From assembly GCA_032718475.1 (NCBI GenBank), contig JAUCBJ010006637.1, forward strand, positions 62,001-126,000: DNA of 64,000 bases, given 5' to 3'. Below the pieces are notes generated by a model. That model worked only from the letters and a program-made list of their open reading frames with translations. It made no database searches and was not told the origin of the DNA. The DNA is from Nemertoderma westbladi (lineage: Eukaryota > Animalia > Xenacoelomorpha). This document shows, in pieces, positions 1 to 64,000 of the stretch (position 1 is its first letter; each line of letters starts with the position of its first letter). The position numbers and the translations under genes were made by a program.

Positions 1-44
1 ACGCAAAAGCCTTTACAAGCAGAGTAGCTTAACCTATTAAATAA

Positions 45-880
45 TAGGGTTTTCAGGTCGCTGATCATGATAAAACTTGTTAAAAACATTTTTTGGAAAA
101 GCAACCATCATTTTTTGTGCTATTTTGGTCCCCCAGTATGAAAAGTACAAGTAAAAAAATGTCAACATAAAAAATTTGTGTTTGGTTTGATAATTCTGAA
201 CGTATGTGTTTTCGAGGTCGCTGATTACGATGAAACTAGTTATAAATATTTCTGGTAATGCAAACCCAATTTTGGTGCTATTCTAGTGCCCCAGAACGAA
301 AATTACAAGTAGCACAAACTTATAAACTGTCAAATTATGCCTATGATTTGGTAATTCTGAAGCTATACTGGTTTTCAAGGTAGCTGATCACGATATAACA
401 CGTTACAAATCATTCGTGGTAATGCAACTGTCAATTTTGGTGCTTTTCTGTTGGGACGAAAATTACAAGTAGCAAACATTTCAAATTGCAAAAAGCGAAT
501 TTGGTTGGATAATACGATATTTTTGAGTGTCATATTCGTGATCAGTGTCCCAAAAAACCCATAATGTCTAAAATTCAGGTTGATTTGGTAATGATTTTTG
601 GTTATCCAACTTTTGCTACTTGTATTTTTCGTGCCGCACATTCACACATATCGAAAAAATTGTTTTAATTCGTGATCAGCATTCCAAAAAAACCATATGT
701 TCATAAAATCAATTTAATTTTGTGGTGATTTTTCATTATCATATTTACACTACGATTTTTTTTCGTGCCCCAAAGGGCACATTCAAAATTACCAAAAATT
801 TTCTAGAATGTTATATTTGAGTTCAATATTTGTGATCAGTGTCCAAAAAAACCGCTATATATAGCGCAAAAAATTAATTT
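45..880. repeat. Degenerate ~160-bp repeat cluster with inverted second half (foldback/TIR-element remnant)
   Basis: Core GTTTTC(G/A)AGGT(C/A)GCTGAT(C/T)A(C/T)GA recurs at ~50, ~208 and ~371; the reverse-complement core (T)CGTGATCAG..CC.AAAAAACC occurs at ~537, ~670 and ~830. Confidence 0.6.
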
Positions 881-967
881 TAGTGAATTATAAAAACATT
901 TGAAAATTTTAGCACGAAAAATACCTGAGATGGATGCCAGAAAGGGGCCACATCAAAAAATTAACAT

Positions 968-1146
968 TGGTTGCGAGAAAAGGGACCTGCGTTTTTAATT
1001 TTTTGTATAAACTCTCATAACTTTTTAACGAAAAACGATATGAAAAAACTAGTTCGATATTCGGAAAGCGCAGAATATTCTGCATCTAATAGGCCTAAAA
1101 ACGCAAAATCGACCATGTGGTCCCCAGGTCCCTTTTCTCGCAACCA
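968..1146. mobile_element. Small MITE-like element with perfect 22-bp inverted repeat
   Basis: TGGTTGCGAGAAAAGGGACCTG (968-989) and its exact reverse complement CAGGTCCCTTTTCTCGCAACCA (1125-1146). Confidence 0.6.
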
Positions 1147-1204
1147 GCCACAAATACTGTACTTTTATCTTTGGAACAAAGAACGGGGACCCTCTCGGAA
1201 ACAA

Positions 1205-1280
1205 AGATACTGTAGGGGGGAAACTGGACGCAATAAAAATGAATCCCTCTCCAGGGGAAATTCGATGGAAATAACAGATG
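1205..1280. repeat. Dispersed repeat (probable transposon terminus); inverted copy at ~51385-51457
   Basis: GGGGGAAACTGGACG.AATAAAAAT.AATCCCTCTCCAGGGG.AATTCGA matches the reverse complement of TCGAATTCCCCCTGGAGAGGGATGAATTTTTATCACGTCCAGTTTCCCCC near 51.4 kb. Confidence 0.6.
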
Positions 1281-1616
1281 ATTACTCTCAAAAATAAATA
1301 ATAATACCGTTTTATAGCGCCAAATTAAATATTGCAAATCTACAATAGCTTTTGTCATGTATGTTTGTGTTATTTAATTGTGTTATTTAATTGTGTTATT
1401 TAATTGTTCATTTTAATGTTATACTTTGAGCACAATTAAACAAATACAGTACCAATACAGGTTGTGCAGCGGTCAGGCAGTGCTGCAGTCAGACAGTGCA
1501 GGCCTATATTCTGATATTACAGTATTACTTCAACCAAAATCAAAACACTTGTAAAGAAAATACAGGAATATCACTAGGCCAAAGCCTGAAAGCAGTAAAG
1601 GCAAAAGGCTACAGGA

Positions 1617-3022
1617 CTGCGCTCGTCCTTTAGTACCGGTACCGTACTGGTCTGGTCACCAATGTTATTAATAATTAATAATTACGAATTTGGAATGTGT
1701 ACTAAATTTCATGCAAGTCCTTTCAGCCTTTGGTGTTTGGTAAACAAAACAATGCTGCAATGTCTATAACAGTAATAAAGCAATACCAAACCAATTAGCC
1801 AATGGCAGAATTGAGTTCACTACAGCACTAGCGAATTCAGATGAAGGCAAGGACTACTATACTACAGGACTGACTCACTATGGCTACTACTAGGATCGGC
1901 ATGCTGCATTGCAGCTGCATTTTTAAGAATGCTGTGCCGGCTTATCGACAAAATTGCACCGCCACAACTCCCTATCACCCATGACATTTGCTAGATCATC
2001 CGCATCTTCAAGGCCAGTGCCCTTTTAAGATGCGTCCCAAGAAAGTCATGGGCTGTCCACCATGCTTATTCACTCCATGAGGTTGCCAAAGTACAAGATT
2101 ATGCACTGGCTGGTCCTCACGGCGAAAGCAATGTCCTGCAAAGCGGAGGCGATTTTGTTCTAGTGTCAAGCTTGGGGGAACCAATGAGAAACCTCCAATG
2201 TTATATAGTGTCTGGTTGGAGATGTGTGCATTGTACTTGACACAATGAACCCGGCGTAGCATTCTTGTGAATGTGCCATCCAGAGATTTGGTGTCCTCAG
2301 CAGTTAGAGCCCAGCATGGACTCCCATAGAGGAGTACTGGAACTACTGCTGCTCTAAATAATCGGACCTTAAGTTTCCGATTAATTCTCGGTGACTTCCA
2401 AATCCTGGAAAGCCTATTCAAGGCTGCCCATGCCTTTCCCTTACGTATTCGAAGGTCCTCACCTGACTTCCGGATCCATGATCCCAAGTAACAGAAGTCA
2501 TCCACATGCTCAAGCATACCATTTTTTGAGCTTATGCTCATCCGATCAGAGACTTGCTGAGGACTTTCAAAGTTAACTGTCAAAATTTTGGTCTTTCTGG
2601 AGTTAATAAAAAGAGCAACACTAGAAGCAGCAGCATGTTCTAATGAGCTGAGGAGCCGGGCTCCCTCTAGTGATTCTGAGAGTAGAGGCCCTACTCCTAA
2701 GTTATCAGCAAAGTCTAGATCAGTTAGGTACTTGGCAGGATTTCCTCGACTTCTGGAGCCAGTAGGTGGAGTTATCATCACCCCATCATCATTATATGAT
2801 GATCTAAGCGTAGAACATAGTCAACAACAATTATGAACATTAACTCACTGGCACATCCCTTCATCCTGTCATCCGACATCGCTAGCGAAGTCCATTGGTT
2901 TATTGGTATTGCTTTATACTGTTATAGACATTGTTATCAAAGGATTTTCATGAAATTTAGTACACAATCGTAATTATTAATAACAATATATTTTGGTGTC
3001 AAGAAATAAAGGACGAGCGCAG
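1617..3022. mobile_element. Palindromic (foldback/MITE) element whose two arms flank a LINE fragment
   Basis: Left arm 1617-~1850 is the reverse complement of right arm ~2858-3022: CTGCGCTCGTCCTTTA / TAAAGGACGAGCGCAG; GTGTACTAAATTTCATG / CATGAAATTTAGTACAC; CAATGTCTATAACAGTA / TACTGTTATAGACATTG. Confidence 0.7.
1884..2839 (-). mobile_element. 5'-truncated RTE-like LINE (RT C-terminal half plus 3' tail)
   Basis: ORF 2008-2781 has LTDLDFAD, INSRKTK, VDDFCYLGS, LYGS..W and RLRFAGH; near-identical to 38310-39290 in reverse; ends ATGCAGCTGCAATGCAGCATGCCGATC(TAG)n. Confidence 0.93.
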
Positions 3023-3590
3023 CGAGGCTTGTAACAAAGGGGACGAGTGTTGTGTACTAACTATTCAATATACCCTAGTCTAGAACGACCGTGTTTAGTA
3101 CATTGTGCGACATAAAAACGATGTGAAAAGTATCCCTATTCTGCTATTGGTAGAGTAATGTTGTGACACAGATGATTTGGGATTCAACTAGCGGTATATT
3201 GCAGTATTGCCTCACCACCCCACAGCCCACTATATACATGGACCTCCCTCTCTCTATAGCCCACAGGCCTATTCTTTATCTCTGGTCATTTTACTATTCT
3301 AACAGTTCTCAAGCCAGGTTCCAGGGATGAAGGGGTACCGGTAGGCTACGCCCTGATGCCAGTCCAGTCTGCCTGTTGTGCAGTAGTGTGTGTGTTACAT
3401 ACAGATACAAGGCCTACTAGATACCTAGGTACTACTAGCTGACTAGGCCTTGGTAGTAAGGCAGTAGGCCCCAGGCCCACACTTGCTCTAGGCCTAGGCC
3501 AGTGGCCAGTAGGCTATTCTAGGAATAGACTAGCTATTCTAGTTTATTACCGGTCAGCCGGTAGTTTATTTGCTGAAGTTTTGATTCACA

Positions 3591-5300
3591 ATGCAAAGAA
3601 CTAGTGAGTTGGCCAGCTCACTGGTAATCACTAAATCTATGTTCGCGAACATCTGTTCGGAAAATGATATCTTTGTGCGGTCATTTCTCGAAGAATACCT
3701 CGACGCAAACTCCAGCTTTCTGGACGAGTACGTAGTTAAGAAATGTACGCCAGTTCATATTGCAGGGTGGATGAAACGTTCGCTTTCCTCTGTATCTAAC
3801 AATCCCTCGACCACCACAATGGCATTGCCTCTCTATCCGGTGCAATCTCCCCCCACAGTCGATGTACCAGCTCCAAGTTACCCAGAGACCTATCCGGTGC
3901 AACCTCCCCCCACAGTCGATGTACCAGCTCCAAGTTACCCAGAGACCTATCCGGTGCAATCTCCCGCCACAGTCGATGTACCAGCTCCAAGTTACCCAGA
4001 GACCTATCCGGTGCAATCTCCCCTCACAGTCGATGTACCAGCTCCAAGTTACGCAGAGACCTATCCGGCGCAATCTCCCGCCACAGTCGATGCACCAGCT
4101 CCAAGTTACCCAGAGACCTATCCGGCGCAATCTCCCCTCACAGTCGATGTACCAGCTCCAAGTTACGCAGAGACCTATCCGGCGCAATCTCCCGCCACAG
4201 TCGATGCACCAGCTCCAAGTTACCCAGAGACCTATCCGGCGCAATCTCCCCTCACAGTCGATGTACCAGCTGAAAGTTACCCAGAGACCTATCCGGCGCA
4301 ATCTCCCGCCACAGTCGATGCACCAGCTCCAAGTTACCCAGAGACCTATCCGGTGCAATCTCCCGCCACAGTCGATGCACCAGCTCCAAGTTACCCAGAG
4401 ACCTATCCGGTGCAATCTCCCGCCACAGTCGATGCACCAGCTCCAAGTTACCCAGAGACCTATCCGGCGCAATCTCCACTCACAGTCGATGTACCAGCTC
4501 CAAGTTACCCAGAGACCAGTCTGAAGCAAGGACCAAAGACCAGTCTGAAGAAAAGACCAAAGACCTCTCTGAAGAAAAGACCAAAGACCAGTCTGAAGCA
4601 AAGACTCAAGATCCGGCGGAAGCAAAGACCAGAGACCAGTCTGAAGCAAAGATCGAACAGTCTGAAACAAAGACCAAAGACCAGTTTGAAGCAAAGACCA
4701 GTGAGAAAATGTGTGAAAAACCCTTCTAGGTACCCGTTTCGGGTTCGGCCTACACCTGTGACGCGATTCCGAATCCTGAGTTATCATCCGAAACACCAAA
4801 ACATGAAGCGCCTCCAATCCGTTCCCAAACCATCATTCATGCTGCCTGTGGTGAGATTGCATCGTCTCAATTTCCAACAGAATGCTACGTCTTACCTTAC
4901 ACAACTCAACCCATCATATAGGCCTACTTCAGAAATCGGACTGAATGAGATAGAAGAGGGTGAAGTGGAGTTTAAACATAACACAGGTGTGGCTGATAGA
5001 GGTATCAATGGGGTGGTAGAGGCTGTAGACTCTAGCCACACAGCCCCAAGTCTCCTACCTGACACCATACTAGACACCCCTCCCCTCTATCACCCGCAAC
5101 AACCGGAAGTACCGTCAGGAATAATTCCTGCCTCCAGACCGGAACCTCTTGGGGACAACCCAATTAATTTATGGGAGGATGATACGCTACACGGAAGACC
5201 GTTAGATTCTGCGACACCTGTAACACAAGAATCCCAGTCCCTCTTATCTGACCTGAATAGGCCAGAACTGGCAATGGATTTAATCAATGAAACCCCCTAA
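3591..5300 (+). CDS. Orphan 569-aa single-exon ORF: PDE5/10/11-like N-terminal helical segment, 19-aa Pro/Tyr repeats, 8-aa basic repeats, acidic tail
   Basis: ATG-initiated ORF open for ~80 codons before and ~200 codons after the repeats; FLEEYLDANSSFLDEYVVKKCTPVHIAGWMKR resembles the GAF-PDE N-terminal motif; no GAF or catalytic domain visible. Confidence 0.55.
   Translation: MQRTSELASSLVITKSMFANICSENDIFVRSFLEEYLDANSSFLDEYVVKKCTPVHIAGWMKRSLSSVSNNPSTTTMALPLYPVQSPPTVDVPAPSYPETYPVQPPPTVDVPAPSYPETYPVQSPATVDVPAPSYPETYPVQSPLTVDVPAPSYAETYPAQSPATVDAPAPSYPETYPAQSPLTVDVPAPSYAETYPAQSPATVDAPAPSYPETYPAQSPLTVDVPAESYPETYPAQSPATVDAPAPSYPETYPVQSPATVDAPAPSYPETYPVQSPATVDAPAPSYPETYPAQSPLTVDVPAPSYPETSLKQGPKTSLKKRPKTSLKKRPKTSLKQRLKIRRKQRPETSLKQRSNSLKQRPKTSLKQRPVRKCVKNPSRYPFRVRPTPVTRFRILSYHPKHQNMKRLQSVPKPSFMLPVVRLHRLNFQQNATSYLTQLNPSYRPTSEIGLNEIEEGEVEFKHNTGVADRGINGVVEAVDSSHTAPSLLPDTILDTPPLYHPQQPEVPSGIIPASRPEPLGDNPINLWEDDTLHGRPLDSATPVTQESQSLLSDLNRPELAMDLINETP
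3833..4518 (+). repeat. 57-bp coding minisatellite, ~12 copies (YPVQSPATVDVPAPSYPET)
   Basis: GATGTACC at 3861 and 3918 gives period 57; followed by a degenerate 24-bp repeat (PKTSLKQR) to ~4700. Confidence 0.95.
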
Positions 5301-5426
5301 CCAACCCATCATATACGGGACATTCTGGAGACTTGCAGTTTGTCTTCAACACATTCCGGATTGTGGGTACCGGTGCTGATCACAAACTAAATAATTTTGT
5401 GAACACGACAGTATGGCACTGCCCTG

Positions 5427-6849
5427 TAGTCCGGCAGCAAATAGCACAAATTTTGGTGAACCGTGTTTTTTATACCCATAAAATGTTTTATCGGTTTTGT
5501 ACTCATTAGACCCTGCTGAACAATATTTAGGAGGGTGTCGCCCCTACAACCATGAGCATTTCTCATAAATCGTGTTACCATGGTTACCGGGGTGCTTATC
5601 TGCAGCTGCCATGTTTTAAACACACAATGGTTACAGGATTTACCCCAAACCTGACTAAACCAATGATTGTGAATTCGATGAGCTTATTTTCAAACCACTG
5701 TTACCCTGGTAACCGTTGCTAGGGGCAGTAATCTACGGTTCACGCCATAGCAAAAACCAACTTAACCATTATGCGACCTCAGTATCAACATATTCCCTTA
5801 GTATATCGCATACTGAACTTGTATTCGACAATTCGAGTCACAGTTATTATGACAACCGTTGCTACGGTAACTACTGAAGTATATCATAGCAACCAGCTAC
5901 CAAAGCATTCTATGACTATATGATTGTACTGTTTCAACATACCCCCGCTGTATCGTACATAGTTCATAATGGGTTTATTGAACTTGGTTTCTAGCCACAG
6001 TTACCATGACAACTGTTGCTATGTAGACTAGACAATGATTCTAAATATGATTTCAAAGGTCGTTGATATTCACAGGAACTATTGTAGAGGAATTACCTTT
6101 AGGTAAGTATTTTAGTTCACAATTTTTATTAATAATAAATTGATATATCAATTATCAAAGATCATAAGATCCGCAAGTACCAGGAACTCATGGGTCGGGG
6201 CTACCTCTTCCATCCGGCAGCCTACGAGACCTTGGGCCGCCCCGTCCCTGAAACATCCGAGTTCCTGAAAGGAGATCGGGGCAAGACTCCACTCTGTGCG
6301 AAATCTATATCTTTTAATGACTGGTCGGGGTGTAATAGTAACTCAGTGACGTTACAGTGGAATATATATATCTTGATAGTCGTAGTCATATAATGCTTAT
6401 ATCGCTGGTTGGTAGGGGGCCTATGGAGATCCTATTGGACTTAACAACGATGATAACCCTGACTCGAAACCAAGTTGAATAACCTTGATATACTGTGGGT
6501 AGAGTCACTGTAGTTTTCTAATGCTTAAATTTGTGTTAAATATGGCGTTTCCCGAAGATTACTGCCACTAACAACGGTTACCATGGCAACAGTGCTTCGG
6601 GACTGGGTTCATTAGCATTGGCAATCATCGATAGAGACCAATTTGATGTAAAATGGTCTAGATATTGAGTGTTTATAATAGCGGTTGCTAGGGTCTCAGT
6701 CGCTGTTGACATGGCTCGTGATCGTCTTGCTCAAGGCTGAGAGAGCGACACCCTCCCTAATATCGACTAGTATGGTATTGTGGTCATGAAACTGATGAGA
6801 CTTTTTATGGGTATAAAATTGCACGGTTCATCACTTTGCTGCCGGACTA
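5427..6849. mobile_element. Non-autonomous TIR DNA transposon, TAG...CTA termini, 3-bp TSD CTG (Academ-like or Harbinger-like)
   Basis: TAGTCCGGCAGCAAA at 5427 and TTTGCTGCCGGACTA ending 6849; imperfect TIR continues >100 bp (TATACCCATAAAA / TTTTATGGGTATA; GGAGGGTGTCGC / GCGACACCCTCC); CTG at 5424-5426 and 6850-6852. Confidence 0.8.
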
Positions 6850-8537
6850 CTGCGGAGATATATGTTTTGCCACGACGGAGTAGAATTGATATTTTCCATC
6901 CAGATCATGTATTTATTTCATTTGTGATTAGTGTGAGTTTGGTCCACAAATTGTAAATATGGAATGTTTTCTCAAAAGGATGATTGATAATGAAGCCACC
7001 TAAATTCCATGGTACACATAGCAAATTTGTGAGAATTGTTATGTATTTTTATTGTGTTTTATCGAATTTTATTGGATTGGCACTAGAACATGTAAATAAT
7101 CTGATATTGCCCACGTCTACTAAACAATTTTTGTGTTCTAGAACATTATTATTTATAGTAGCTAGTGTTTTTATGAAGCTAGTAATAGTACGTTACGTAC
7201 CGATATTTAAAATGCTTAAAACTCATTTTATTCTTAAATTGTTACTTTTTCGCTCGAATATACCCCAAAATCGGGAAAAAATATGTACTTTTTCTTTAGG
7301 GAAAAATAGTAGTAACCCATAGGATTGTAATGATTTTAAATTTTTTCCAAACGAAAAAAGTAAACTAAAATATTTTTTATATAATTTCTTAAATTTTATT
7401 ACATGTGTTGAAAGAGCATCGAAGTAGAAAAGGTTTGCAAGTAATTTGAGCAAAATCCATTTAAACACTGAAAAGTTATTGCAACTTTAGTGTCTGCAAG
7501 CCTTCCCTGGTTACTCCAAAACGGAACTCAATATCCAATATTGGTTTATGTAGTTAAGCGGCTCTCTAGTTACGTAATTAATTCAATTTATTTTGTAACA
7601 CTATATCGCTCTATATTTTATTAATGAATTGAGCAACAAAAAAGTACCAATTTAAAGAAAAACGTTACGTATTACATGGGAAAAATACCTCACTAACGCT
7701 CGGTAAATAAAATGCCTCGAGAATAGTAAAAAAAGGTTCTATTTTTTTTCCCAAGTAATAAATAATTAATTTTTTAATGTTGCGTATGTAAGGTGTTCCT
7801 CTATTGTTGCTGGGTTAACATTATCCAAGAATAATAGCTAATACATATTGTCACGAATACTAAAAAATATTAGATTATACGAATTCGAATTGTTACGAAA
7901 ATGGATATTGCACCACAATGCAATAGTCGGTTTGTCCATCTTTCTGTCAGTTTGTCTGTCAAAAACTAATAAAGCATACCATCAACATTAAATTTTAGCT
8001 ATTGGGGTTTTCTTGGTCGATGATTTCATTTCCGATGGCAGTTTTTACCTTTATTTACGTTCAACGAAATGCTGTGAATGGAATAACACAGGGTAACATT
8101 TAAAAGCGTGGATCACCTGTATGATCCATAGCGCATTAGCGTACCATTGCTTATGGATCATGTGTGATCCATAGTACAGTACCTAAGGGGTTAAGCCGGG
8201 ATTTTCGATTTTGCCTTGAATTTTATTTTATAAGCTTTTTAAAAGTGTCTTTTGCGAAATTGTACATTTCCTATCGTCGCCAATCTTCACATTAGTGAAG
8301 ATTCATTCTTTCATATCATTAGAAAGCTTGCCAAATATGTAACAATATCTGAATTTCGTTGAGAAACAGCTGAGAAATAGGCGTTCAAAGATTGCAAGAA
8401 TTATTGTTCCCGTTCACTGTAGGCTATTTATTCTATTTAATAAATACATAATGTTCTGAAACATTTTGTTTATGTTTATTTTGCTTATGAAAATAGACTC
8501 AAACAACTTTAAAAAGTTAATTAATTACTCTAACAAC

Positions 8538-8662
8538 ATTAAGGACATGGTGGGCGGTTGGGGACTCGCCCTCGCTTCAGCAGATGATAGTGGCAATGGT
8601 GGAATTAGCATTGGATAAAATAAATCAAATCTCTAAACTCTAACCGCATCATCCATTGCCAC
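8538..8662 (+). mobile_element. Internal endonuclease-region fragment of the RTE-like LINE
   Basis: ATTAAGGACATGG.GGGCGGTTGG.GACTCGCCCTCGC.TCAGCAGATGATAGTGGCAATGG matches ~37703-37765. Confidence 0.8.
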
Positions 8663-9470
8663 CTCTCATGTTCTGGAAGACTGGCTAACAAGTTTCCTAA
8701 GGTTGTTCTGATTGTGTGCTACTCTCCAACTAGTGTTGCCCCTGTAGAGGAGGTGGAAAATTTTGAAGGGAGGTGGAGGCAGTTTTCCGAAACTGCCTGA
8801 TTTTTCCAAATTTGCTAATTTTGAATTAGATAATGAAACCATCGAAAACTCGAAAAACATTTTCAGAGTCGCCAACCCCATTGCGATATTCACTAACACC
8901 AGAGCCCAATGCAGTTTAGTGAGGAGAAGGGGGACTTGACATACCTCGGACCTCGTCGGTGTCTTCAGACACCATCAATTCAATATCCTTGTAAGTCTCA
9001 AGTACTCGTCTATATTAATCTCTTTGCTTCACTCGAGGAAAAATCAATGTTTTCCATAAAGTACAACTTTATTCGGCGTGATAGATTGACCTCGGATAGA
9101 AACTTTTTGAGTAGAATTGATAATTATATTTTATATTATAATAAAATATACGAACATATTAACACCATCAACAGATAAATTAAACTAAAAGAAACATACC
9201 AAGTAAATTAAGAATGATTAAATTCTTTAAAATTGATTACAAAATCTCAAACCGGTAATAAGAAATAAAAATCACTTTCCACAATTCCAAGATCCACAAT
9301 TATTATAAAATAGCCCTTCACAATATAAATCGGACAAATTATTAATTAGAACTGCTAATAATTGATAAATAATTTATTTACTATGTGTAAATTACAATAA
9401 CTGCAAGATCTCTACTAATTCTCGGAATTTAATAACATTGACAAGAGAACTACTAGAACAACCCATCCCT

Positions 9471-10310
9471 CTATCCACTACAGACCGCGGCCTTCGCAGT
9501 AGCTCTGTTACCGTCCACTACCTCGCCCCAATCTCTCGCAGCTAACTTCGGCAACGCCGCCAATAACACCCGCTTCGCTACGTGAGCGTTAGTCTTCAAC
9601 GCGCGGAGAACTTCATCAACCGTAACGTTATGCTCCGATTCGCGCCAACTGTCGTAGTCAGTTGGCAAGGCTAACGCGGCGTACGATAAACCAGCCTCCC
9701 TCGCGAGACAGGCCTCCGGGACCGTGGTCATATTAACCACATCGGCGCCCCACGAAGCGAACAACTGGCTCTCTGCTCGCGTCGAGAACCGAGGTCCTTC
9801 TATAGTGACAGCTGTCCCTCGAGAATGAAACTTAATCCCGAGTTCCTTCATGGTTTCTATTAGAACGTTCCGCGTCTCCCGACAGAACGGTTCCCCCATC
9901 GGGACGTGTGCGACTCCGTGGAAATCGCTGTCAACCCGAGTTATTCCGTCGTAGAAAGTCGTTGCTCGGAGCCGCGTTCGGTCGATAAACTGGTCGATAA
10001 CTACGATTTCGCCGGGGGCGATTCCCTCTCGTAAAGAACCGCAGGCGGTTGTTACTAAGACGTGGGTGCAGCCGTGGGCCCGTAGCGCCCAGATGTTGGC
10101 GCGGTAGTTGAGAGTCGACGGGCTCACAGAGTGGTCGGCTCCGTGTCGGGAGAGTAGCACTACGTCTACTCCGGATATGGTGCCGATAAGGAGGGGGGAA
10201 GACGGGGGTCCGTACGGGGTCGATACGTTCAGCTTACGGAGGTCCGAGATGAATTCTACGTCCTCCAAACCTGTTCCACCGATAATACCAACGGTAATTT
10301 TCGACATCAT
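9471..10310 (-). CDS. MTAP: S-methyl-5'-thioadenosine phosphorylase, intronless
   Basis: Full-length 279-aa ORF with VGIIGGTG, TPYG.PS, LSRHG, NYRANIWAL, TTACGSLRE, DQFIDRT, TIEGPRFSTRAES, VNMTTVPE and TDYDSW motifs. Confidence 0.96.
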   Translation of the reverse strand: MMSKITVGIIGGTGLEDVEFISDLRKLNVSTPYGPPSSPLLIGTISGVDVVLLSRHGADHSVSPSTLNYRANIWALRAHGCTHVLVTTACGSLREGIAPGEIVVIDQFIDRTRLRATTFYDGITRVDSDFHGVAHVPMGEPFCRETRNVLIETMKELGIKFHSRGTAVTIEGPRFSTRAESQLFASWGADVVNMTTVPEACLAREAGLSYAALALPTDYDSWRESEHNVTVDEVLRALKTNAHVAKRVLLAALPKLAARDWGEVVDGNRATAKAAVCSG

Positions 10311-10882
10311 TAAATAATTACTTGAAATTATCTTGAATAATTTTATCTCTAATACCGGTAGCGCTACAGACAGATCTTAACACTTACCAGCTTACCGCTA
10401 CCAACAGTAATATTATTATTATTAATGGTATTTAAGCCATTATTGCCATTGTTATCAATTATTATTTTGGATAATATATTAACTTTTTATTATTTCTCGG
10501 ACAACTAAAAAGGAAGAGGGAGCTATTGGTTTAAGTATGTCAGCAGTGTATCTTATTATCTATCCATTCCCCATTCCAGTGTATATTAGCCAGCCTATCG
10601 CCGCTAAAGCCAGACATCAATATTTCTCTATCCTTGTAAGGTCGTAGTTGTGTCAAACTTTAGCTGATAATTTTTTTTATCAGTTTCGAAGAAACTGATG
10701 TTTCGTAGATTTTGCTCTATTGCTAAGTATTATAAATGTCTAGGAATTCGTGGTATTTATATTATGCTCTTATTATTGACACATCCTTATATGAATAGCA
10801 ATACAATAATTTATTCTTTAACTGACTTATTTTGCAAAATATAATTTTAATACTTTATTTTAAAATATACTTCGGCTCGGCC
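10311..10882. promoter_or_regulatory. Putative bidirectional promoter between MTAP and the CTHRC1-like gene
   Basis: Two start codons diverge ~570 bp apart; inferred from arrangement only, no TSS data. Confidence 0.45.
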
Positions 10883-13800
10883 ATGGTGAATGTACGTACA
10901 CAGAGCTCTTTAATTCTTGCGATGTTGTTTACTATTATTTGTGTAACAACAGCCCAAAACGGACCAATGGGTGATACTGGGTCTGTCGACAATGAAGACA
11001 TGCCACAAAATTTAGCCATAAAGGTTTGTGTTTTGGAAATAATGGTGTTCAGCCAGAATCTATTAGAGCATTAATTAGGCGACGAGGATTGCGTCTGGTT
11101 TGTCTCGTCCACACGTCATGCAGTCATGTGACAAAATGAGATAAGTCTCTAACTAGAGACGATCTAGTTCTAGTTAGTAAAATTCATACAGGAGTCTATA
11201 TCTACTATACATAAAGACTTACTAAATATAATAGAACACACTTTAGTATTCTACATTCGGTATTCGGTATACTACACGTACTGACTTCCGGAATCGCTAC
11301 TTTGAATTTGGCGCGCCAGTGTATCATTAACATAATTTTACACTTGTTTATACTTTTTCATTATGTCAATGAAGCACTCAAAATAAAAAGTATTAAATAT
11401 GTCAATGACACGTAAATGCGCCATTGATAATAATACTGCACAGTAATTATAATATCGTACTAGACTATATTCTGGTACAATTATACCAATAAATTTCGTG
11501 GAATATAATACTTTAAACAATATACTGTAGGTGTGACAGTGACACAATTGGTTCGGAAATAAAATGTCGCAAACGCGTCAGTGAGCGGGCTAGTAACACA
11601 TTTTATTCCAAAATTGTAACATTACTCAACACCATTAGTATTAACAGCGAGTTGTTATTTAGCACTTTACAACTTTAGAGGACATTACAGTATTGTATTG
11701 GCCTGTTCTCATACTCATATCTTTACGAAATTGCGACAACTATGGAGAATCGGGAAGCCTGGAAGGATCTCATTTCCACTGTCCGAGTTCGCTCGACCTA
11801 GTAGTAGTAGTATTGGCCTGTACAATTATAGTATTGTAGTGTAGTGGGTGTTGTAATGTCCAATGTTTAGGTAGTAACCAATGACGGCGAGCTGTAAAGT
11901 TACGGCGTCATGGTGTAATATCGCTGGAGTACGGTGGCTGAATTGTGCCACTTAATACTTTTTTTTATTTATTTTTTTAAGGGACTTTTTGGTCGACCAA
12001 AAAGTACTTTTTGGTCGACCAAAAAGTCCCTTAAAAAAATAAATAAAAAAAAGTATTAAGTGGCACAATTCAGCCACCGTAGTACCGGTGTACATAAAGC
12101 TTTGTTAAACACATTGATCGCTAGGCCTACCGGTGCCTAGGATATTAATCCTTCATCATGATAGTGTTACGGTTTTAAATAACCACCTAATTCACTTAAT
12201 GTAATTTGATTTTGCCTCGAAAATAGTTGTATGTTTTCTATTGGATAATACTTCCAGACTTTTTGGTCGACCAAAAAGTAGTTTTTGGTCGACCAAAAAG
12301 TCGACTTATTGGTCGACCAAAAAGTACTTTTTGGTCGACCAAAAAGTACTTTTTGGTCGACCAAAAACTACTTTTTGGTCGACCAAAAAGTCGACTTATT
12401 GGTCGACCAAAAAGTACTTTTTGGTCGACCAAAAAGTCGCTTCAAAAAAAATAATAAAAAAAAGTATTAAGTGGCACAATTCAGCCACCGTACCGGTACA
12501 GTAATTTGATTTTACCTCCAAAATAGTTATATATATGTTTTCTATTGGATAATACTTCCAGACTTTTTGGTCGACCAAAAAGTAGTTTTTGGTCGACCAA
12601 AAAGTACTTTTTGGTCGACCAAAAAGTCGACTTATTGGTCGACCAAAAAGTCGACTTTTTGGTCGACCAAAAAGTAGTTTTTGGTTAAACGCATGTAGCT
12701 AAAGATTGAAAGCAAAAATAAAAATTCTGGCTCACCCAGTCAGTGGACGGGAAGTGAAACTATCTCTGTTTCAAATTTCATGCAATCTCATTAAGATTTG
12801 TAGAAAAATTAGGGGGGGGGGGGGGGGGGGCGTGTCACTGAATTACGACACTATATTCTGGGACATGGTGTAATTTGTGCAGTTTCTATCACTTATAATA
12901 ATATATATACAATCATTTCGTAATGTTAAAATTTTGGAATAAAACTACATACATACTTGTTGCAAAGTACTTTACAGTGTTCTGGTCCTCGTTGCTTTAT
13001 TTTCACTCACTCACTAACGTTCGTTCGTGTAACAAAGCCACTCGGATCATCACACTGCTACACTGTAAAGTGCTACTTTACACACAAGTATATAAATAGT
13101 TGATACAATTATTTACATTTGTAACAGATGGATTAAACGATTAGTATTAACTTTATATTCATATTTAACTTCCGATGTATTAAAAGGGTTTCGAGTTGTT
13201 CAAATAATCTTTATAGTTTACTTTCACGTTTAAGGGCGAGAAAGGCGACAAAGGGGACCGTGGGAGCAGGGGGAAGAAGGGTCGATCTGGGATCGAAATA
13301 CCCCAGCTGACCCAGTGTTTGTGGAGCGCCTTGGAAACCAATCGCGACGAGGGTCTAATACAGGTAACTATGCAATGTAGATCGTAATAACTATTATACT
13401 CCCTATATGGTGGCGTTGCGTTATGTCCCCCCCCCCCCCCCCCCAGACATATACTTGACAAAAATCACATCTCAGCGAATTAATGTCTCGGCTCAATATT
13501 AAATTATTAATTAAGCGAACGGCGTATGTTGCAGTGGCACGTTATTCTAACGAAAAAAGTCAATTAAACAGTTTATTTTTGTGAGTAATCAATCAGTTGA
13601 TATTTGTGTCGATTTTCCTATCGAGAGAGATTGATTTTACGACACTATGCGGTAGCAGAAATATATTTTGTTGGAATTAATAAAATTTGTCGAAAATATA
13701 AATTTTTCTATACTTATAGCAATGTGCATTCAGTAAACGCTACGTGAACACAGCAGTAAAGGTTACCTGGAACGGTTCTATAAGACTCACTTGTTCCTAC

Positions 13801-15077
13801 GAATGTTGTCAACGGTGGTACTTTACTTTCAACGGAAACGAATGCGCATCGCCTGGCGGCGTCGAGGGATACATCGTTAAGAGCCTCAACATGACATTGA
13901 ATGTTCACAGAGTCGCCGCTAGTAGGTCTAGGCAGTAGTAGGTATTTTCCTAACTACTGTATATAGAGGCCTATATAAATATATAATAGGAATGACAAAC
14001 GCATGGAATTTGTGTATTTTTATTCTCAATTTATTTTTTACCAATAAAGCTAATTTTCGTTTATTTGGTAAAACCATAAAACCATAACAAAACCATAACA
14101 TTTTGTTTGCTTAGTTATTTTTTTTCAAAATTCGTCTCTAGGACCGCACAGTTTCATGCAATGTAACTAAACTTTCTGCTCAGAAAATAAATAGGTATTA
14201 TTTACCGCTCGTCGCGAGATCTCTTTAATACGGAGAGAACACACCGAGCGAGGTCAATAAGCTAAATCCAGGTACGCGGAGGTAGATATTATATAAATAT
14301 ATCTGTGGGTCTTCCTAAGGTAGCGATGGACTGCATGATGAGCAGCAACATGCGTTACACAATGCGGTGGGAGAGGTTGGTGTGTAGTGGTGCTGAGACA
14401 GAGCCTGCATACCTAGGTCTACTCATCTGTTGGTCACCAGTATTTAGGAGAAAGGCGCAGTTTGTGGAGAAAACCGGTTGAGAAAAGTTGCGAAACAACA
14501 ACTAAACCGGTTAATTATCCATTGTTTGGGCAATCTGTCGCCGCCAGTGTGAAGATCATGAATATGATGATGAATCTTGCCGAGTCCACAGCAGAGCTTC
14601 CTGTAAAGTGATGTGGTGAGGGAAACATTGTAGGTGTGTGCTGAATCTGCCGAGACATATATGCTTTTTGAGCTACTGTATATAGAGCTCCGATGTACTG
14701 TGTGAAAAAAGGAGGTCTACATAAATATACAAGGTTTATACAACAATAATTATTCGCGAATGTAAAATGATTCGTTTAAATTTTTAATTTATTGTTCCAT
14801 TGTGTTTTTCTCTGTGTTCAATCTCAAGCACTTGATTAAGGTAATTTTACTAAGGTAAATTAAGGTAATAGGGTTTAAAATATTCTTATTCCTAAAAATT
14901 ACTATTATAATTGCAATTATTTTAGTTATTGGTGTATGCGATGAACTACCTCGTGGAACTACTAATGTTGGATTTTGGGTTGGTTCCTGTACGGACAACA
15001 GACCATATCCGGTGGGAGACGCGAAGACAGGATGGGGTGCCAGCAGGATAATCATTGAAGAAGTCCTACTCACCTGA
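10883..15077 (+). CDS. CTHRC1: CTHRC1-like secreted short-collagen protein, 207 aa; exons 10883-11023, 13235-13363, 13720-13921, 14926-15077
   Basis: Signal peptide (MVNVRTQSSLILAMLFTIICVTTA); six Gly-X-Y triplets GEKGDKGDRGSRGKKGRS; QCLWS; CCQRWYFTFNGNEC; VGFWVGSC..GDAKTGWGASRIIIEEV. All introns GT-AG, phases 0/0/1 give a continuous 624-nt CDS. Confidence 0.92.
11932..12079. mobile_element. Near-perfect 148-bp palindromic MITE with TA TSD (Tc1/mariner type)
   Basis: TA|CGGTGGCTGAATTGTGCCACTTAATAC...GTATTAAGTGGCACAATTCAGCCACCG|TA; centre TTGGTCGACCAAAAAGTACTTTTTGGTCGACCAA. Confidence 0.85.
12200..12686. repeat. Two ~300-bp tandem blocks of palindromic TTTTTGGTCGACCAAAAAG units; one carries the MITE right arm
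   Basis: Leader GTAATTTGATTTT..CTC.AAAATAGTT...GGATAATACTTCCAGAC at 12201 and 12501; MITE end ...CAGCCACCGTA at ~12492. Confidence 0.85.
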
Positions 15078-17374
15078 ATATCGAATAAACAAAATACATA
15101 TGTAATATAATATACAATGAATAATTATAACCCTTACCATAATTGTATGCATGCATATGTTAATTTAGTTTAGTTTATTAGCCTTTACTTTGTCACTATA
15201 ATATATATAATATCTTAATTTTAAACACAAACTTTTATATTGTAGCTGCAGACTTTATATTATAAACTTAGGATAACAGCTAAATATGGGAATTCAACAT
15301 AATCATTTTGAATACAGTTGGTGTTCTAGAAAATAAGTACAAGAACAGAAAGGGCGGAAAACTAGGGAACGCGTTGATGCGATGTGGGAAGATGCGTTGA
15401 GATATGAAGACCAGAATGGCGGGTTATGGCTATGTATTATGGTAGATGATTATCGCAATGCTGAGCTGATCCGCCCCCAGCTATTAGATTAGTTCTAACT
15501 ATATATATGTGACCTTGGTTTCAGGGTGGGTAATCAATTCAGAGAAACCGAAACCGAGACACAATCTCCATCGTTGTGGGACTGAAATATATTTAAAATA
15601 AAAAAATATGGCTTTGAAACCTTCCCAACTGGTTGAAAATTCAAGGCCTTGAAATTGTTGGGTCCAGATTAATTTCCATAACTACAGGGCCCTTTACTCT
15701 GCCTTTTTTCCTCTATTATTGCTAACATATCGCTCAATAGATTCGATGTAATCATACAGTAGAATTTAACATGACTTTAACTCCTCTTTATCATATTAAA
15801 CAGAACCCACCTGTGTAACCCCTTGGTATAAGTGTTTATTTCATCACACACACGTAACGCACACTAATTAGTTCACCCAATTCACGAATCTAAATTCCAG
15901 AATATCCTTTTAGGCACCCACACCACCACCCCACCTAGAAAGGTACCTCACATCAAAAAACATATGAAATGAGCCGAACTGGTTTAAAAAATGTGAGAAA
16001 ATTATTCATGACTTCAACTTCAATAATAATGAGCATTGTTTTGGAACATATTTTTCTTTTTAATTATGACATCATCTATATAGAATGTGTTATTCGTTCT
16101 TACGTCATATTCCGTATCGATTTAACTTTCGGACAGGTTTTATTACGAACAGCCAACTCTTCTCTACAACAATAGTCAACGTTTATACCAGCAGGTTTGC
16201 CGCTCCAACTAATATAACAAGTTACTGTACACGCGCCGGCATTGAGTGATATGGGATTAATTCGGGTATGCGTGAATACGGCACCCCCAATGCTAGACGA
16301 TCAATAGCACTGCAGTTACTGGGGGGAGTTATTTTACATATATACGGTAACATATATCGACGTAACTTTCAAGAACATATGTTAGCTAATGTGTGGGTGG
16401 ATGAATACAAGGTTGGTACTGTAGCTGGTAGGTTGACAATATACTGGTGTTTCACCAAGTTTATAGCAATTTACAGCAATGTAATACTGTACTGTAACTT
16501 CATGTACTAAACAACTATAGTATCGTATCTTAGCACTTTAGATGGAAAATCTCAATCAAAAGGTGTCGTTTGTAGGCCCTATCATATTCAGTATGATACG
16601 CATATTTACTAAACATAACACCAACACCTCTCACAAACTAATATTCTCATTCGAATCACAACACAATCATTGACACCTTTTAAAGAAGACAATGCAATCA
16701 GTGGGCCGTGTAATACCGAAGTACCGGTAATATATATGCTGTACATATATATGAAGCACATATACTACGTACTGACATGAGCTAGAATCCAAGCTAGTAG
16801 GCCTATATATCTACAGTATAAAAGCCATGTCCTAGGCCATGGTCTCCTAAACCTACTTAATGAGATTGCATGAAATTTGAAACAGAGATAGTTTCACCTT
16901 TCTCCTTCATGTTGGGTGCGATTTTTACATTTCATTTTCACGATTGGATATTTTCGCTTCATTCTTTAGCTACAGCGTTTGATAAAGGGTGTCTCCGACG
17001 GTATTGCAACAGTTACAGTGATTTGTTGGTTGATAGAAAGGCGTTGCAAGGATTCCAAATATGTAACACAATCTGAATTTCATTGTAAATTAGCTTAGAT
17101 ATGAGCGTTTGAGGGTGCATAGTTTTTATAACCACAAATTCATTAAAAAATATCTATAAAATTAAATTAAAGTGTTTACGAGCATTAATTCGAAATTATT
17201 TCAGCTAACGAGGTAGGGAAGGTTTTCACTTTTAGACATTTCGCCCTCTAGCGGTAGACTGGAGAACTGCATTCGGACTAACTAACATACAAAGATACAG
17301 ATAATGGTGTCGGAGATATCTGCCAAAGAAATGCGAGGACTCCAGCCGCGGGTGTCTGTTAAATCACCTAGAAT

Positions 17375-17537
17375 TCACCACGTTGTGAGTATCTATGTCT
17401 GTGTAGCACAGGAATACAGGACATTCACCATGTGGCATTGAACTGCCCATTACTTCTCGATATCAAATCGGATAGTGATGATCTGCCGGACTTCTTTAAG
17501 AATCCTTGCGCTGCGGTTAAGTACACGTTCGAGGGAC
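17375..17537 (+). mobile_element. Probable 3' fragment of a second non-LTR retrotransposon family (C-terminal Cys/His knuckle)
   Basis: Translates SPRCEYLCLCSTGIQDIHHVALNCPLL, the C-x-C..Q..H...CP pattern seen at LINE ORF2 C-termini. Confidence 0.5.
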
Positions 17538-17931
17538 CTTCGCGCAGCACGAGGCTCAGCTAACCCGAAACATGTTAGCCCGAGAAAGCTGTAATCGGAG
17601 TACTCGAAATTTGGTCTACTACTTCGTTAGCTTGTCTCTACCAGTTCTATTTAAGCAATGATCGTAGGTCACTACTCCAACTTTCAGATGAATCTGATTG
17701 GTTCTATTACAGCTGCTGTTATGTTTCTGTTAATTCGCCCCCTAGCGGCCGACAGTGGAAGTGATCCATATTATAAACTACGATGTACTACATCACATGC
17801 TACGTAATAATACACCATAGAATACAGTATCAGGTCAGGGTCGCGAGATCCTGCTACCATTATGGCTGTAATGTGAGTACCACCTGTAGCTGTCAACCCA
17901 GTAGGGCAACCCGACCAGTATCAGTCAGTAC

Positions 17932-20900
17932 CTTATTCATCAAATAGTTGATCAGACGCAGATCATATAGACCCAACTTGAAAGGGACACTGGACGTGAA
18001 GAAATGAAATTGGAGAAACGAAATGCGACAACTACTGTATGGATGGGTAATCGGGAATCGGGAAGCCTCGAAGGATCTCATTTCTACTGTCCGAGCTCGC
18101 TCGATCTAGTAGTAGTTGGAGAATCGGGAAGCCTCGAAGGATCTCATTTCTACTGTCCGAGCTCGCTCGATCTAGTAGTAGTTGGAGAATCGAGAAGCCT
18201 CGAAGGATCTCATTTCTACTGTCCGAGCTCGCTCGATCTAGTAGTAGTTGGAGAATCGGGAAGCCTCGAAGGATCTCATTTCTACTGTCCGAACTCGCTC
18301 GATCTAGTAGTAGTTGGAGAATCGGGAAGCCTCGAAGGATCTCAATTCTACTGTCCGAACTCGCTCGATCTAGTAGTAGTTGGAGAATCGGGAAGCCTCG
18401 AAGGATCTCATTTCTACTATCTAGTAGTACTGTAGTAGTAATAAATAATAAACTGCTGTAAAAGATTGGCATTTCCGTATAATTTATATTTAAAAAATAA
18501 ATAAGTAAATTGTGTATTAAATGATAGAGTTGTAATTGTTGGCCTGCTGTAGGAGAAGGTTGCTACTTTGGCAGCTTTGTCAAGTGCTTGAGTGGCATTT
18601 GAATTAGACGATGAATGACCTCGCCCGAACTAAATTACATAGTAGTGGGGCCGTTTTGGGGGCCATAAAGACGTGATTGGCATGTGTTGGGGGGAAACCC
18701 AAATTTCATAGACAATTCTTGCGAGGGGTAGATAACTAACTAACTACCTTCAGTTGGCATCAGAAAGGGTCCTTTGTGGCTCAATTAGTTACTGGGGCAG
18801 TGGATAACCATGTGGGTGGCGTTATGGCAGGAAGATGTCGTGGTTGCTAATAATGTGAGTCAGCAATTATAAATAAATGCCTGTCTGACGATAAATTCTA
18901 CCAAGTTATTATTTGAATTTCAATTATTCAAAAATGTCATAGCATAGCTAATCAAAGCAAACAGTCGGCCGAAGCCGGAGGAGACCCGAAGGCTCCTCTT
19001 TCGATAGCTGCTACCCGAGGGTAGGGGTTGGCGCTGCTCCTATCCCATGTTTTGCTCCTAATTCAACTGGTCCTCATTTTATCGACACCAGTGAATGAAA
19101 ATCTGAATGGATTCTAGGGCTGAGGTGGGACTGAGCTGGGGCTGAGCTGGGTCTGAGCTGGGGCTGAGCTGGGGCTGAGGTGGGACTGAGCTGGGGCTGA
19201 GCTGGGGCTGAGGTGGGACTGGGGCTGAGCTGGGGCTGAGGTGGGACTGGGGCTGAGCTGGGACTGAGGTGGGACTGGGGCTGAGCTGGGGCTGAGCTGG
19301 GGCTGAGGTGGGACTGGGGCTGAGCTGGGGCTGAGGTGGGACTGGGGCTGAGCTGGGACTGAGGTGGGACTGGGGCTGAGCTGGGACTGAGGTGGGACTG
19401 GGGCTGAGCTGGGACTGAGGTGGGACTGGGGCTGAGCTGGGACTGAGGTGGGACTGGGGCTGAGCTGGGGCTGAGCTGGGGCTGAGGTGGGACTGGGGCT
19501 GAGCTGGGGCTGAGGTGGGACTGGGGCTGAGCTGGGACTGAGGTGGGACTGGGGCTGAGCTGGGACTGAGGTGGGACTGGGGCTGAGGTGGGACTGGGGC
19601 TGAGCTGGGGCTGAGGTGGGACTGGGGCTGAGCTGGGGCTGAGCTGGGGCTAAGGTGGGACTGGGGCTGAGCTGGGGCTGAGTTGGGACTGAGGTGGGAC
19701 TAGGGCTGAGCTGGGGCTGAGCTGGGGCTGAGCTGGGGCTGAGCTAGGGCTGAGCTGGGGCTGAGCTGGGACTGAGGTGGGACTGGGGCTGAGCTGGGGC
19801 TGAGCTGGGACTGGGCTGGTTCTGAGGTGGGACTGGGGCTGAGCTGGGGCTGAGCTGGGTCTGAGGTGGGACTGGGGCTGAGCTGTGGCTGAGCTGGGTC
19901 TGAGGTGGGACTGGGGCTGAGCTGGGGCTGAGCTGGGTCTGAGGTGGGACTGGGGCTGAGCTGGGGCTGAGCTGGGGCTAAGCTGGGACTGAGGTGGGAC
20001 TGAGGTGGGTCTGGTGCTGAGCTGGGGCTGAGCTGGGTCTGAGGTGGGGCTCAGCTAAGCTAAGGTTGAGCTGGGGCTGGGGCTGAGCTGGGACTGGGGT
20101 GGGACTGGTGCTGAGCTGGGGCTGACCTGGGTCTGAGGTGGGGCTCAGCTAAGGTTGAGCTGGGGCTGGGGCTGAGCTGGGGCTGAGCTGGGGCTGAGCT
20201 AGGGCTGAGCTGGGGCTGAGCTGGGGCTGAGCTAGGGCTGAGCTGGGGTTGAGCTGGGGCTGGCTCAGTTGGTTGATCGCCGGGTTTACAATCTAATCGT
20301 TGTACGTTCGAGCCCCGCCAGAATCCTGCATTATTATAATTATCTGTTATTATTAGCATAACTAGTTATAACATACTGAATATACCTACTATAATAACCT
20401 ATAAAATCTGCAACGATAAAAAATGTTATTTGAATATGGAAATATTATGTAACTCTGTGGTAGGATATATAAAAATTAGAACCTTTTAAAGGAAGATGGG
20501 AATTCAGTTAGAGTCTATATGGCACATCATAAAATTTTGGCATGTTACCGGTAGGGTACATGTAAGCAAATATATCAGCTAGACTGGTACCCGCACTTCA
20601 GAATGGTACAGTGTAGGCCTACAGCCTACTATCTAAACATAATCGATCGGCCTTACTTATTACAGACGATCGTTCGTAATCCTCACAACAGTAAAATAGA
20701 ATAAGGTTCTCGGGAGACCACTAATTCCGCTACAGCAATAGGTTAATAAGTGACTATTTCGGGATACCTAACCACCTCCATTGGTTTTATGTGTATTCTT
20801 TGGAAAAATACATACAATTCTATATCACCTTCATCTGCAGATTCCGAATATGAAATTGGATTTTAATTTCACCGCAAATTGTCGGAGATTTGATCGAAAT

Positions 20901-23900
20901 TCAATCGCCTAATTATTACGATGTAAATGTAAAGAATAAATATAAATAAGTCACGGAAGAAGTAATGTTTCTCGATTCGAATTCGAATATAATATATCAT
21001 TTGCGCTTTTTTGATACAAGAGCAGTGTAATGAGAACAAGAGCAGTGTAATGAGAATGAGATACAAGAGCAGTGTAATGAGATACAAGAGCAGTGTAATG
21101 AGATACAAGAGCAGTGTAATGAGATACAAGAGCAGTGTAATGAGATACAAGAGCAGTAATGAGATACAAGAGCAGTGTAATGAGATACAAGAGCAGTGTA
21201 ATGAGATACAAGAGCAGTGTAATGAGATACAAGAGCAGTATAATGAGATACAAGAGCAGTGTAATGAGATACAAGAGCAGTGTAATGAGATACAAGAGCA
21301 GTGTAATGAGATACAAGAGCAGTAATGAGATACAAGAGCAGTGTAATGAGATACAAGAGCAGTGCAATGAGATACAAGAGCAGTGTAATGAGATACAAGA
21401 GCAGTAATGAGATACAAGAGCAGTGTAATGAGATACAAGAGCAGTGTAATGAGATACAAGAGCAGTAATGAGATACAAGAGCAGTGTAATGAGATACAAG
21501 AGCAGTAATGAGATACAAGAGCAGTGTAATGAGATACAAGAGCAGTGTAATGAGATACAAGAGCAGTAATGAGATACAAGACCAGTGTAATGAGATACAA
21601 GAGCAGTGTAATGAGATACAAGAGCAGTGTAATGAAATACAAGAGCAGTAATGAGATACAAGAGCAGTGTAATGAGATACAAGAGCAGTAATGAGATACA
21701 AGAGCAGTGTAATGAGATACAAGAGCAGTGTAATGAGATACAAGAGCAGTGTAATGAAATACAAGAGCAGTAATGAGATACAAGAGCAATGAAATTAGAT
21801 ACAAGAGCAGTGTAATGAGATACAAGAGCAGTGTAATGAAATACAAGAGCAGTAATGAGATACAAGAGCAGTGTAATGAGATACAAGAGCAGTAATGAGA
21901 TACAAGAGCAGTGTAATGAGATACAAGAGCAGTGTAATGAGATACAAGAGCAGTGTAATGAGATACAAGAGCAGTGTAATGAAATACAAGAGCAGTAATG
22001 AGATACAAGAGCAGTGTAATGAGATACAAGAGCAGTAATGAGATACAAGAGCAGTGTAATGAGATACAAGAGCAGTGCAATGAGATACAAGAGCAGTGTA
22101 ATGAGATACAAGAGCAGTAATGAGATACAAGAGCAGTGTAATGAGATACAAGAGCAGTAATGAGATACAAGAGCAGTGCAATGAAATACAAGAGCAGTAA
22201 TGAGATACAAGAGCAGTGTAATGAGATACAAGAGCAGTAATGAGATACAAGAGCAGTGTAATGAGATACAAGAGCAGTGTAATGAGATACAAGAGCAGTA
22301 ATGAGATGCAAGACCAGTGTAATGAGATACAAGAGCAGTGTAATGAGATACAAGAGCAGTGTAATGAAATACAAGAGCAGTAATGAGATACAAGAGCAGT
22401 GTAATGAGATACAAGAGCAGTAATGAGATACAAGAGCAGTGTAATGAGATACAAGAGCAGTGTAATGAGATACAAGAGCAGTGTAATGAAATACAAGAGC
22501 AGTAATGAGATACAAGAGCAATGAAATGAGATACAAGAGCAGTGTAATGAGATACAAGAGCAGTGTAATGAAATACAAGAGCAGTAATGAGATACAAGAG
22601 CAGTGTAATGAGATACAAGAGCAGTAATGAGATACAAGAGCAGTGTAATGAGATACAAGAGCAGTAATGAGATACAAGAGCAGTGTAATGAGATACAAGA
22701 GCAGTGTAATGAGATACAAGAGCAGTGTAATGAAATACAAGAGCAGTAATGAGATACAAGAGCAGTGTAATGAGATACAAGAGCAGTGCAATGAGATACA
22801 AGAGCAGTGTAATGAGATACAAGAGCAGTGCAATGAGATACAAGAGCAGTGTAATGAGATACAAGAGCAGTAATGAGATACAAGAGCAGTGTAATGAGAT
22901 ACAAGAGCAGTGTAATGAGATACAAGAGCAGTGTAATGAAATACAAGAGCAGTAATGAGATACAAGAGCAGTGTAATGAGATACCCGAGCAGTGTAATGA
23001 GATACAAGAGCAGTGTAATGAAATACAAGAGCAGTAATGAGATACAAGAGCAGTGTAATGAGATACAAGAGCAGTAATGAGATACAAGAGCAGTGTAATG
23101 AGATACAAGAGCAGTAATGAGATACAAGAGCAGTGTAATGAGATACAAGAGCAGTGTAATGAGATACAAGAGCAGTGTAATGAAATACAAGAGCAGTAAT
23201 GAGATACAAGAGCAGTGTAATGAGATACAAGAGCAGTAATGAGATACAAGAGCAGTGTAATGAGATACAAGAGCAGTGTAATGAGATACAAGAGCAGTGT
23301 AATGAAATACAAGAGCAGTAATGAGATACAAGACCAGTGTAATGAGATACAAGAGCAGTGTAATGAGATACAAGAGCAGTGTAATGAAATACAAGAGCAG
23401 TAATGAGATACAAGAGCAGTGTAATGAGATACAAGAGCAGCGTAATGAGATACAAGAGCAATGTAATGAGATACAAGAGCAGTAATGAGATACAAGAGCA
23501 GTGTAATGAGATACAAGAGCAGTAATGAGATACAAGAGCAGTGTAATGAGATACAAGAGGAAGAGGTACGATTGAAATACGAGAGATGTAATGGGGATAT
23601 AAGAGTTGCAATTGGGATACAAGATCCGCAGTATCTTGCTACACGTATATGTAATTAGCACCTTTTTACTTACAGAACATATGAACTGCATACCGCTTTA
23701 TTTAGAATGTCTAATTAATTGTAATGTTTAATTATAGATTTCATCAAGGTTTAATTGATTTGTATTGCTTTCATCAACTTTTATTTCCATTTTGTGAGAA
23801 TGTTTGTTTTTAATTAAATTATTTTTATTATATTTTACTAAATTATTTTATGAACCAAAGATTTATGAACCATACAAGAGAATCAACCTACAATTAATTA

Positions 23901-26900
23901 ATTATTATTATTTATATTTTGATCTATTAACTTTAAGAACTGTATCCCGTTTTAACATATGAACTGCATACCGATTATTGAAAGTGTTTATAATTAATTA
24001 TTTTTTTAATGTTTAATTATAGATTTAAATTGAATGAATTTATAATAAATAAATTAATAAATAAAATTACAAGAGCTGCAATTGTGATACAAGAGCTGCA
24101 ATCGGGATACAAGAGCTGCAATTGTGATACAAGAGCTGCAATCGGGATACAAGAGCTGCAATCGGGATACAAGAGCTGCAATTGTGATACAAGAGCTGCA
24201 ATCGGGATACAAGAGCTGCAATCGGGATACAAGAGCTGCAATTGTGATACAAGAGCTGCAATCGGGATACAAGAGCTGCAATTGGGATACAAGAGCTGCA
24301 ATTGAGATACAAGAGCTGCAATTGGGATACAAGTGCTGCAATCGGGTTACAATAGCTGCAATTGAGATACAAGTGCTGCAATTGGGATACAAGAGCTGCA
24401 ATTGGGATACAAGAGCTGCAATTGGGATACAAGAGCTGCAATTAGGATACAAGAGCTGTAATCGTTTTACAAGAGCTGCAATCGGGATACAAGAGCTGCA
24501 ATCGGGTTAGCAGAGCTGCAATCGGGATACAAGAGCTGCAATCGGGTTACAAGAGCTGCAAATGGGATACAAGAGCTGCAATTGGGATACAAGAGCTGCA
24601 ATAGGGATACAAGAGCTGCAATCGGGTTAGAAGAGCTGCAATTGGGATACAAGAGCTGCAATTGGGATACAAGAGCTGCAATTGGGATACAAGAGCTGCA
24701 ATTGAGATACAAGAGCTGCAATTGGGATACAAGAGCTGCAATTGGGATGTGCACAAACGAATGAAAATCCCACCGATGTCTATATTTAGCATTGGTTTGA
24801 ACATTCATCCGGGCAACAACTCCCACGTCATAGATTCATTCGCAGGTGAACTAGTGAGATGTGCCATGTATAATAATTAGATAACAGACCCCCTATTCAA
24901 TCCGTGTGTCAACCTTTAGGATAAAAGCACTCATAGCGATGTTAACTAACTAGTACTTATTCCTTGATCTTCATTAAACAACGTACAGTGCAGTTGAAGA
25001 GTACAGATCTCCTGTTAGACTAATATGATTCAAGATAACTAACTTAATGGTCCATTTCTACCATTCTTCTTTCGCCTCAAATAGCTACAATAATAAAAAT
25101 AACCGGAAGTTTGAAACCTAGGTACCTAGTTCAAGCCCAAATAGGGTCGGTAAAAAATTATCGCTATAGAGAGCATTTTATCTAACTGTACATTATCATA
25201 CATTATTATATAAATAATAAAGATTCCCTGGTTGGTGGACATTACCATGTCAGGGCGCTACAGTAGAAACTGTCAAGGAACATTGCGAGTTGGTAAACAA
25301 CAAATTATACTGATAGACCTTTCGACTTAAGGGCCACATTTCAATAACTTACTGTATCATTGTACTTACCGCATAACATGGTGTTGTGTAATATGACAAA
25401 TTGTAACAAATTTATGTGGTAAGCTAAAATCTAGGAGTGCGTGTACCGATAACTCTATAATAAATATTTGTTATTTCCAATACAGATCGAAATAGGCCTA
25501 GAAATAAAGTAAAGAATAAAGTAAAGAAAGAGATAATGATGTGTGGGGGCAAGTTAGTTTCAAACAAGTGCGAAATCGCTTAAGGGTCCGCGTCTACTAA
25601 CGCGTGAACCTACCTAATACAAAACCAACAAATTCACTGGAAACGGGGATTGAACTCGGTACTTAGAGATTCCAAGTCCAACGCTCTACCAACTTCGCCT
25701 CTGCGCCTTATGAAGCCTTATAAAGCTAACACCGTACTGGAAATTAACGACACCAACAACGGAATTAATACTAGACCTAAAAATCGTTCAATAACAAATC
25801 AATTTCAATCATAAACTCCTGGTTGCATTTTAAAATCGGAAAATTATCACAAATCGATAGTTTGAATTCGAATCCCAACCAAATACTTTTAATCATGCAT
25901 AAGTTAGTCTCGTGAGACAAAATTGTCATAAAAGCGCACCAGGTCTCTATTTACATCGTTGTGTGAAATAGTGAAAAGTAGTACTTTATGTACCGAGAGA
26001 ACGCAGCGAGGGAGGAGTAGTGTAGGATAAAGTAGTACTTTATGTACCGAGAGAACGCAGCGAGGGAGGAGTAGTGTAGGATAAAGTAGTACTTTATGTA
26101 CCGAGAGAACGCAGCGAGGGAGGAGTAGTGTAGGATAAAGTAGTACTTTATGTACCGACAGAACGCAGCGAGGGAGGAGTAGTGTAGGATAAAGTAGTAC
26201 TTTATGTACCGAGAGAGCGCCGCGAGGGAGGAGTAGTGTAGGATGAAGTAGTACTTTATGTACCGACAGAACGCAGCGAGGGAGGAGTAGTGTAGGATAA
26301 AACAGTACTTTATGTACCGAGAGAACGCAGCGAGGGAGGAGTAGTGTAGGATAAAGTAGTACTTTATGTACCGAGAGAGCGCCGCGAGGGAGGAGTAGTG
26401 TAGGATGAAGTAGTACTTTATGTACCGAGAGAACGCAGCGAGGGAGGAGTAGTGTAGGATAAAGTAGTACTTTATGTACCGACAGAACGCAGCGAGGGAG
26501 GAGTAGTGTAGGATAAAACAGTACTTTATGTACCGAGAGAACGCAGCGAGGGAGGAGTAGTGTAGGATAAAGTAGTACTTTATGTACCGAGAGAGCGCCG
26601 CGAGGGAGGAGTAGTGTAGGATGAAGTAGTACTTTATGTACCGAGAGAACGCAGCGAGGGAGGAGTAGTGTAGGATAAAACAGTACTTTATGTACCGAGA
26701 GAACGCAGCGAGGGAGGAGTAGTGTAGGATAAAGTAGTACTTTATGTACCGAGAGAACGCAGCGAGGGAGGAGTAGTGTAGGATAAAACAGTACTTTATG
26801 TACCGAGAGAACGCAGCGAGGGAGGAGTAGTGTAGGATAAAGTAGTACTTTATGTACCGAGAGAGCGCCGCGAGGGAGGAGTAGTGTAGGATGAAGTAGT

Positions 26901-29900
26901 ACTTTATGTACCGAGAGAACGCAGCGAGGGAGGAGTAGTGTAGGATAAAACAGTACTTTATGTACCGAGAGAACGCAGCGAGGGAGGAGTAGTGTAGGAT
27001 GAAGTAGTACTTTATGTACCGAGAGAACGCAGCGAGGGAGGAGTAGTGTAGGATAAAGTAGTACTTTATGTACCGAGAGAACGCAGCGAGGGAGGAGTAG
27101 TGTAGGATAAAGTAGTACTTTATGTACCGAGAGAACGCAGCGAGGGAGGAGTAGTGTAGGATAAAGTAGTACTTTATGTACCGAGAGAACGCAGCGAGGG
27201 AGGAGTAGTGTAGGATAAAGTAGTACTTTATGTACCGAGAGAACGCAGCGAGGGAGGAGTAGTGTAGGATAAAGTAGTACTTTATGTACCGAGAGAACGC
27301 AGCGAGGGAGGAGTAGTGTAGGATAAAGTAGTACTTTATGTACCGAGAGAACGCAGCGAGGGAGGAGTAGTGTAGGATAAAGGAGTACTTTATGTACCGA
27401 CAGAACGCAGCGAGGGAGGAGTAGTGTAGGATAAAGGAGTACTTTATGTACCGAGAGAACGCAGCGAGGGAGGAGTAGTGTAGGATAAAGTAGTACTTTA
27501 TGTACCGAGAGAGCGCAGCGAGGGAGGAGTAGTGTAGGATAAAGTAGTACTTTATGTACCGACAGAACACAGCGAGGGAGGAGTAGCGTGGGATAAAGTA
27601 GTACTTTATGTACCGAGAGAGCGCAGCGAGGGAGGAGTAGCGTGGGATAAAGTAGTACTTTATGTACCGAGAGAGCGCAGCGAGGGAGGAGTAGTGTAGG
27701 ATAAAGTAGTACTTTATGTACCGACAGAACACAGCGAGGGAGGAGTAGCGTGGGATAAAGTAGTACTTTATGTACCGAGAGAACGCAGCGAGGGAGGAGT
27801 AGTGTAGGATAAAGTAGTACTTTATGTACCGAGAGAGCGCAGCGAGGGAGGAGTAGCGTGGGATAAAGTAGTACTTTATGTACCGAGAGAGCGCAGCGAG
27901 GGAGGAGTAGTGTAGGATAAAGTAGTACTTTATGTACCGACAGAACACAGCGAGGGAGGAGTAGCGTGGGATAAAGTAGTACTTTATGTACCGAGAGAAC
28001 GCAGCGAGGGAGGAGTAGTGTAGGATAAAGTAGTACTTTATGTACCGAGAGAACGCAGCGAGGGAGGAGTAGTGTAGGATAAAGTAGTACTTTATGTACC
28101 GAGAGAACGCAGCGAGGGAGGAGTAGCTAGGGATAAAGTAGTACTTTATGTACCGAGAGAGCGCAGCGAGGGAGGAGTAGTGTGGGATCACGTAAATAAA
28201 CGAACCGTGAATTACGCTGGATAGGTTAATGTGTGTCTTAATCGGCGTACTCAACGCTTAATTTATAGGTTTATGTCCGTTGCAGTTACTACAACAACCG
28301 TATGGTAAACAATTTTACGCATAATAAACCACGGATATCATGAAGGAGTTGTAAACTATAATTTTAAAGGCTTAACGCTTCGGGTTTCATTCGCTTTTAA
28401 TATTGCAATATGTTGTTTAGTTACAAGCAGGGGGGTGTTTCAACTCTGAATCACATAACATACCAAAAAGTAAAGGTTTTTGGGCCAAAATTATAAAAAT
28501 ATATATTTTTGTTGATTATTGAAATTAATTACCTTAATTATTGTGGTCTTACACGCAAAGTTATTATTGTTACCGTGGCTGTTTGTTAGTTACCCTTGGA
28601 AACGAATATATATATGGCATTGAATTGGAATACGCCAAAACTATAATCCGTAAAATGAACAAATGTGTCACAAATAAAGATTGACATACCAAATATTTCG
28701 AGATTCCACAACTACCGTTCTATAGGAATGGCCTGGTAACGCTAAGCTCTTACTATACTCCCTCTGGGAAACATATTTATTAATCGATAACCGGAAAATA
28801 ACAACAATCATGGGTTGCCTCCACGGAATGCAATCTGTTGATTGCGAATTATTGGTATTTGTTAATAAGGGCTGCTACTCTCACGGCTCACCGCTGCTAC
28901 ACTCACGGCTCACCGTTGCTACCCTCACGGCTCACCGCTGCTACTCTCACGGCTCACCGCTGCTACACTCACGGCTCACCGCTGCTACACTCACGGCTCA
29001 CCGTTGCTACCCTCACGGCTCACCGTTGCTACCCTAACGTCTCACCGCTGCTACCCTCACGGCTCACCGTCGCTACCCTAACGCCTCACCGTTGCTACCC
29101 TAACGTCTCACCGCTGCTACCCTCACGACTCACCGCTGCTACTCTCACGGTTCACCGTTGCTACCCTAACGCCCCACCGTTGCTACCCCCACGGCTCACC
29201 GTTGCTACCCTCACGGATCACCGTTGCTACCCTCACGGCTCACCGTTGCTACCCTAACGCCTCACCGTTGCTACCTTAACGCCTCACCGTTGCTACCCTA
29301 ACGCCTCACCGTTGCTACCCTAATGCCTCACCATTGCTACCCTCACGGCTCACCGTTGCTACCCTAACGCCTCACCGTTGCTACCCTAACGCCTCACCAT
29401 TGCTACCCTAACGCCTCACCATTGCTACCCTAACGCCTCACCGTTGCTACCCTAACGCCTCGCCTCACCGTTGCTACCCTAACGCCTCACCATTGCTACC
29501 CTAACGCCTCACCGTTGCCACCCTAACGCCTCACCATTGCTACCCTAACGCCTCACCGTTGCTACCCTAACGCCTCACCGTTGCTACCCCAACGTCTCAC
29601 CCTGCCACCACCATGACATTGCGGTTGCATCCTGTATGTATATTCGTCTAGTCTCATCATCACGAGAAGGTGGTTATGCAACAAAAATATCTACGTTACG
29701 TTATTGGTTTGCTTGCTGGATATTTTGAGTTTCACCGTGGTAGTGCGAGTCTCAAAACGCGGAAACAATGACATTTTGAGTTTCCCCGTGGTAGTGCGAG
29801 TCTCAAAACGCGGAAACAATGATATTTTAGCTTCTACTCTACAATTATGAGAACCTGTTGCATTGGCCTCACTTAAATATGTTTCTGTCTATTCTCCCGT

Positions 29901-30826
29901 CATTATAATACAATAGTTATAAAGTCAACTTACCTTCACTGCTCGTTGAGACCGTGTATATGATTAAAATATATTTACAAAACAAAAAGTTACAATGCCA
30001 ATAATAATTAATACAGTAATCTCTCTAATCTGGCAGAATTATTACCTTTCTATACATAATAACGGTGTAATATCCAAGTCACTGCCTTTGTATAATAAAA
30101 CCGTAATATTCGAGTACATTAAGAGATACAATATTTGGGCGATTCTTCTTCGCATCAACATGTTACTGGGCTACCCGCAGTAATGCAAGACTTATATACC
30201 GGTAGGAACGTGACAATCTGCTACGTTCCCTTTAGTTTACAGTATAGGTTCGCCGTTGGGGGTTGCTACATCGCTATGCAGTGCCAACCCCTCCCATATA
30301 TAGAGTTACTCCTCCCATCACATTATTGCCAGTGCAGACTCCCCATATCTTACCCAAGAAAACAAGCTGTAACGTGTCACTCATGTACTGAACCAATGCA
30401 AACTAGCGATTTAGGCCCTTCCGCTTATCTGATGACTGAAACCTCCAAGATTTGGTGTTGAACCAATTCTTACTAACAACGTAGCGGCGTTGTGCTAATG
30501 TTTCTATGGCACTAGGCTGACAACCAATAGCACACCTATTTGTTACCATGCTTCACTTTGCACTGTGGAGCCCGCCTTAATTATATGCGGAACTCCTATT
30601 GGTTAGGGTATTTGTTAGGCTGGTGTTGCACCTTGTGCCTTATGAAAAGGTAGTAACTTACAGTCTTTATTAAAAAAAAATATAATAATACTTACTGTAG
30701 TTATTACGTATTAAAAGATAATAAAGATAATTACGTTTTAATGTTGCAACTCAACATATGATAATAAGAACTTACCTGCGGGTGATGGTTTCTCGCGGGA
30801 AGTGCAGCTCAGTATTGAATAACTCT
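17932..30826 (-). CDS. Candidate unidentified multi-exon gene; exons 28154-28256, 25370-25423, 17932-17989 plus upstream exon(s) ending at 30776 and/or 29934
   Basis: GTAAGT donors after 30776, 29934 and 25370; phases chain 1>2>2>0 without stops giving ..LSTPIKTHINLSSVIHGSFIYVIPHYSSLAALSRLPHKFVTICHITQHHVMRVPFKLGLYDLRLINYLMNK; no homology recognised, start and stop not found. Confidence 0.3.
18055..18428 (+). repeat. 66-bp tandem array (~5.6 copies) of a dispersed element 3' end
   Basis: GAATCGGGAAGCCTCGAAGGATCTC at 18055, 18121 etc.; monomer at ~11744-11812 and reverse copy at 40932-40964. Confidence 0.95.
19020..19125 (-). mobile_element. Degenerate SINE body (Nin/Deu-domain-like)
   Basis: GGTCCTCATTTTATCGAC..GAATGAAAATCTGA resembles the antisense of the recalled Nin-domain motif GGTACTCATTTTACCGAC..GGATGAAAGGCTGAGT. 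Confidence 0.35.
19117..20265 (+). repeat. G-rich strand-skewed pentamer-based satellite (GAGCT/GGGCT/GGGACT)
   Basis: ~1.15 kb of GGGGCTGAGCT and GAGGTGGGACT units. Confidence 0.97.
20256..20320 (+). pseudogene. tRNA-derived/SINE head
   Basis: A-box TGGCTCAGTTGG (20261) and B-box GTTCGAGCC (20306) at tRNA spacing; acceptor stem not convincing. Confidence 0.45.
21013..23558. repeat. 21/19-bp minisatellite GAGATACAAGAGCAG(TG)TAAT
   Basis: Over 100 units of two interleaved lengths. Confidence 0.98.
24068..24748. repeat. 20-bp minisatellite GATACAAGAGCTGCAATTGG, ~34 copies
   Basis: Exact period 20 visible in line alignment. Confidence 0.98.
25636..25707 (-). pseudogene. tRNA-derived/SINE head
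   Basis: Minus strand GGCGAAGTTGGTAGAGCG...GAGTTCAATCCCC (A and B boxes); acceptor stem does not pair. Confidence 0.55.
25976..28188. repeat. 54-bp minisatellite, ~41 copies
   Basis: GTACTTTATG at 25981 and 26035; unit AAGTAGTACTTTATGTACCGAGAGAACGCAGCGAGGGAGGAGTAGTGTAGGATA. Confidence 0.98.
28871..29603. repeat. 22-bp minisatellite CTCACCGTTGCTACCCTAACGC
   Basis: ~33 copies with left-to-right variant gradient. Confidence 0.97.
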
Positions 30827-30879
30827 TAAATTGTACTTTAGTAAAGTGTTGCAATTGTACCTTAACACATCAACTACTA

Positions 30880-31170
30880 CTATAATCGGTCTGCTGTTAG
30901 TATTGCAGTTGCACATTGAGATGCTATGCTGGCTTAACAAAAAATTTGTGCCACTTGGCTTTTTGTAATGCAGCTTGCATTTAGAATGCTATGCTGACTT
31001 ATCGACAAATTGCGCTGCCACAACCGCTTACCCCCCATGTTTCGCGAAATTATCCGCATTTTCAAGGCCAGTGTCCTTTAAGAGGCGTCTTAAGAAAGTC
31101 ATGGGCTGTCAAAGCACAAGATTGTGCCCAGGTTGGGTTAGCCCTCGCGGCGAAAGCAATGTCTTGCGAA
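30880..31170 (-). mobile_element. Diverged 3' fragment of the RTE-like LINE
   Basis: TCAAGGCCAGTGTCCTTTAAGA.GCGTC..AAGAAAGTCATGGGCTGTC and CGGCGAAAGCAATGTC match ~2008-2136. Confidence 0.85.
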
Positions 31171-31372
31171 GTGCGTTTAAGACAGTTCCTATAACCTGTA
31201 GCAGCTTGATCTAGTGGTGACGTTCCTGGCCTTCCATTTAGGAATCCCTGGTAGATCCCTAGATGGGACAGCACTGTTTGGGCACTGTGCTTTAAATCTT
31301 TAAATGCTTCAGCCTAGCCCAACCCTGGCTTTGATCCTTCACTGGTCGATAAATGGGAACCAATGCGACGTG

Positions 31373-32482
31373 GGAAACAGAGTGGAACGTGGAAGGGTTT
31401 GATGTTCAAGATCACCCTTGGTGGTGAACAGGAATTCCTTTTGGGAAACATAGTGGAAGGGTTTACTGTGGAAGAACACCCATGGTGGTGAACAGGCATT
31501 CATTTAGGAAACAGAGTGGAAGGGTTTGCTGTGGAAGATTACCCATGTTAGTGAACAGGTATTCATTTAGGAAACAGAGTGGAAGGGTTTGCTGTGGAAG
31601 ATCACCCATGGTAGTGAACAGGCATTCCTTTAGGAAACAGAGTGGAAGGGTTTCCTGTGGAAGATCACCCATGGTGGTGAACAGGCATTCGTTTAGGAAA
31701 CCGAGTGGAAGGGTTTACTGTGGAAGATCACCCATGGTGGTGAACAGGCATTCATTTAGGAAACAGAGTGGAAGGGTTTGCTGTGGAAGATTACCCATGT
31801 TAGTGAACAGGTATTCATTTAGGAAACAGAGTGGAAGGGTTTGCTGTGGAAGATCACCCATGGTAGTGAACAGGCATTCCTTTAGGAAACAGAGTGGAAG
31901 GGTTTCCTGTGGAAGATCACCCATGGTGGTGAACAGGCATTCGTTTAGGAAACCGAGTGGAAGGGTTTACTGTGGAAGATCACCCATGGTGGTGAACAGG
32001 CATTCATTTAGGAAACAGAGTGGAAGGGTTTGCTGTGGAAGATTACCCATGTTAGTGAACAGGCATTCCTTTAGGAAACAGAGTGGAAGGGTTTCCTGTG
32101 GAAGATCACCCATGGTGGTGAACAGGCATTCGTGTAGGAAACCGAGTGGAAGGGTTTACTGTGGAAGATCACCCATGGTAGTGAACAGGCATTCCTTTAG
32201 GAAACAGAGTGGAAGGGTTTCCTGTGGAAGATCACCCATGGTGGTGAACAGGCATTCGTTTAGGAAACCGAGTGGAAGGGTTTACTGTGGAAGATCACCC
32301 ATGGTGGTGAACAGGCATTCGTTTACGAAACCGAGTGAAAGGGTTTACTGTGGAAGATCACCCATGGTGGTGAACAGGCATTCATTTAGGAAACAGAGTG
32401 GAAGGGTTTGCTGTGGAAGATCACCCATGGTAGTGAACAGGCATTCCTTTAGGAAACAGAGTGGAAGGGTTTACTGTGGAAG
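31373..32482. repeat. 63-bp minisatellite (~17 copies) with 4-unit (252-bp) higher-order period
   Basis: GGAAACAGAGTGG at 31507 and 31570; variant TTACCCATGTTAG recurs every fourth unit. Confidence 0.97.
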
Positions 32483-33597
32483 AGCACCCAGCCGCCCAGT
32501 GAAAAGTGTGCAAGCGTATCGCAAGCGTGCAACGCAGGCGTATCTGATATGATTTGATGTTATGGCCGACCTTTTACGCAAGCGACCTACTTGAGTTATG
32601 TCGCATAAATATCGCAACAACTTGCTTTCAGTCGCATAAAACTCACATGCGATTCACTTGCGACTTCTATGCGTCATGACGCATTTATTATCGCTAAAAA
32701 TTCATTGAAATGGAAACCATAGCTAAATCGCTATATCTCCAAAAGTAAACAAAATGATAAGCAAAAATAATTAAACAATAATAATTATTAAACCCCGATG
32801 CCAATATGAGAGTCGAAAAGGGAATAAGGGAATAAAAGTCTATCAAAATATTTGACATTAAAATTTTTTTTACATTCCCGTTGCCATGGTAATAAGTATA
32901 ATGAAAAATTTGAATAATTGTCATTCAATTCTATAAAACACCGTTTTGCTCGGTTTGTCAGTCTGAATATTAAGTTAAAGTTACCAACATTATATTTTAT
33001 CAATCGTCAATTGTGAATCATATTTGTAAAGGTCATAAAGTGCCAATAAACAAAACTGTCCAATCAGAGAGCAAGACCTGTGATAACATGATTTTTAGTT
33101 TCTAGAATATTAAATTTTGGTGAGCAATTATGGAAACGGGATTGAAAAATAATATACCTTACAAATATTTTGATAGACTTTTATTTCCTTAACTCACCTG
33201 TCAAATCTCAAGAACAGAATCCCCCTTCATCTTGAATTACAGACCCCGCAAAGTTTGAACTTTGTACCCGGTTAACTTGACAACAAAATAAAAATTCCAG
33301 AAAGACATTTTATAACATTTCTATGAACCCTAGTCATCATTTCCACCTAACAAAAGTAGCACATAAGAAGTTTCCAAGGAAATATTATGAAAATAGTGCC
33401 ATAAATAGAGAAAAGATCGGCCCACGCTAATTTCAGCTATCCCGCTCGCTGCACGACCTGTTATTTAGTATACCTTGATTATATATAACTTTTATTTTGT
33501 TAATAAAGTTTTTCGTATAATAATGATAATACTAACAAACAGTTTTTGCAATTGGTGTCGCGATGCTGAAAATTTTGCGTTCAAAAACATTCCTTGG

Positions 33598-34362
33598 GTA
33601 ACCGATGTCAAAATCCGTGTGTGACGTTCCGTTCGTAACTTATGTCAAAATCCGTGTGTAACATAACTGAGTATTCCGTGTGTAACTGATGTCAAAATCG
33701 CGTGTAACATACCTGCGTGAGTATTCCGTGCGTAACTGATGTCAAAATTCGTGTGTAACGTTCCGTGCGTCTGCGTGAGTATTCGGTGCGTAACTGATGT
33801 CAAAATTAGTGTGTAACGTTCCGTGTGTAACTGATGTCAAAATCCGTGTGTAACATACCTGAGTATTCCGTGTGTAACTGATGTCAAAATCGCGTGTAAC
33901 ATACCTGCGTGAGTATTCCGTGCGTAACTGATGTCAAAATTCGTGTGTAACGTTCCGTGCGTCTGCGTGAGTATTCGGTGCGTAACTGATGTCAAAATTC
34001 GTGTGTAACGTTCCGTGCGTCTGCGTGAGTATTCGGTGCGTAACTGATGTCAAAATTAGTGTGTAACGTTCCATGTGTAACTGATGTCAAAATCCGTGTG
34101 TAACATACCTGAGTATTCCGTGTGTAACTGATGTCAAAATCCGTGTGTAACATACCTGAGTATTCCGTGTGTAACTGATGTCAAAATCCGTGTGTAACAT
34201 ACCTGAGTATTCCGTGTGTAACTGATGTCAAAATCCGTGTGTAACATACCTGAGTATTCCGTGTGTAACTGATGTCAAAATCCGTGTGTAACATACCTGA
34301 GTATTCCGTGTGTAACTGATGTCAAAATCCGTGTGTAACATACCTGAGTATTCCGTGTGTAA
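33598..34362. repeat. ~47-bp compound minisatellite (GTAACTGATGTCAAAATCCGTGTGTAACATACCTGAGTATTCCGTGT)
   Basis: CTGATG at 34081 and 34128; degenerate on the left, homogeneous on the right. Confidence 0.95.
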
Positions 34363-34649
34363 CATTCGCTCCCGTAAACTACCGCTCGGTGTACATTCGC
34401 TCCCGTAAACTACCGCTCGGTGTACATTCGCTCCCGTAAACTACAGCTCGGTGTACATTCGCTCCCGTAAACTACCGCTCGGTGTACATTCGCTCCCGTA
34501 AACTACCGCTCGGTGTACATTCGCTCCCGTAAACTACCGCTCGGTGTACATTCGCTCCCGTAAACTACCGCTCGGTGTACATTCGCTCCCGTAAACTACC
34601 GCTCGGTGTACATTCGCTCCCGTATACTACCGCTCGGTGTACATTCGCT
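34362..34649. repeat. 31-bp minisatellite, ~9 copies, abutting the previous array
   Basis: ACATTCGCTCCCGTAAACTACCGCTCGGTGT at 34362, 34393 etc. Confidence 0.96.
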
Positions 34650-35539
34650 ATTGTATTGTCTTCTAATTTCAGTCGAGATTTTTTTCATGTGTAAGGCTGG
34701 CTCGTAATACGAGTTTGCTTTTTTTCAATGAAATGTTCTTGAATTTGCGATACTTTTTTCGATAAATCTGGCGAGAATACATATATTTATGTTATACATT
34801 AGTAGAAAATTATCTCTCTACCTTGAATAACCCGAAATACATGAACCAACAAACTTTTGTCAAAGTATTGGTAGGCCTACATTTAGTCAGTTCGTACATA
34901 ACGATACTTTTCTTGGTAAAAATCTTGAACACATCGGGCAGTGATCCATTTTTTTTTATTTTTTAAATTTTATACTATAAAAAGTATTGCAGGGATAAAT
35001 CATAATTTTGAGTCTAAAACCGTCAATCAAATTCCGTAACGTAACATGTTTTTTTTAATAAATGCCCAACGAGACTCGCGTAGCTCAGCCGCTGTTCAGG
35101 GCCAAATTACTGGCTGGTCAGTCTGACAGTGCTAGACATATTAACTGCGGGGGGGGGGGGGGGTGGGGGTTGGGTGGAGAGGGGGGGGGGGGGGGGGATC
35201 CAGTAGTGTTTTAAACCACTTTTTTTTACATTAGGGTATGTGCTGTCCTGGCTCTGGGGTATGGTAATAACTGCCAGATTATTATAGTAAACACACAAAT
35301 TTCAAACAAAAAATGATATTCATTATATATTTATTATTACAAAATTATAATTGTTAATTATTATGCTAAGGAACAGAGTTATAATGAAATAAGACAGTCA
35401 AAAATTATTACAAACTAAGCCATTAACGGCAGCCGAACTGTACAATAGCTATACTGTAGCAACAGTGTAGCACTAATAGCCTACAACTACGTTCACTATT
35501 TATTATATATATACTATACAAGCTATATTTCGCCAGCTA

Positions 35540-38500
35540 TTAACTCCCAGCACTGAGTATATCTGATCTAAGTTGAGGTGTCTCGAGTGCGGATTGTCTC
35601 AACCTCGTAACACATTCCATATACTCCGCGTATAAATGGCTACAATTCAATGAGTCCGTTAGATGTAGATCGAGGCATTTCTCGATTGAGTTTTTAATGT
35701 CGATGCAAACAGGTTTATATTCGATGGAACTGAAAAATAAAACAATTATATTATATATAAGAAATCGAAAAGTAATTAATTGTGGAATAAAAAAATGTAT
35801 CGAAAACAGTTTCATTATTTTATTACTCTGCAAAATTAGGGAGACCCTAAGGGGAGGCCTACCTACTGTGTTAGCTGTATTATATTATACATTTGGTATA
35901 GTAACAAGTTATGGATGGCAAGTAATTAATTGGTTGCCGATTGAGGATGTGAGATAATAAATTTCTAAAAATTAAGTGATTGAAGTAGAAGAGTGAAATA
36001 ACCTGAAGTAAGGAGGACTGCGATCGAGCGAGTGGAGGAAATAAAAGGGATAGTCTCCGATCGAATCTCATTGATTTATTTAGTTGGGAAATATGATTCT
36101 AATTATAAATTCTAATAATATAATATAATTCTACACACCACAGAGCATTGGGTCAGCTAATTACAGTGAATGTTCTAGACGTCTTTGTTAACCTCGCAAT
36201 GTACAAATTTCGGAATCGCGAAACTTTTAAGGGAATAAATATATCGCATTTACAAACCAATAAGTTTGCCATCCCCAACTTGTTACTATAGAAATGTACA
36301 GCTAACACAGTCATTAGGTAGTAGGACTACATTATTTTAATATTCAATACATATTGAATTTCTCCCCTCCTTATTAATTATTATATTTAGCCTTATAATG
36401 TTAGAAATTAATAGAGAATTGAGATGCTGTACTTATAAACTAATTAATACAACTTTAGTGTCTGGAGCGTCTAACTTCTATACATTGATCTGGGGTCGTT
36501 CACTAACCTTATCATTGAGTCAACCTTCTCTACATTCCATCTGAGATTGCTCTGAGCCATGGCTTTATGTAAACGACTTCTACGTTCCATTGCCTCGGCA
36601 TATTGCTGCCACACCTCGCTGTGCTCTTTAACCTATACATAGAAATAAAGCCTTATAATGTCCTTCTCATCCTCTATAAAATCTACTCCCGATTACCGGG
36701 AAATGGATTATCAATTTAACATAATTATTTATTTAAGTATTGAGCTTGTAACGAACTAATTAATTACCTTCGTGGCACACATTCACACTACTGTAACATC
36801 CTACCTGGTCCAGAAACAGTACCAAGTCCATTGATCAAGAAAACTTGCCACCTCCATGCAGCATAAAGGAGGTGCCACCTGTAGCTGCATAGACCCTCTT
36901 ACTAGGGCAAATCTGGTCCTGTAACTAGGAACCCCTTCGTTCTGGGATAGTGACACCCTTGGTCCTGGATTACGGACCCATATACTTGGCTGCAGAGGTA
37001 TATGGCCTGACCAGGCAGATGGTGATCTACCAATGGCTGGTCAGGAGTAGAGTGTTCTCATGTCCACTCTGAGTGCACTTCACTGCGACCTGCACCTGGC
37101 AGCAGGGGTATAGGGAATGACCCAGCAGATGAGCTGCACAGCCAATGGTGGGTCATGTGCGTCAGAGTAGATATGGCTGATGGGCCTCATATCTGACTCC
37201 ATTGCAACACCCACCCTGTGGAATGGCAAACCAGGGTGTGGTATTTGCCCCGTGAGCTGACTCGGCAAAAAAGCACCCCCCAACCCCCACTATGGATTAC
37301 ATTAGTAATGCGGAGGTCCGGCCACTAGAATTACCGGACACAATCGGCCTCACAGGCGTCAGTTAACTCCTGACCGTCTCACCCGCAACTGGAGAGAGAG
37401 CGGCCAACAATTCTGTGAATGCCTTTCCTGATGACCTTTCTGGCCCAAACCCTGGGACACCAGGGAGGCCAGATTGTGAGGGGGAGAGGGATTCTGGAGT
37501 TGGAGGCTACTCTCATGTTCCACCACGACCAACAAAGCCATTGGTGAAGTCACAAGTCACAAGACTAGCCTCAGTAAACACCCTAACACTCGGGTCCCCA
37601 ATGCGACAAGGTGAACTGACTGCCTTGGCAGATAAGCTTTCTCTTAGCGCAGTGGGTATTCAAGAGCACCGAATGCAGACTGGACAGACTGATGAGGTTC
37701 TGATTAAGGACATGGGGGGCGGTTGGCGACTCGCCCTCGCATCAGCAGATGATAGTGGCAATGGTAGAATTGGTCTATTGATGAATCCAACTGCACATGC
37801 AGCATTGGACAAAATAGACCAAATCTCCAACCGCATCATCAAAACAAATAAGTTGGTGCCAGTTCCCAAGAAGGGCAACCTAACACTCTATGGTTCTTTT
37901 CGGGGAATCTCATTGATCTCGATTGCTGCAAAGCTATACAATAGAATTCTATTAAATCGCATCAGGGATCCCATTGAGAGACTGCTCCGTGGAAATCAGA
38001 ATGGGTTCCGTAAAGGTCGGGGGACCATGGAGCCCATTTTGGCACTTAGACGGATAATTGAAGAGTTATCAAAAAAGAAAGGCAGGCATCTGCTGTTATC
38101 TTTGTTGACTTCTTCAAGGCCTTTGATTCAGTCTCTCGCTCACGTATGTTCAGCATACTTTCATTATATGGGATTCCTGATGAAATTATTGCAGCAATCA
38201 GACCAGTATACGATGGTTCGACAACATTTGTGTCTACTGTTGACGGTGACACAGAACCATTTGAAGTGTTATGGGGCGTCCTGATGGGAGACACACTTGC
38301 ACCATTCTTGTTCATAATTGTGGTTGACTATGTTCTACGCATGTCCTTCTAGATCATCATAATGATGATGGGGTGATGATAACTCCACCTACTGGCTCCA
38401 GAAGTCGAGGAAATCCTGCCAAGTACCTAACTGATCTAGACTTTGCTGATGACTTAGGAGTACTCTCAGAATCACTAGAGGGAGCCCAACTCAACGGCTC

Positions 38501-41500
38501 CTCAGCTCATTAGAACAGGCTGCTTCTAGTTTTTTTTTATTAACTCCAAAAAGACAAAAATGTTGACGGTTAACTTTGAAAGTCCTCAGCAAGTCTCTCA
38601 CCGGATGAGCATAAGCTCAAAGGATGGTATGCTTGAGCATGTGGACGACTTCTGTTACCTGGTATCATGGATCCGGAAGTCAGGTGAGGACTTTCGCATA
38701 CATAAGGGAAAGGCAAGGGTAGCATTGAATAGGCTTTCCAGGATTTGGACACATCGAATTCATCGGAAACTTAAGGTACGATTATTTAGAGCAGCAGTAG
38801 TTCCAGTACTCCTATATGGGAGTCAATGCTGGGCTCTAACTGCTGAGGACACCAAATCTCTGGATGGCACATTCACAAGAATGCTACGCCGGGTTCATTG
38901 TGTCAAGTACAATGCACACATCTCCAACCAGACACTATATAACATTGGAGGTGTCTCATTGGTTCCCCCAAGCTTGACACTAGAACAAAATCGCCTCCGC
39001 TTTGCAGGACATTGCTTTCGCCGTGAGGACCAGCCAGTGCATAATCTTGTACTTTGGCAGCCTCATGGAGTGAATAAGCATGGTGGACAGCCCATGACTT
39101 TCTTGAGACGCATCTTAAAGGACACTGGCCTTGAAGATGCGGATGATCTAGCAAATGTCATGGGCGATAGGGAGTTGTGGCGGCGAAATTTTGTCGACAA
39201 GTCGGCACAGCATTCTTAATATATATATGATATATATATATAATGCAGCTGCAATGCAGCATGCCGATCGTAGTAATAGTAGTAGTAGTAACAGCCTACC
39301 TTAGTGGCAGTGGAATTACGTTCATCCTGGCGTCCACGCCAGTAAGCCAGAGACCCTGGGTTAGGGTAATCCATAGCGTCCGTATCCTTATCGGGGGGAA
39401 ACAATGGACATTCTAGAATAAAAAAATAACAGTTTAATAATATGTAGAGCGCATAATGTGCATAAATAATACAGCAAAGCAAAGTCGGTTGCTATGATAC
39501 GGCTGAGCAAAAGGAAAACGATTTATATATAATGAAAAGTGGCGTTTAGCAGATAATTCTGTACCCGACATCATAATGCCCACAATTTTCAAAACCAACT
39601 TCTGGCAACTGCATTTTAAATATAAAGGCTTAATTTTATTTAAAATCAGTATAAGCAAAGGTGTGCGCACTACTATACCGAGCAATAATGGTTTCGGTCT
39701 GCCAAAACACCAGTTAAAATAACATTTAGTAGATTGTTTAAATGAATGGTGGAAAAATTGTCACAATTACTAGTTCATGTATATTTCTATTAACTTAAAT
39801 TAATAGAAGAGATTAAAAGAACGACAGACATCTGGCTGTTATCTTTTTTTGACTTCTGTATGGACTTCCGGGTCCAGAAGTCGCGGAAATCCATCCAAAC
39901 ATCTAACATATCTAGACTTTGCTGATGACTTAGGAGTACTCTCATAATATGGGAGTTCAACTTCATCAGCTCATTAGAACAGGCTACTTCTATTGTTGGT
40001 CTTTTTGTTAACTCCAAGAAGACAACAATTTTGACAGTTATGACTTATGAGCATAAGCTCTAAGGATGGTTTGCTTGAGCATGTGAACGACTTCTGCTAC
40101 CAGGGATCATGGATCCAGAGGTGAGGAGGTCTTTGAATACGTAACGGGAAGTCCTGGGCCGCATTGAATGGGGTTTCCAGGATTTGGAAGTCACACAGAA
40201 TACATCGTAAACATAAAGTACGATTATTTAGAGCAGCAGCAGTTCCACTACTCCTCTATTTGATTCCATGCTGGGCTTAACTGTTGAGGACACGAAATCT
40301 CTGTATGGCACTTACTGCATACAAGAAAGCTATGCCGGGTTCACTGTATCAAGTATAAAGCACACATCTCCAACCAGACACTATAACACTGGAGGTGTCT
40401 CATTGGAGACTTGAACAAAGCTGTCACCGCTTAGCAGGGCAAGTCCAATCATAACTGGGTACAATCTTGTTGTTTGTGTAGCCTCATGGAGAAAATAAAC
40501 AAGGTGGACATTCCCGAAAATGGGGAGGTAGAGTAAAACGTCTGTCCTTATCTGATCTGACATCATCTGAACCTATAACCAATCAGGAGAAACAGATATA
40601 ATATTGTATAAGGTACTGTTAATTAGGTACAGTAAATAGCCAATAGGGGATCAGGTTGCTAGGCTACGTATCAGTATCATCATATGACATACAGCAGTAC
40701 AGGCATACCGGTATGCAGCCAATGCACCAAGGCATTGGTATTATATATTAAAAATGCGATATAGGATGAAGGATGGCGGGTATTTTTGTATATCTTTCTT
40801 GTTAATATTTATCTTTATTAATAGTTGAAAGTTAATTATATTAATTATAATTAATATTATTAAATAATGATACTTATTAGTATATTACAGATTTGTTTTA
40901 AAAATTAAACATCCATACTGTATTAATATATTACTACTACTACTAGGTCGAGCGAACTCGGACATCGGATCAGAATCTCTGTACTGCCGAATATGGCGCA
41001 ACACTTATGCCGCATATTGCCCTGATTGCCAGTTGATACAGCGAAGTTTATACCCAGACGACGGGAAAATGGGAATGTAGGAAGGTGGATGGGAATGGGG
41101 AATCAATAAACGCTGCTGTTACCTTCCAATTGAAGGAAAGGAGCAGGTTACAGCGGCGGCATGCCGATACTAGTAGTAGTACAGCGGCGGCAATTTCTAA
41201 CCAAAACAATAAAGTTGTTACCTACAAACTGAGGGAAAGGACCTGCTCCTTTCCCTCAATTTGTAGGTAACAATTTTATTGTTTACAGGGTCTAGGATTT
41301 TCTAACTAAAACAATAATCGATGTTGTTACCAATTTAGGGAATAAAGCAGATTACAGAATCTAGCTTTTCTAACCAAACAATAAACTATGTTGTTGTTAC
41401 CTACCTCATAACCAAAACAATAAACGTGTGTTGAGTAGGTTACATCTGTACATGGTTTCGCTTTTCTAACCAAAACAATATAAGTTGTTGTTACCTATGA

Positions 41501-44500
41501 ATGGACGGAGATGGAGCAGGTTACAGGGGCGGGCTTTTCTAACCAAAACAATAAACGATTTTGTTACCTGCAAATTGAGGAAATAGAGAATGTTAGCCTA
41601 CCGAGGCTGTCTTTTCCAATTCTAACCAAAACACAAAGCAACCATCCGGCCACATTCACATCCACCCACCTTCCCGCCCACCATCTCATCTTCCCACATT
41701 CACATCCACTCACCTTCCCACCCACCATCTCATCTTCCCACATTCACATCCACTCACCTTCCCACCCACCATCTCATCTTCCCACATTCACATTCACATC
41801 CACCCACCATCTCATCTTCCCACATTCACATCCACTCACCTTCCCACCCACCATCTCATCTTCCCACATTCACATTCACATCCACCCACCATCTCAACTT
41901 CCCACATTCACATCCACCCACCTTCCCGCCCACCATCTCATCTTCCCACATTCACATCCACCCACCTTCCCGCCCACCATCTCAACTTCCCACATTCACA
42001 TCCACCCACCTTCCCGCCCACCATCCCATCTTCCCACATCCACCTTCCCACCCACCATCTCATCTTCCCACATTCACATCCACCCACATTCCCGCCCACC
42101 ATCTCATCTTCCCACATTCACATCCACTCACCTTCCCGCCCACCATCTCATCTTCCCACATTTACATCCACCCACCTTCCCGCCCACCATCTCATCTTCC
42201 CACATTCACATCCACCCACCTTCCCGCCCACCACCTCAACTTCCCACATTCACATCCACCCACCTTCCCGCCCACCATCCCATCTTCCCACATTCACATT
42301 CACATCCACCCACCATCTCATCTTCCCACATTCACATCCACCCACCTTCCCGCCCACCATCTCAACTTCCCACATTCACATCCACTCACCTTCCCACCCA
42401 CCATCTCATCTTCCCACATTCACATTCACATCCACCCACCATCTCATCTTCCCACATTCACATCCACCCACCTTCCCGCCCACCATCTCATCTTCCCACA
42501 TTCACATTCACATCCACCCACCATCTCATCTTCCCACATTCACATCCACCCACCTTCCCGCCCACCATCTCATCTTCCCACATTCACATCCATCAACCCA
42601 CCATCCCACTCACCTTCCCACCCACCATCTCATCTTCCCACATTCACACACCTTCCCGCCCACCATCTCATCTTCCCACATTCCCATCCACCCACCTTCC
42701 CACCCACCATCTCATCTTCCCACATTCACATCCACCCACCTTCTCACCCACCATCTCATCTTCCCACAGTCCCATCCACCCACCTTCCCACCCACCATCT
42801 CATCTTCCCACATTCACATCCACCCACCTCCACCCACCATCTCATCTTCCCACAGTCCCATCCACATCCACCTTCCCACCCACCATCTCATCTTCCCACA
42901 TTCCCATCCACCCACATTCGTACCTTGTCCATATAACTGTATAAGTATAAACTAATAGTATAAACCACTACACTAAGGGGAACAAGTGTTAGATAACGAT
43001 TAGATCAGATCAGATAAGGACAGACGTTTTAGGGTGGCGTTTTAGTTTTATGGGTGTATTAGTTGTTATAGTGATGGAATGAAGCGGAATGCCCTAGCCA
43101 TTGACTTTGGTGAATGTCTCTAAATACTAAATTTTGAATATATCAATGTTTGAATTTCAAATTGTAGACCTACAGTCAAATTTAATACCGGTACCGACAT
43201 TTGCAGTAGGAGGTTATTTGAGTTTGGATATGTAGATGATATTTCAAGTATTGCATAGCTTGTGTCGCACATCCCGATTAATTAGGCCATGTCCAGTACC
43301 AGGTCTACCTACCCCTTGACGTCTCTATCTACAATTACCTGAAACTTAAAAGTTTGCTATACTAACGTTCACGGATTACTATTTTTTCCGGAGGAGCTTC
43401 CAACGTAATATCTTCCCCTTTTGTTTGGCTTTGCTTTTCATCTGCTTTAGGTTTAGCTACTTCAGGTACCGGTGATTTTGTTTCCGATATTATTTTGGGT
43501 TCCGGAATTGACGATTCCGGTATTATTGCGGGTTCAGGAATTTTTTGTTCAGGAACTTTTGGTTCCCGAACTATTGAGGCTGGAATAGTTGGTTGTTTGG
43601 TTTCTTGTAATTTTGGTTCTGATAATTTTGGTTCTGGTATTTTTGTTTCTGGTATTTTTTGTTCAGAGTTTTCGATTACTGATGGAGGTACCGGTAATAC
43701 AGTTGGCCGAGTTTGTGATGATTTTAGTTTATCCAATGAATCTTCTTTAGGTTCTTCTGTTTTGCTTTCAAGGGGTATCTGGGCCTGGGGTTTGGGTTGG
43801 CCTTCTAAATGTTTCTGGTTAACCTAAGAAAACAAACGGCACCGACGATAAACAAATGAAAATTTTGATGTTATGATATTATTACTTGTTGAGAGGACGT
43901 TGGCATGGACTGTGACTGTAGTACTAAATATTTGAAAATTATACCGATAAAGACAGTAATTTATTAGCCCTACCACCCTACCCCTCTCTGCCTCTTCTCT
44001 ACCACGCACTCTATTTCGAATTTTTCCAATTGGTTATTTTGGTTAGGCTTAACTAACTGTAATGTCATGTACAGATGTAATGTAATGATATGTAATGTAA
44101 TATGTATAGATGTAATGTCCCCAGTGAAATTAAATCCGTGTGATGGCAATGTCTGTCTACATTACTGACATAAGTATATCAACAACGTACAAGTATTTGA
44201 TTTGGTTTTTTTCACGTCAACAACAAATTATATGCACTAAACAGATAAAATCGCAATGTAAAGCGAAACAACGATGAGAAACAACAATGAATATTATATA
44301 ACTATGCATATAAGTGTACTGTACATACCTATATGGCACGGTAACATGAGAAATGTTGCACAATTGCATTAGTTTAAAACAATGGGTCTCAACATCACAA
44401 GCATAGGTAAAATATAATTAATGTATTGTACAGTATAAACAAGAAGGATATCGTATGTAGTGAATATAAATGTAAATATGTACCGGTAGGCTATGTAAAT

Positions 44501-45230
44501 ATGAGTGTAAATATAATTAATGTAACGTACTGTAAAAACAAGAAGGATAGCGATAGCGTATGTAGTGACGTGTGGATGGCCTCATGAGGTTTCACATCGT
44601 TTCCATGAGGGTCCAGACGGAGTTCTAAAGTTCCTGTCTGCCTGTATTGATGGTTTCAACTTAAGGGTTGACCATGACCATAAAAAGCTGGAAAGTTTGA
44701 AAGTGTGGTTCCCTTTCAATATAATATAAATACAGTCTTCCATGTTCTGATATTCCATGTCTGTCAGACGGTCTGACGGTAGGGTACGCAATAATATCAA
44801 TGAAACGGTCGACTTAGCCTAGCGTCACTCGGTGGCGCCGCAGAATATTACACTACTAGGCTACCTATTACAGTTAGTTTCCTGGTTTCAGAGTATCGGA
44901 ATACGGTGTACGGTACTGGCAGACTGCAATAAAGTGTGAAAAAAAGAACGACAGATACTGTACCAGTGTACGGTAGGACTACAAATAACATAAATCCGGA
45001 TATACCGAGCATTAACTACTGAACTAAGCCTGGAATGGAATTGTGGAAATGACTAACACAGTAACCTAACAGTCAACTAGGCCTAGAGAACTAGTTATGC
45101 CTACAGACTTCAGTACTTATTGACTTACATTGGCATCTTTGGAGAACGTCAACCATGATCTACCATCTGGAGTTATTTCATGGCTGATATTCGTGTTGAT
45201 CTTGTGAGCTGTCGATTGTTGAGCACCCAT
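35540..45230 (-). CDS. CHCHD3: MICOS subunit MIC19/MIC25-like protein, 328 aa; exons 45129-45230, 43367-43823, 39300-39412, 36508-36632, 35540-35729
   Basis: N-myristoylation start MGAQQST; helical segment (EVWQQYAEAMERRSRLHKAM); C-terminal twin CX9C CHCH domain PVCIDIKNSIEKC..LNCSHLYAEYMECV; GT-AG introns, phases 0/1/0/2 sum to 987 nt. Confidence 0.85.
36807..39287 (+). mobile_element. Near full-length, internally deleted and frameshifted RTE-like LINE in MIC19 intron 3 (antisense to gene)
   Basis: APE motifs (VNTL, GIQEHR), RT motifs (LVPVPKKG, RGISL, QNGFRKGR, GDTLAPFLF, DLDFADD, FCYL); endonuclease joined directly to RT at ~37840; (TAG)n tail; TSD GTAACA(T/G)CCTACCT at 36793-36806 and 39288-39301. 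Confidence 0.93.
39910..40510 (+). mobile_element. Degenerate RT fragment of the same RTE-like LINE
   Basis: TCTAGACTTTGCTGATGACTTAGGAGTACTCTCA and ACACATCTCCAACCAGACACTAT match 38435-38940 with stops and indels. Confidence 0.88.
40534..43031. mobile_element. Probable TIR element enclosing two repeat tracts
   Basis: 27-bp inverted repeat TAAAACGTCTGTCCTTATCTGATCTGA (40534-40560) / TCAGATCAGATAAGGACAGACGTTTTA (43005-43031); degenerate TTCTAACCAAAACAATAAA units at 41190-41640; no TSD found. Confidence 0.5.
41651..42918. repeat. C-rich ~44-bp minisatellite, almost G-free on the + strand
   Basis: CACATTCACATCCACCCACCTTCCCGCCCACCATCTCATCTTCC units. Confidence 0.97.
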
Positions 45231-45829
45231 CACTGATCACAGCATCACCGCTTACTAAACACTAAAACCATTCATTACGAGATTCCAGCATTCAGGCCTA
45301 CATTTAACTAGGTTACTGCAACCGCTGTACCGTACCGTAATTATATAGCAGTATACAGTGTACAACAGGTATAGGGCCTATGCCAGTCAGTCAGTATGGA
45401 TGCAGTTGCCGTATGCTGGTCCTGGCTGCGTGGTCAGCTGGTATGTCGTATATCTGTATGTGTGTGTGTATTCTGGCTGTCCGGTATAGTGCCAGAGTAC
45501 TGGCTGTCTGGCTGGAGTAGATCATACCTGTCTGCCTGTCAATAGCGTTCATCTGATCTGATCAGCAGGATCATATATTATTCTGAAATCATTAGCCAAG
45601 GCCATCTAAACAACATGGCATGACAAGGACCTAGCCTGCAAAATTATCGTAGGCTGACTGCGGAATTATCAAATATTATATTTTCCACGAATGCGGAATG
45701 GAGGGTCCATATTTAAAAGAAGATAACTAGATTTTCGTAAAGAATTTAATTGAAACAGTATTTAATAATTAATTATCGCTCGAGTTCCTGCAGCTTTTGT
45801 TTGTTTGTGGCTGCCTCTGGCTATGTTTG

Positions 45830-46200
45830 TGGCAGGAATGTTTGAACGCTAATAAGTCAGTCAATCATGGATGAAATGGAACCAAACTTGGTACACATGT
45901 AGTCTATCAAAAATTTAGAAATTCTACACACAGACAGACTTATACAGTTCCTCTGTCTGCCGAAAGGGGGGCGAATTTACAGAAACGTAAGAATAGCAGT
46001 ACTTATAGAACCAACCATCAGATCATCTGAAATTTGGTAGTAGTACAGTAGCCTACGAACATTGCTTAATTAGAAATTCTACACAGACAACTTTTAAAGG
46101 CTCCGCTGTCTGCCGCTAGGGGGCGAATTAACAGAAACGTAAAATTAGCTGTAATTATAGAACCAACCATCAGATTAATCTCAAATTAGGTAGTACAGTA
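45830..46200. repeat. Dispersed ~155-bp repeat (2 tandem units) with CCGCTAGGGGGCGAA core; related copies at ~17240, ~17610-17755 (reverse) and ~51015-51075
   Basis: AAATTCTACAC..AGAC...CTGTCTGCCG(CT/AA)AGGGGGCGAATT.ACAGAAAC repeated; AAACTTGGTACAC / AAATTTGGT motifs. Confidence 0.7.
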
Positions 46201-46268
46201 GTAGTAACCTATAGGCCTACGAGATATAATCCTATATATATGATTATATATATCCTATATATAACCTA

Positions 46269-47527
46269 CAGTCCCTATCTCATTCTAGATACCGTTTCTC
46301 AAACTGGGTACCTTTTCTCTTACCTCACTCTTACTAACTCAAACCTGTCTGGTTTTCTCAAACCCAACTCAAACTCGCGTAACCACCCACTGTGCACTGT
46401 GTAGCATTCATACAACAAGCTGTCTGTGTTTAATGGTCCACTCGCTTCTGTTATACTCTGCCTACGGGTTTGATGGTCTTCTGCTGTTATAACATTCCCT
46501 AAACTTGATTTGTTTGTGTGTAATTAACTCCAGTAGACAGTGAGAATTAAGTTGCAGACTCAGTGACTCAATTTATTTTTAAATTTCAGAATAAAAAAAT
46601 TATATGCTAAATTATTAAACTGAAGATTTATTAATTTTTTATTACATTTATTAAGTATGTATGACTCATAACATATTAACGTTATTTTACATTAAAATAT
46701 AACCATATAATATAACCAACCAATTTTATAAATTTAATTTAATGTCGCGTATATTTCGCTAATGTTTCTAATGTTTAACTTTAATGTTTAACTAATGTTT
46801 TACTAATGTTTAATTCTCTATTACATCGTCAACACAATTATTCGCAATATATCCGGGTGTGGGCATACCGGGCAAAGGGGCCAGAGGAAACCTCTGTAAT
46901 TATAGACAGGCTCATATTTATGGGAGGGGGGTGGGTGGGGGGGGGGGGGTGTGTGTTGCGAGGTCCCATATGCACTATAATAATTCTTAATTAACAATTA
47001 GATTTTTAAACTAATATGTCTTGTAAGGCACCAATTGACATCAAACAGACAGACAACAGAGCACAAATTTCCCACAACAATATTCCCAGAATTAAAACTA
47101 TCTCTACAAACAGACCGAGCCAGTGTGGTTTAGTTAACAACATACATTTAGTAAAGCCCACAAAGGAACTGTGTGATTGACATGTCTTTTATGAGACACA
47201 CGCAAGCCGGCCTGCCCAGCTTATGTAACTCAAGAGCCCAAGCAACAGACAGAGGCCCCTTCCCCATGTGGTGCCTCACTCAAACAGAGTAATTATCCAT
47301 CCCGTACAGGAAGAGTAATGCTGAGTATGGCACAGTTGGAGGTCAACCTAACTCAAAACATGGCGCCAGACTCTAGTTTGAGTTAGATTGAGCTGGCTGC
47401 ATCTTTCTGATTTCTCAACTCTTACCCCAGTCTTACCTACTGAAATTCTCCGTTGACTATCATTAGTAAAAGGTTTGAGAAATGATACCCAGTTTGAGAA
47501 ATAATATTCAGAATGAGATAGGGACTG
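46269..47527. mobile_element. Non-autonomous Tc1/mariner/pogo-type element, TA TSD
   Basis: TA|CAGTCCCTATCTCATTCT..TTTCTCAAACTGGGTA and TACCCAGTTTGAGAAA..AGAATGAGATAGGGACTG|TA. Confidence 0.85.
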
Positions 47528-47549
47528 TATATCAGCTGTTCGTACTTAA

Positions 47550-50509
47550 GGGGGGGGTATAATAATAGACCATAAATTTTGGACGCTCTATAGATGCATC
47601 TAAAATTATTTTTTTGCTAGGAGTCATATTTTGAGTTTTGTGACTAAGGAATTAAAATTTTGGAAAAATTCAAAATTTTTCAAAAATTTTATTTTTTCGC
47701 CAAAATTTTGCCAAAAAGGCAAAAAATGAAAAAAATGCTAAGGCTTCTAGCCAAATTATCCAAATACTTCAAAACTCACGTGAGAAAGTCAGTAGGACGT
47801 CCCAAACGATTTGCATTGACAAAATTTTGATATCTTGTCGAGAAGAGCAAAAAGCACCAAAAGGGACATTTTTGGTCCAAAAAATGACCAAAATTTCAAA
47901 AATTTGGCCCAATTTTTCGAAAAAATTGAGTTTTTAAAAAAATATCAAAATTTTGTCAATGCATTTTGTAAAGGACCCCACAATCATCGATCATGCAAAA
48001 AATCAGCACATTTGGGCCATTTTTGACAGAGCCTTAGCATTTTTCGTTTGAAAAATGCTAATTGGAGAAAAACAGGTTTAAAGTTAAAGTTTGTTTATTT
48101 TATTATGAAGTTAAATTTTTGAAATTTCGATTAAATGAGATAAACTCAGTGAATTCTAATAAAATTTTTTTCATCTAGTTCCAAATTTTATGTAGATTCC
48201 AAAAATTGTATTATTATCGCATGTTAATCTTAAGGTCATATTATTTCATATAAAAGACATGTTAAAGGGTGTGAATTTTTTGACAAAATTTGAACAAAAA
48301 ACTGAAATCAATAAAAAATAATAATTCAAATTAGGCACTATATTAATATTCATTAATTAAAATTAAATTTAAAAATTTAAAATGAAATTTAAAAAGTTAA
48401 TTAAAAGGCCCCAGATTTATATGACTTATGATCGGGTGCTTGCCATTTCTTTGATGGTTTGTGTTCAGTACTTTTCTGTTTACGTTTTAGGTTGACCTTC
48501 TTTGCTCGTTCTGCAAGGTCACCATCATCTTCCTCAAGGCCAAGCTTCTTCAAAATTATCTGTTCTGCTGAACACCCCCGATTGTGAACTAAAACAGTAT
48601 ACGAAACATGAAACATGAGTGTACTTAGACCCACAAACGTTTCTTTAGATAGACGAGTCCATAGCCGTGAATGCAGAGATTCGTTCGGATTTTGTGTGAG
48701 GCCAGGGATACAGCGTTCCAGAATTTCGCTCGTTGTTAGGCGTTCATAAACAGGTAAAATAAACTTCATGTTTGCCTCTTTTATAAATGTTACATTTTTG
48801 TAACTTATAGCATTGTTTTTGAATTTACACCACTTATTTTCAGGGCATAACTCATGTTGTTTCTCAACATTATCTCCATAATCACAATAGTGATGTGTTG
48901 CAGCCACGATTTCACTTCGAATCGTGCTTATGAGCACTGATTTTTCAGTCTCTGAGAGTTTATCTATATCAACATCTGCTATATTCTTCACGATCGTATT
49001 TCGGTAATATGACTGCAATTGGTGACATCGACTATCAGTCAACCCTCCCTTGCCTCCAAGTTTATGAGTTTTGCGAGCATTGGAAAGACCTGTATATAGA
49101 CGCTTCGCAACGTGGTTCAGGCACTCTTTCTTCTGCACTGTTACATTCTGCTCTCTGTAAGGATCGGACTCCAATATGTTCTTCATAACGCTGCTGTCGC
49201 CATCCGATACCATTGATTGATATATGACACCATTATTTGATAGGGATCTATTGAATAGTTTAACAGCTAAATGAGGTTCCATACCTGAACTGGACCCTGA
49301 ATAATTTATATTACACTCATGATCAGCATTGCCATCTTCTTCTTTGTTGCGGCTACAAATATTACAGTATTTTGAACAAACATCGAAATCAATGACATGT
49401 CCTGTATTTTCGGATATGATAAACGCGGCACCATAAAGTGATTGATGGCCTCTTTTCATCCATGTACCGTCAAAAGATATACATATTTCCCTGTCAATCT
49501 CTTTCATTGCACAATTTTTTGCATTTCCTCGTGCAAGTGATTCCGTGACCTTCGAGATTTCGTTGACATGAAATTGCCAGGCTCTCTTCGCAACAGGAGA
49601 TGGTAGTGACATTATTCTAGAAAACGTCTCTGCATCACCATGGGTCCCACCAACACAAAGCCAAGCCAGTACTGCACGAAGATTCACATCCGCTGTTTTT
49701 CTTCCAGGACGAGGTTCAGTTCGAGAAACTTGGTCGCTCGTGAAAGTAGAATATTGCCAATCACAACGTGAACATTTCCCCTCAAAATTGGTACTATAAC
49801 CACGATGTGACTCATTTATCACTACTGTACCGTCACATTGCTTATCATCATGTTTCTCCATTATCAGTTTCTTTATTATTTGCGTTGCTACAACGTTATA
49901 TCCCTCCAACTTTCCATCTGAGGGTAGGACATTCAGATTCGATGCTATTAGCGACGGTTCTCGATCTTTTGGCACTACCGGTACCGGTACTGAAATCGAT
50001 TTCATATGCGCGAGGTTCAATGTACCGGTATCTTGTTTCTTGGTTCCTGTTTCTTGTTTCTTGGTTCTTGGCATACTGTATTATAAAAATTATATCGTCA
50101 ACGATGTATGTACAATTTTCGATTCGAAGATGGAGGACGCTCTATAGTCTGTGTCCGTCAAAACTGCTGATTGCATTGATTGAAACACCAATACAGCATA
50201 CAGTTAGTAACTAAAACATAACAATGTGCAAATTCTCGTTTTAAACCTCCCGCTAAAATACATTCCAACCTGTAATAACTTATTAGCCAATACAATGATT
50301 TCAGTGCAACAAGCCGGAAATTTTGTTAATTTTTGTCATTTTTTTCAAATAATTTTCAGGATGCGTGTCTATATAATGAGCCATAACTCGAAAACTAGAC
50401 AAGCTAGAAATAAACTGTTTACAGATTTGAAATCTCCATAAAATTTGCTACAAGAAACGGGTATAAAATTTTTTTTATATTTTTTGACCCCAATTATTAT
50501 ACCCCCCCC
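47550..50509 (-). mobile_element. Kolobok-type DNA transposon, 2960 bp, TTAA TSD
   Basis: TTAA (47546-49) GGGGGGGGTATAATAAT ... ATTATTATACCCCCCCC TTAA (50510-13): perfect 17-bp TIR, purine-purine termini, encloses a transposase ORF. Confidence 0.85.
48401..50074 (-). CDS. DDE transposase (Mutator-like/Kolobok family), 557 aa
   Basis: ISFDGTWMKRGHQS, SKYCNIC, NYSGSSSGME, MVSDGDSS, KKECLNHVAKR, TQNPNESLHS; uninterrupted ORF. Confidence 0.92.
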   Translation of the reverse strand: MPRTKKQETGTKKQDTGTLNLAHMKSISVPVPVVPKDREPSLIASNLNVLPSDGKLEGYNVVATQIIKKLIMEKHDDKQCDGTVVINESHRGYSTNFEGKCSRCDWQYSTFTSDQVSRTEPRPGRKTADVNLRAVLAWLCVGGTHGDAETFSRIMSLPSPVAKRAWQFHVNEISKVTESLARGNAKNCAMKEIDREICISFDGTWMKRGHQSLYGAAFIISENTGHVIDFDVCSKYCNICSRNKEEDGNADHECNINYSGSSSGMEPHLAVKLFNRSLSNNGVIYQSMVSDGDSSVMKNILESDPYREQNVTVQKKECLNHVAKRLYTGLSNARKTHKLGGKGGLTDSRCHQLQSYYRNTIVKNIADVDIDKLSETEKSVLISTIRSEIVAATHHYCDYGDNVEKQHELCPENKWCKFKNNAISYKNVTFIKEANMKFILPVYERLTTSEILERCIPGLTQNPNESLHSRLWTRLSKETFVGLSTLMFHVSYTVLVHNRGCSAEQIILKKLGLEEDDGDLAERAKKVNLKRKQKSTEHKPSKKWQAPDHKSYKSGAF

Positions 50510-52162
50510 TTAAGCAATCGGACGGAACCATTGTGAAGTGTTGGGCGATGTTGTCGTTTTCAGTTGGCGGACAGATACAAACCAAACCGGGGTTACAATA
50601 TCTCCACTTTAATGAACTCTGTTGCAAGGACCTCAACGAAATTAAAATAACCTAGGCAGCTAAGGAACTTTTAACACCTGATGACTTTAAATCAATGGAA
50701 AAACACGGATCGGAATTATCCGCAACGGAACAATCGCTTTCTTCTGTTTCGCCATCGAGTGGACTACGGACTGGTTGCTAGGCTACGCTAAACTATACTC
50801 CTATTGGACATACACTGTAGTTAGTTTAATTCGAAAAAGTGTTATTTTCGTTATTTTGTTCCTTGTTGAATTGTTAAACATTGATTATACTGTATGTGCT
50901 TATTTCGTTATTGTGCTTATACAGTAATATACAGCCGCATATACTAACTTTATTTTATATTATTTATCGTATATTTTTCTACCACATCATATTTCTATAT
51001 ATAAGGATATACGAGATAAATTCTACACAAAGACAGACTTTTACAGTTCCTGTCTGCCGCTAGGGGGCAAATTGTTAGAGCTCCAGTTCAACGTGCTTAG
51101 CACGGTTTAATAAACAAAAACAATAAACTCATTATCTATTCATTACAGTAATTATAACAGTAAAATGCAATATATTCTATTTTCTAGTGAAATCAAGAAA
51201 CGGGGGGGGGGGGGGGGGGGGGGGCTGGACGCAAACCCCATCTTGGCGAATTAATATCCCGCCTCAATGTTAAATTCTCAATTTAGGGAAAGGAGTAGGT
51301 TACAGTGGCACGATATTTTAACCAAAACAATAAACTAAACACAATAGAACAGGTTACAGTTTTATTGTTGAGAGTAATTAGTTGTTACTGTATTTGCGTC
51401 GAATTCCCCCTGGAGAGGGATGAATTTTTATCACGTCCAGTTTCCCCCGCTATCTGCAAAAATAATACCAAAAATATATTTATAATATGAATAATCTATT
51501 TGGAAATTGTAAGTTTGGCCTTTTTTTACCATATTTTTTTATTATTTTACCAATTATTTAAAATTTTTGATAGAATTGAACAACATTTGCTTAAATAATG
51601 AGATGGCACTAGCTGAGCCCAGTCAGCCAGAGCCAGTTGTTAATAATATAAAAATATCGGCTGTAAATACAGTTTCACACAAGATGACAAGGGCGTTACA
51701 TCCCTTCCTTTGTATAAGAAATATAAAAATGTAACACAAAATACAAGACTATCGGCTAATCGGGAGGAATAACTAAACCTCCCCGACTGTAGTCCTCCAA
51801 TAATTACCATGATTATTATCCATAAAATAAGTATCATCGTGGTCTCTTTGAATACTACCTGGTATTTTTATGTCCAATATAAAGTGCTACATTACTTCAT
51901 CAAATTCCGAGTATAAATAAATAACAATAACAAAAAAACATAATTATAAACAGTTCGGATCTTCCTACATGGCTTTATGGCAATGCATGGGCATATGAGG
52001 GCTAGGTTGTCTGGTTGTATGTAGAGGTGGAGGGCGACCGAACAAAACCTTGACGGTATTTTGTTTTTACTTTTATCATAATATAACATGAATATAAAAA
52101 TACTGTAATTAATTTTACTGCGTGCGTAACCCTAAGACAATATAAGAAATAGAGGATTATTA

Positions 52163-53134
52163 GGTTAAATCTTTTCGACCTACGCGTAGCTACGCGTAGT
52201 TTGTAACTTCCATTCCTGTCATTTACCGGTAGGGCCAGACTTACTGCTTTTTTAACAACTACTCGTAGGTGTTTTAAAACTACGCCTAGGTCTGTAGGTA
52301 TATTGGAACTACGCGTAGGTGTTACGCGTAGCTACGCGTAGGTGTTACGCGTAGCTACGCGTAGCAGTCCTGATAACAATGATTTTTCATTTCAGGCACG
52401 TCTCATGATTCAAGTATCTTTGTTTCCATTGGATAATTTCAATATTCTACAGTAGTAAGCTATAAGTCTACCGGTGAAGTGGTTAAGCGAAAGCTGATAA
52501 TACTGCATATAATTCAACTTGTTCGATCAGACGTTAAAGTGCAACAAATCATGGTAGACAATTTAGTATCCCCCCTCCCTTTACAAGGGGTTAGCATATT
52601 AAATATATCCTTACCCTCTCGTGAACAAAGGCAATAATAAATAGCAATGGAGAATCGATCCATCGGCCTATTTCCTTTGTAAGCTATTTTTGAACTCTAA
52701 ACATTATTAACACATTTTAGCGCGCGCAACGCATGAAGTGAAGAATAATGTAGCCTTGAGCGTATGCCACTACACAGAGTATACAGGTATAGGATACATT
52801 ACTGTTGAAGCATTTAATTGTTGTACTGTATATTGAACATAAAGTATTGTCTTATTTTACTACTGAACCGCTTGGAATACGTAGGCCTACTAATGATAAA
52901 CGTCGTAGCGATAAATGTAGCACCTATGCGTAGTTATACGTCGGACCTACGCGTAGTTCGCGTAGGACCTACGTGTAGCTACGCGTAGCACCTACGTGTA
53001 GCTACGCGTAGCACCTACGCGTAGTTAATGTTGTAATTCTGAAACTGGTGATATATGAACCAATGTTGCGAACTACGCGTACAGTAGCTACGCGTAGGCC
53101 TACAGTACGACGTGTAGGTCGAAAAGATTTACCC
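52163..53134. mobile_element. Non-autonomous TIR element, GG termini, 8-bp TSD GATTATTA (Merlin-like or hAT/P), with CTACGCGTAG subterminal palindromes
   Basis: GATTATTA|GGTTAAATCTTTTCGACCTAC ... GTAGGTCGAAAAGATTTACCC|GATTATTA; clusters of CTACGCGTAG at 52180-52365 and 52945-53100. Confidence 0.82.
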
Positions 53135-53653
53135 GATTATTATGAGTTATGATAGTACAGCAGTATGTCTTGCTGCTGTACTGCAGTGCTGTCTTATGCA
53201 GTTATGTCAGTATGTAGCACAGTATGCAGTTGCAGGTTCGGTACCAGCGACCACGCTGTACTGGTACAGTATATAGGATGTACTAGACGTCGTCCAGCAA
53301 CTACAGTGCAATTATCCGGGTCGCAATTGTCCGGGTCGCAATTGTCCGGGTCGCAATTGTCCGGACTCCCTGTAGTACATCCATGACGTACTATAGATAC
53401 GACCCGCCAATCTGCTGCACAGCCGCTAAATTCAGTGGGCCAGTTATTTCTCTTAGATAGAATCTCTGAAACAATAGGTCTATCACGTCGAAAGTACTTG
53501 GCCCTAACTAAAATTATGTCCTCTTTCAGATGAGACAAATAAAAATGTAATAGCTCCAGAAGTTTTCGAGATATTAGGAGTTCTTGGCACCCATACCATA
53601 TCAACACCTTTCGGAATTTATAAAATTACACAAAATGCGACACCCATCAAAGA

Positions 53654-54342
53654 CTTTGGTATAACCATAGGGTACTGTGCTTTGGTATAACCATAGGGTA
53701 CTGTGCTTTGGTATAACCATAGGGTACTGTGCTTTGGTATAACCATATAGGGTACTGTGCTTTGGTATAACCATAGGGTACTGTGCTTTGGTATAACCAT
53801 ATAGGGTACTGTGCTTTGGTATAACCATAGGGTACTGTGCTTTGGTATAACCATAGGGTACTGTGCTTTGGTATAACCATAGGGTACTGTGCTTTGGTAT
53901 AACCATAGGGTACTGTGCTTTGGTATAACCATAGGGTACTGTGCTTTGGTATAACCATAGGGTACTGTGCTTTGGTATAACCATAGGGTACTGTGCTTTG
54001 GTATAACCATAGGGTACTGTGCTTTGGTATAACCATATAGGGTACTGTGCTTTGGTATAACCATAGGGTACTGTGCTTTGGTATAACCATATAGGGTACT
54101 GTGCTTTGGTATAACCATAGGGTACTGTGCTTTGGTATAACCATAGGGTACTGTGCTTTGGTATAACCATAGGGTACTGTGCTTTGGTATAACCATAGGG
54201 TACTGTGCTTTGGTATAACCATATAGGGTACTGTGCTTTGGTATAACCATAGGGTACTGTGCTTTGGTATAACCATAGGGTACTGTGCTTTGGTATAACC
54301 ATAGGGTACTGTGCTTTGGTATAACCATATAGGGTACTATGC
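53654..54342. repeat. 26/28-bp minisatellite CTTTGGTATAACCAT(AT)AGGGTACTGTG
   Basis: CTTTGGT at 53654, 53680 etc.; ~26 copies. Confidence 0.98.
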
Positions 54343-55043
54343 TTTTTTGGTTAGTCGAATTCATTATTAGAAATCGAAAACGAGATTAGATGCAAAATTT
54401 TAATTTTCATTTTTTAATATTAAAAGAACATATATACATGCATACAGACAGAAAATATTAAAAGAGCACCAAAATATATATTAGTTTAGTATAGGGTAGT
54501 ATTACCTACTACCCTATAGTAAGGTCATGGTACATATTTTAATCTTCTGTGTTCTAAACATTAATCAGAAAAGTAATTAACATAAGGTTTATTAGCATAA
54601 AGAAAATAAATACATTATGACTTACTGTACTGTATAAAGTTCAAAATACTGTAGTATACGGTCCTGGCCCTGGGACCCTGGGTCCATTTCAGCGTTATCC
54701 GTACAGTATCAGCGCGATTGATGTCCCAGTGTGTTATACAGTATGTATTAACAGTCTTGGACATCACCAGCAATGTACCGCCGCTACCGGTACTACATTT
54801 ATGTATTTATTCAAAGATTCCTCGCGACTCGGAAATATTATCTCACCTCAAATGAATTCTATAATTTATATATAAATATATATTTAGGTAATTAAAACAA
54901 ATAATAACAACTGTGTACAGGTGTAAAGCAGTCACAAAATACGGGTGTGACAACAAGCGAACAAGGATATGAAAATATATACTGTATATCTTGCAGCCGT
55001 GGATTTTGCTTTTATCCTCCAAATATAATATGTAGGGCCTATT

Positions 55044-58000
55044 TCATTGGACTTTGAACATATCAACTTTACTGCTAGAATTATTGTAGCCTTTACTTTC
55101 CATGTGATCCACAATGGCCTTGTATATCTCATCTCGATTCATCATCATTCCGAATAAATATGGCTAAAAAACAATCACAGTAACCTTTTAGATTTAGCGG
55201 AACTACAATAAATAATAATAATAAATATGGATAAAAAACAATCACAGTAACCTTTTAGATTTAGCGGAACTACATTCAATAATAATAATAAATATGGATA
55301 AAAAACAATCACAGTAACCTTTTAGATTTAGCGGAACTACATTCAATAATAATAATAAATATGGATAAAAAACAATCACAGTAACCTTTTAGATTTAGCG
55401 GAACTACATTCAATAATAATAATAAATATGGATAAAAAACAATCACAGTAACCTTTTAGATTTAGCGGAACTACATTCAATAATAATAATAAATATGGAT
55501 AAAAAACAATCACAGTAACCTTTTAGATTTAGCGGAACTACAATCAATAATAATAATAAATATGGCTAAAAAACAATCACAGTAACCTTTTAGATTTAGC
55601 GGAACTACATTCAATAATAATAATAAATATGGATAAAAAACAATCACAGTAACCTTTTAGATTTAGCGGAACTACATTCAATAATAATAATAAATATGGA
55701 TAAAAAACAATCACAGTAACCTTTTAGATTTAGCGGAACTACAATAAATAATAATAATAAATATGGATAAAAAACAATCACAGTAACCTTTTAGATTTAG
55801 CGGAACTACAATAAATAATAATAATAAATATGGATAAAAAACAATCACAGTAACCTTTTAGATTTAGCGGAACTACATTCAATAATAATAATAAATATGG
55901 ATAAAAAACAATCACAGTAACCTTTTAGATTTAGCGGAACTACATTCAATAATAATAATAAATATGGATAAAAAACAATCACAGTAACCTTTTAGATTTA
56001 GCGGAACTACATTCAATAATAATAATAAATATGGATAAAAAACAATCACAGTAACCTTTTAGATTTAGCGGAACTACATTCAATAATAATAATAAATATG
56101 GATAAAAAACAATCACAGTAACCTTTTAGATTTAGCGGAACTACATTCAATAATAATAATAAATATGGATAAAAAACAATCACAGTAACCTTTTAGATTT
56201 AGCGGAACTACATTCAATAATAATAATAAATATGGATAAAAAACAATCACAGTAACCTTTTAGATTTAGCGGAACTACATTCAATAATAATAATAAATAT
56301 GGATAAAAAACAATCACAGTAACATTTTAGATTTAGCGGAACTACAATCAATAATAACAATAAATATGGCTAAAAAACAATCACAGTAACCTTTTAGATT
56401 TAGCGGAACTACAATCAATAATAACAATAAATATGGCTAAAAAACAATCACAGTAACCTTTTAGATTTAGCGGAACTACAATAAATAATAATAATAAATA
56501 TGGCTAAAAAACAATCACAGTAACCTTTTAGATTTAGCGGAACTACAATAAATAATAATAATAAATATGGCTAAAAAACAATCACAGTAACCTTTTAGAT
56601 TTAGCGGAACTACAATAAATAATAATAATAAATATGGCTAAAAAACAATCACAGTAACCTTTTAGATTTAGCGGAACTACAATAAATAATAATAATAAAT
56701 ATGGCTAAAAAACAATCACAGTAACCTTTTAGATTTAGCGGAACTACAATCAATAATAACAATAAATATGGCTAAAAAACAATCACAGTAACCTTTTAGA
56801 TTTAGCGGAACTACAATAAATAATAATAATAAATATGGCTAAAAAACAATCACAGTAACCTTTTAGATTTAGCGGAACTACAATAAATAATAATAATAAA
56901 TATGGATAAAAAACAATCACAGTAACCTTTTAGATTTAGCGGAACTACAATAAATAATAATAATAAATATGGCTAAAAAACAATCACAGTAACCTTTTAG
57001 ATTTAGCGGAACTACAATAAATAATAATAATAAATATGGCTAAAAAACAATCACAGTAACCTTTTAGATTTAGCGGAACTACAATCAATAATAACAATAA
57101 ATATGGCTAAAAAACAATCACAGTAACCTTTTAGATTTAGCGGAACTACAATAAATAATAATAATAAATATGGCTAAAAAACAATCACAGTAACCTTTTA
57201 GATTTAGCGGAACTACAATAAATAATAATAATAAATATGGATAAAAAACAATCACAGTAACCTTTTAGATTTAGCGGAACTACATTCAATAATAATAATA
57301 AATATGGATAAAAAACAATCACAGTAACCTTTTAGATTTAGCGGAACTACATTCAATAATAATAATAAATATGGATAAAAAACAATCACAGTAACCTTTT
57401 AGATTTAGCGGAACTACATTCAATAATAATAATAAATATGGATAAAAAACAATCACAGTAACCTTTTAGATTTAGCGGAACTACATTCAATAATAATAAT
57501 AAATATGGATAAAAAACAATCACAGTAACCTTTTAGATTTAGCGGAACTACATTCAATAATAATAATAAATATGGATAAAAAACAATCACAGTAACCTTT
57601 TAGATTTAGCGGAACTACATTCAATAATAATAATAAATATGGATAAAAAACAATCACAGTAACCTTTTAGATTTAGCGGAACTACATTCAATAATAATAA
57701 TAAATATGGATAAAAAACAATCACAGTAACCTTTTAGATTTAGCGGAACTACAATAAATAATAACAATAAATATGGCTAAAAAACAATCACAGTAACCTT
57801 TTAGATTTAGCGGAACTACAATCAATAATAACAATAAATATGGCTAAAAAACAATCACAGTAACCTTTTAGATTTAGCGGAACTACAATAAATAATAATA
57901 ATAAATATGGCTAAAAAACAATCACAGTAACCTTTTAGATTTAGCGGAACTACAATAAATAATAATAATAAATATGGCTAAAAAACAATCACAGTAACCT

Positions 58001-59473
58001 TTTAGATTTAGCGGAACTACAATAAATAATAATAATAAATATGGCTAAAAAACAATCACAGTAACCTTTTAGATTTAGCGGAACTACAATAAATAATAAT
58101 AATAAATATGGCTAAAAAACAATCACAGTAACCTTTTAGATTTAGCGGAACTACAATCAATAATAACAATAAATATGGCTAAAAAACAATCACAGTAACC
58201 TTTTAGATTTAGCGGAACTACAATAAATAATAATAATAAATATGGCTAAAAAACAATCACAGTAACCTTTTAGATTTAGCGGAACTACAATAAATAATAA
58301 TAATAAATATGGCTAAAAAACAATCACAGTAACCTTTTAGATTTAGCGGAACTACATTCAATAATAATAATAAATATGGCTAAAAAACAATCACAGTAAC
58401 CTTTTAGATTTAGCGGAACTACAATAAATAATAATAATAAATATGGCTAAAAAACAATCACAGTAACCTTTTAGATTTAGCGGAACTACAATCAATAATA
58501 ACAATAAATATGTAATATTATGGTTTTGTTCAGAAATGAAAAAATTGAGAAAGCGCGTCACCGGGGGTTGAACCAGCGGTATACTTACGTTTCAGTCCAC
58601 ATCAGTAGCGCTAACCAGTTCAGCCACTTGCCCCTGACATTCACTCTCCCACCTAATCCACTTCTACTTCTCACGCTGGTAGCGCTGGTTCAACCCCCGG
58701 TGACGCGCTTTCTCATTTTTTCCATTTCTGAACAAAACCATAATATTACATCTTTAATTACAGTTGCATTAACAGCTGAACTCCAATTTATTTATATAAT
58801 AATAAATAAACAAATTGATTGCGTTTCCTTTTACGATTTTAACTTATTTACGTAAAATATCTAGAAATATAAATATAAAGTAATTAACAATATAGGGAAC
58901 CTACGGACAATCTTCAATATGTAACACTATATACACATACTGGGCCTCGTGCTGCGCGAAGGCCCCACGAACGTGTAACACTATATACACATACATTCTG
59001 TAGTTTTAGAGCACCGGGTTTTGTCATCTACATACCCACCTATAGATACACTTTTAGATATAGATAGACTCTTATAGATACAATTTTTGCCACAATTTGT
59101 TTCGCTAAACCAATCAATCTACATTCCTTATTTAAAAATGTTACATTACTATTCAAAATAATGTATTTTCCAATTAATATTAGAGCAAAATTATAGATAG
59201 GCTTTAATAATATAAATGAAGTTTGAGTTACCTGTAGTCCATTCTTTACAATAATCTCCATACAGACACCACTTCCTGGGATCACAGCGTAAGGTTTACA
59301 TTTCTCTATAGAAATAACTTCATTTAATTCTATTGTCAAGTTCTTAGTAGTTTGAGTCTTCGCTCTCAAGAAACACAGGAAATTATCAGTTAGAAATAAT
59401 CTCCCGTGTTTAAATGGAGAAATTGTTTTATCCTTAAGAATCCTGGTTGTCCTGTACCCACTTGATGGCCATT
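55044..59473 (-). CDS. GRAMD4: GRAM-domain protein GRAMD4-like, last two exons (59232-59473 and 55044-55163); 5' part lies beyond the window
   Basis: WPSSGYRTTRILKDKTISPFKHGRLFLTDNFLCFLR..IELNEVISIEKCKPYAVIPGSGVCMEI + PYLFGMMMNRDEIYKAI..stop parallels the recalled GRAMD4 GRAM domain (GVLYVTENYLCF..VLPGSGMGI..PLVFGAMVHRDEAF); canonical phase-0 intron. Confidence 0.85.
55153..58511. repeat. 67-bp minisatellite, ~50 copies, each containing the GRAMD4 terminal acceptor region
   Basis: GG(A/C)TAAAAAACAATC at 55229 and 55296; the first unit overlaps the exon start at 55163. Confidence 0.98.
58510..58751. repeat. Hairpin with ~68-bp inverted arms built from a tRNA-like SINE head
   Basis: ATGTAATATTATGGTTTTGTTCAGAAATG...CACCGGGGGTTGAACCAGCG vs CGCTGGTTCAACCCCCGGTG...CTGAACAAAACCATAATATTACAT; minus-strand A-box TGGCTGAACTGGTTAGCGC and B-box GGTTCAACCCC. 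Confidence 0.8.
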
Positions 59474-59944
59474 CTAAAACATTTTAAAAATATTCCAGTA
59501 TATTATTATTCTAGTATATATGTAATTCAGAGCTTGAATCTATACAGTTATGATAATCTATGAGTTTAGCAAAATCGCATTTATTTTGTTACTCAAGCAG
59601 TCATTGAATGGTCGTGTACAAAGAAGATGGGACATTCCCAACACACATGGCGAATGAAGGAAGCAAGCCATTTTCTCCTATATTGCCATTACCACTTTTT
59701 GGGAATTAAGGGATTCATTCCCTTGTTTTATGTTTATTAATTTTGGTTTCCTTGTCCCCTTTTTTATCACTGAAGTTTCCTTTTTCCCCTTTATTTTAAC
59801 TTTTCTGTTTCCTTTTTTTGTGAAATTTACCGCTGGGAGGGCTGCATTTCCTTCCAAGCTACAAAGGGAACTAAATTCGCCTTGATGAAACAACAATAAT
59901 TTGGGGACGTAAATTCGCTTAAAGGGGACCTAAGTCCGCAATTA

Positions 59945-62900
59945 CCTGTGGGATGAGCACCCGGCACCTGTCGTTCTGTACACCCACACACCTACCTGGT
60001 AAGGCGCTGTCTGGAGTGAGCACCCGGCACCTGCCGTTCTGTACACCCACACACCTACCTGGTAAGGCGCTGTCTGTAGTGAGCACCCGGCACCTGCCGT
60101 TCTGTACACCCATACACCTACCTGGTAAGGCGCTGTCTGGAGTGAGCACCCGGCACTTGCCGTTCTGTACACCCACACACCTACCTGGTAAGGCGCTGTC
60201 TGTAGTGAGCACCCGGCACCTGCCGTTCTGTACACCCATACACCTACCTGGTAAGGCGCTGTCTGGAGTGAGCACCCGGCACCTGCCGTTCTGTACACCC
60301 ACATACCTACCTGGCAAGGCGCTGTCTGGAGTGAGCACCCGGCACCTGCCGTTCTGTACACCCACACACCTACCTGGTAAGGCGCTGTCTGTAGTGAGCA
60401 CCCGGCACCTGTCGTTCTGTACACCCACACACCTACCTGGTAAGGCGCTGTCTGGAGTGAGCACCCGGCACCTGTCGTTCTGTACACCCACACACCTACC
60501 TGGTAAGGCGCTGGCTGGAGTGAGCACCCGGCACCTGCCGTTCTGTACACCCACATACCTGCCTGGTAAGGCGCTGTCTGTAGTGAGCACCCGGCACCTG
60601 CCGTTCTGTACACCCACACACCTACCTGGTAAGGCGCTGGCTGGAGTGAGCACCCGGCACCTGCCGTTCTGTACACCCACACACTTACCTGGTAAGGCGC
60701 TGTCTGGAGTGAGCACCCGGCACCTGTCGTTCTGTACACCCACACATCTACCTTGGAAGGCGCTGTCTGGAGTGAGCACCCGGCACCTGTCGTTCTGTAC
60801 ACCCACACACTTACCTGGTAAGGCGCTGTCTGGAGTGAGCACCCGGCACCTGCCGTTCTGTACACCCACACACCTACCTGGTAAGGCGCTGGCTGGAGTG
60901 AGCACCCGGCACCTGCCGTTCTGTACACCCACACACTTACCTGGTAAGGCGCTGTCTGGAGTGAGCACCCGGCACCTGCCGTTCTGTACACCCACACACC
61001 TACCTGGCAAGGCGCTGTCTGGAGTGAGCACCCGGCACCTGCCGTTCTGTACACCCACACACTTACCTGGTAAGGCGCTGTCTGGAGTGAGCACCCGGCA
61101 CCTGCCGTTCTGTACACCCACACACTTACCTGGTAAGGCGCTGTCTGGAGTGAGCACCCGGCACCTGCCGTTCTGTACACCCACACACTTACCTGGTAAG
61201 GCGCTGTCTGGAGTGAGCACCCGGCACCTGCCGTTCTGTACACCCACACACTTACCTGGTAAGGCGCTGTCTGGAGTGAGCACCCGGCACCTGCCGTTCT
61301 GTACACCCACACATCTACCTGGTAAGGCGCTGTCTGGAGTGAGCACCCGGCACCTGTCGTTCTGTACACCCACACACCTACCTGGTAAGGCGCTGTCTGT
61401 AGTGAGCACCCGGCACCTGTCGTTCTGTACACCCACACACCTACCTGGTAAGGCGCTGTCTGGAGTGAGCACCCGGCACCTGTCGTTCTGTACACCCACA
61501 CACCTACCTGGTAAGGCGCTGGCTGGAGTGAGCACCCGGCACCTGCCGTTCTGTACACCCACATACCTGCCTGGTAAGGCGCTGTCTGTAGTGAGCACCC
61601 GGCACCTGCCGTTCTGTACACCCACACACCTACCTGGTAAGGCGCTGGCTGGAGTGAGCACCCGGCACCTGCCGTTCTGTACACCCACACACTTACCTGG
61701 TAAGGCGCTGTCTGGAGTGAGCACCCGGCACCTGTCGTTCTGTACACCCACACATCTACCTTGGAAGGCGCTGTCTGGAGTGAGCACCCGGCACCTGTCG
61801 TTCTGTACACCCACACACTTACCTGGTAAGGCGCTGTCTGGAGTGAGCACCCGGCACCTGCCGTTCTGTACACCCACACACCTACCTGGTAAGGCGCTGG
61901 CTGGAGTGAGCACCCGGCACCTGCCGTTCTGTACACCCACACACTTACCTGGTAAGGCGCTGTCTGGAGTGAGCACCCGGCACCTGCCGTTCTGTACACC
62001 CACACACTTACCTGGTAAGGCGCTGTCTGGAGTGAGCACCCGGCACCTGCCGTTCTGTACACCCACACATCTACCTGGTAAGGCGCTGTCTGGAGTGAGC
62101 ACCCGGCACCTGTCGTTCTGTACACCCACACACCTACCTGGTAAGGCGCTGGCTGGAGTGAGCACCCGGCACCTGCCGTTCTGTACACCCACACACCTAC
62201 CTGGTAAGGCGCTGTCTGGAGTGAGCACCCGGCACCTGCTGCCGTTCTGTACACCCACACACTTACCTGGTAAGGCGCTGTCTGCAGTGAGCACCCGGCA
62301 CCTGCCGTTCTGTACACCCACACACTTACCTGGTAAGGCGCTGTCTGGAGTGAGCACCCGGCACCTGTCGTTCTGTACACCCACACACCTACCTGGTAAG
62401 GCGCTGTCTGCAGTGAGCACCCGGCACCTGCCGTTCTGTACACCCACACACTTACCTGGTAAGGCGCTGTCTGGAGTGAGCACCCGGCACCTGTCGTTCT
62501 GTACACCCACACACCTACCTGGTAAGGCGCTGTCTGGAGTGAGCACCCGGCACCTGCCGTTCTGTACACCCACACACCTACCTGGTAAGGCGCTGGCTGG
62601 AGTGAGCACCCGGCACCTGCCGTTCTGTACACCCACATACCTGCCTGGTAAGGCGCTGTCTGGAGTGAGCACCCGGCACCTGCCGTTCTGTACACCCACA
62701 CACCTACCTGGTAAGGCGCTGTCTGGAGTGAGCACCCGGCACCTGTCGTTCTGTACACCCACACACTTACCTGGTAAGGCGCTGTCTGGAGTGAGCACCC
62801 GGCACCTGTCGTTCTGTACACCCACACACTTACCTGGTAAGGCGCTGTCTGGAGTGAGCACCCGGCACCTGCCGTTCTGTACACCCACACACTTACCTGG

Positions 62901-64000
62901 TAAGGCGCTGTCTGGAGTGAGCACCCGGCACCTGTCGTTCTGTACACCCACACACTTACCTGGTAAGGCGCTGTCTGGAGTGAGCACCCGGCACCTGTCG
63001 TTCTGTACACCCACACACCTACCTGGTAAGGCGCTGTCTGGAGTGAGCACCCGGCACCTGTCCGTTCTGTACACCCACACACTTACCTGGTAAGGCGCTG
63101 TCTGCAGTGAGCACCCGGCACCTGTCGTTCTGTACACCCACACACCTACCTGGTAAGGCGCTGTCTGGAGTGAGCACCCGGCACCTGTCGTTCTGTACAC
63201 CCACACACCTACCTGGTAAGGCGCTGTCTGGAGTGAGCACCCGGCACCTGCCGTTCTGTACACCCACACACCTACCTGGTAAGGCGCTGTCTGGAGTGAG
63301 CACCCGGCACCTGCCGTTCTGTACACCCACACACCTACCTGGTAAGGCGCTGTCTGGAGTGAGCACCCGGCACCTGCCGTTCTGTACACCCACACACCTA
63401 CCTGGTAAGGCGCTGTCTGGAGTGAGCACCCGGCACCTGTCGTTCTGTACACCCACACACCTACCTGGTAAGGCGCTGTCTGGAGTGAGCACCCGGCACC
63501 TGCCGTTCTGTACACCCACACACCTACCTGGTAAGGCGCTGTCTGGAGTGAGCACCCGGCACCTGTCGTTCTGTACACCCACACACCTACCTGGTAAGGC
63601 GCTGTCTGGAGTGAGCACCCGGCACCTGCCGTTCTGTACACCCACACACCTACCTGGTAAGGCGCTGTCTGGAGTGAGCACCCGGCACCTGTCGTTCTGT
63701 ACACCCACACACCTACCTGGTAAGGCGCTGTCTGGAGTGAGCACCCGGCACCTGCCGTTCTGTACACCCACACACCTACCTGGTAAGGCGCTGTCTGGAG
63801 TGAGCACCCGGCACCTGTCGTTCTGTACACCCACACACCTACCTGGTAAGGCGCTGTCTGGAGTGAGCACCCGGCACCTGTCGTTCTGTACACCCACACA
63901 CCTACCTGGTAAGGCGCTGTCTGGAGTGAGCACCCGGCACCTGCCGTTCTGTACACCCACACACCTACCTGGTAAGGCGCTGTCTGGAGTGAGCACCCGG
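59945..64000. repeat. 63-bp minisatellite, 64 or more copies, runs off the window end; each unit has a minus-strand CAG|GTA(G/A)GT donor
   Basis: GAGCAC at 59955 and 60018; variant CCTTGGAAGG at 60751 and 61759 (1008 bp = 16 units). Confidence 0.98.

What the first reader, a model, noticed from the sequence alone, without database searches (positions are those of the whole stretch)
55044..58511. GRAMD4 terminal-exon splice acceptor amplified ~50-fold, with live (AG) and dead (AT) copies in blocks
Seen: on the minus strand the 67-bp unit is the last ~56 nt of the intron (..GTGATTGTTTTTTAG) plus the first 11 nt of the final exon (CCATATTTATT). Only the last copy continues into PYLFGMMMNRDE. The main variable position is the acceptor dinucleotide itself (+ strand GGCTA = AG, GGATA = AT). 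Copies nearest the true exon (~55229-56305) and ~57239-57710 are mostly AT; ~56368-57180 and ~57775-58450 are mostly AG. Inference: the spliceosome must pass many identical upstream acceptors, or uses them to give a hydrophobic alternative tail (PYLLLLFIVVPLNLKGYCDCFLAIFIIIIYCSSAKSKRLL*) that truncates the GRAM domain. AT variants may be selected to silence decoys.
Basis: partly seen in the sequence, partly recalled or inferred. Interest (0 to 1): 0.85.

Follow-up and report, generated by a model that had tools for sequence, protein, structure and literature searches.

The report
Splice-acceptor "mirage" minisatellite in GRAMD4
The last intron of an invertebrate GRAMD4-like gene holds 50 head-to-tail copies of its own intron end plus the first 11 bases of the final exon, half with a broken splice signal; the one spliced assembly seen joins to the last, real copy, so this is likely a tolerated repeat of a kind already described in lancelets as a "mirage".

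Summary
The array is real: 50 units of 67 bp (55164-58513), each the last 56 nt of the intron plus 11 nt of the terminal exon of a GRAMD4-like gene; 25 end in AG, 25 in AT. One 2751-nt contig of run X4 (labelled 'DNA?', behaves like RNA) joins the upstream exon directly to the last unit's AG, skipping 24 AG decoys. Only that exon completes the GRAM domain. Another individual carries the array with both unit types. The selection argument is weak. The acceptor base is one of three equally variable, linked sites. The four AG/AT blocks are one AG+AT pair copied by a 21-unit duplication. The decoy tail's hydrophobicity follows from T-rich composition. Selection is not excluded: 16 of the 17 decoys nearest the exon are AT. 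This is a new member of a known kind, lancelet 'mirage' minisatellites (PMC3087553). The scan has noted such arrays many times, in this genome and others. Ordinary; low interest.

The parts
59232..59473 (-). Penultimate coding exon of a GRAMD4-like gene (most of the GRAM domain)
   Evidence: Pfam GRAM E 3.5e-08; best library hits are named GRAMD4-like; covered by the X4 contig at 59232-59475
55164..59231 (-). Last intron, 4068 nt, GT...AG
   Evidence: Ends read; skipped by the X4 contig
55164..58513 (-). Mirage minisatellite: 50 x 67 bp; each unit is 11 nt of exon start plus 56 nt of intron end (unit 1 differs at its first base)
   Evidence: multi-copy in DNA runs X1, X2, X3
57777..58513 (-). 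Units 1-11, all ending in AG (decoy acceptors)
57241..57776 (-). Units 12-19, all ending in AT
56370..57240 (-). Units 20-32, 12 of 13 ending in AG; units 22-41 repeat units 1-20 (21-unit higher-order duplication)
55231..56369 (-). Units 33-49, 16 of 17 ending in AT (unit 44 is AG)
55164..55230 (-). Unit 50, ending in the acceptor that is used (AG at 55165-55164)
   Evidence: The X4 contig leaves the stretch at 55165 and continues in the upstream exon
55044..55163 (-). Coding part of the terminal exon: 39 codons plus stop; last strand and helix of the GRAM domain (structure assignment inferred)
   Evidence: aligns with homologue C-termini
54350..55043 (-). 3' UTR (at least this long)
   Evidence: The X4 contig is colinear over 54350-55165 and runs 41 nt further
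58505..58756 (.). Inverted repeat (77-bp arms, 95% complementary) from a very high-copy dispersed element, abutting unit 1; the junction holds the 10-nt microhomology to the exon start

Best explanation
This is a 50-copy tandem amplification of an intron-exon border in the last intron of a GRAMD4-like gene, skipped in the one spliced assembly seen, and likely a neutral, tolerated 'mirage' minisatellite whose AG and AT blocks likely arose by ordinary repeat turnover. Shown: the unit anatomy, the junction to the last unit, the linked variants and the 21-unit duplication. Inferred, step 1: a 10-nt near-repeat 67 bp upstream of the exon start, at the edge of an inserted repeat element, seeded a first slippage or unequal exchange, and more unequal exchange grew the array. 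Inferred, step 2: one G-to-T change at the acceptor arose on a unit type carrying two other variants and spread with it in runs; a 21-unit block was then duplicated. Inferred, step 3: even the nearest decoy would close a 785-nt intron, so the 3' splice site is likely chosen by definition across the exon. The last copy wins because only it is followed by purine-rich exon sequence and lies closest to the 3' end; decoys are followed by U-rich repeat.
For: Junction: in run X4 a 2751-nt contig of depth 48.5 lies on 54350-55165 (record 42-857), and its loose end is the upstream exon from 59234. A contig of the same length and depth lies on 59232-59475 (record 856-1099). The intron so defined is GT...AG. 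Conservation: the true tail matches 22 of the 27 homologues tested (best E 8.8e-07 in that small set); the decoy tail has one 9-residue hit at E 0.89. Variants: three sites equally variable; two unit types make up 36 of 50; units 1-20 and 22-41 agree in 17 of 20 types; lag 21 has the highest self-match of lags 1-29 (0.62); the chance that one of 4 variable columns falls in the 2 acceptor columns is 0.117. A second individual (X2, with many flanking differences) has both AG and AT unit contigs at similar depth (224.1 and 211.6, against 12.7-14.1 for single-copy contigs). Exon context: 68% purine after the true acceptor against 41% after a decoy. Background: 15 arrays that I picked from the TRF table fill 20,048 of 64,000 bases. 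Precedent: lancelet acceptor and donor mirages do not disturb splicing, and many but not all of their units keep the splice signal (PMC3087553). In human data the sites closest across the exon are preferred when introns are long (PMC9225289).
Against: Only one spliced contig from one run was seen. That run is labelled 'DNA?' and its library is not on record. Its exon differs from the window at two bases, so it is another haplotype, and it is not shown that this individual carries the array. 16 of the 17 decoys nearest the exon are AT, and only 2 of 98 rotations or reflections of the acceptor string do as well (the window of 17 was chosen after seeing the data). An exon-centric rule would make exactly those nearest decoys the strongest competitors. 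The decoy frame stays open for 40 codons, which 2.7% of 20,000 shuffled units do. The seeding microhomology and the exon-definition step are not tested.
Confidence: 0.8

Rival explanations
1. Same origin, but weak selection favours AT units next to the true exon, because the nearest intact decoys would compete most with the real acceptor.
For: 16 of the 17 nearest decoys are AT; AG counts are 16 in units 1-25 and 8 in units 26-49; 2 of 98 rotations match. The acceptor is among only 4 multi-copy variable columns (chance 0.117). Exon-centric proximity (PMC9225289) predicts that near decoys matter most.
Against: The blocks are not independent (21-unit duplication), so with two block types an AT block next to the exon has about even odds (inference). 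Columns 21 and 23 vary as much and have no clear splice role. An AG decoy persists at unit 44, six units from the exon. AT units keep two other AGs. AT neighbours would also add a risk, since an exchange in the shared 11 nt could put AT on the real acceptor (inference).
Confidence: 0.12
2. The AG decoys are used as regulated alternative acceptors, giving a protein with a 40-residue hydrophobic tail in place of the end of the GRAM domain, or an unstable mRNA that tunes dosage.
For: 24 intact decoys carry the same intronic context as the true site; all 24 would give an open 40-residue tail (GRAVY 1.40 for the one scored). Some human donor-type arrays do use their nearest pseudo-sites (6-16, CBS; PMC1557585 passages).
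Against: The spliced contig runs unbroken through the true junction. The tail has no homology. Shuffled units are as hydrophobic (mean 1.20 +/- 0.35; 28.5% reach the observed value). The tail sequence varies among decoys with the unit variants (11 versions).
Confidence: 0.05
3. The array, or its doubled 21-unit block, is inflated by assembly.
For: No long read was seen. The depth ratio in X3 is only about 14-fold (273.1 against 19.5). Near-exact higher-order duplications can be artefacts.
Against: Core-unit depth in X2 is 464.6 against 12.7-14.1, about 33-37-fold (rough, and the tool warns that depth is no copy number). The two 20-unit stretches differ in 3 unit types. An array of some length exists in both DNA samples laid (S1, S2).
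Confidence: 0.03

Closest known systems
Lancelet 'mirage' minisatellites, above all the BflGb6 acceptor mirage (also Adh3, troponin C, BflGb9, PGBD5). PMC3087553: 6 passages seen; PMC3902484: 1 passage seen; supplements not read
   Same: Tandem copies of an intron 3' end plus the exon 5' part, lying in the intron before the real exon. Many but not all units keep the splice signal, normal splicing is kept, and edge units escape homogenisation (unit 50 differs in type from units 45-49 here).
   Different: 50 units here against 3-6 in BflGb6; only 11 exon bases per unit; a terminal exon; a single-base AG/AT dimorphism at 1:1 in a 21-unit higher-order repeat; apparently a different animal (not identified; best protein hit is 55% to a ribbon-worm protein).
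Human exon-intron-spanning VNTRs: F7 intron 7 (37 bp), CBS, 6-16, LMNB2, PDGF. PMC1557585: abstract and 12 passages seen
   Same: Identical pseudo-splice sites reiterated in an intron, mostly silent, with the exon-adjacent site used.
   Different: Those are donor arrays explained by 5'-to-3' scanning. Here the acceptor used is the last of the series, which a first-come rule across the intron would not pick.
Duplicated 3' splice-site constructs of beta-globin (Reed and Maniatis 1986; not read, seen only as cited in PMC9225289 and PMC5389562)
   Same: Identical acceptors followed by short or full exon sequence. PMC5389562 reports splicing only to the distal site in its constructs (inefficiently).
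   Different: Artificial two-site substrates in vitro; the classical rule as summarised in PMC9225289 favours the upstream site across short introns.

Membership tests
Mirage minisatellite (PMC3087553) | Tandem repeat whose unit spans an exon-intron boundary of the host gene | tested here: met
   Unit = 56 intron nt + 11 exon nt; boundary fixed by the spliced contig
Mirage minisatellite (PMC3087553) | Many but not all units retain the AG/GT splice signal | tested here: met
   25 of 50 units end in AG
Mirage minisatellite (PMC3087553) | Regular splicing to the authentic site is kept | tested here: met
   One contig of one run (X4) joins 59232 to 55163. Caveat: that individual's array allele is unknown
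Mirage minisatellite (PMC3087553) | Length instability between haplotypes or cells | tested here: inconclusive
   Depth ratios of about 14 (X3) and 33-37 (X2) against 50 units in the window; contig depth is not a copy number
Mirage minisatellite (PMC3087553) | Concerted turnover inside the array, with edge units excluded | tested here: met
   Runs of two main unit types, a 21-unit duplication, all four combinations at 4 of 6 site pairs, and unit 50 unlike its neighbours
GRAMD4 family | C-terminal GRAM domain, nearest relatives annotated GRAMD4 | tested here: met
   PF02893 above cut-off; of 9 top hits looked up, 4 clusters are named GRAMD4(-like), 1 'GRAM domain-containing', 4 unnamed or hypothetical
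GRAMD4 family | N-terminal coiled-coil and membrane region; orthology by tree (features recalled) | not tested
   Upstream exons lie outside the window and no genome is held
Regulated alternative 3' splice-site cassette | Transcripts using the alternative acceptors | tested here: inconclusive
   None listed in X4, but contigs drop rare forms
Regulated alternative 3' splice-site cassette | Conserved alternative product | tested here: not met
   Decoy tail has no hit better than E 0.89 among 27 homologues

The most novel reading that the evidence does not exclude
The array carries a selected buffer: acceptor-dead (AT) units are held next to the real exon because the nearest intact decoys would steal splicing. 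The order of repeat variants within a minisatellite, not only its length, would then be shaped by splice-site competition and would tune GRAMD4 output.
Probability: 0.12. Interest if true: 0.55.

Novelty: new member of a known kind. Interest (0 to 1): 0.17.

Why it matters
As it stands it is one more mirage. Its modest value is as a natural test substrate: 24 intact and 25 point-inactivated copies of one acceptor at regular 67-nt steps before a terminal exon. That would let one measure how distance and exon context decide 3' splice-site choice. If selection on variant order were shown across haplotypes, it would be a new kind of constraint on minisatellite evolution.

Tried and rejected
No whole genome is held, so no empty-site, paralogue or genome-wide test was possible. 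The search for homologous proteins with longer targets found 0 of 11 candidates; the HMMER library search found 63. The PDB search gave one weak hit, E 0.21. No RNA holder was listed among 8 runs, which is no evidence on expression. X4 shows no cover over array bins (55190-55245, 58400-58503) or unique intron bins, and no joint from 59232 to unit 1 is among the joints shown (32 not shown); contigs cannot show absence, so this is not counted as evidence. X6 (another organism) laid 0 records. Rfam on 58400-59950 gave 3 matches, all far below gathering scores. 'AG is the hypervariable site' was rejected. 'The hydrophobic tail is special' was rejected on composition. The foldback at 58505-58756 was first read as a MITE; dropped because the high-copy element runs past the right arm to about 58800. 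Literature searches with VNTR and acceptor terms listed no direct acceptor-array paper; 'mirage' searches gave 2 papers. I make no claim that AG/AT-dimorphic acceptor arrays are absent from print.

Full report
Observation. TRF finds a 67-bp array at 55153-58512 with 50.1 copies and 98% matches. Parsed on the minus strand it gives exactly 50 units from 58513 to 55164, all 67 bp apart. Each unit ends in the intron's acceptor region and begins with the first 11 bases of the downstream exon; the first base of unit 1 differs. Five columns vary: 12 (8 of 50), 21 (21 of 50), 23 (21 of 50), 46 (1 of 50) and 67, the G of the acceptor (25 G, 25 T). So there are 24 intact decoys, 25 AT copies and the true site.

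Gene. The exon at 59473-59232 encodes 80 residues matching Pfam GRAM above cut-off (E 3.5e-08). A search of 1.84 billion representatives gave 63 hits at E <= 0.001. Of 9 top hits looked up, 4 clusters are named GRAMD4 or GRAMD4-like, 1 GRAM-domain protein, and 4 are unnamed or hypothetical. The 6 scanned carry GRAM at the C-terminus. Adding the exon at 55163-55044 extends the alignment through the conserved end of the domain: the true tail alone hits 22 of 27 homologues tested, while the decoy tail has one 9-residue hit at E 0.89. The organism is an unidentified invertebrate (inferred from these hits).

Which acceptor is used. No run on record as RNA was listed. But run X4, labelled 'DNA?', holds a 2751-nt contig of depth 48.5 that lies on 54350-55165 (record 42-857) and then continues with the sequence of the upstream exon from 59234. 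A contig of the same length and depth lies on 59232-59475 (record 856-1099). I take the two to be one record; the 2-base overlap is the AG shared by exon end and acceptor. This defines a 4068-nt GT...AG intron that contains the whole array. I infer that X4 is an RNA library because it holds this spliced form. Limits: one contig, one run, rare forms dropped, and the exon differs from the window at two bases, so the array allele of that individual is unknown.

Is the array real and shared? DNA runs X1 and X3 (one sample, possibly the window's source) and X2 (another study, with many flanking differences) all have high-depth unit contigs. In X2 the core unit contig has depth 464.6 against 12.7-14.1 for single-copy contigs. 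A contig spanning an AG acceptor has 224.1, and one with the AT variant has 211.6. In X3 the ratio is about 14. These are rough, since contig depth is not a copy number, but both unit types exist in a second individual at similar levels. No long read was seen.

The selection argument. The acceptor column is not specially variable: heterozygosity is 0.500 against 0.487 at columns 21 and 23. It is linked to column 23 (r2 0.47-0.59), and two unit types make up 36 of 50. With 4 multi-copy variable columns, the chance that one falls in the 2 acceptor columns is 0.117. The AG-AT-AG-AT pattern is a higher-order duplication: units 1-20 and 22-41 agree in 17 of 20 unit types, and lag 21 has the highest self-match (0.62) of lags 1-29. 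So there is effectively one AG block and one AT block. Every unit, AT or not, keeps two more AG dinucleotides (columns 27 and 45). Against my reading: 16 of the 17 nearest decoys are AT, matched by only 2 of 98 rotations or reflections. That window was chosen after the fact, and it only says that the longest AT run lies at the 3' end. Weak selection cannot be excluded from one array.

The alternative tail. All 24 decoys would give a 40-residue tail, in 11 versions. Its GRAVY of 1.40 is what a unit with 33 T in 67 bases gives: shuffled units average 1.20 +/- 0.35, and 28.5% of 20,000 reach it. One mild oddity is that only 2.7% of shuffles stay open for 40 codons. That shuffle ignores the 11 coding bases and the constraints on an acceptor region. 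Decoy use would also lengthen the 3' UTR from at least 694 nt to between about 1.1 and 4.0 kb.

Mechanism. Origin (inferred): the 10-mer that starts the exon recurs at the far end of the array, where unit 1 meets one arm of a 77-bp inverted repeat. Two such near-repeats 67 bp apart are a classic seed for a first duplication (established knowledge, recalled). The ancestral single-copy state could not be checked. Site choice (inferred): the nearest decoy would still close a 785-nt intron. In human data, introns above about 250 nt are handled by exon definition, and the sites closest across the exon are preferred (PMC9225289, 12 passages; that analysis concerns internal exons). After the shared 11 nt the true exon is 68% purine with 5 GAR triplets, against 41% and none in a decoy. 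In duplicated beta-globin acceptors followed by 14-205 nt of exon, PMC5389562 saw splicing only to the distal site, inefficiently (8 passages).

Comparison with the known. [quoted passage not shown] BflGb6 is an acceptor-type case; many but not all units keep the signals, and splicing is normal (PMC3087553, 6 passages; PMC3902484, 1 passage; supplements not read, and Additional file 4 of the first may bear on how acceptor variants are distributed). Human F7, CBS, 6-16, LMNB2 and PDGF have donor-type arrays, some with use of the nearest pseudo-sites (PMC1557585, abstract and 12 passages). The term 'mirage' came to me from earlier scan notes, and I checked the papers myself. Those notes list many similar arrays in other genomes and at least 8 in this one; they are leads, not support. 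None lies near this window.

Background. Fifteen arrays that I picked from the TRF table cover 20,048 of 64,000 bases (31%). In such a genome some amplified units will span splice sites. The 63-bp array at 59954-64000 may be a donor-type mirage of the same gene (see noticed in passing). If so, most of its donors are intact, which would argue that silencing decoys is not needed.

Verdict. The AG/AT blocks are best read as repeat turnover. New member of a known kind; interest 0.17.

Noticed in passing
window 59954-64000 (minus strand): A 63-bp array (64+ copies, runs off the window) in the preceding intron has a strong donor-like site per unit; 57 of 60 units parsed keep GT. Joined in phase to the next exon it is open and places Asp, Leu and Pro where homologues have Glu, Leu and Pro before the conserved Trp. 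The score is weak: 3381 of 200,000 random 7-mers reach it, and another GT in the unit scores higher. The X4 contig's 2-base overlap at 59474-59475 fits an upstream exon ending in AG. Possibly a second, donor-type mirage in the same gene; unresolved because its first copy lies outside the window.
   Followed up: partly
window 58505-58800: A very high-copy dispersed element (summed depth thousands-fold over single copy) in inverted arrangement. The minus strand near 58605-58580 has a degenerate hammerhead-like core (motif recalled; no Rfam hit). Loose ends of other genomic copies show an intact-looking core ending just where the right arm starts (58680). It resembles the inverted, hammerhead-bearing ends of Penelope-like elements (PMC8557442 passages) or animal retrozymes (bioRxiv 10.64898/2026.07.22.740005, listing only).
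   Followed up: partly
window 58920-58995: A short, extremely high-copy element with 21-bp direct repeats on both sides; a related stretch lies at 17522-17559.
   Followed up: no
window 53654-54345: A 26-bp array (26 copies). The spliced X4 contig runs 41 nt past 54350 towards it, so the 3' UTR may reach into or through this array.
   Followed up: no
window 9471-10376 (minus): An intronless 301-codon ORF that looks like methylthioadenosine phosphorylase (recalled resemblance; not searched).
   Followed up: no
window 48401-50080 (minus); 2008-2820 and 37367-39219: A 559-codon transposase-like ORF, and reverse-transcriptase-like LINE remnants (recalled resemblance; not searched).
   Followed up: no
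window 3585-5300 (plus): A 571-codon ORF running through a 57-bp (19-residue) and a 24-bp array; it may be a coding minisatellite.
   Followed up: no

What the first reader, a model, noticed from the sequence alone, without database searches (positions are those of the whole stretch)
59945..64000. Over 4 kb of tandem in-frame splice donors upstream of the GRAM exon: a possible variable-length coding repeat set by 5' splice-site choice
Seen: each minus-strand unit is GTGCCGGGTGCTCACTCCAGACAGCGCCTTACCAG|GTA(G/A)GTGTGTGGGTGTACAGAACG(A/G)CAG. The donor follows ..GCC TTA CCA G (phase 1), the phase needed by exon 59473 (G|AA TGG), giving LTPDSALPEW. The unit is 63 nt and stop-free in that frame (RCVGVQNGRCRVLTPDSALPG). 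Copies at 63.1-64.0 kb carry GTAGGT; many copies further into the intron carry perfect-consensus GTAAGT. A +3 indel (~62237) keeps frame and a +1 indel (~63061) breaks it. Inference: the array is the exon end plus intron start amplified, and using donor n adds n 21-aa repeats.
Basis: partly seen in the sequence, partly recalled or inferred. Interest (0 to 1): 0.8.

Follow-up and report, generated by a model that had tools for sequence, protein, structure and literature searches.

The report
Splice-donor minisatellite in GRAMD4 intron
An animal GRAMD4 gene carries at least 64 head-to-tail copies of a 63-base piece holding a splice signal, likely its own exon end copied into the intron, and the next intron holds 50 copies of the following exon's start, so this is likely an ordinary, tolerated repeat of a kind known from humans, lancelets and birds rather than a device for lengthening the protein.

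Summary
The array is real: 63-nt unit, 59954-64000, running off the window, with 64 donor-like sites in the phase the GRAM exon (59473) needs. It most likely is an amplified exon end plus 5' splice site, but the far end is outside the window and the peptide match is weak (54 of 2194 open random donors score as well). The variable-length coding idea gets no support: the frame is open in 45% of shuffles, 3 of 13 unit variants are synonymous (25% expected), and a +1 insertion sends 49 of 64 donors, including 18 of 19 GTAAGT copies, into a stop. The class is published (human F7, IFI6, CBS, ABCA7; lancelet mirages; chicken exon stuttering), where the first one to three donors are used. The scan has noted the same kind before: 16 unchecked notes seen from this genome, others elsewhere. 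No RNA run was listed, so splicing was not tested.

The parts
59954..64000 (-). 63-nt minisatellite, at least 64 copies, runs off the window; by the register of its 3' end each unit is 21 nt of presumed exon end plus 42 nt of intron start
   Evidence: last donor at 59995 is 42 nt from the array end; exon origin inferred
63086..63968 (-). the 15 visible donors upstream of the +1 insertion (14 GTAGGT, 1 GTAAGT); only these would keep the GRAM frame
63058..63068 (-). unit with a +1 insertion; may be a consensus error between the two common unit variants (inferred, not tested)
59995..63022 (-). 49 donors downstream of the insertion (24 GTAGGT, 18 GTAAGT, 4 GTAGAT, 3 GCAGGT), all giving a premature stop if the frame enters from the window edge
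62233..62246 (-). unit with a +3 insertion
59946..59967 (-). candidate 22-nt micro-exon (donor at 59945); judged unlikely
   Evidence: peptide scores at the median of random donors; purine-rich acceptor, 7 of 20 pyrimidines
59232..59473 (-). GRAM-domain exon of a GRAMD4-like gene, phase 1 in, phase 0 out
   Evidence: Pfam GRAM E=3.5e-08; best relatives named GRAMD4-like; boundaries
55153..58512 (-). 67-nt minisatellite, 50 copies of the intron end plus first 11 nt of the last exon: 24 decoy AG copies, 25 copies with AG changed to AT, and the true acceptor as last copy
55044..55163 (-). last coding exon of the GRAMD4-like gene (39 codons and stop)
   Evidence: aligns to the orthologue profile directly after the GRAM exon

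Best explanation
The array is a 63-base minisatellite in an intron of a GRAMD4-like gene that likely arose when the end of the upstream exon and its 5' splice site were duplicated in tandem and then expanded, and the spliceosome likely uses the first, exon-adjacent donor beyond the window so that the other copies are removed with the intron. Shown: the array, its donors and phase, the two downstream exons, the twin acceptor array, and block duplications among unit variants. Inferred: that the first copy is continuous with unique coding sequence; that growth is by slippage or unequal exchange without selection on the protein; that the first donor wins through exon definition or oriented scanning. 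Low-level use of the second or third copy, as reported for IFI6, CBS and ABCA7, would here add 21 or 42 residues in frame and is compatible with this reading as leakage.
For: (1) The same gene has a junction-spanning array that can be checked at both ends: 67 nt x 50 over the last exon's acceptor, non-triplet, all 24 decoy AG copies giving a 40-residue unrelated peptide. (2) The donor motif is uncommon by chance (0.3% and 2.1% of shuffles; 5 hits in 43,152 non-array bases, both strands), on the gene strand and in the needed phase. (3) The six codons before the donor add 1.8 bits to the orthologue profile score; 54 of 2194 open random donors and 48 of 1252 open unit shuffles reach it, and none of the 19 GT sites scored in the unique part of the intron does. 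(4) No coding signature: frame open in 44.7% of shuffles, 3 of 13 variants synonymous, 49 of 64 donors dead. (5) A 9-unit block of variants recurs 16 units apart, as expected from repeat turnover. (6) Published arrays of this build use the first one to three donors.
Against: The far end of the array was not seen, no genome is held and splicing was not observed. The peptide match is weak: orthologues gain 8.8-14.2 bits from the nine upstream residues (in-sample) against 1.8 here, and the near-invariant Glu and the usual Pro of the motif are Asp and Ala. One of 13 other array regions in this window (41642-42919) carries 19 equally good donor-like motifs without copying the neighbouring putative exon end, so chance donors in intronic arrays do occur. 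In F7 minigenes, pseudo-sites with a perfect consensus did draw some splicing, and 19 copies here are of that type. The +1 insertion could be an assembly error. An AlphaFold model of an orthologue places the junction in a coil, which does not exclude an insertion.
Confidence: 0.75

Rival explanations
1. A purely intronic minisatellite whose unit holds a donor-like motif by chance; the true upstream exon and donor lie further away and share nothing with the unit.
For: Weak peptide match, below every orthologue; the window is full of minisatellites; the 44-nt array at 41642-42919 has 19 donor-like motifs without copying the adjacent putative exon end.
Against: Motif rarity, correct strand and phase, peptide score in the top 2.5-5% of open random donors, and a verified junction array in the next intron.
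Confidence: 0.13
2. One reading: the array is an amplified donor ladder that is used, so that a sizeable share of mRNAs carries a variable number of 21-residue repeats at the start of the GRAM domain.
For: Triplet period, open frame, phase-1 donors; 15 of 64 visible donors keep the frame. IFI6 and CBS use two extra donors (as described in PMC1557585); perfect-consensus pseudo-sites can compete. Two predicted orthologues have insertions at this site and the site is a coil in a model. One unchecked note from this genome reports use of an internal donor copy in GALNS.
Against: Frame openness is chance-level; 3 of 13 variants synonymous; 18 of 19 strongest donors are out of frame; 45 of the 47 orthologues that could be anchored have no insertion here; the twin array is non-triplet; reaching the first GTAAGT copy needs an exon over 914 nt longer.
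Confidence: 0.08
3. The exon upstream of 59473 is the 22-nt micro-exon 59967-59946 or ends at another unique donor in 59474-59953.
For: The site at 59945 is a good donor motif in phase 1 relative to the micro-exon.
Against: Its peptide scores 89.2 bits, reached by 1139 of 2194 open random donors; its acceptor has 7 of 20 pyrimidines against 10-14 for six other inferred acceptors in the window; of 19 unique GT sites scored, 12 give a stop and the best scores 89.3.
Confidence: 0.04

Closest known systems
Human minisatellites whose first monomer spans an exon-intron boundary: F7 intron 7 (37 bp, 5-9 copies), and IFI6/6-16, CBS intron 13, LMNB2, PDGF intron 4 as described in Borensztajn et al. 2006 (PMC1557585; seen: abstract, matching passages of the Introduction, whole Discussion; the primary papers on the other four genes were not seen)
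   Same: Tandem units that reiterate the donor into the intron; identical pseudo-sites downstream of the presumed authentic one.
   Different: At least 64 copies and over 4 kb against 5-26 copies; triplet period with an open frame; exon continuity and donor use not shown here.
Lancelet 'mirage' minisatellites: Adh3, globins BflGb6 and BflGb9 (Ebner et al. 2010, PMC3087553; seen: matching passages)
   Same: Tandem duplication of exon-intron boundaries, at donors and at acceptors, in an invertebrate; some copies have lost the splice signal; reported not to disturb splicing. The 67-nt acceptor array here fits directly.
   Different: Larger copy numbers (50 and at least 64 against 3 and 6 for BflGb6); two consecutive introns of one gene affected; no RT-PCR here.
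Chicken dot-chromosome 'exon stuttering' (Hron et al. 2026, PMC12954441; seen: matching passages)
   Same: Local repeat expansion that copies the edge of an exon with its donor or acceptor through the intron, in repeat-dense regions; 236 introns in 115 genes reported.
   Different: Bird microchromosomes against an invertebrate-like genome; population length variation not testable here.
ABCA7 intron 18 VNTR (De Roeck et al. 2018, PMC5954066; seen: matching passages)
   Same: Multi-kb repeat starting at a donor; retention of one unit through the next donor is seen.
   Different: 25-bp unit, so retention shifts the frame; unit begins at the GT and holds little exon; length linked to exon skipping, which could not be tested here.

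Membership tests
Junction-spanning minisatellite (F7-type, mirage, exon stuttering): 63-nt donor array | Head-to-tail array of near-identical units inside an intron of a protein-coding gene | tested here: met
   64.2 copies, 96% matches, upstream of a GRAM exon with a canonical acceptor
Junction-spanning minisatellite: 63-nt donor array | Each unit reiterates a splice site on the gene strand | tested here: met
   64 donor-like sites, 61 with GT; phase 1 as the next exon needs
Junction-spanning minisatellite: 63-nt donor array | The unit contains the end of the authentic exon | tested here: inconclusive
   +1.8 bits; 54 of 2194 open random donors and 48 of 1252 open shuffles score as well; orthologues gain 8.8-14.2 bits
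Junction-spanning minisatellite: 63-nt donor array | The terminal monomer is continuous with unique exon sequence | not testable with these tools
   lies beyond 64000; no genome held; exon not found in metagenome contigs
Junction-spanning minisatellite: 63-nt donor array | Splicing mainly at the authentic (first) site | not testable with these tools
   no RNA run was listed for the stretch asked
Junction-spanning minisatellite: 67-nt acceptor array | The terminal monomer spans the authentic boundary and continues into unique exon | tested here: met
   last copy's AG opens the 39-codon last exon, which aligns to orthologues
Coding tandem repeat under selection | Frame kept through the array and synonymous excess among unit variants | tested here: not met
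   +1 insertion; 3 of 13 variants synonymous against 25% expected; the count is small
GRAMD4 | C-terminal GRAM domain most similar to GRAMD4 proteins | tested here: met
   Pfam GRAM; of the 10 top hits looked up, 5 are named GRAMD4 or GRAMD4-like, 1 GRAM domain-containing, 4 hypothetical, numbered or unnamed; the N-terminal part of the gene is outside the window

The most novel reading that the evidence does not exclude
The in-frame donors nearest the exon are used at appreciable frequency, so GRAMD4 is made as a ladder of isoforms with 0 to 15 or more 21-residue, cysteine-containing repeats inserted in the coil at the start of its GRAM domain, with array length setting the ladder; and decoy sites nearest true exons are being weakened by selection (GTAGGT next to the donor, AG to AT in 16 of the 17 copies next to the acceptor).
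Probability: 0.08. Interest if true: 0.6.

Novelty: new member of a known kind. Interest (0 to 1): 0.2.

Why it matters
As a single locus it matters little: it is one more junction-spanning minisatellite. Its use is as a natural test of splice-site choice, since one gene offers at least 64 competing donors with a triplet period (so early copies would escape nonsense-mediated decay and be countable in RNA) and 24 competing acceptors before a terminal exon. If the ladder were really used, it would be a way to vary protein length from an intronic repeat at a scale beyond the two extra donors reported for IFI6 and CBS.

Tried and rejected
No whole genome is held, so the array's far end could not be read. 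No RNA holder was listed for 59150-59960; this is no evidence either way. Word-indexed protein searches with the GRAM exon found no scored relative at 140-2000 or 43-139 residues. An exact scan of metagenome contigs for a stretch of the exon found 0. A scan with alignment A1 gave 9 loci of 339 candidate stretches: 5 uninterrupted GRAMD4-like coding sequences and 4 distant GRAM proteins, none showing an intron at this site, so intron-position conservation was not tested directly. Indirect signs of a phase-1 intron there are weak: 39 of 45 orthologues have a residue with a G-starting codon before the Trp, but 29 of these are Gly; two predicted proteins (P0043, P0028) carry insertions at this site. 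The profile was built from 45 of 64 hits: 17 could not be anchored and those 2 were dropped. The position-weight scores used an exon start off by one base, so the split codon was misread; one search is the corrected test. One search was in the wrong frame (corrected). Solved-structure and Atlas searches gave only generic PH/GRAM-like hits. The primary IFI6 paper is not held. A paper search for GRAMD4 with exon, isoform and GRAM domain listed 6 of 7 papers, none about a repeat by title or abstract start. Rejected: micro-exon and unique donors; selection on the repeat as protein.

Full report
Observation. The window ends in a 63-nt tandem array, 59954-64000, 64.2 copies at 96% matches, one of more than a dozen minisatellites in these 64 kb. 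On the minus strand it holds 64 donor-like sites between 63968 and 59995: 38 GTAGGT, 19 GTAAGT, 4 GTAGAT and 3 GCAGGT. The array runs off the window, and no genome is held.

The gene. The exon 59473-59232 (242 nt) encodes a GRAM domain (Pfam E=3.5e-08). A full-library search gave 64 relatives, best 55% identical; of the 10 looked up, 5 are named GRAMD4 or GRAMD4-like in animals. I found the next and last coding exon at 55163-55044; the two exons align in one piece to a profile of 45 orthologue segments. The exon at 59473 needs a phase-1 donor, which the array's donors supply.

Is the unit the exon end? The array's 3' end lies 42 nt after the last donor, so the unit reads as 21 nt before and 42 nt after the donor. 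The 21 nt encode PDSALP, and the split codon would give Glu before the conserved Trp. Orthologues have a motif F-x-x-x-F-x-L-P-x-S-E-x-P-L-x-G-W. Adding the six array codons raises the profile score from 88.7 to 90.5 bits; 54 of 2194 stop-free random phase-1 donors (2670 more had a stop) and 48 of 1252 stop-free unit shuffles reach that; with 8 or 10 codons the figures are 79 of 1932 and 83 of 1725. Orthologues gain 8.8-14.2 bits in-sample. This is modest support only. The donor motif is uncommon (0.3% of base shuffles, 2.1% of dinucleotide shuffles; pattern chosen after seeing the unit), but 1 of 13 other array regions in the window also has it, without copying the neighbouring putative exon end. 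The micro-exon alternative scores at the median (1139 of 2194) and has a poor acceptor; none of 19 GT sites scored in the unique intron beats the array.

The twin array. The next intron holds a 67-nt array, 55153-58512, which the finding does not mention. Its last copy is the true acceptor and first 11 nt of the last exon. Of 50 copies, 25 keep the AG (24 decoys and the true site) and 25 have AT; every decoy would give a 40-residue unrelated peptide ending in a stop. Both ends of this array are visible, so junction amplification in this gene is shown directly, with a period that is not a multiple of three. This raises the odds that the 63-nt array is the donor counterpart and removes the need for a coding explanation.

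Is it a coding ladder? The phase-1 frame is open in 44.7% of 10,000 shuffles that keep the donor, and a second frame of the real unit is open too. Of 13 distinct substitutions among the 63-nt units, 3 are synonymous in that frame (25% expected). If the frame enters from the window edge, 15 of 64 donors give an intact protein and 49, including 18 of 19 GTAAGT copies, meet a stop after the +1 insertion (all). The insertion could be a consensus error between the two common variants; I could not check it. A 9-unit block of variants recurs 16 units later, which points to multi-unit duplication. In favour of tolerance at the protein level: an AlphaFold model of orthologue P0010 puts the junction in a confidently modelled coil between helix 59-63 and strand 79-84, and 2 of 47 anchored orthologues, both predicted proteins, have insertions there.

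Mechanism. Most likely (0.75) a duplication across the exon-intron boundary expanded by slippage or unequal exchange, and splicing uses the exon-adjacent donor. Growth mechanism and donor choice are inferred from the literature and from the twin array, not observed: no RNA run was listed.

What is known. Borensztajn et al. 2006 (PMC1557585; abstract, Introduction passages and Discussion read) describe F7, IFI6, CBS, LMNB2 and PDGF minisatellites whose first monomer spans the boundary; only the authentic donor is used in F7, LMNB2 and PDGF, two more in IFI6 and CBS, and only perfect-consensus pseudo-sites competed in F7 minigenes. That the IFI6 unit is 12 nt and in frame is my recollection; the paper is not held. 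Lancelet mirages (PMC3087553, passages), chicken exon stuttering (PMC12954441, passages) and the ABCA7 VNTR (PMC5954066, passages) are the same kind; PMC2812944 (passages) covers repeats at boundaries that form new introns or lengthen proteins. Supplements were not read. Five paper searches listed nothing on a GRAMD4 array, by title and abstract start.

Earlier notes of the scan. Sixteen distinct unchecked notes from other pieces of this genome describe donor or acceptor arrays, two of them titled as in-frame ladders where the transcript seen reportedly or likely uses the first donor, and one reporting use of an internal copy; seven more come from other genomes. They are leads, not evidence; they supplied the mirage and stuttering papers, which I read in part.

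Verdict. Observation confirmed; amplified exon end likely; variable-length coding repeat unsupported (0.08). New member of a known kind, interest 0.2.

Noticed in passing
window 55153-58512 (-): In the 67-nt acceptor array, 16 of the 17 copies nearest the true acceptor have AG changed to AT, against 9 of the 32 more distant ones. The AT copies fall in four runs and may stem from one mutation, so this is only a hint of selection against nearby decoys.
   Followed up: partly
window 58505-58756: MITE-like inverted repeat (77-nt arms, 95% complementary, 98-nt spacer) that abuts the start of the 67-nt array.
   Followed up: no
window 41642-42919 (-): 44-nt array that starts just after a putative 13-nt micro-exon donor and holds 19 donor-like motifs without copying that exon end; it lies among putative exons of a gene whose last exon (35731-35543) has a weak CHCH match, E=0.064.
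   Followed up: partly
window 28873-29601, 25975-28188, 24068-24748 (-): Three more arrays (22, 54 and 20 nt) begin at possible exon ends and repeat a GT-containing site; they may be further donor arrays of an unidentified gene. Two of the candidate peptides had no Pfam match.
   Followed up: partly
window 9474-10376 (-): Uninterrupted 301-codon frame of the purine nucleoside phosphorylase family (E=5e-47), resembling methylthioadenosine phosphorylase by my recollection; possibly an intron-poor gene or retrocopy.
   Followed up: partly
window 48404-50080 (-): 559-codon open frame with a Mutator-like transposase (E=1e-55).
   Followed up: partly
window 3585-5297 (+) and 19117-20263 (-): Two arrays that lie in long open frames (57-nt unit, 12 copies; Pro/Ser/Gln-rich 11-39-nt units) and may be exonic coding repeats.
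   Followed up: no
window 37367-39216 (+) and 2011-2820 (-): Open frames that look like fragments of non-LTR retrotransposons (endonuclease and reverse transcriptase-like peptides, recognised by eye).
   Followed up: no
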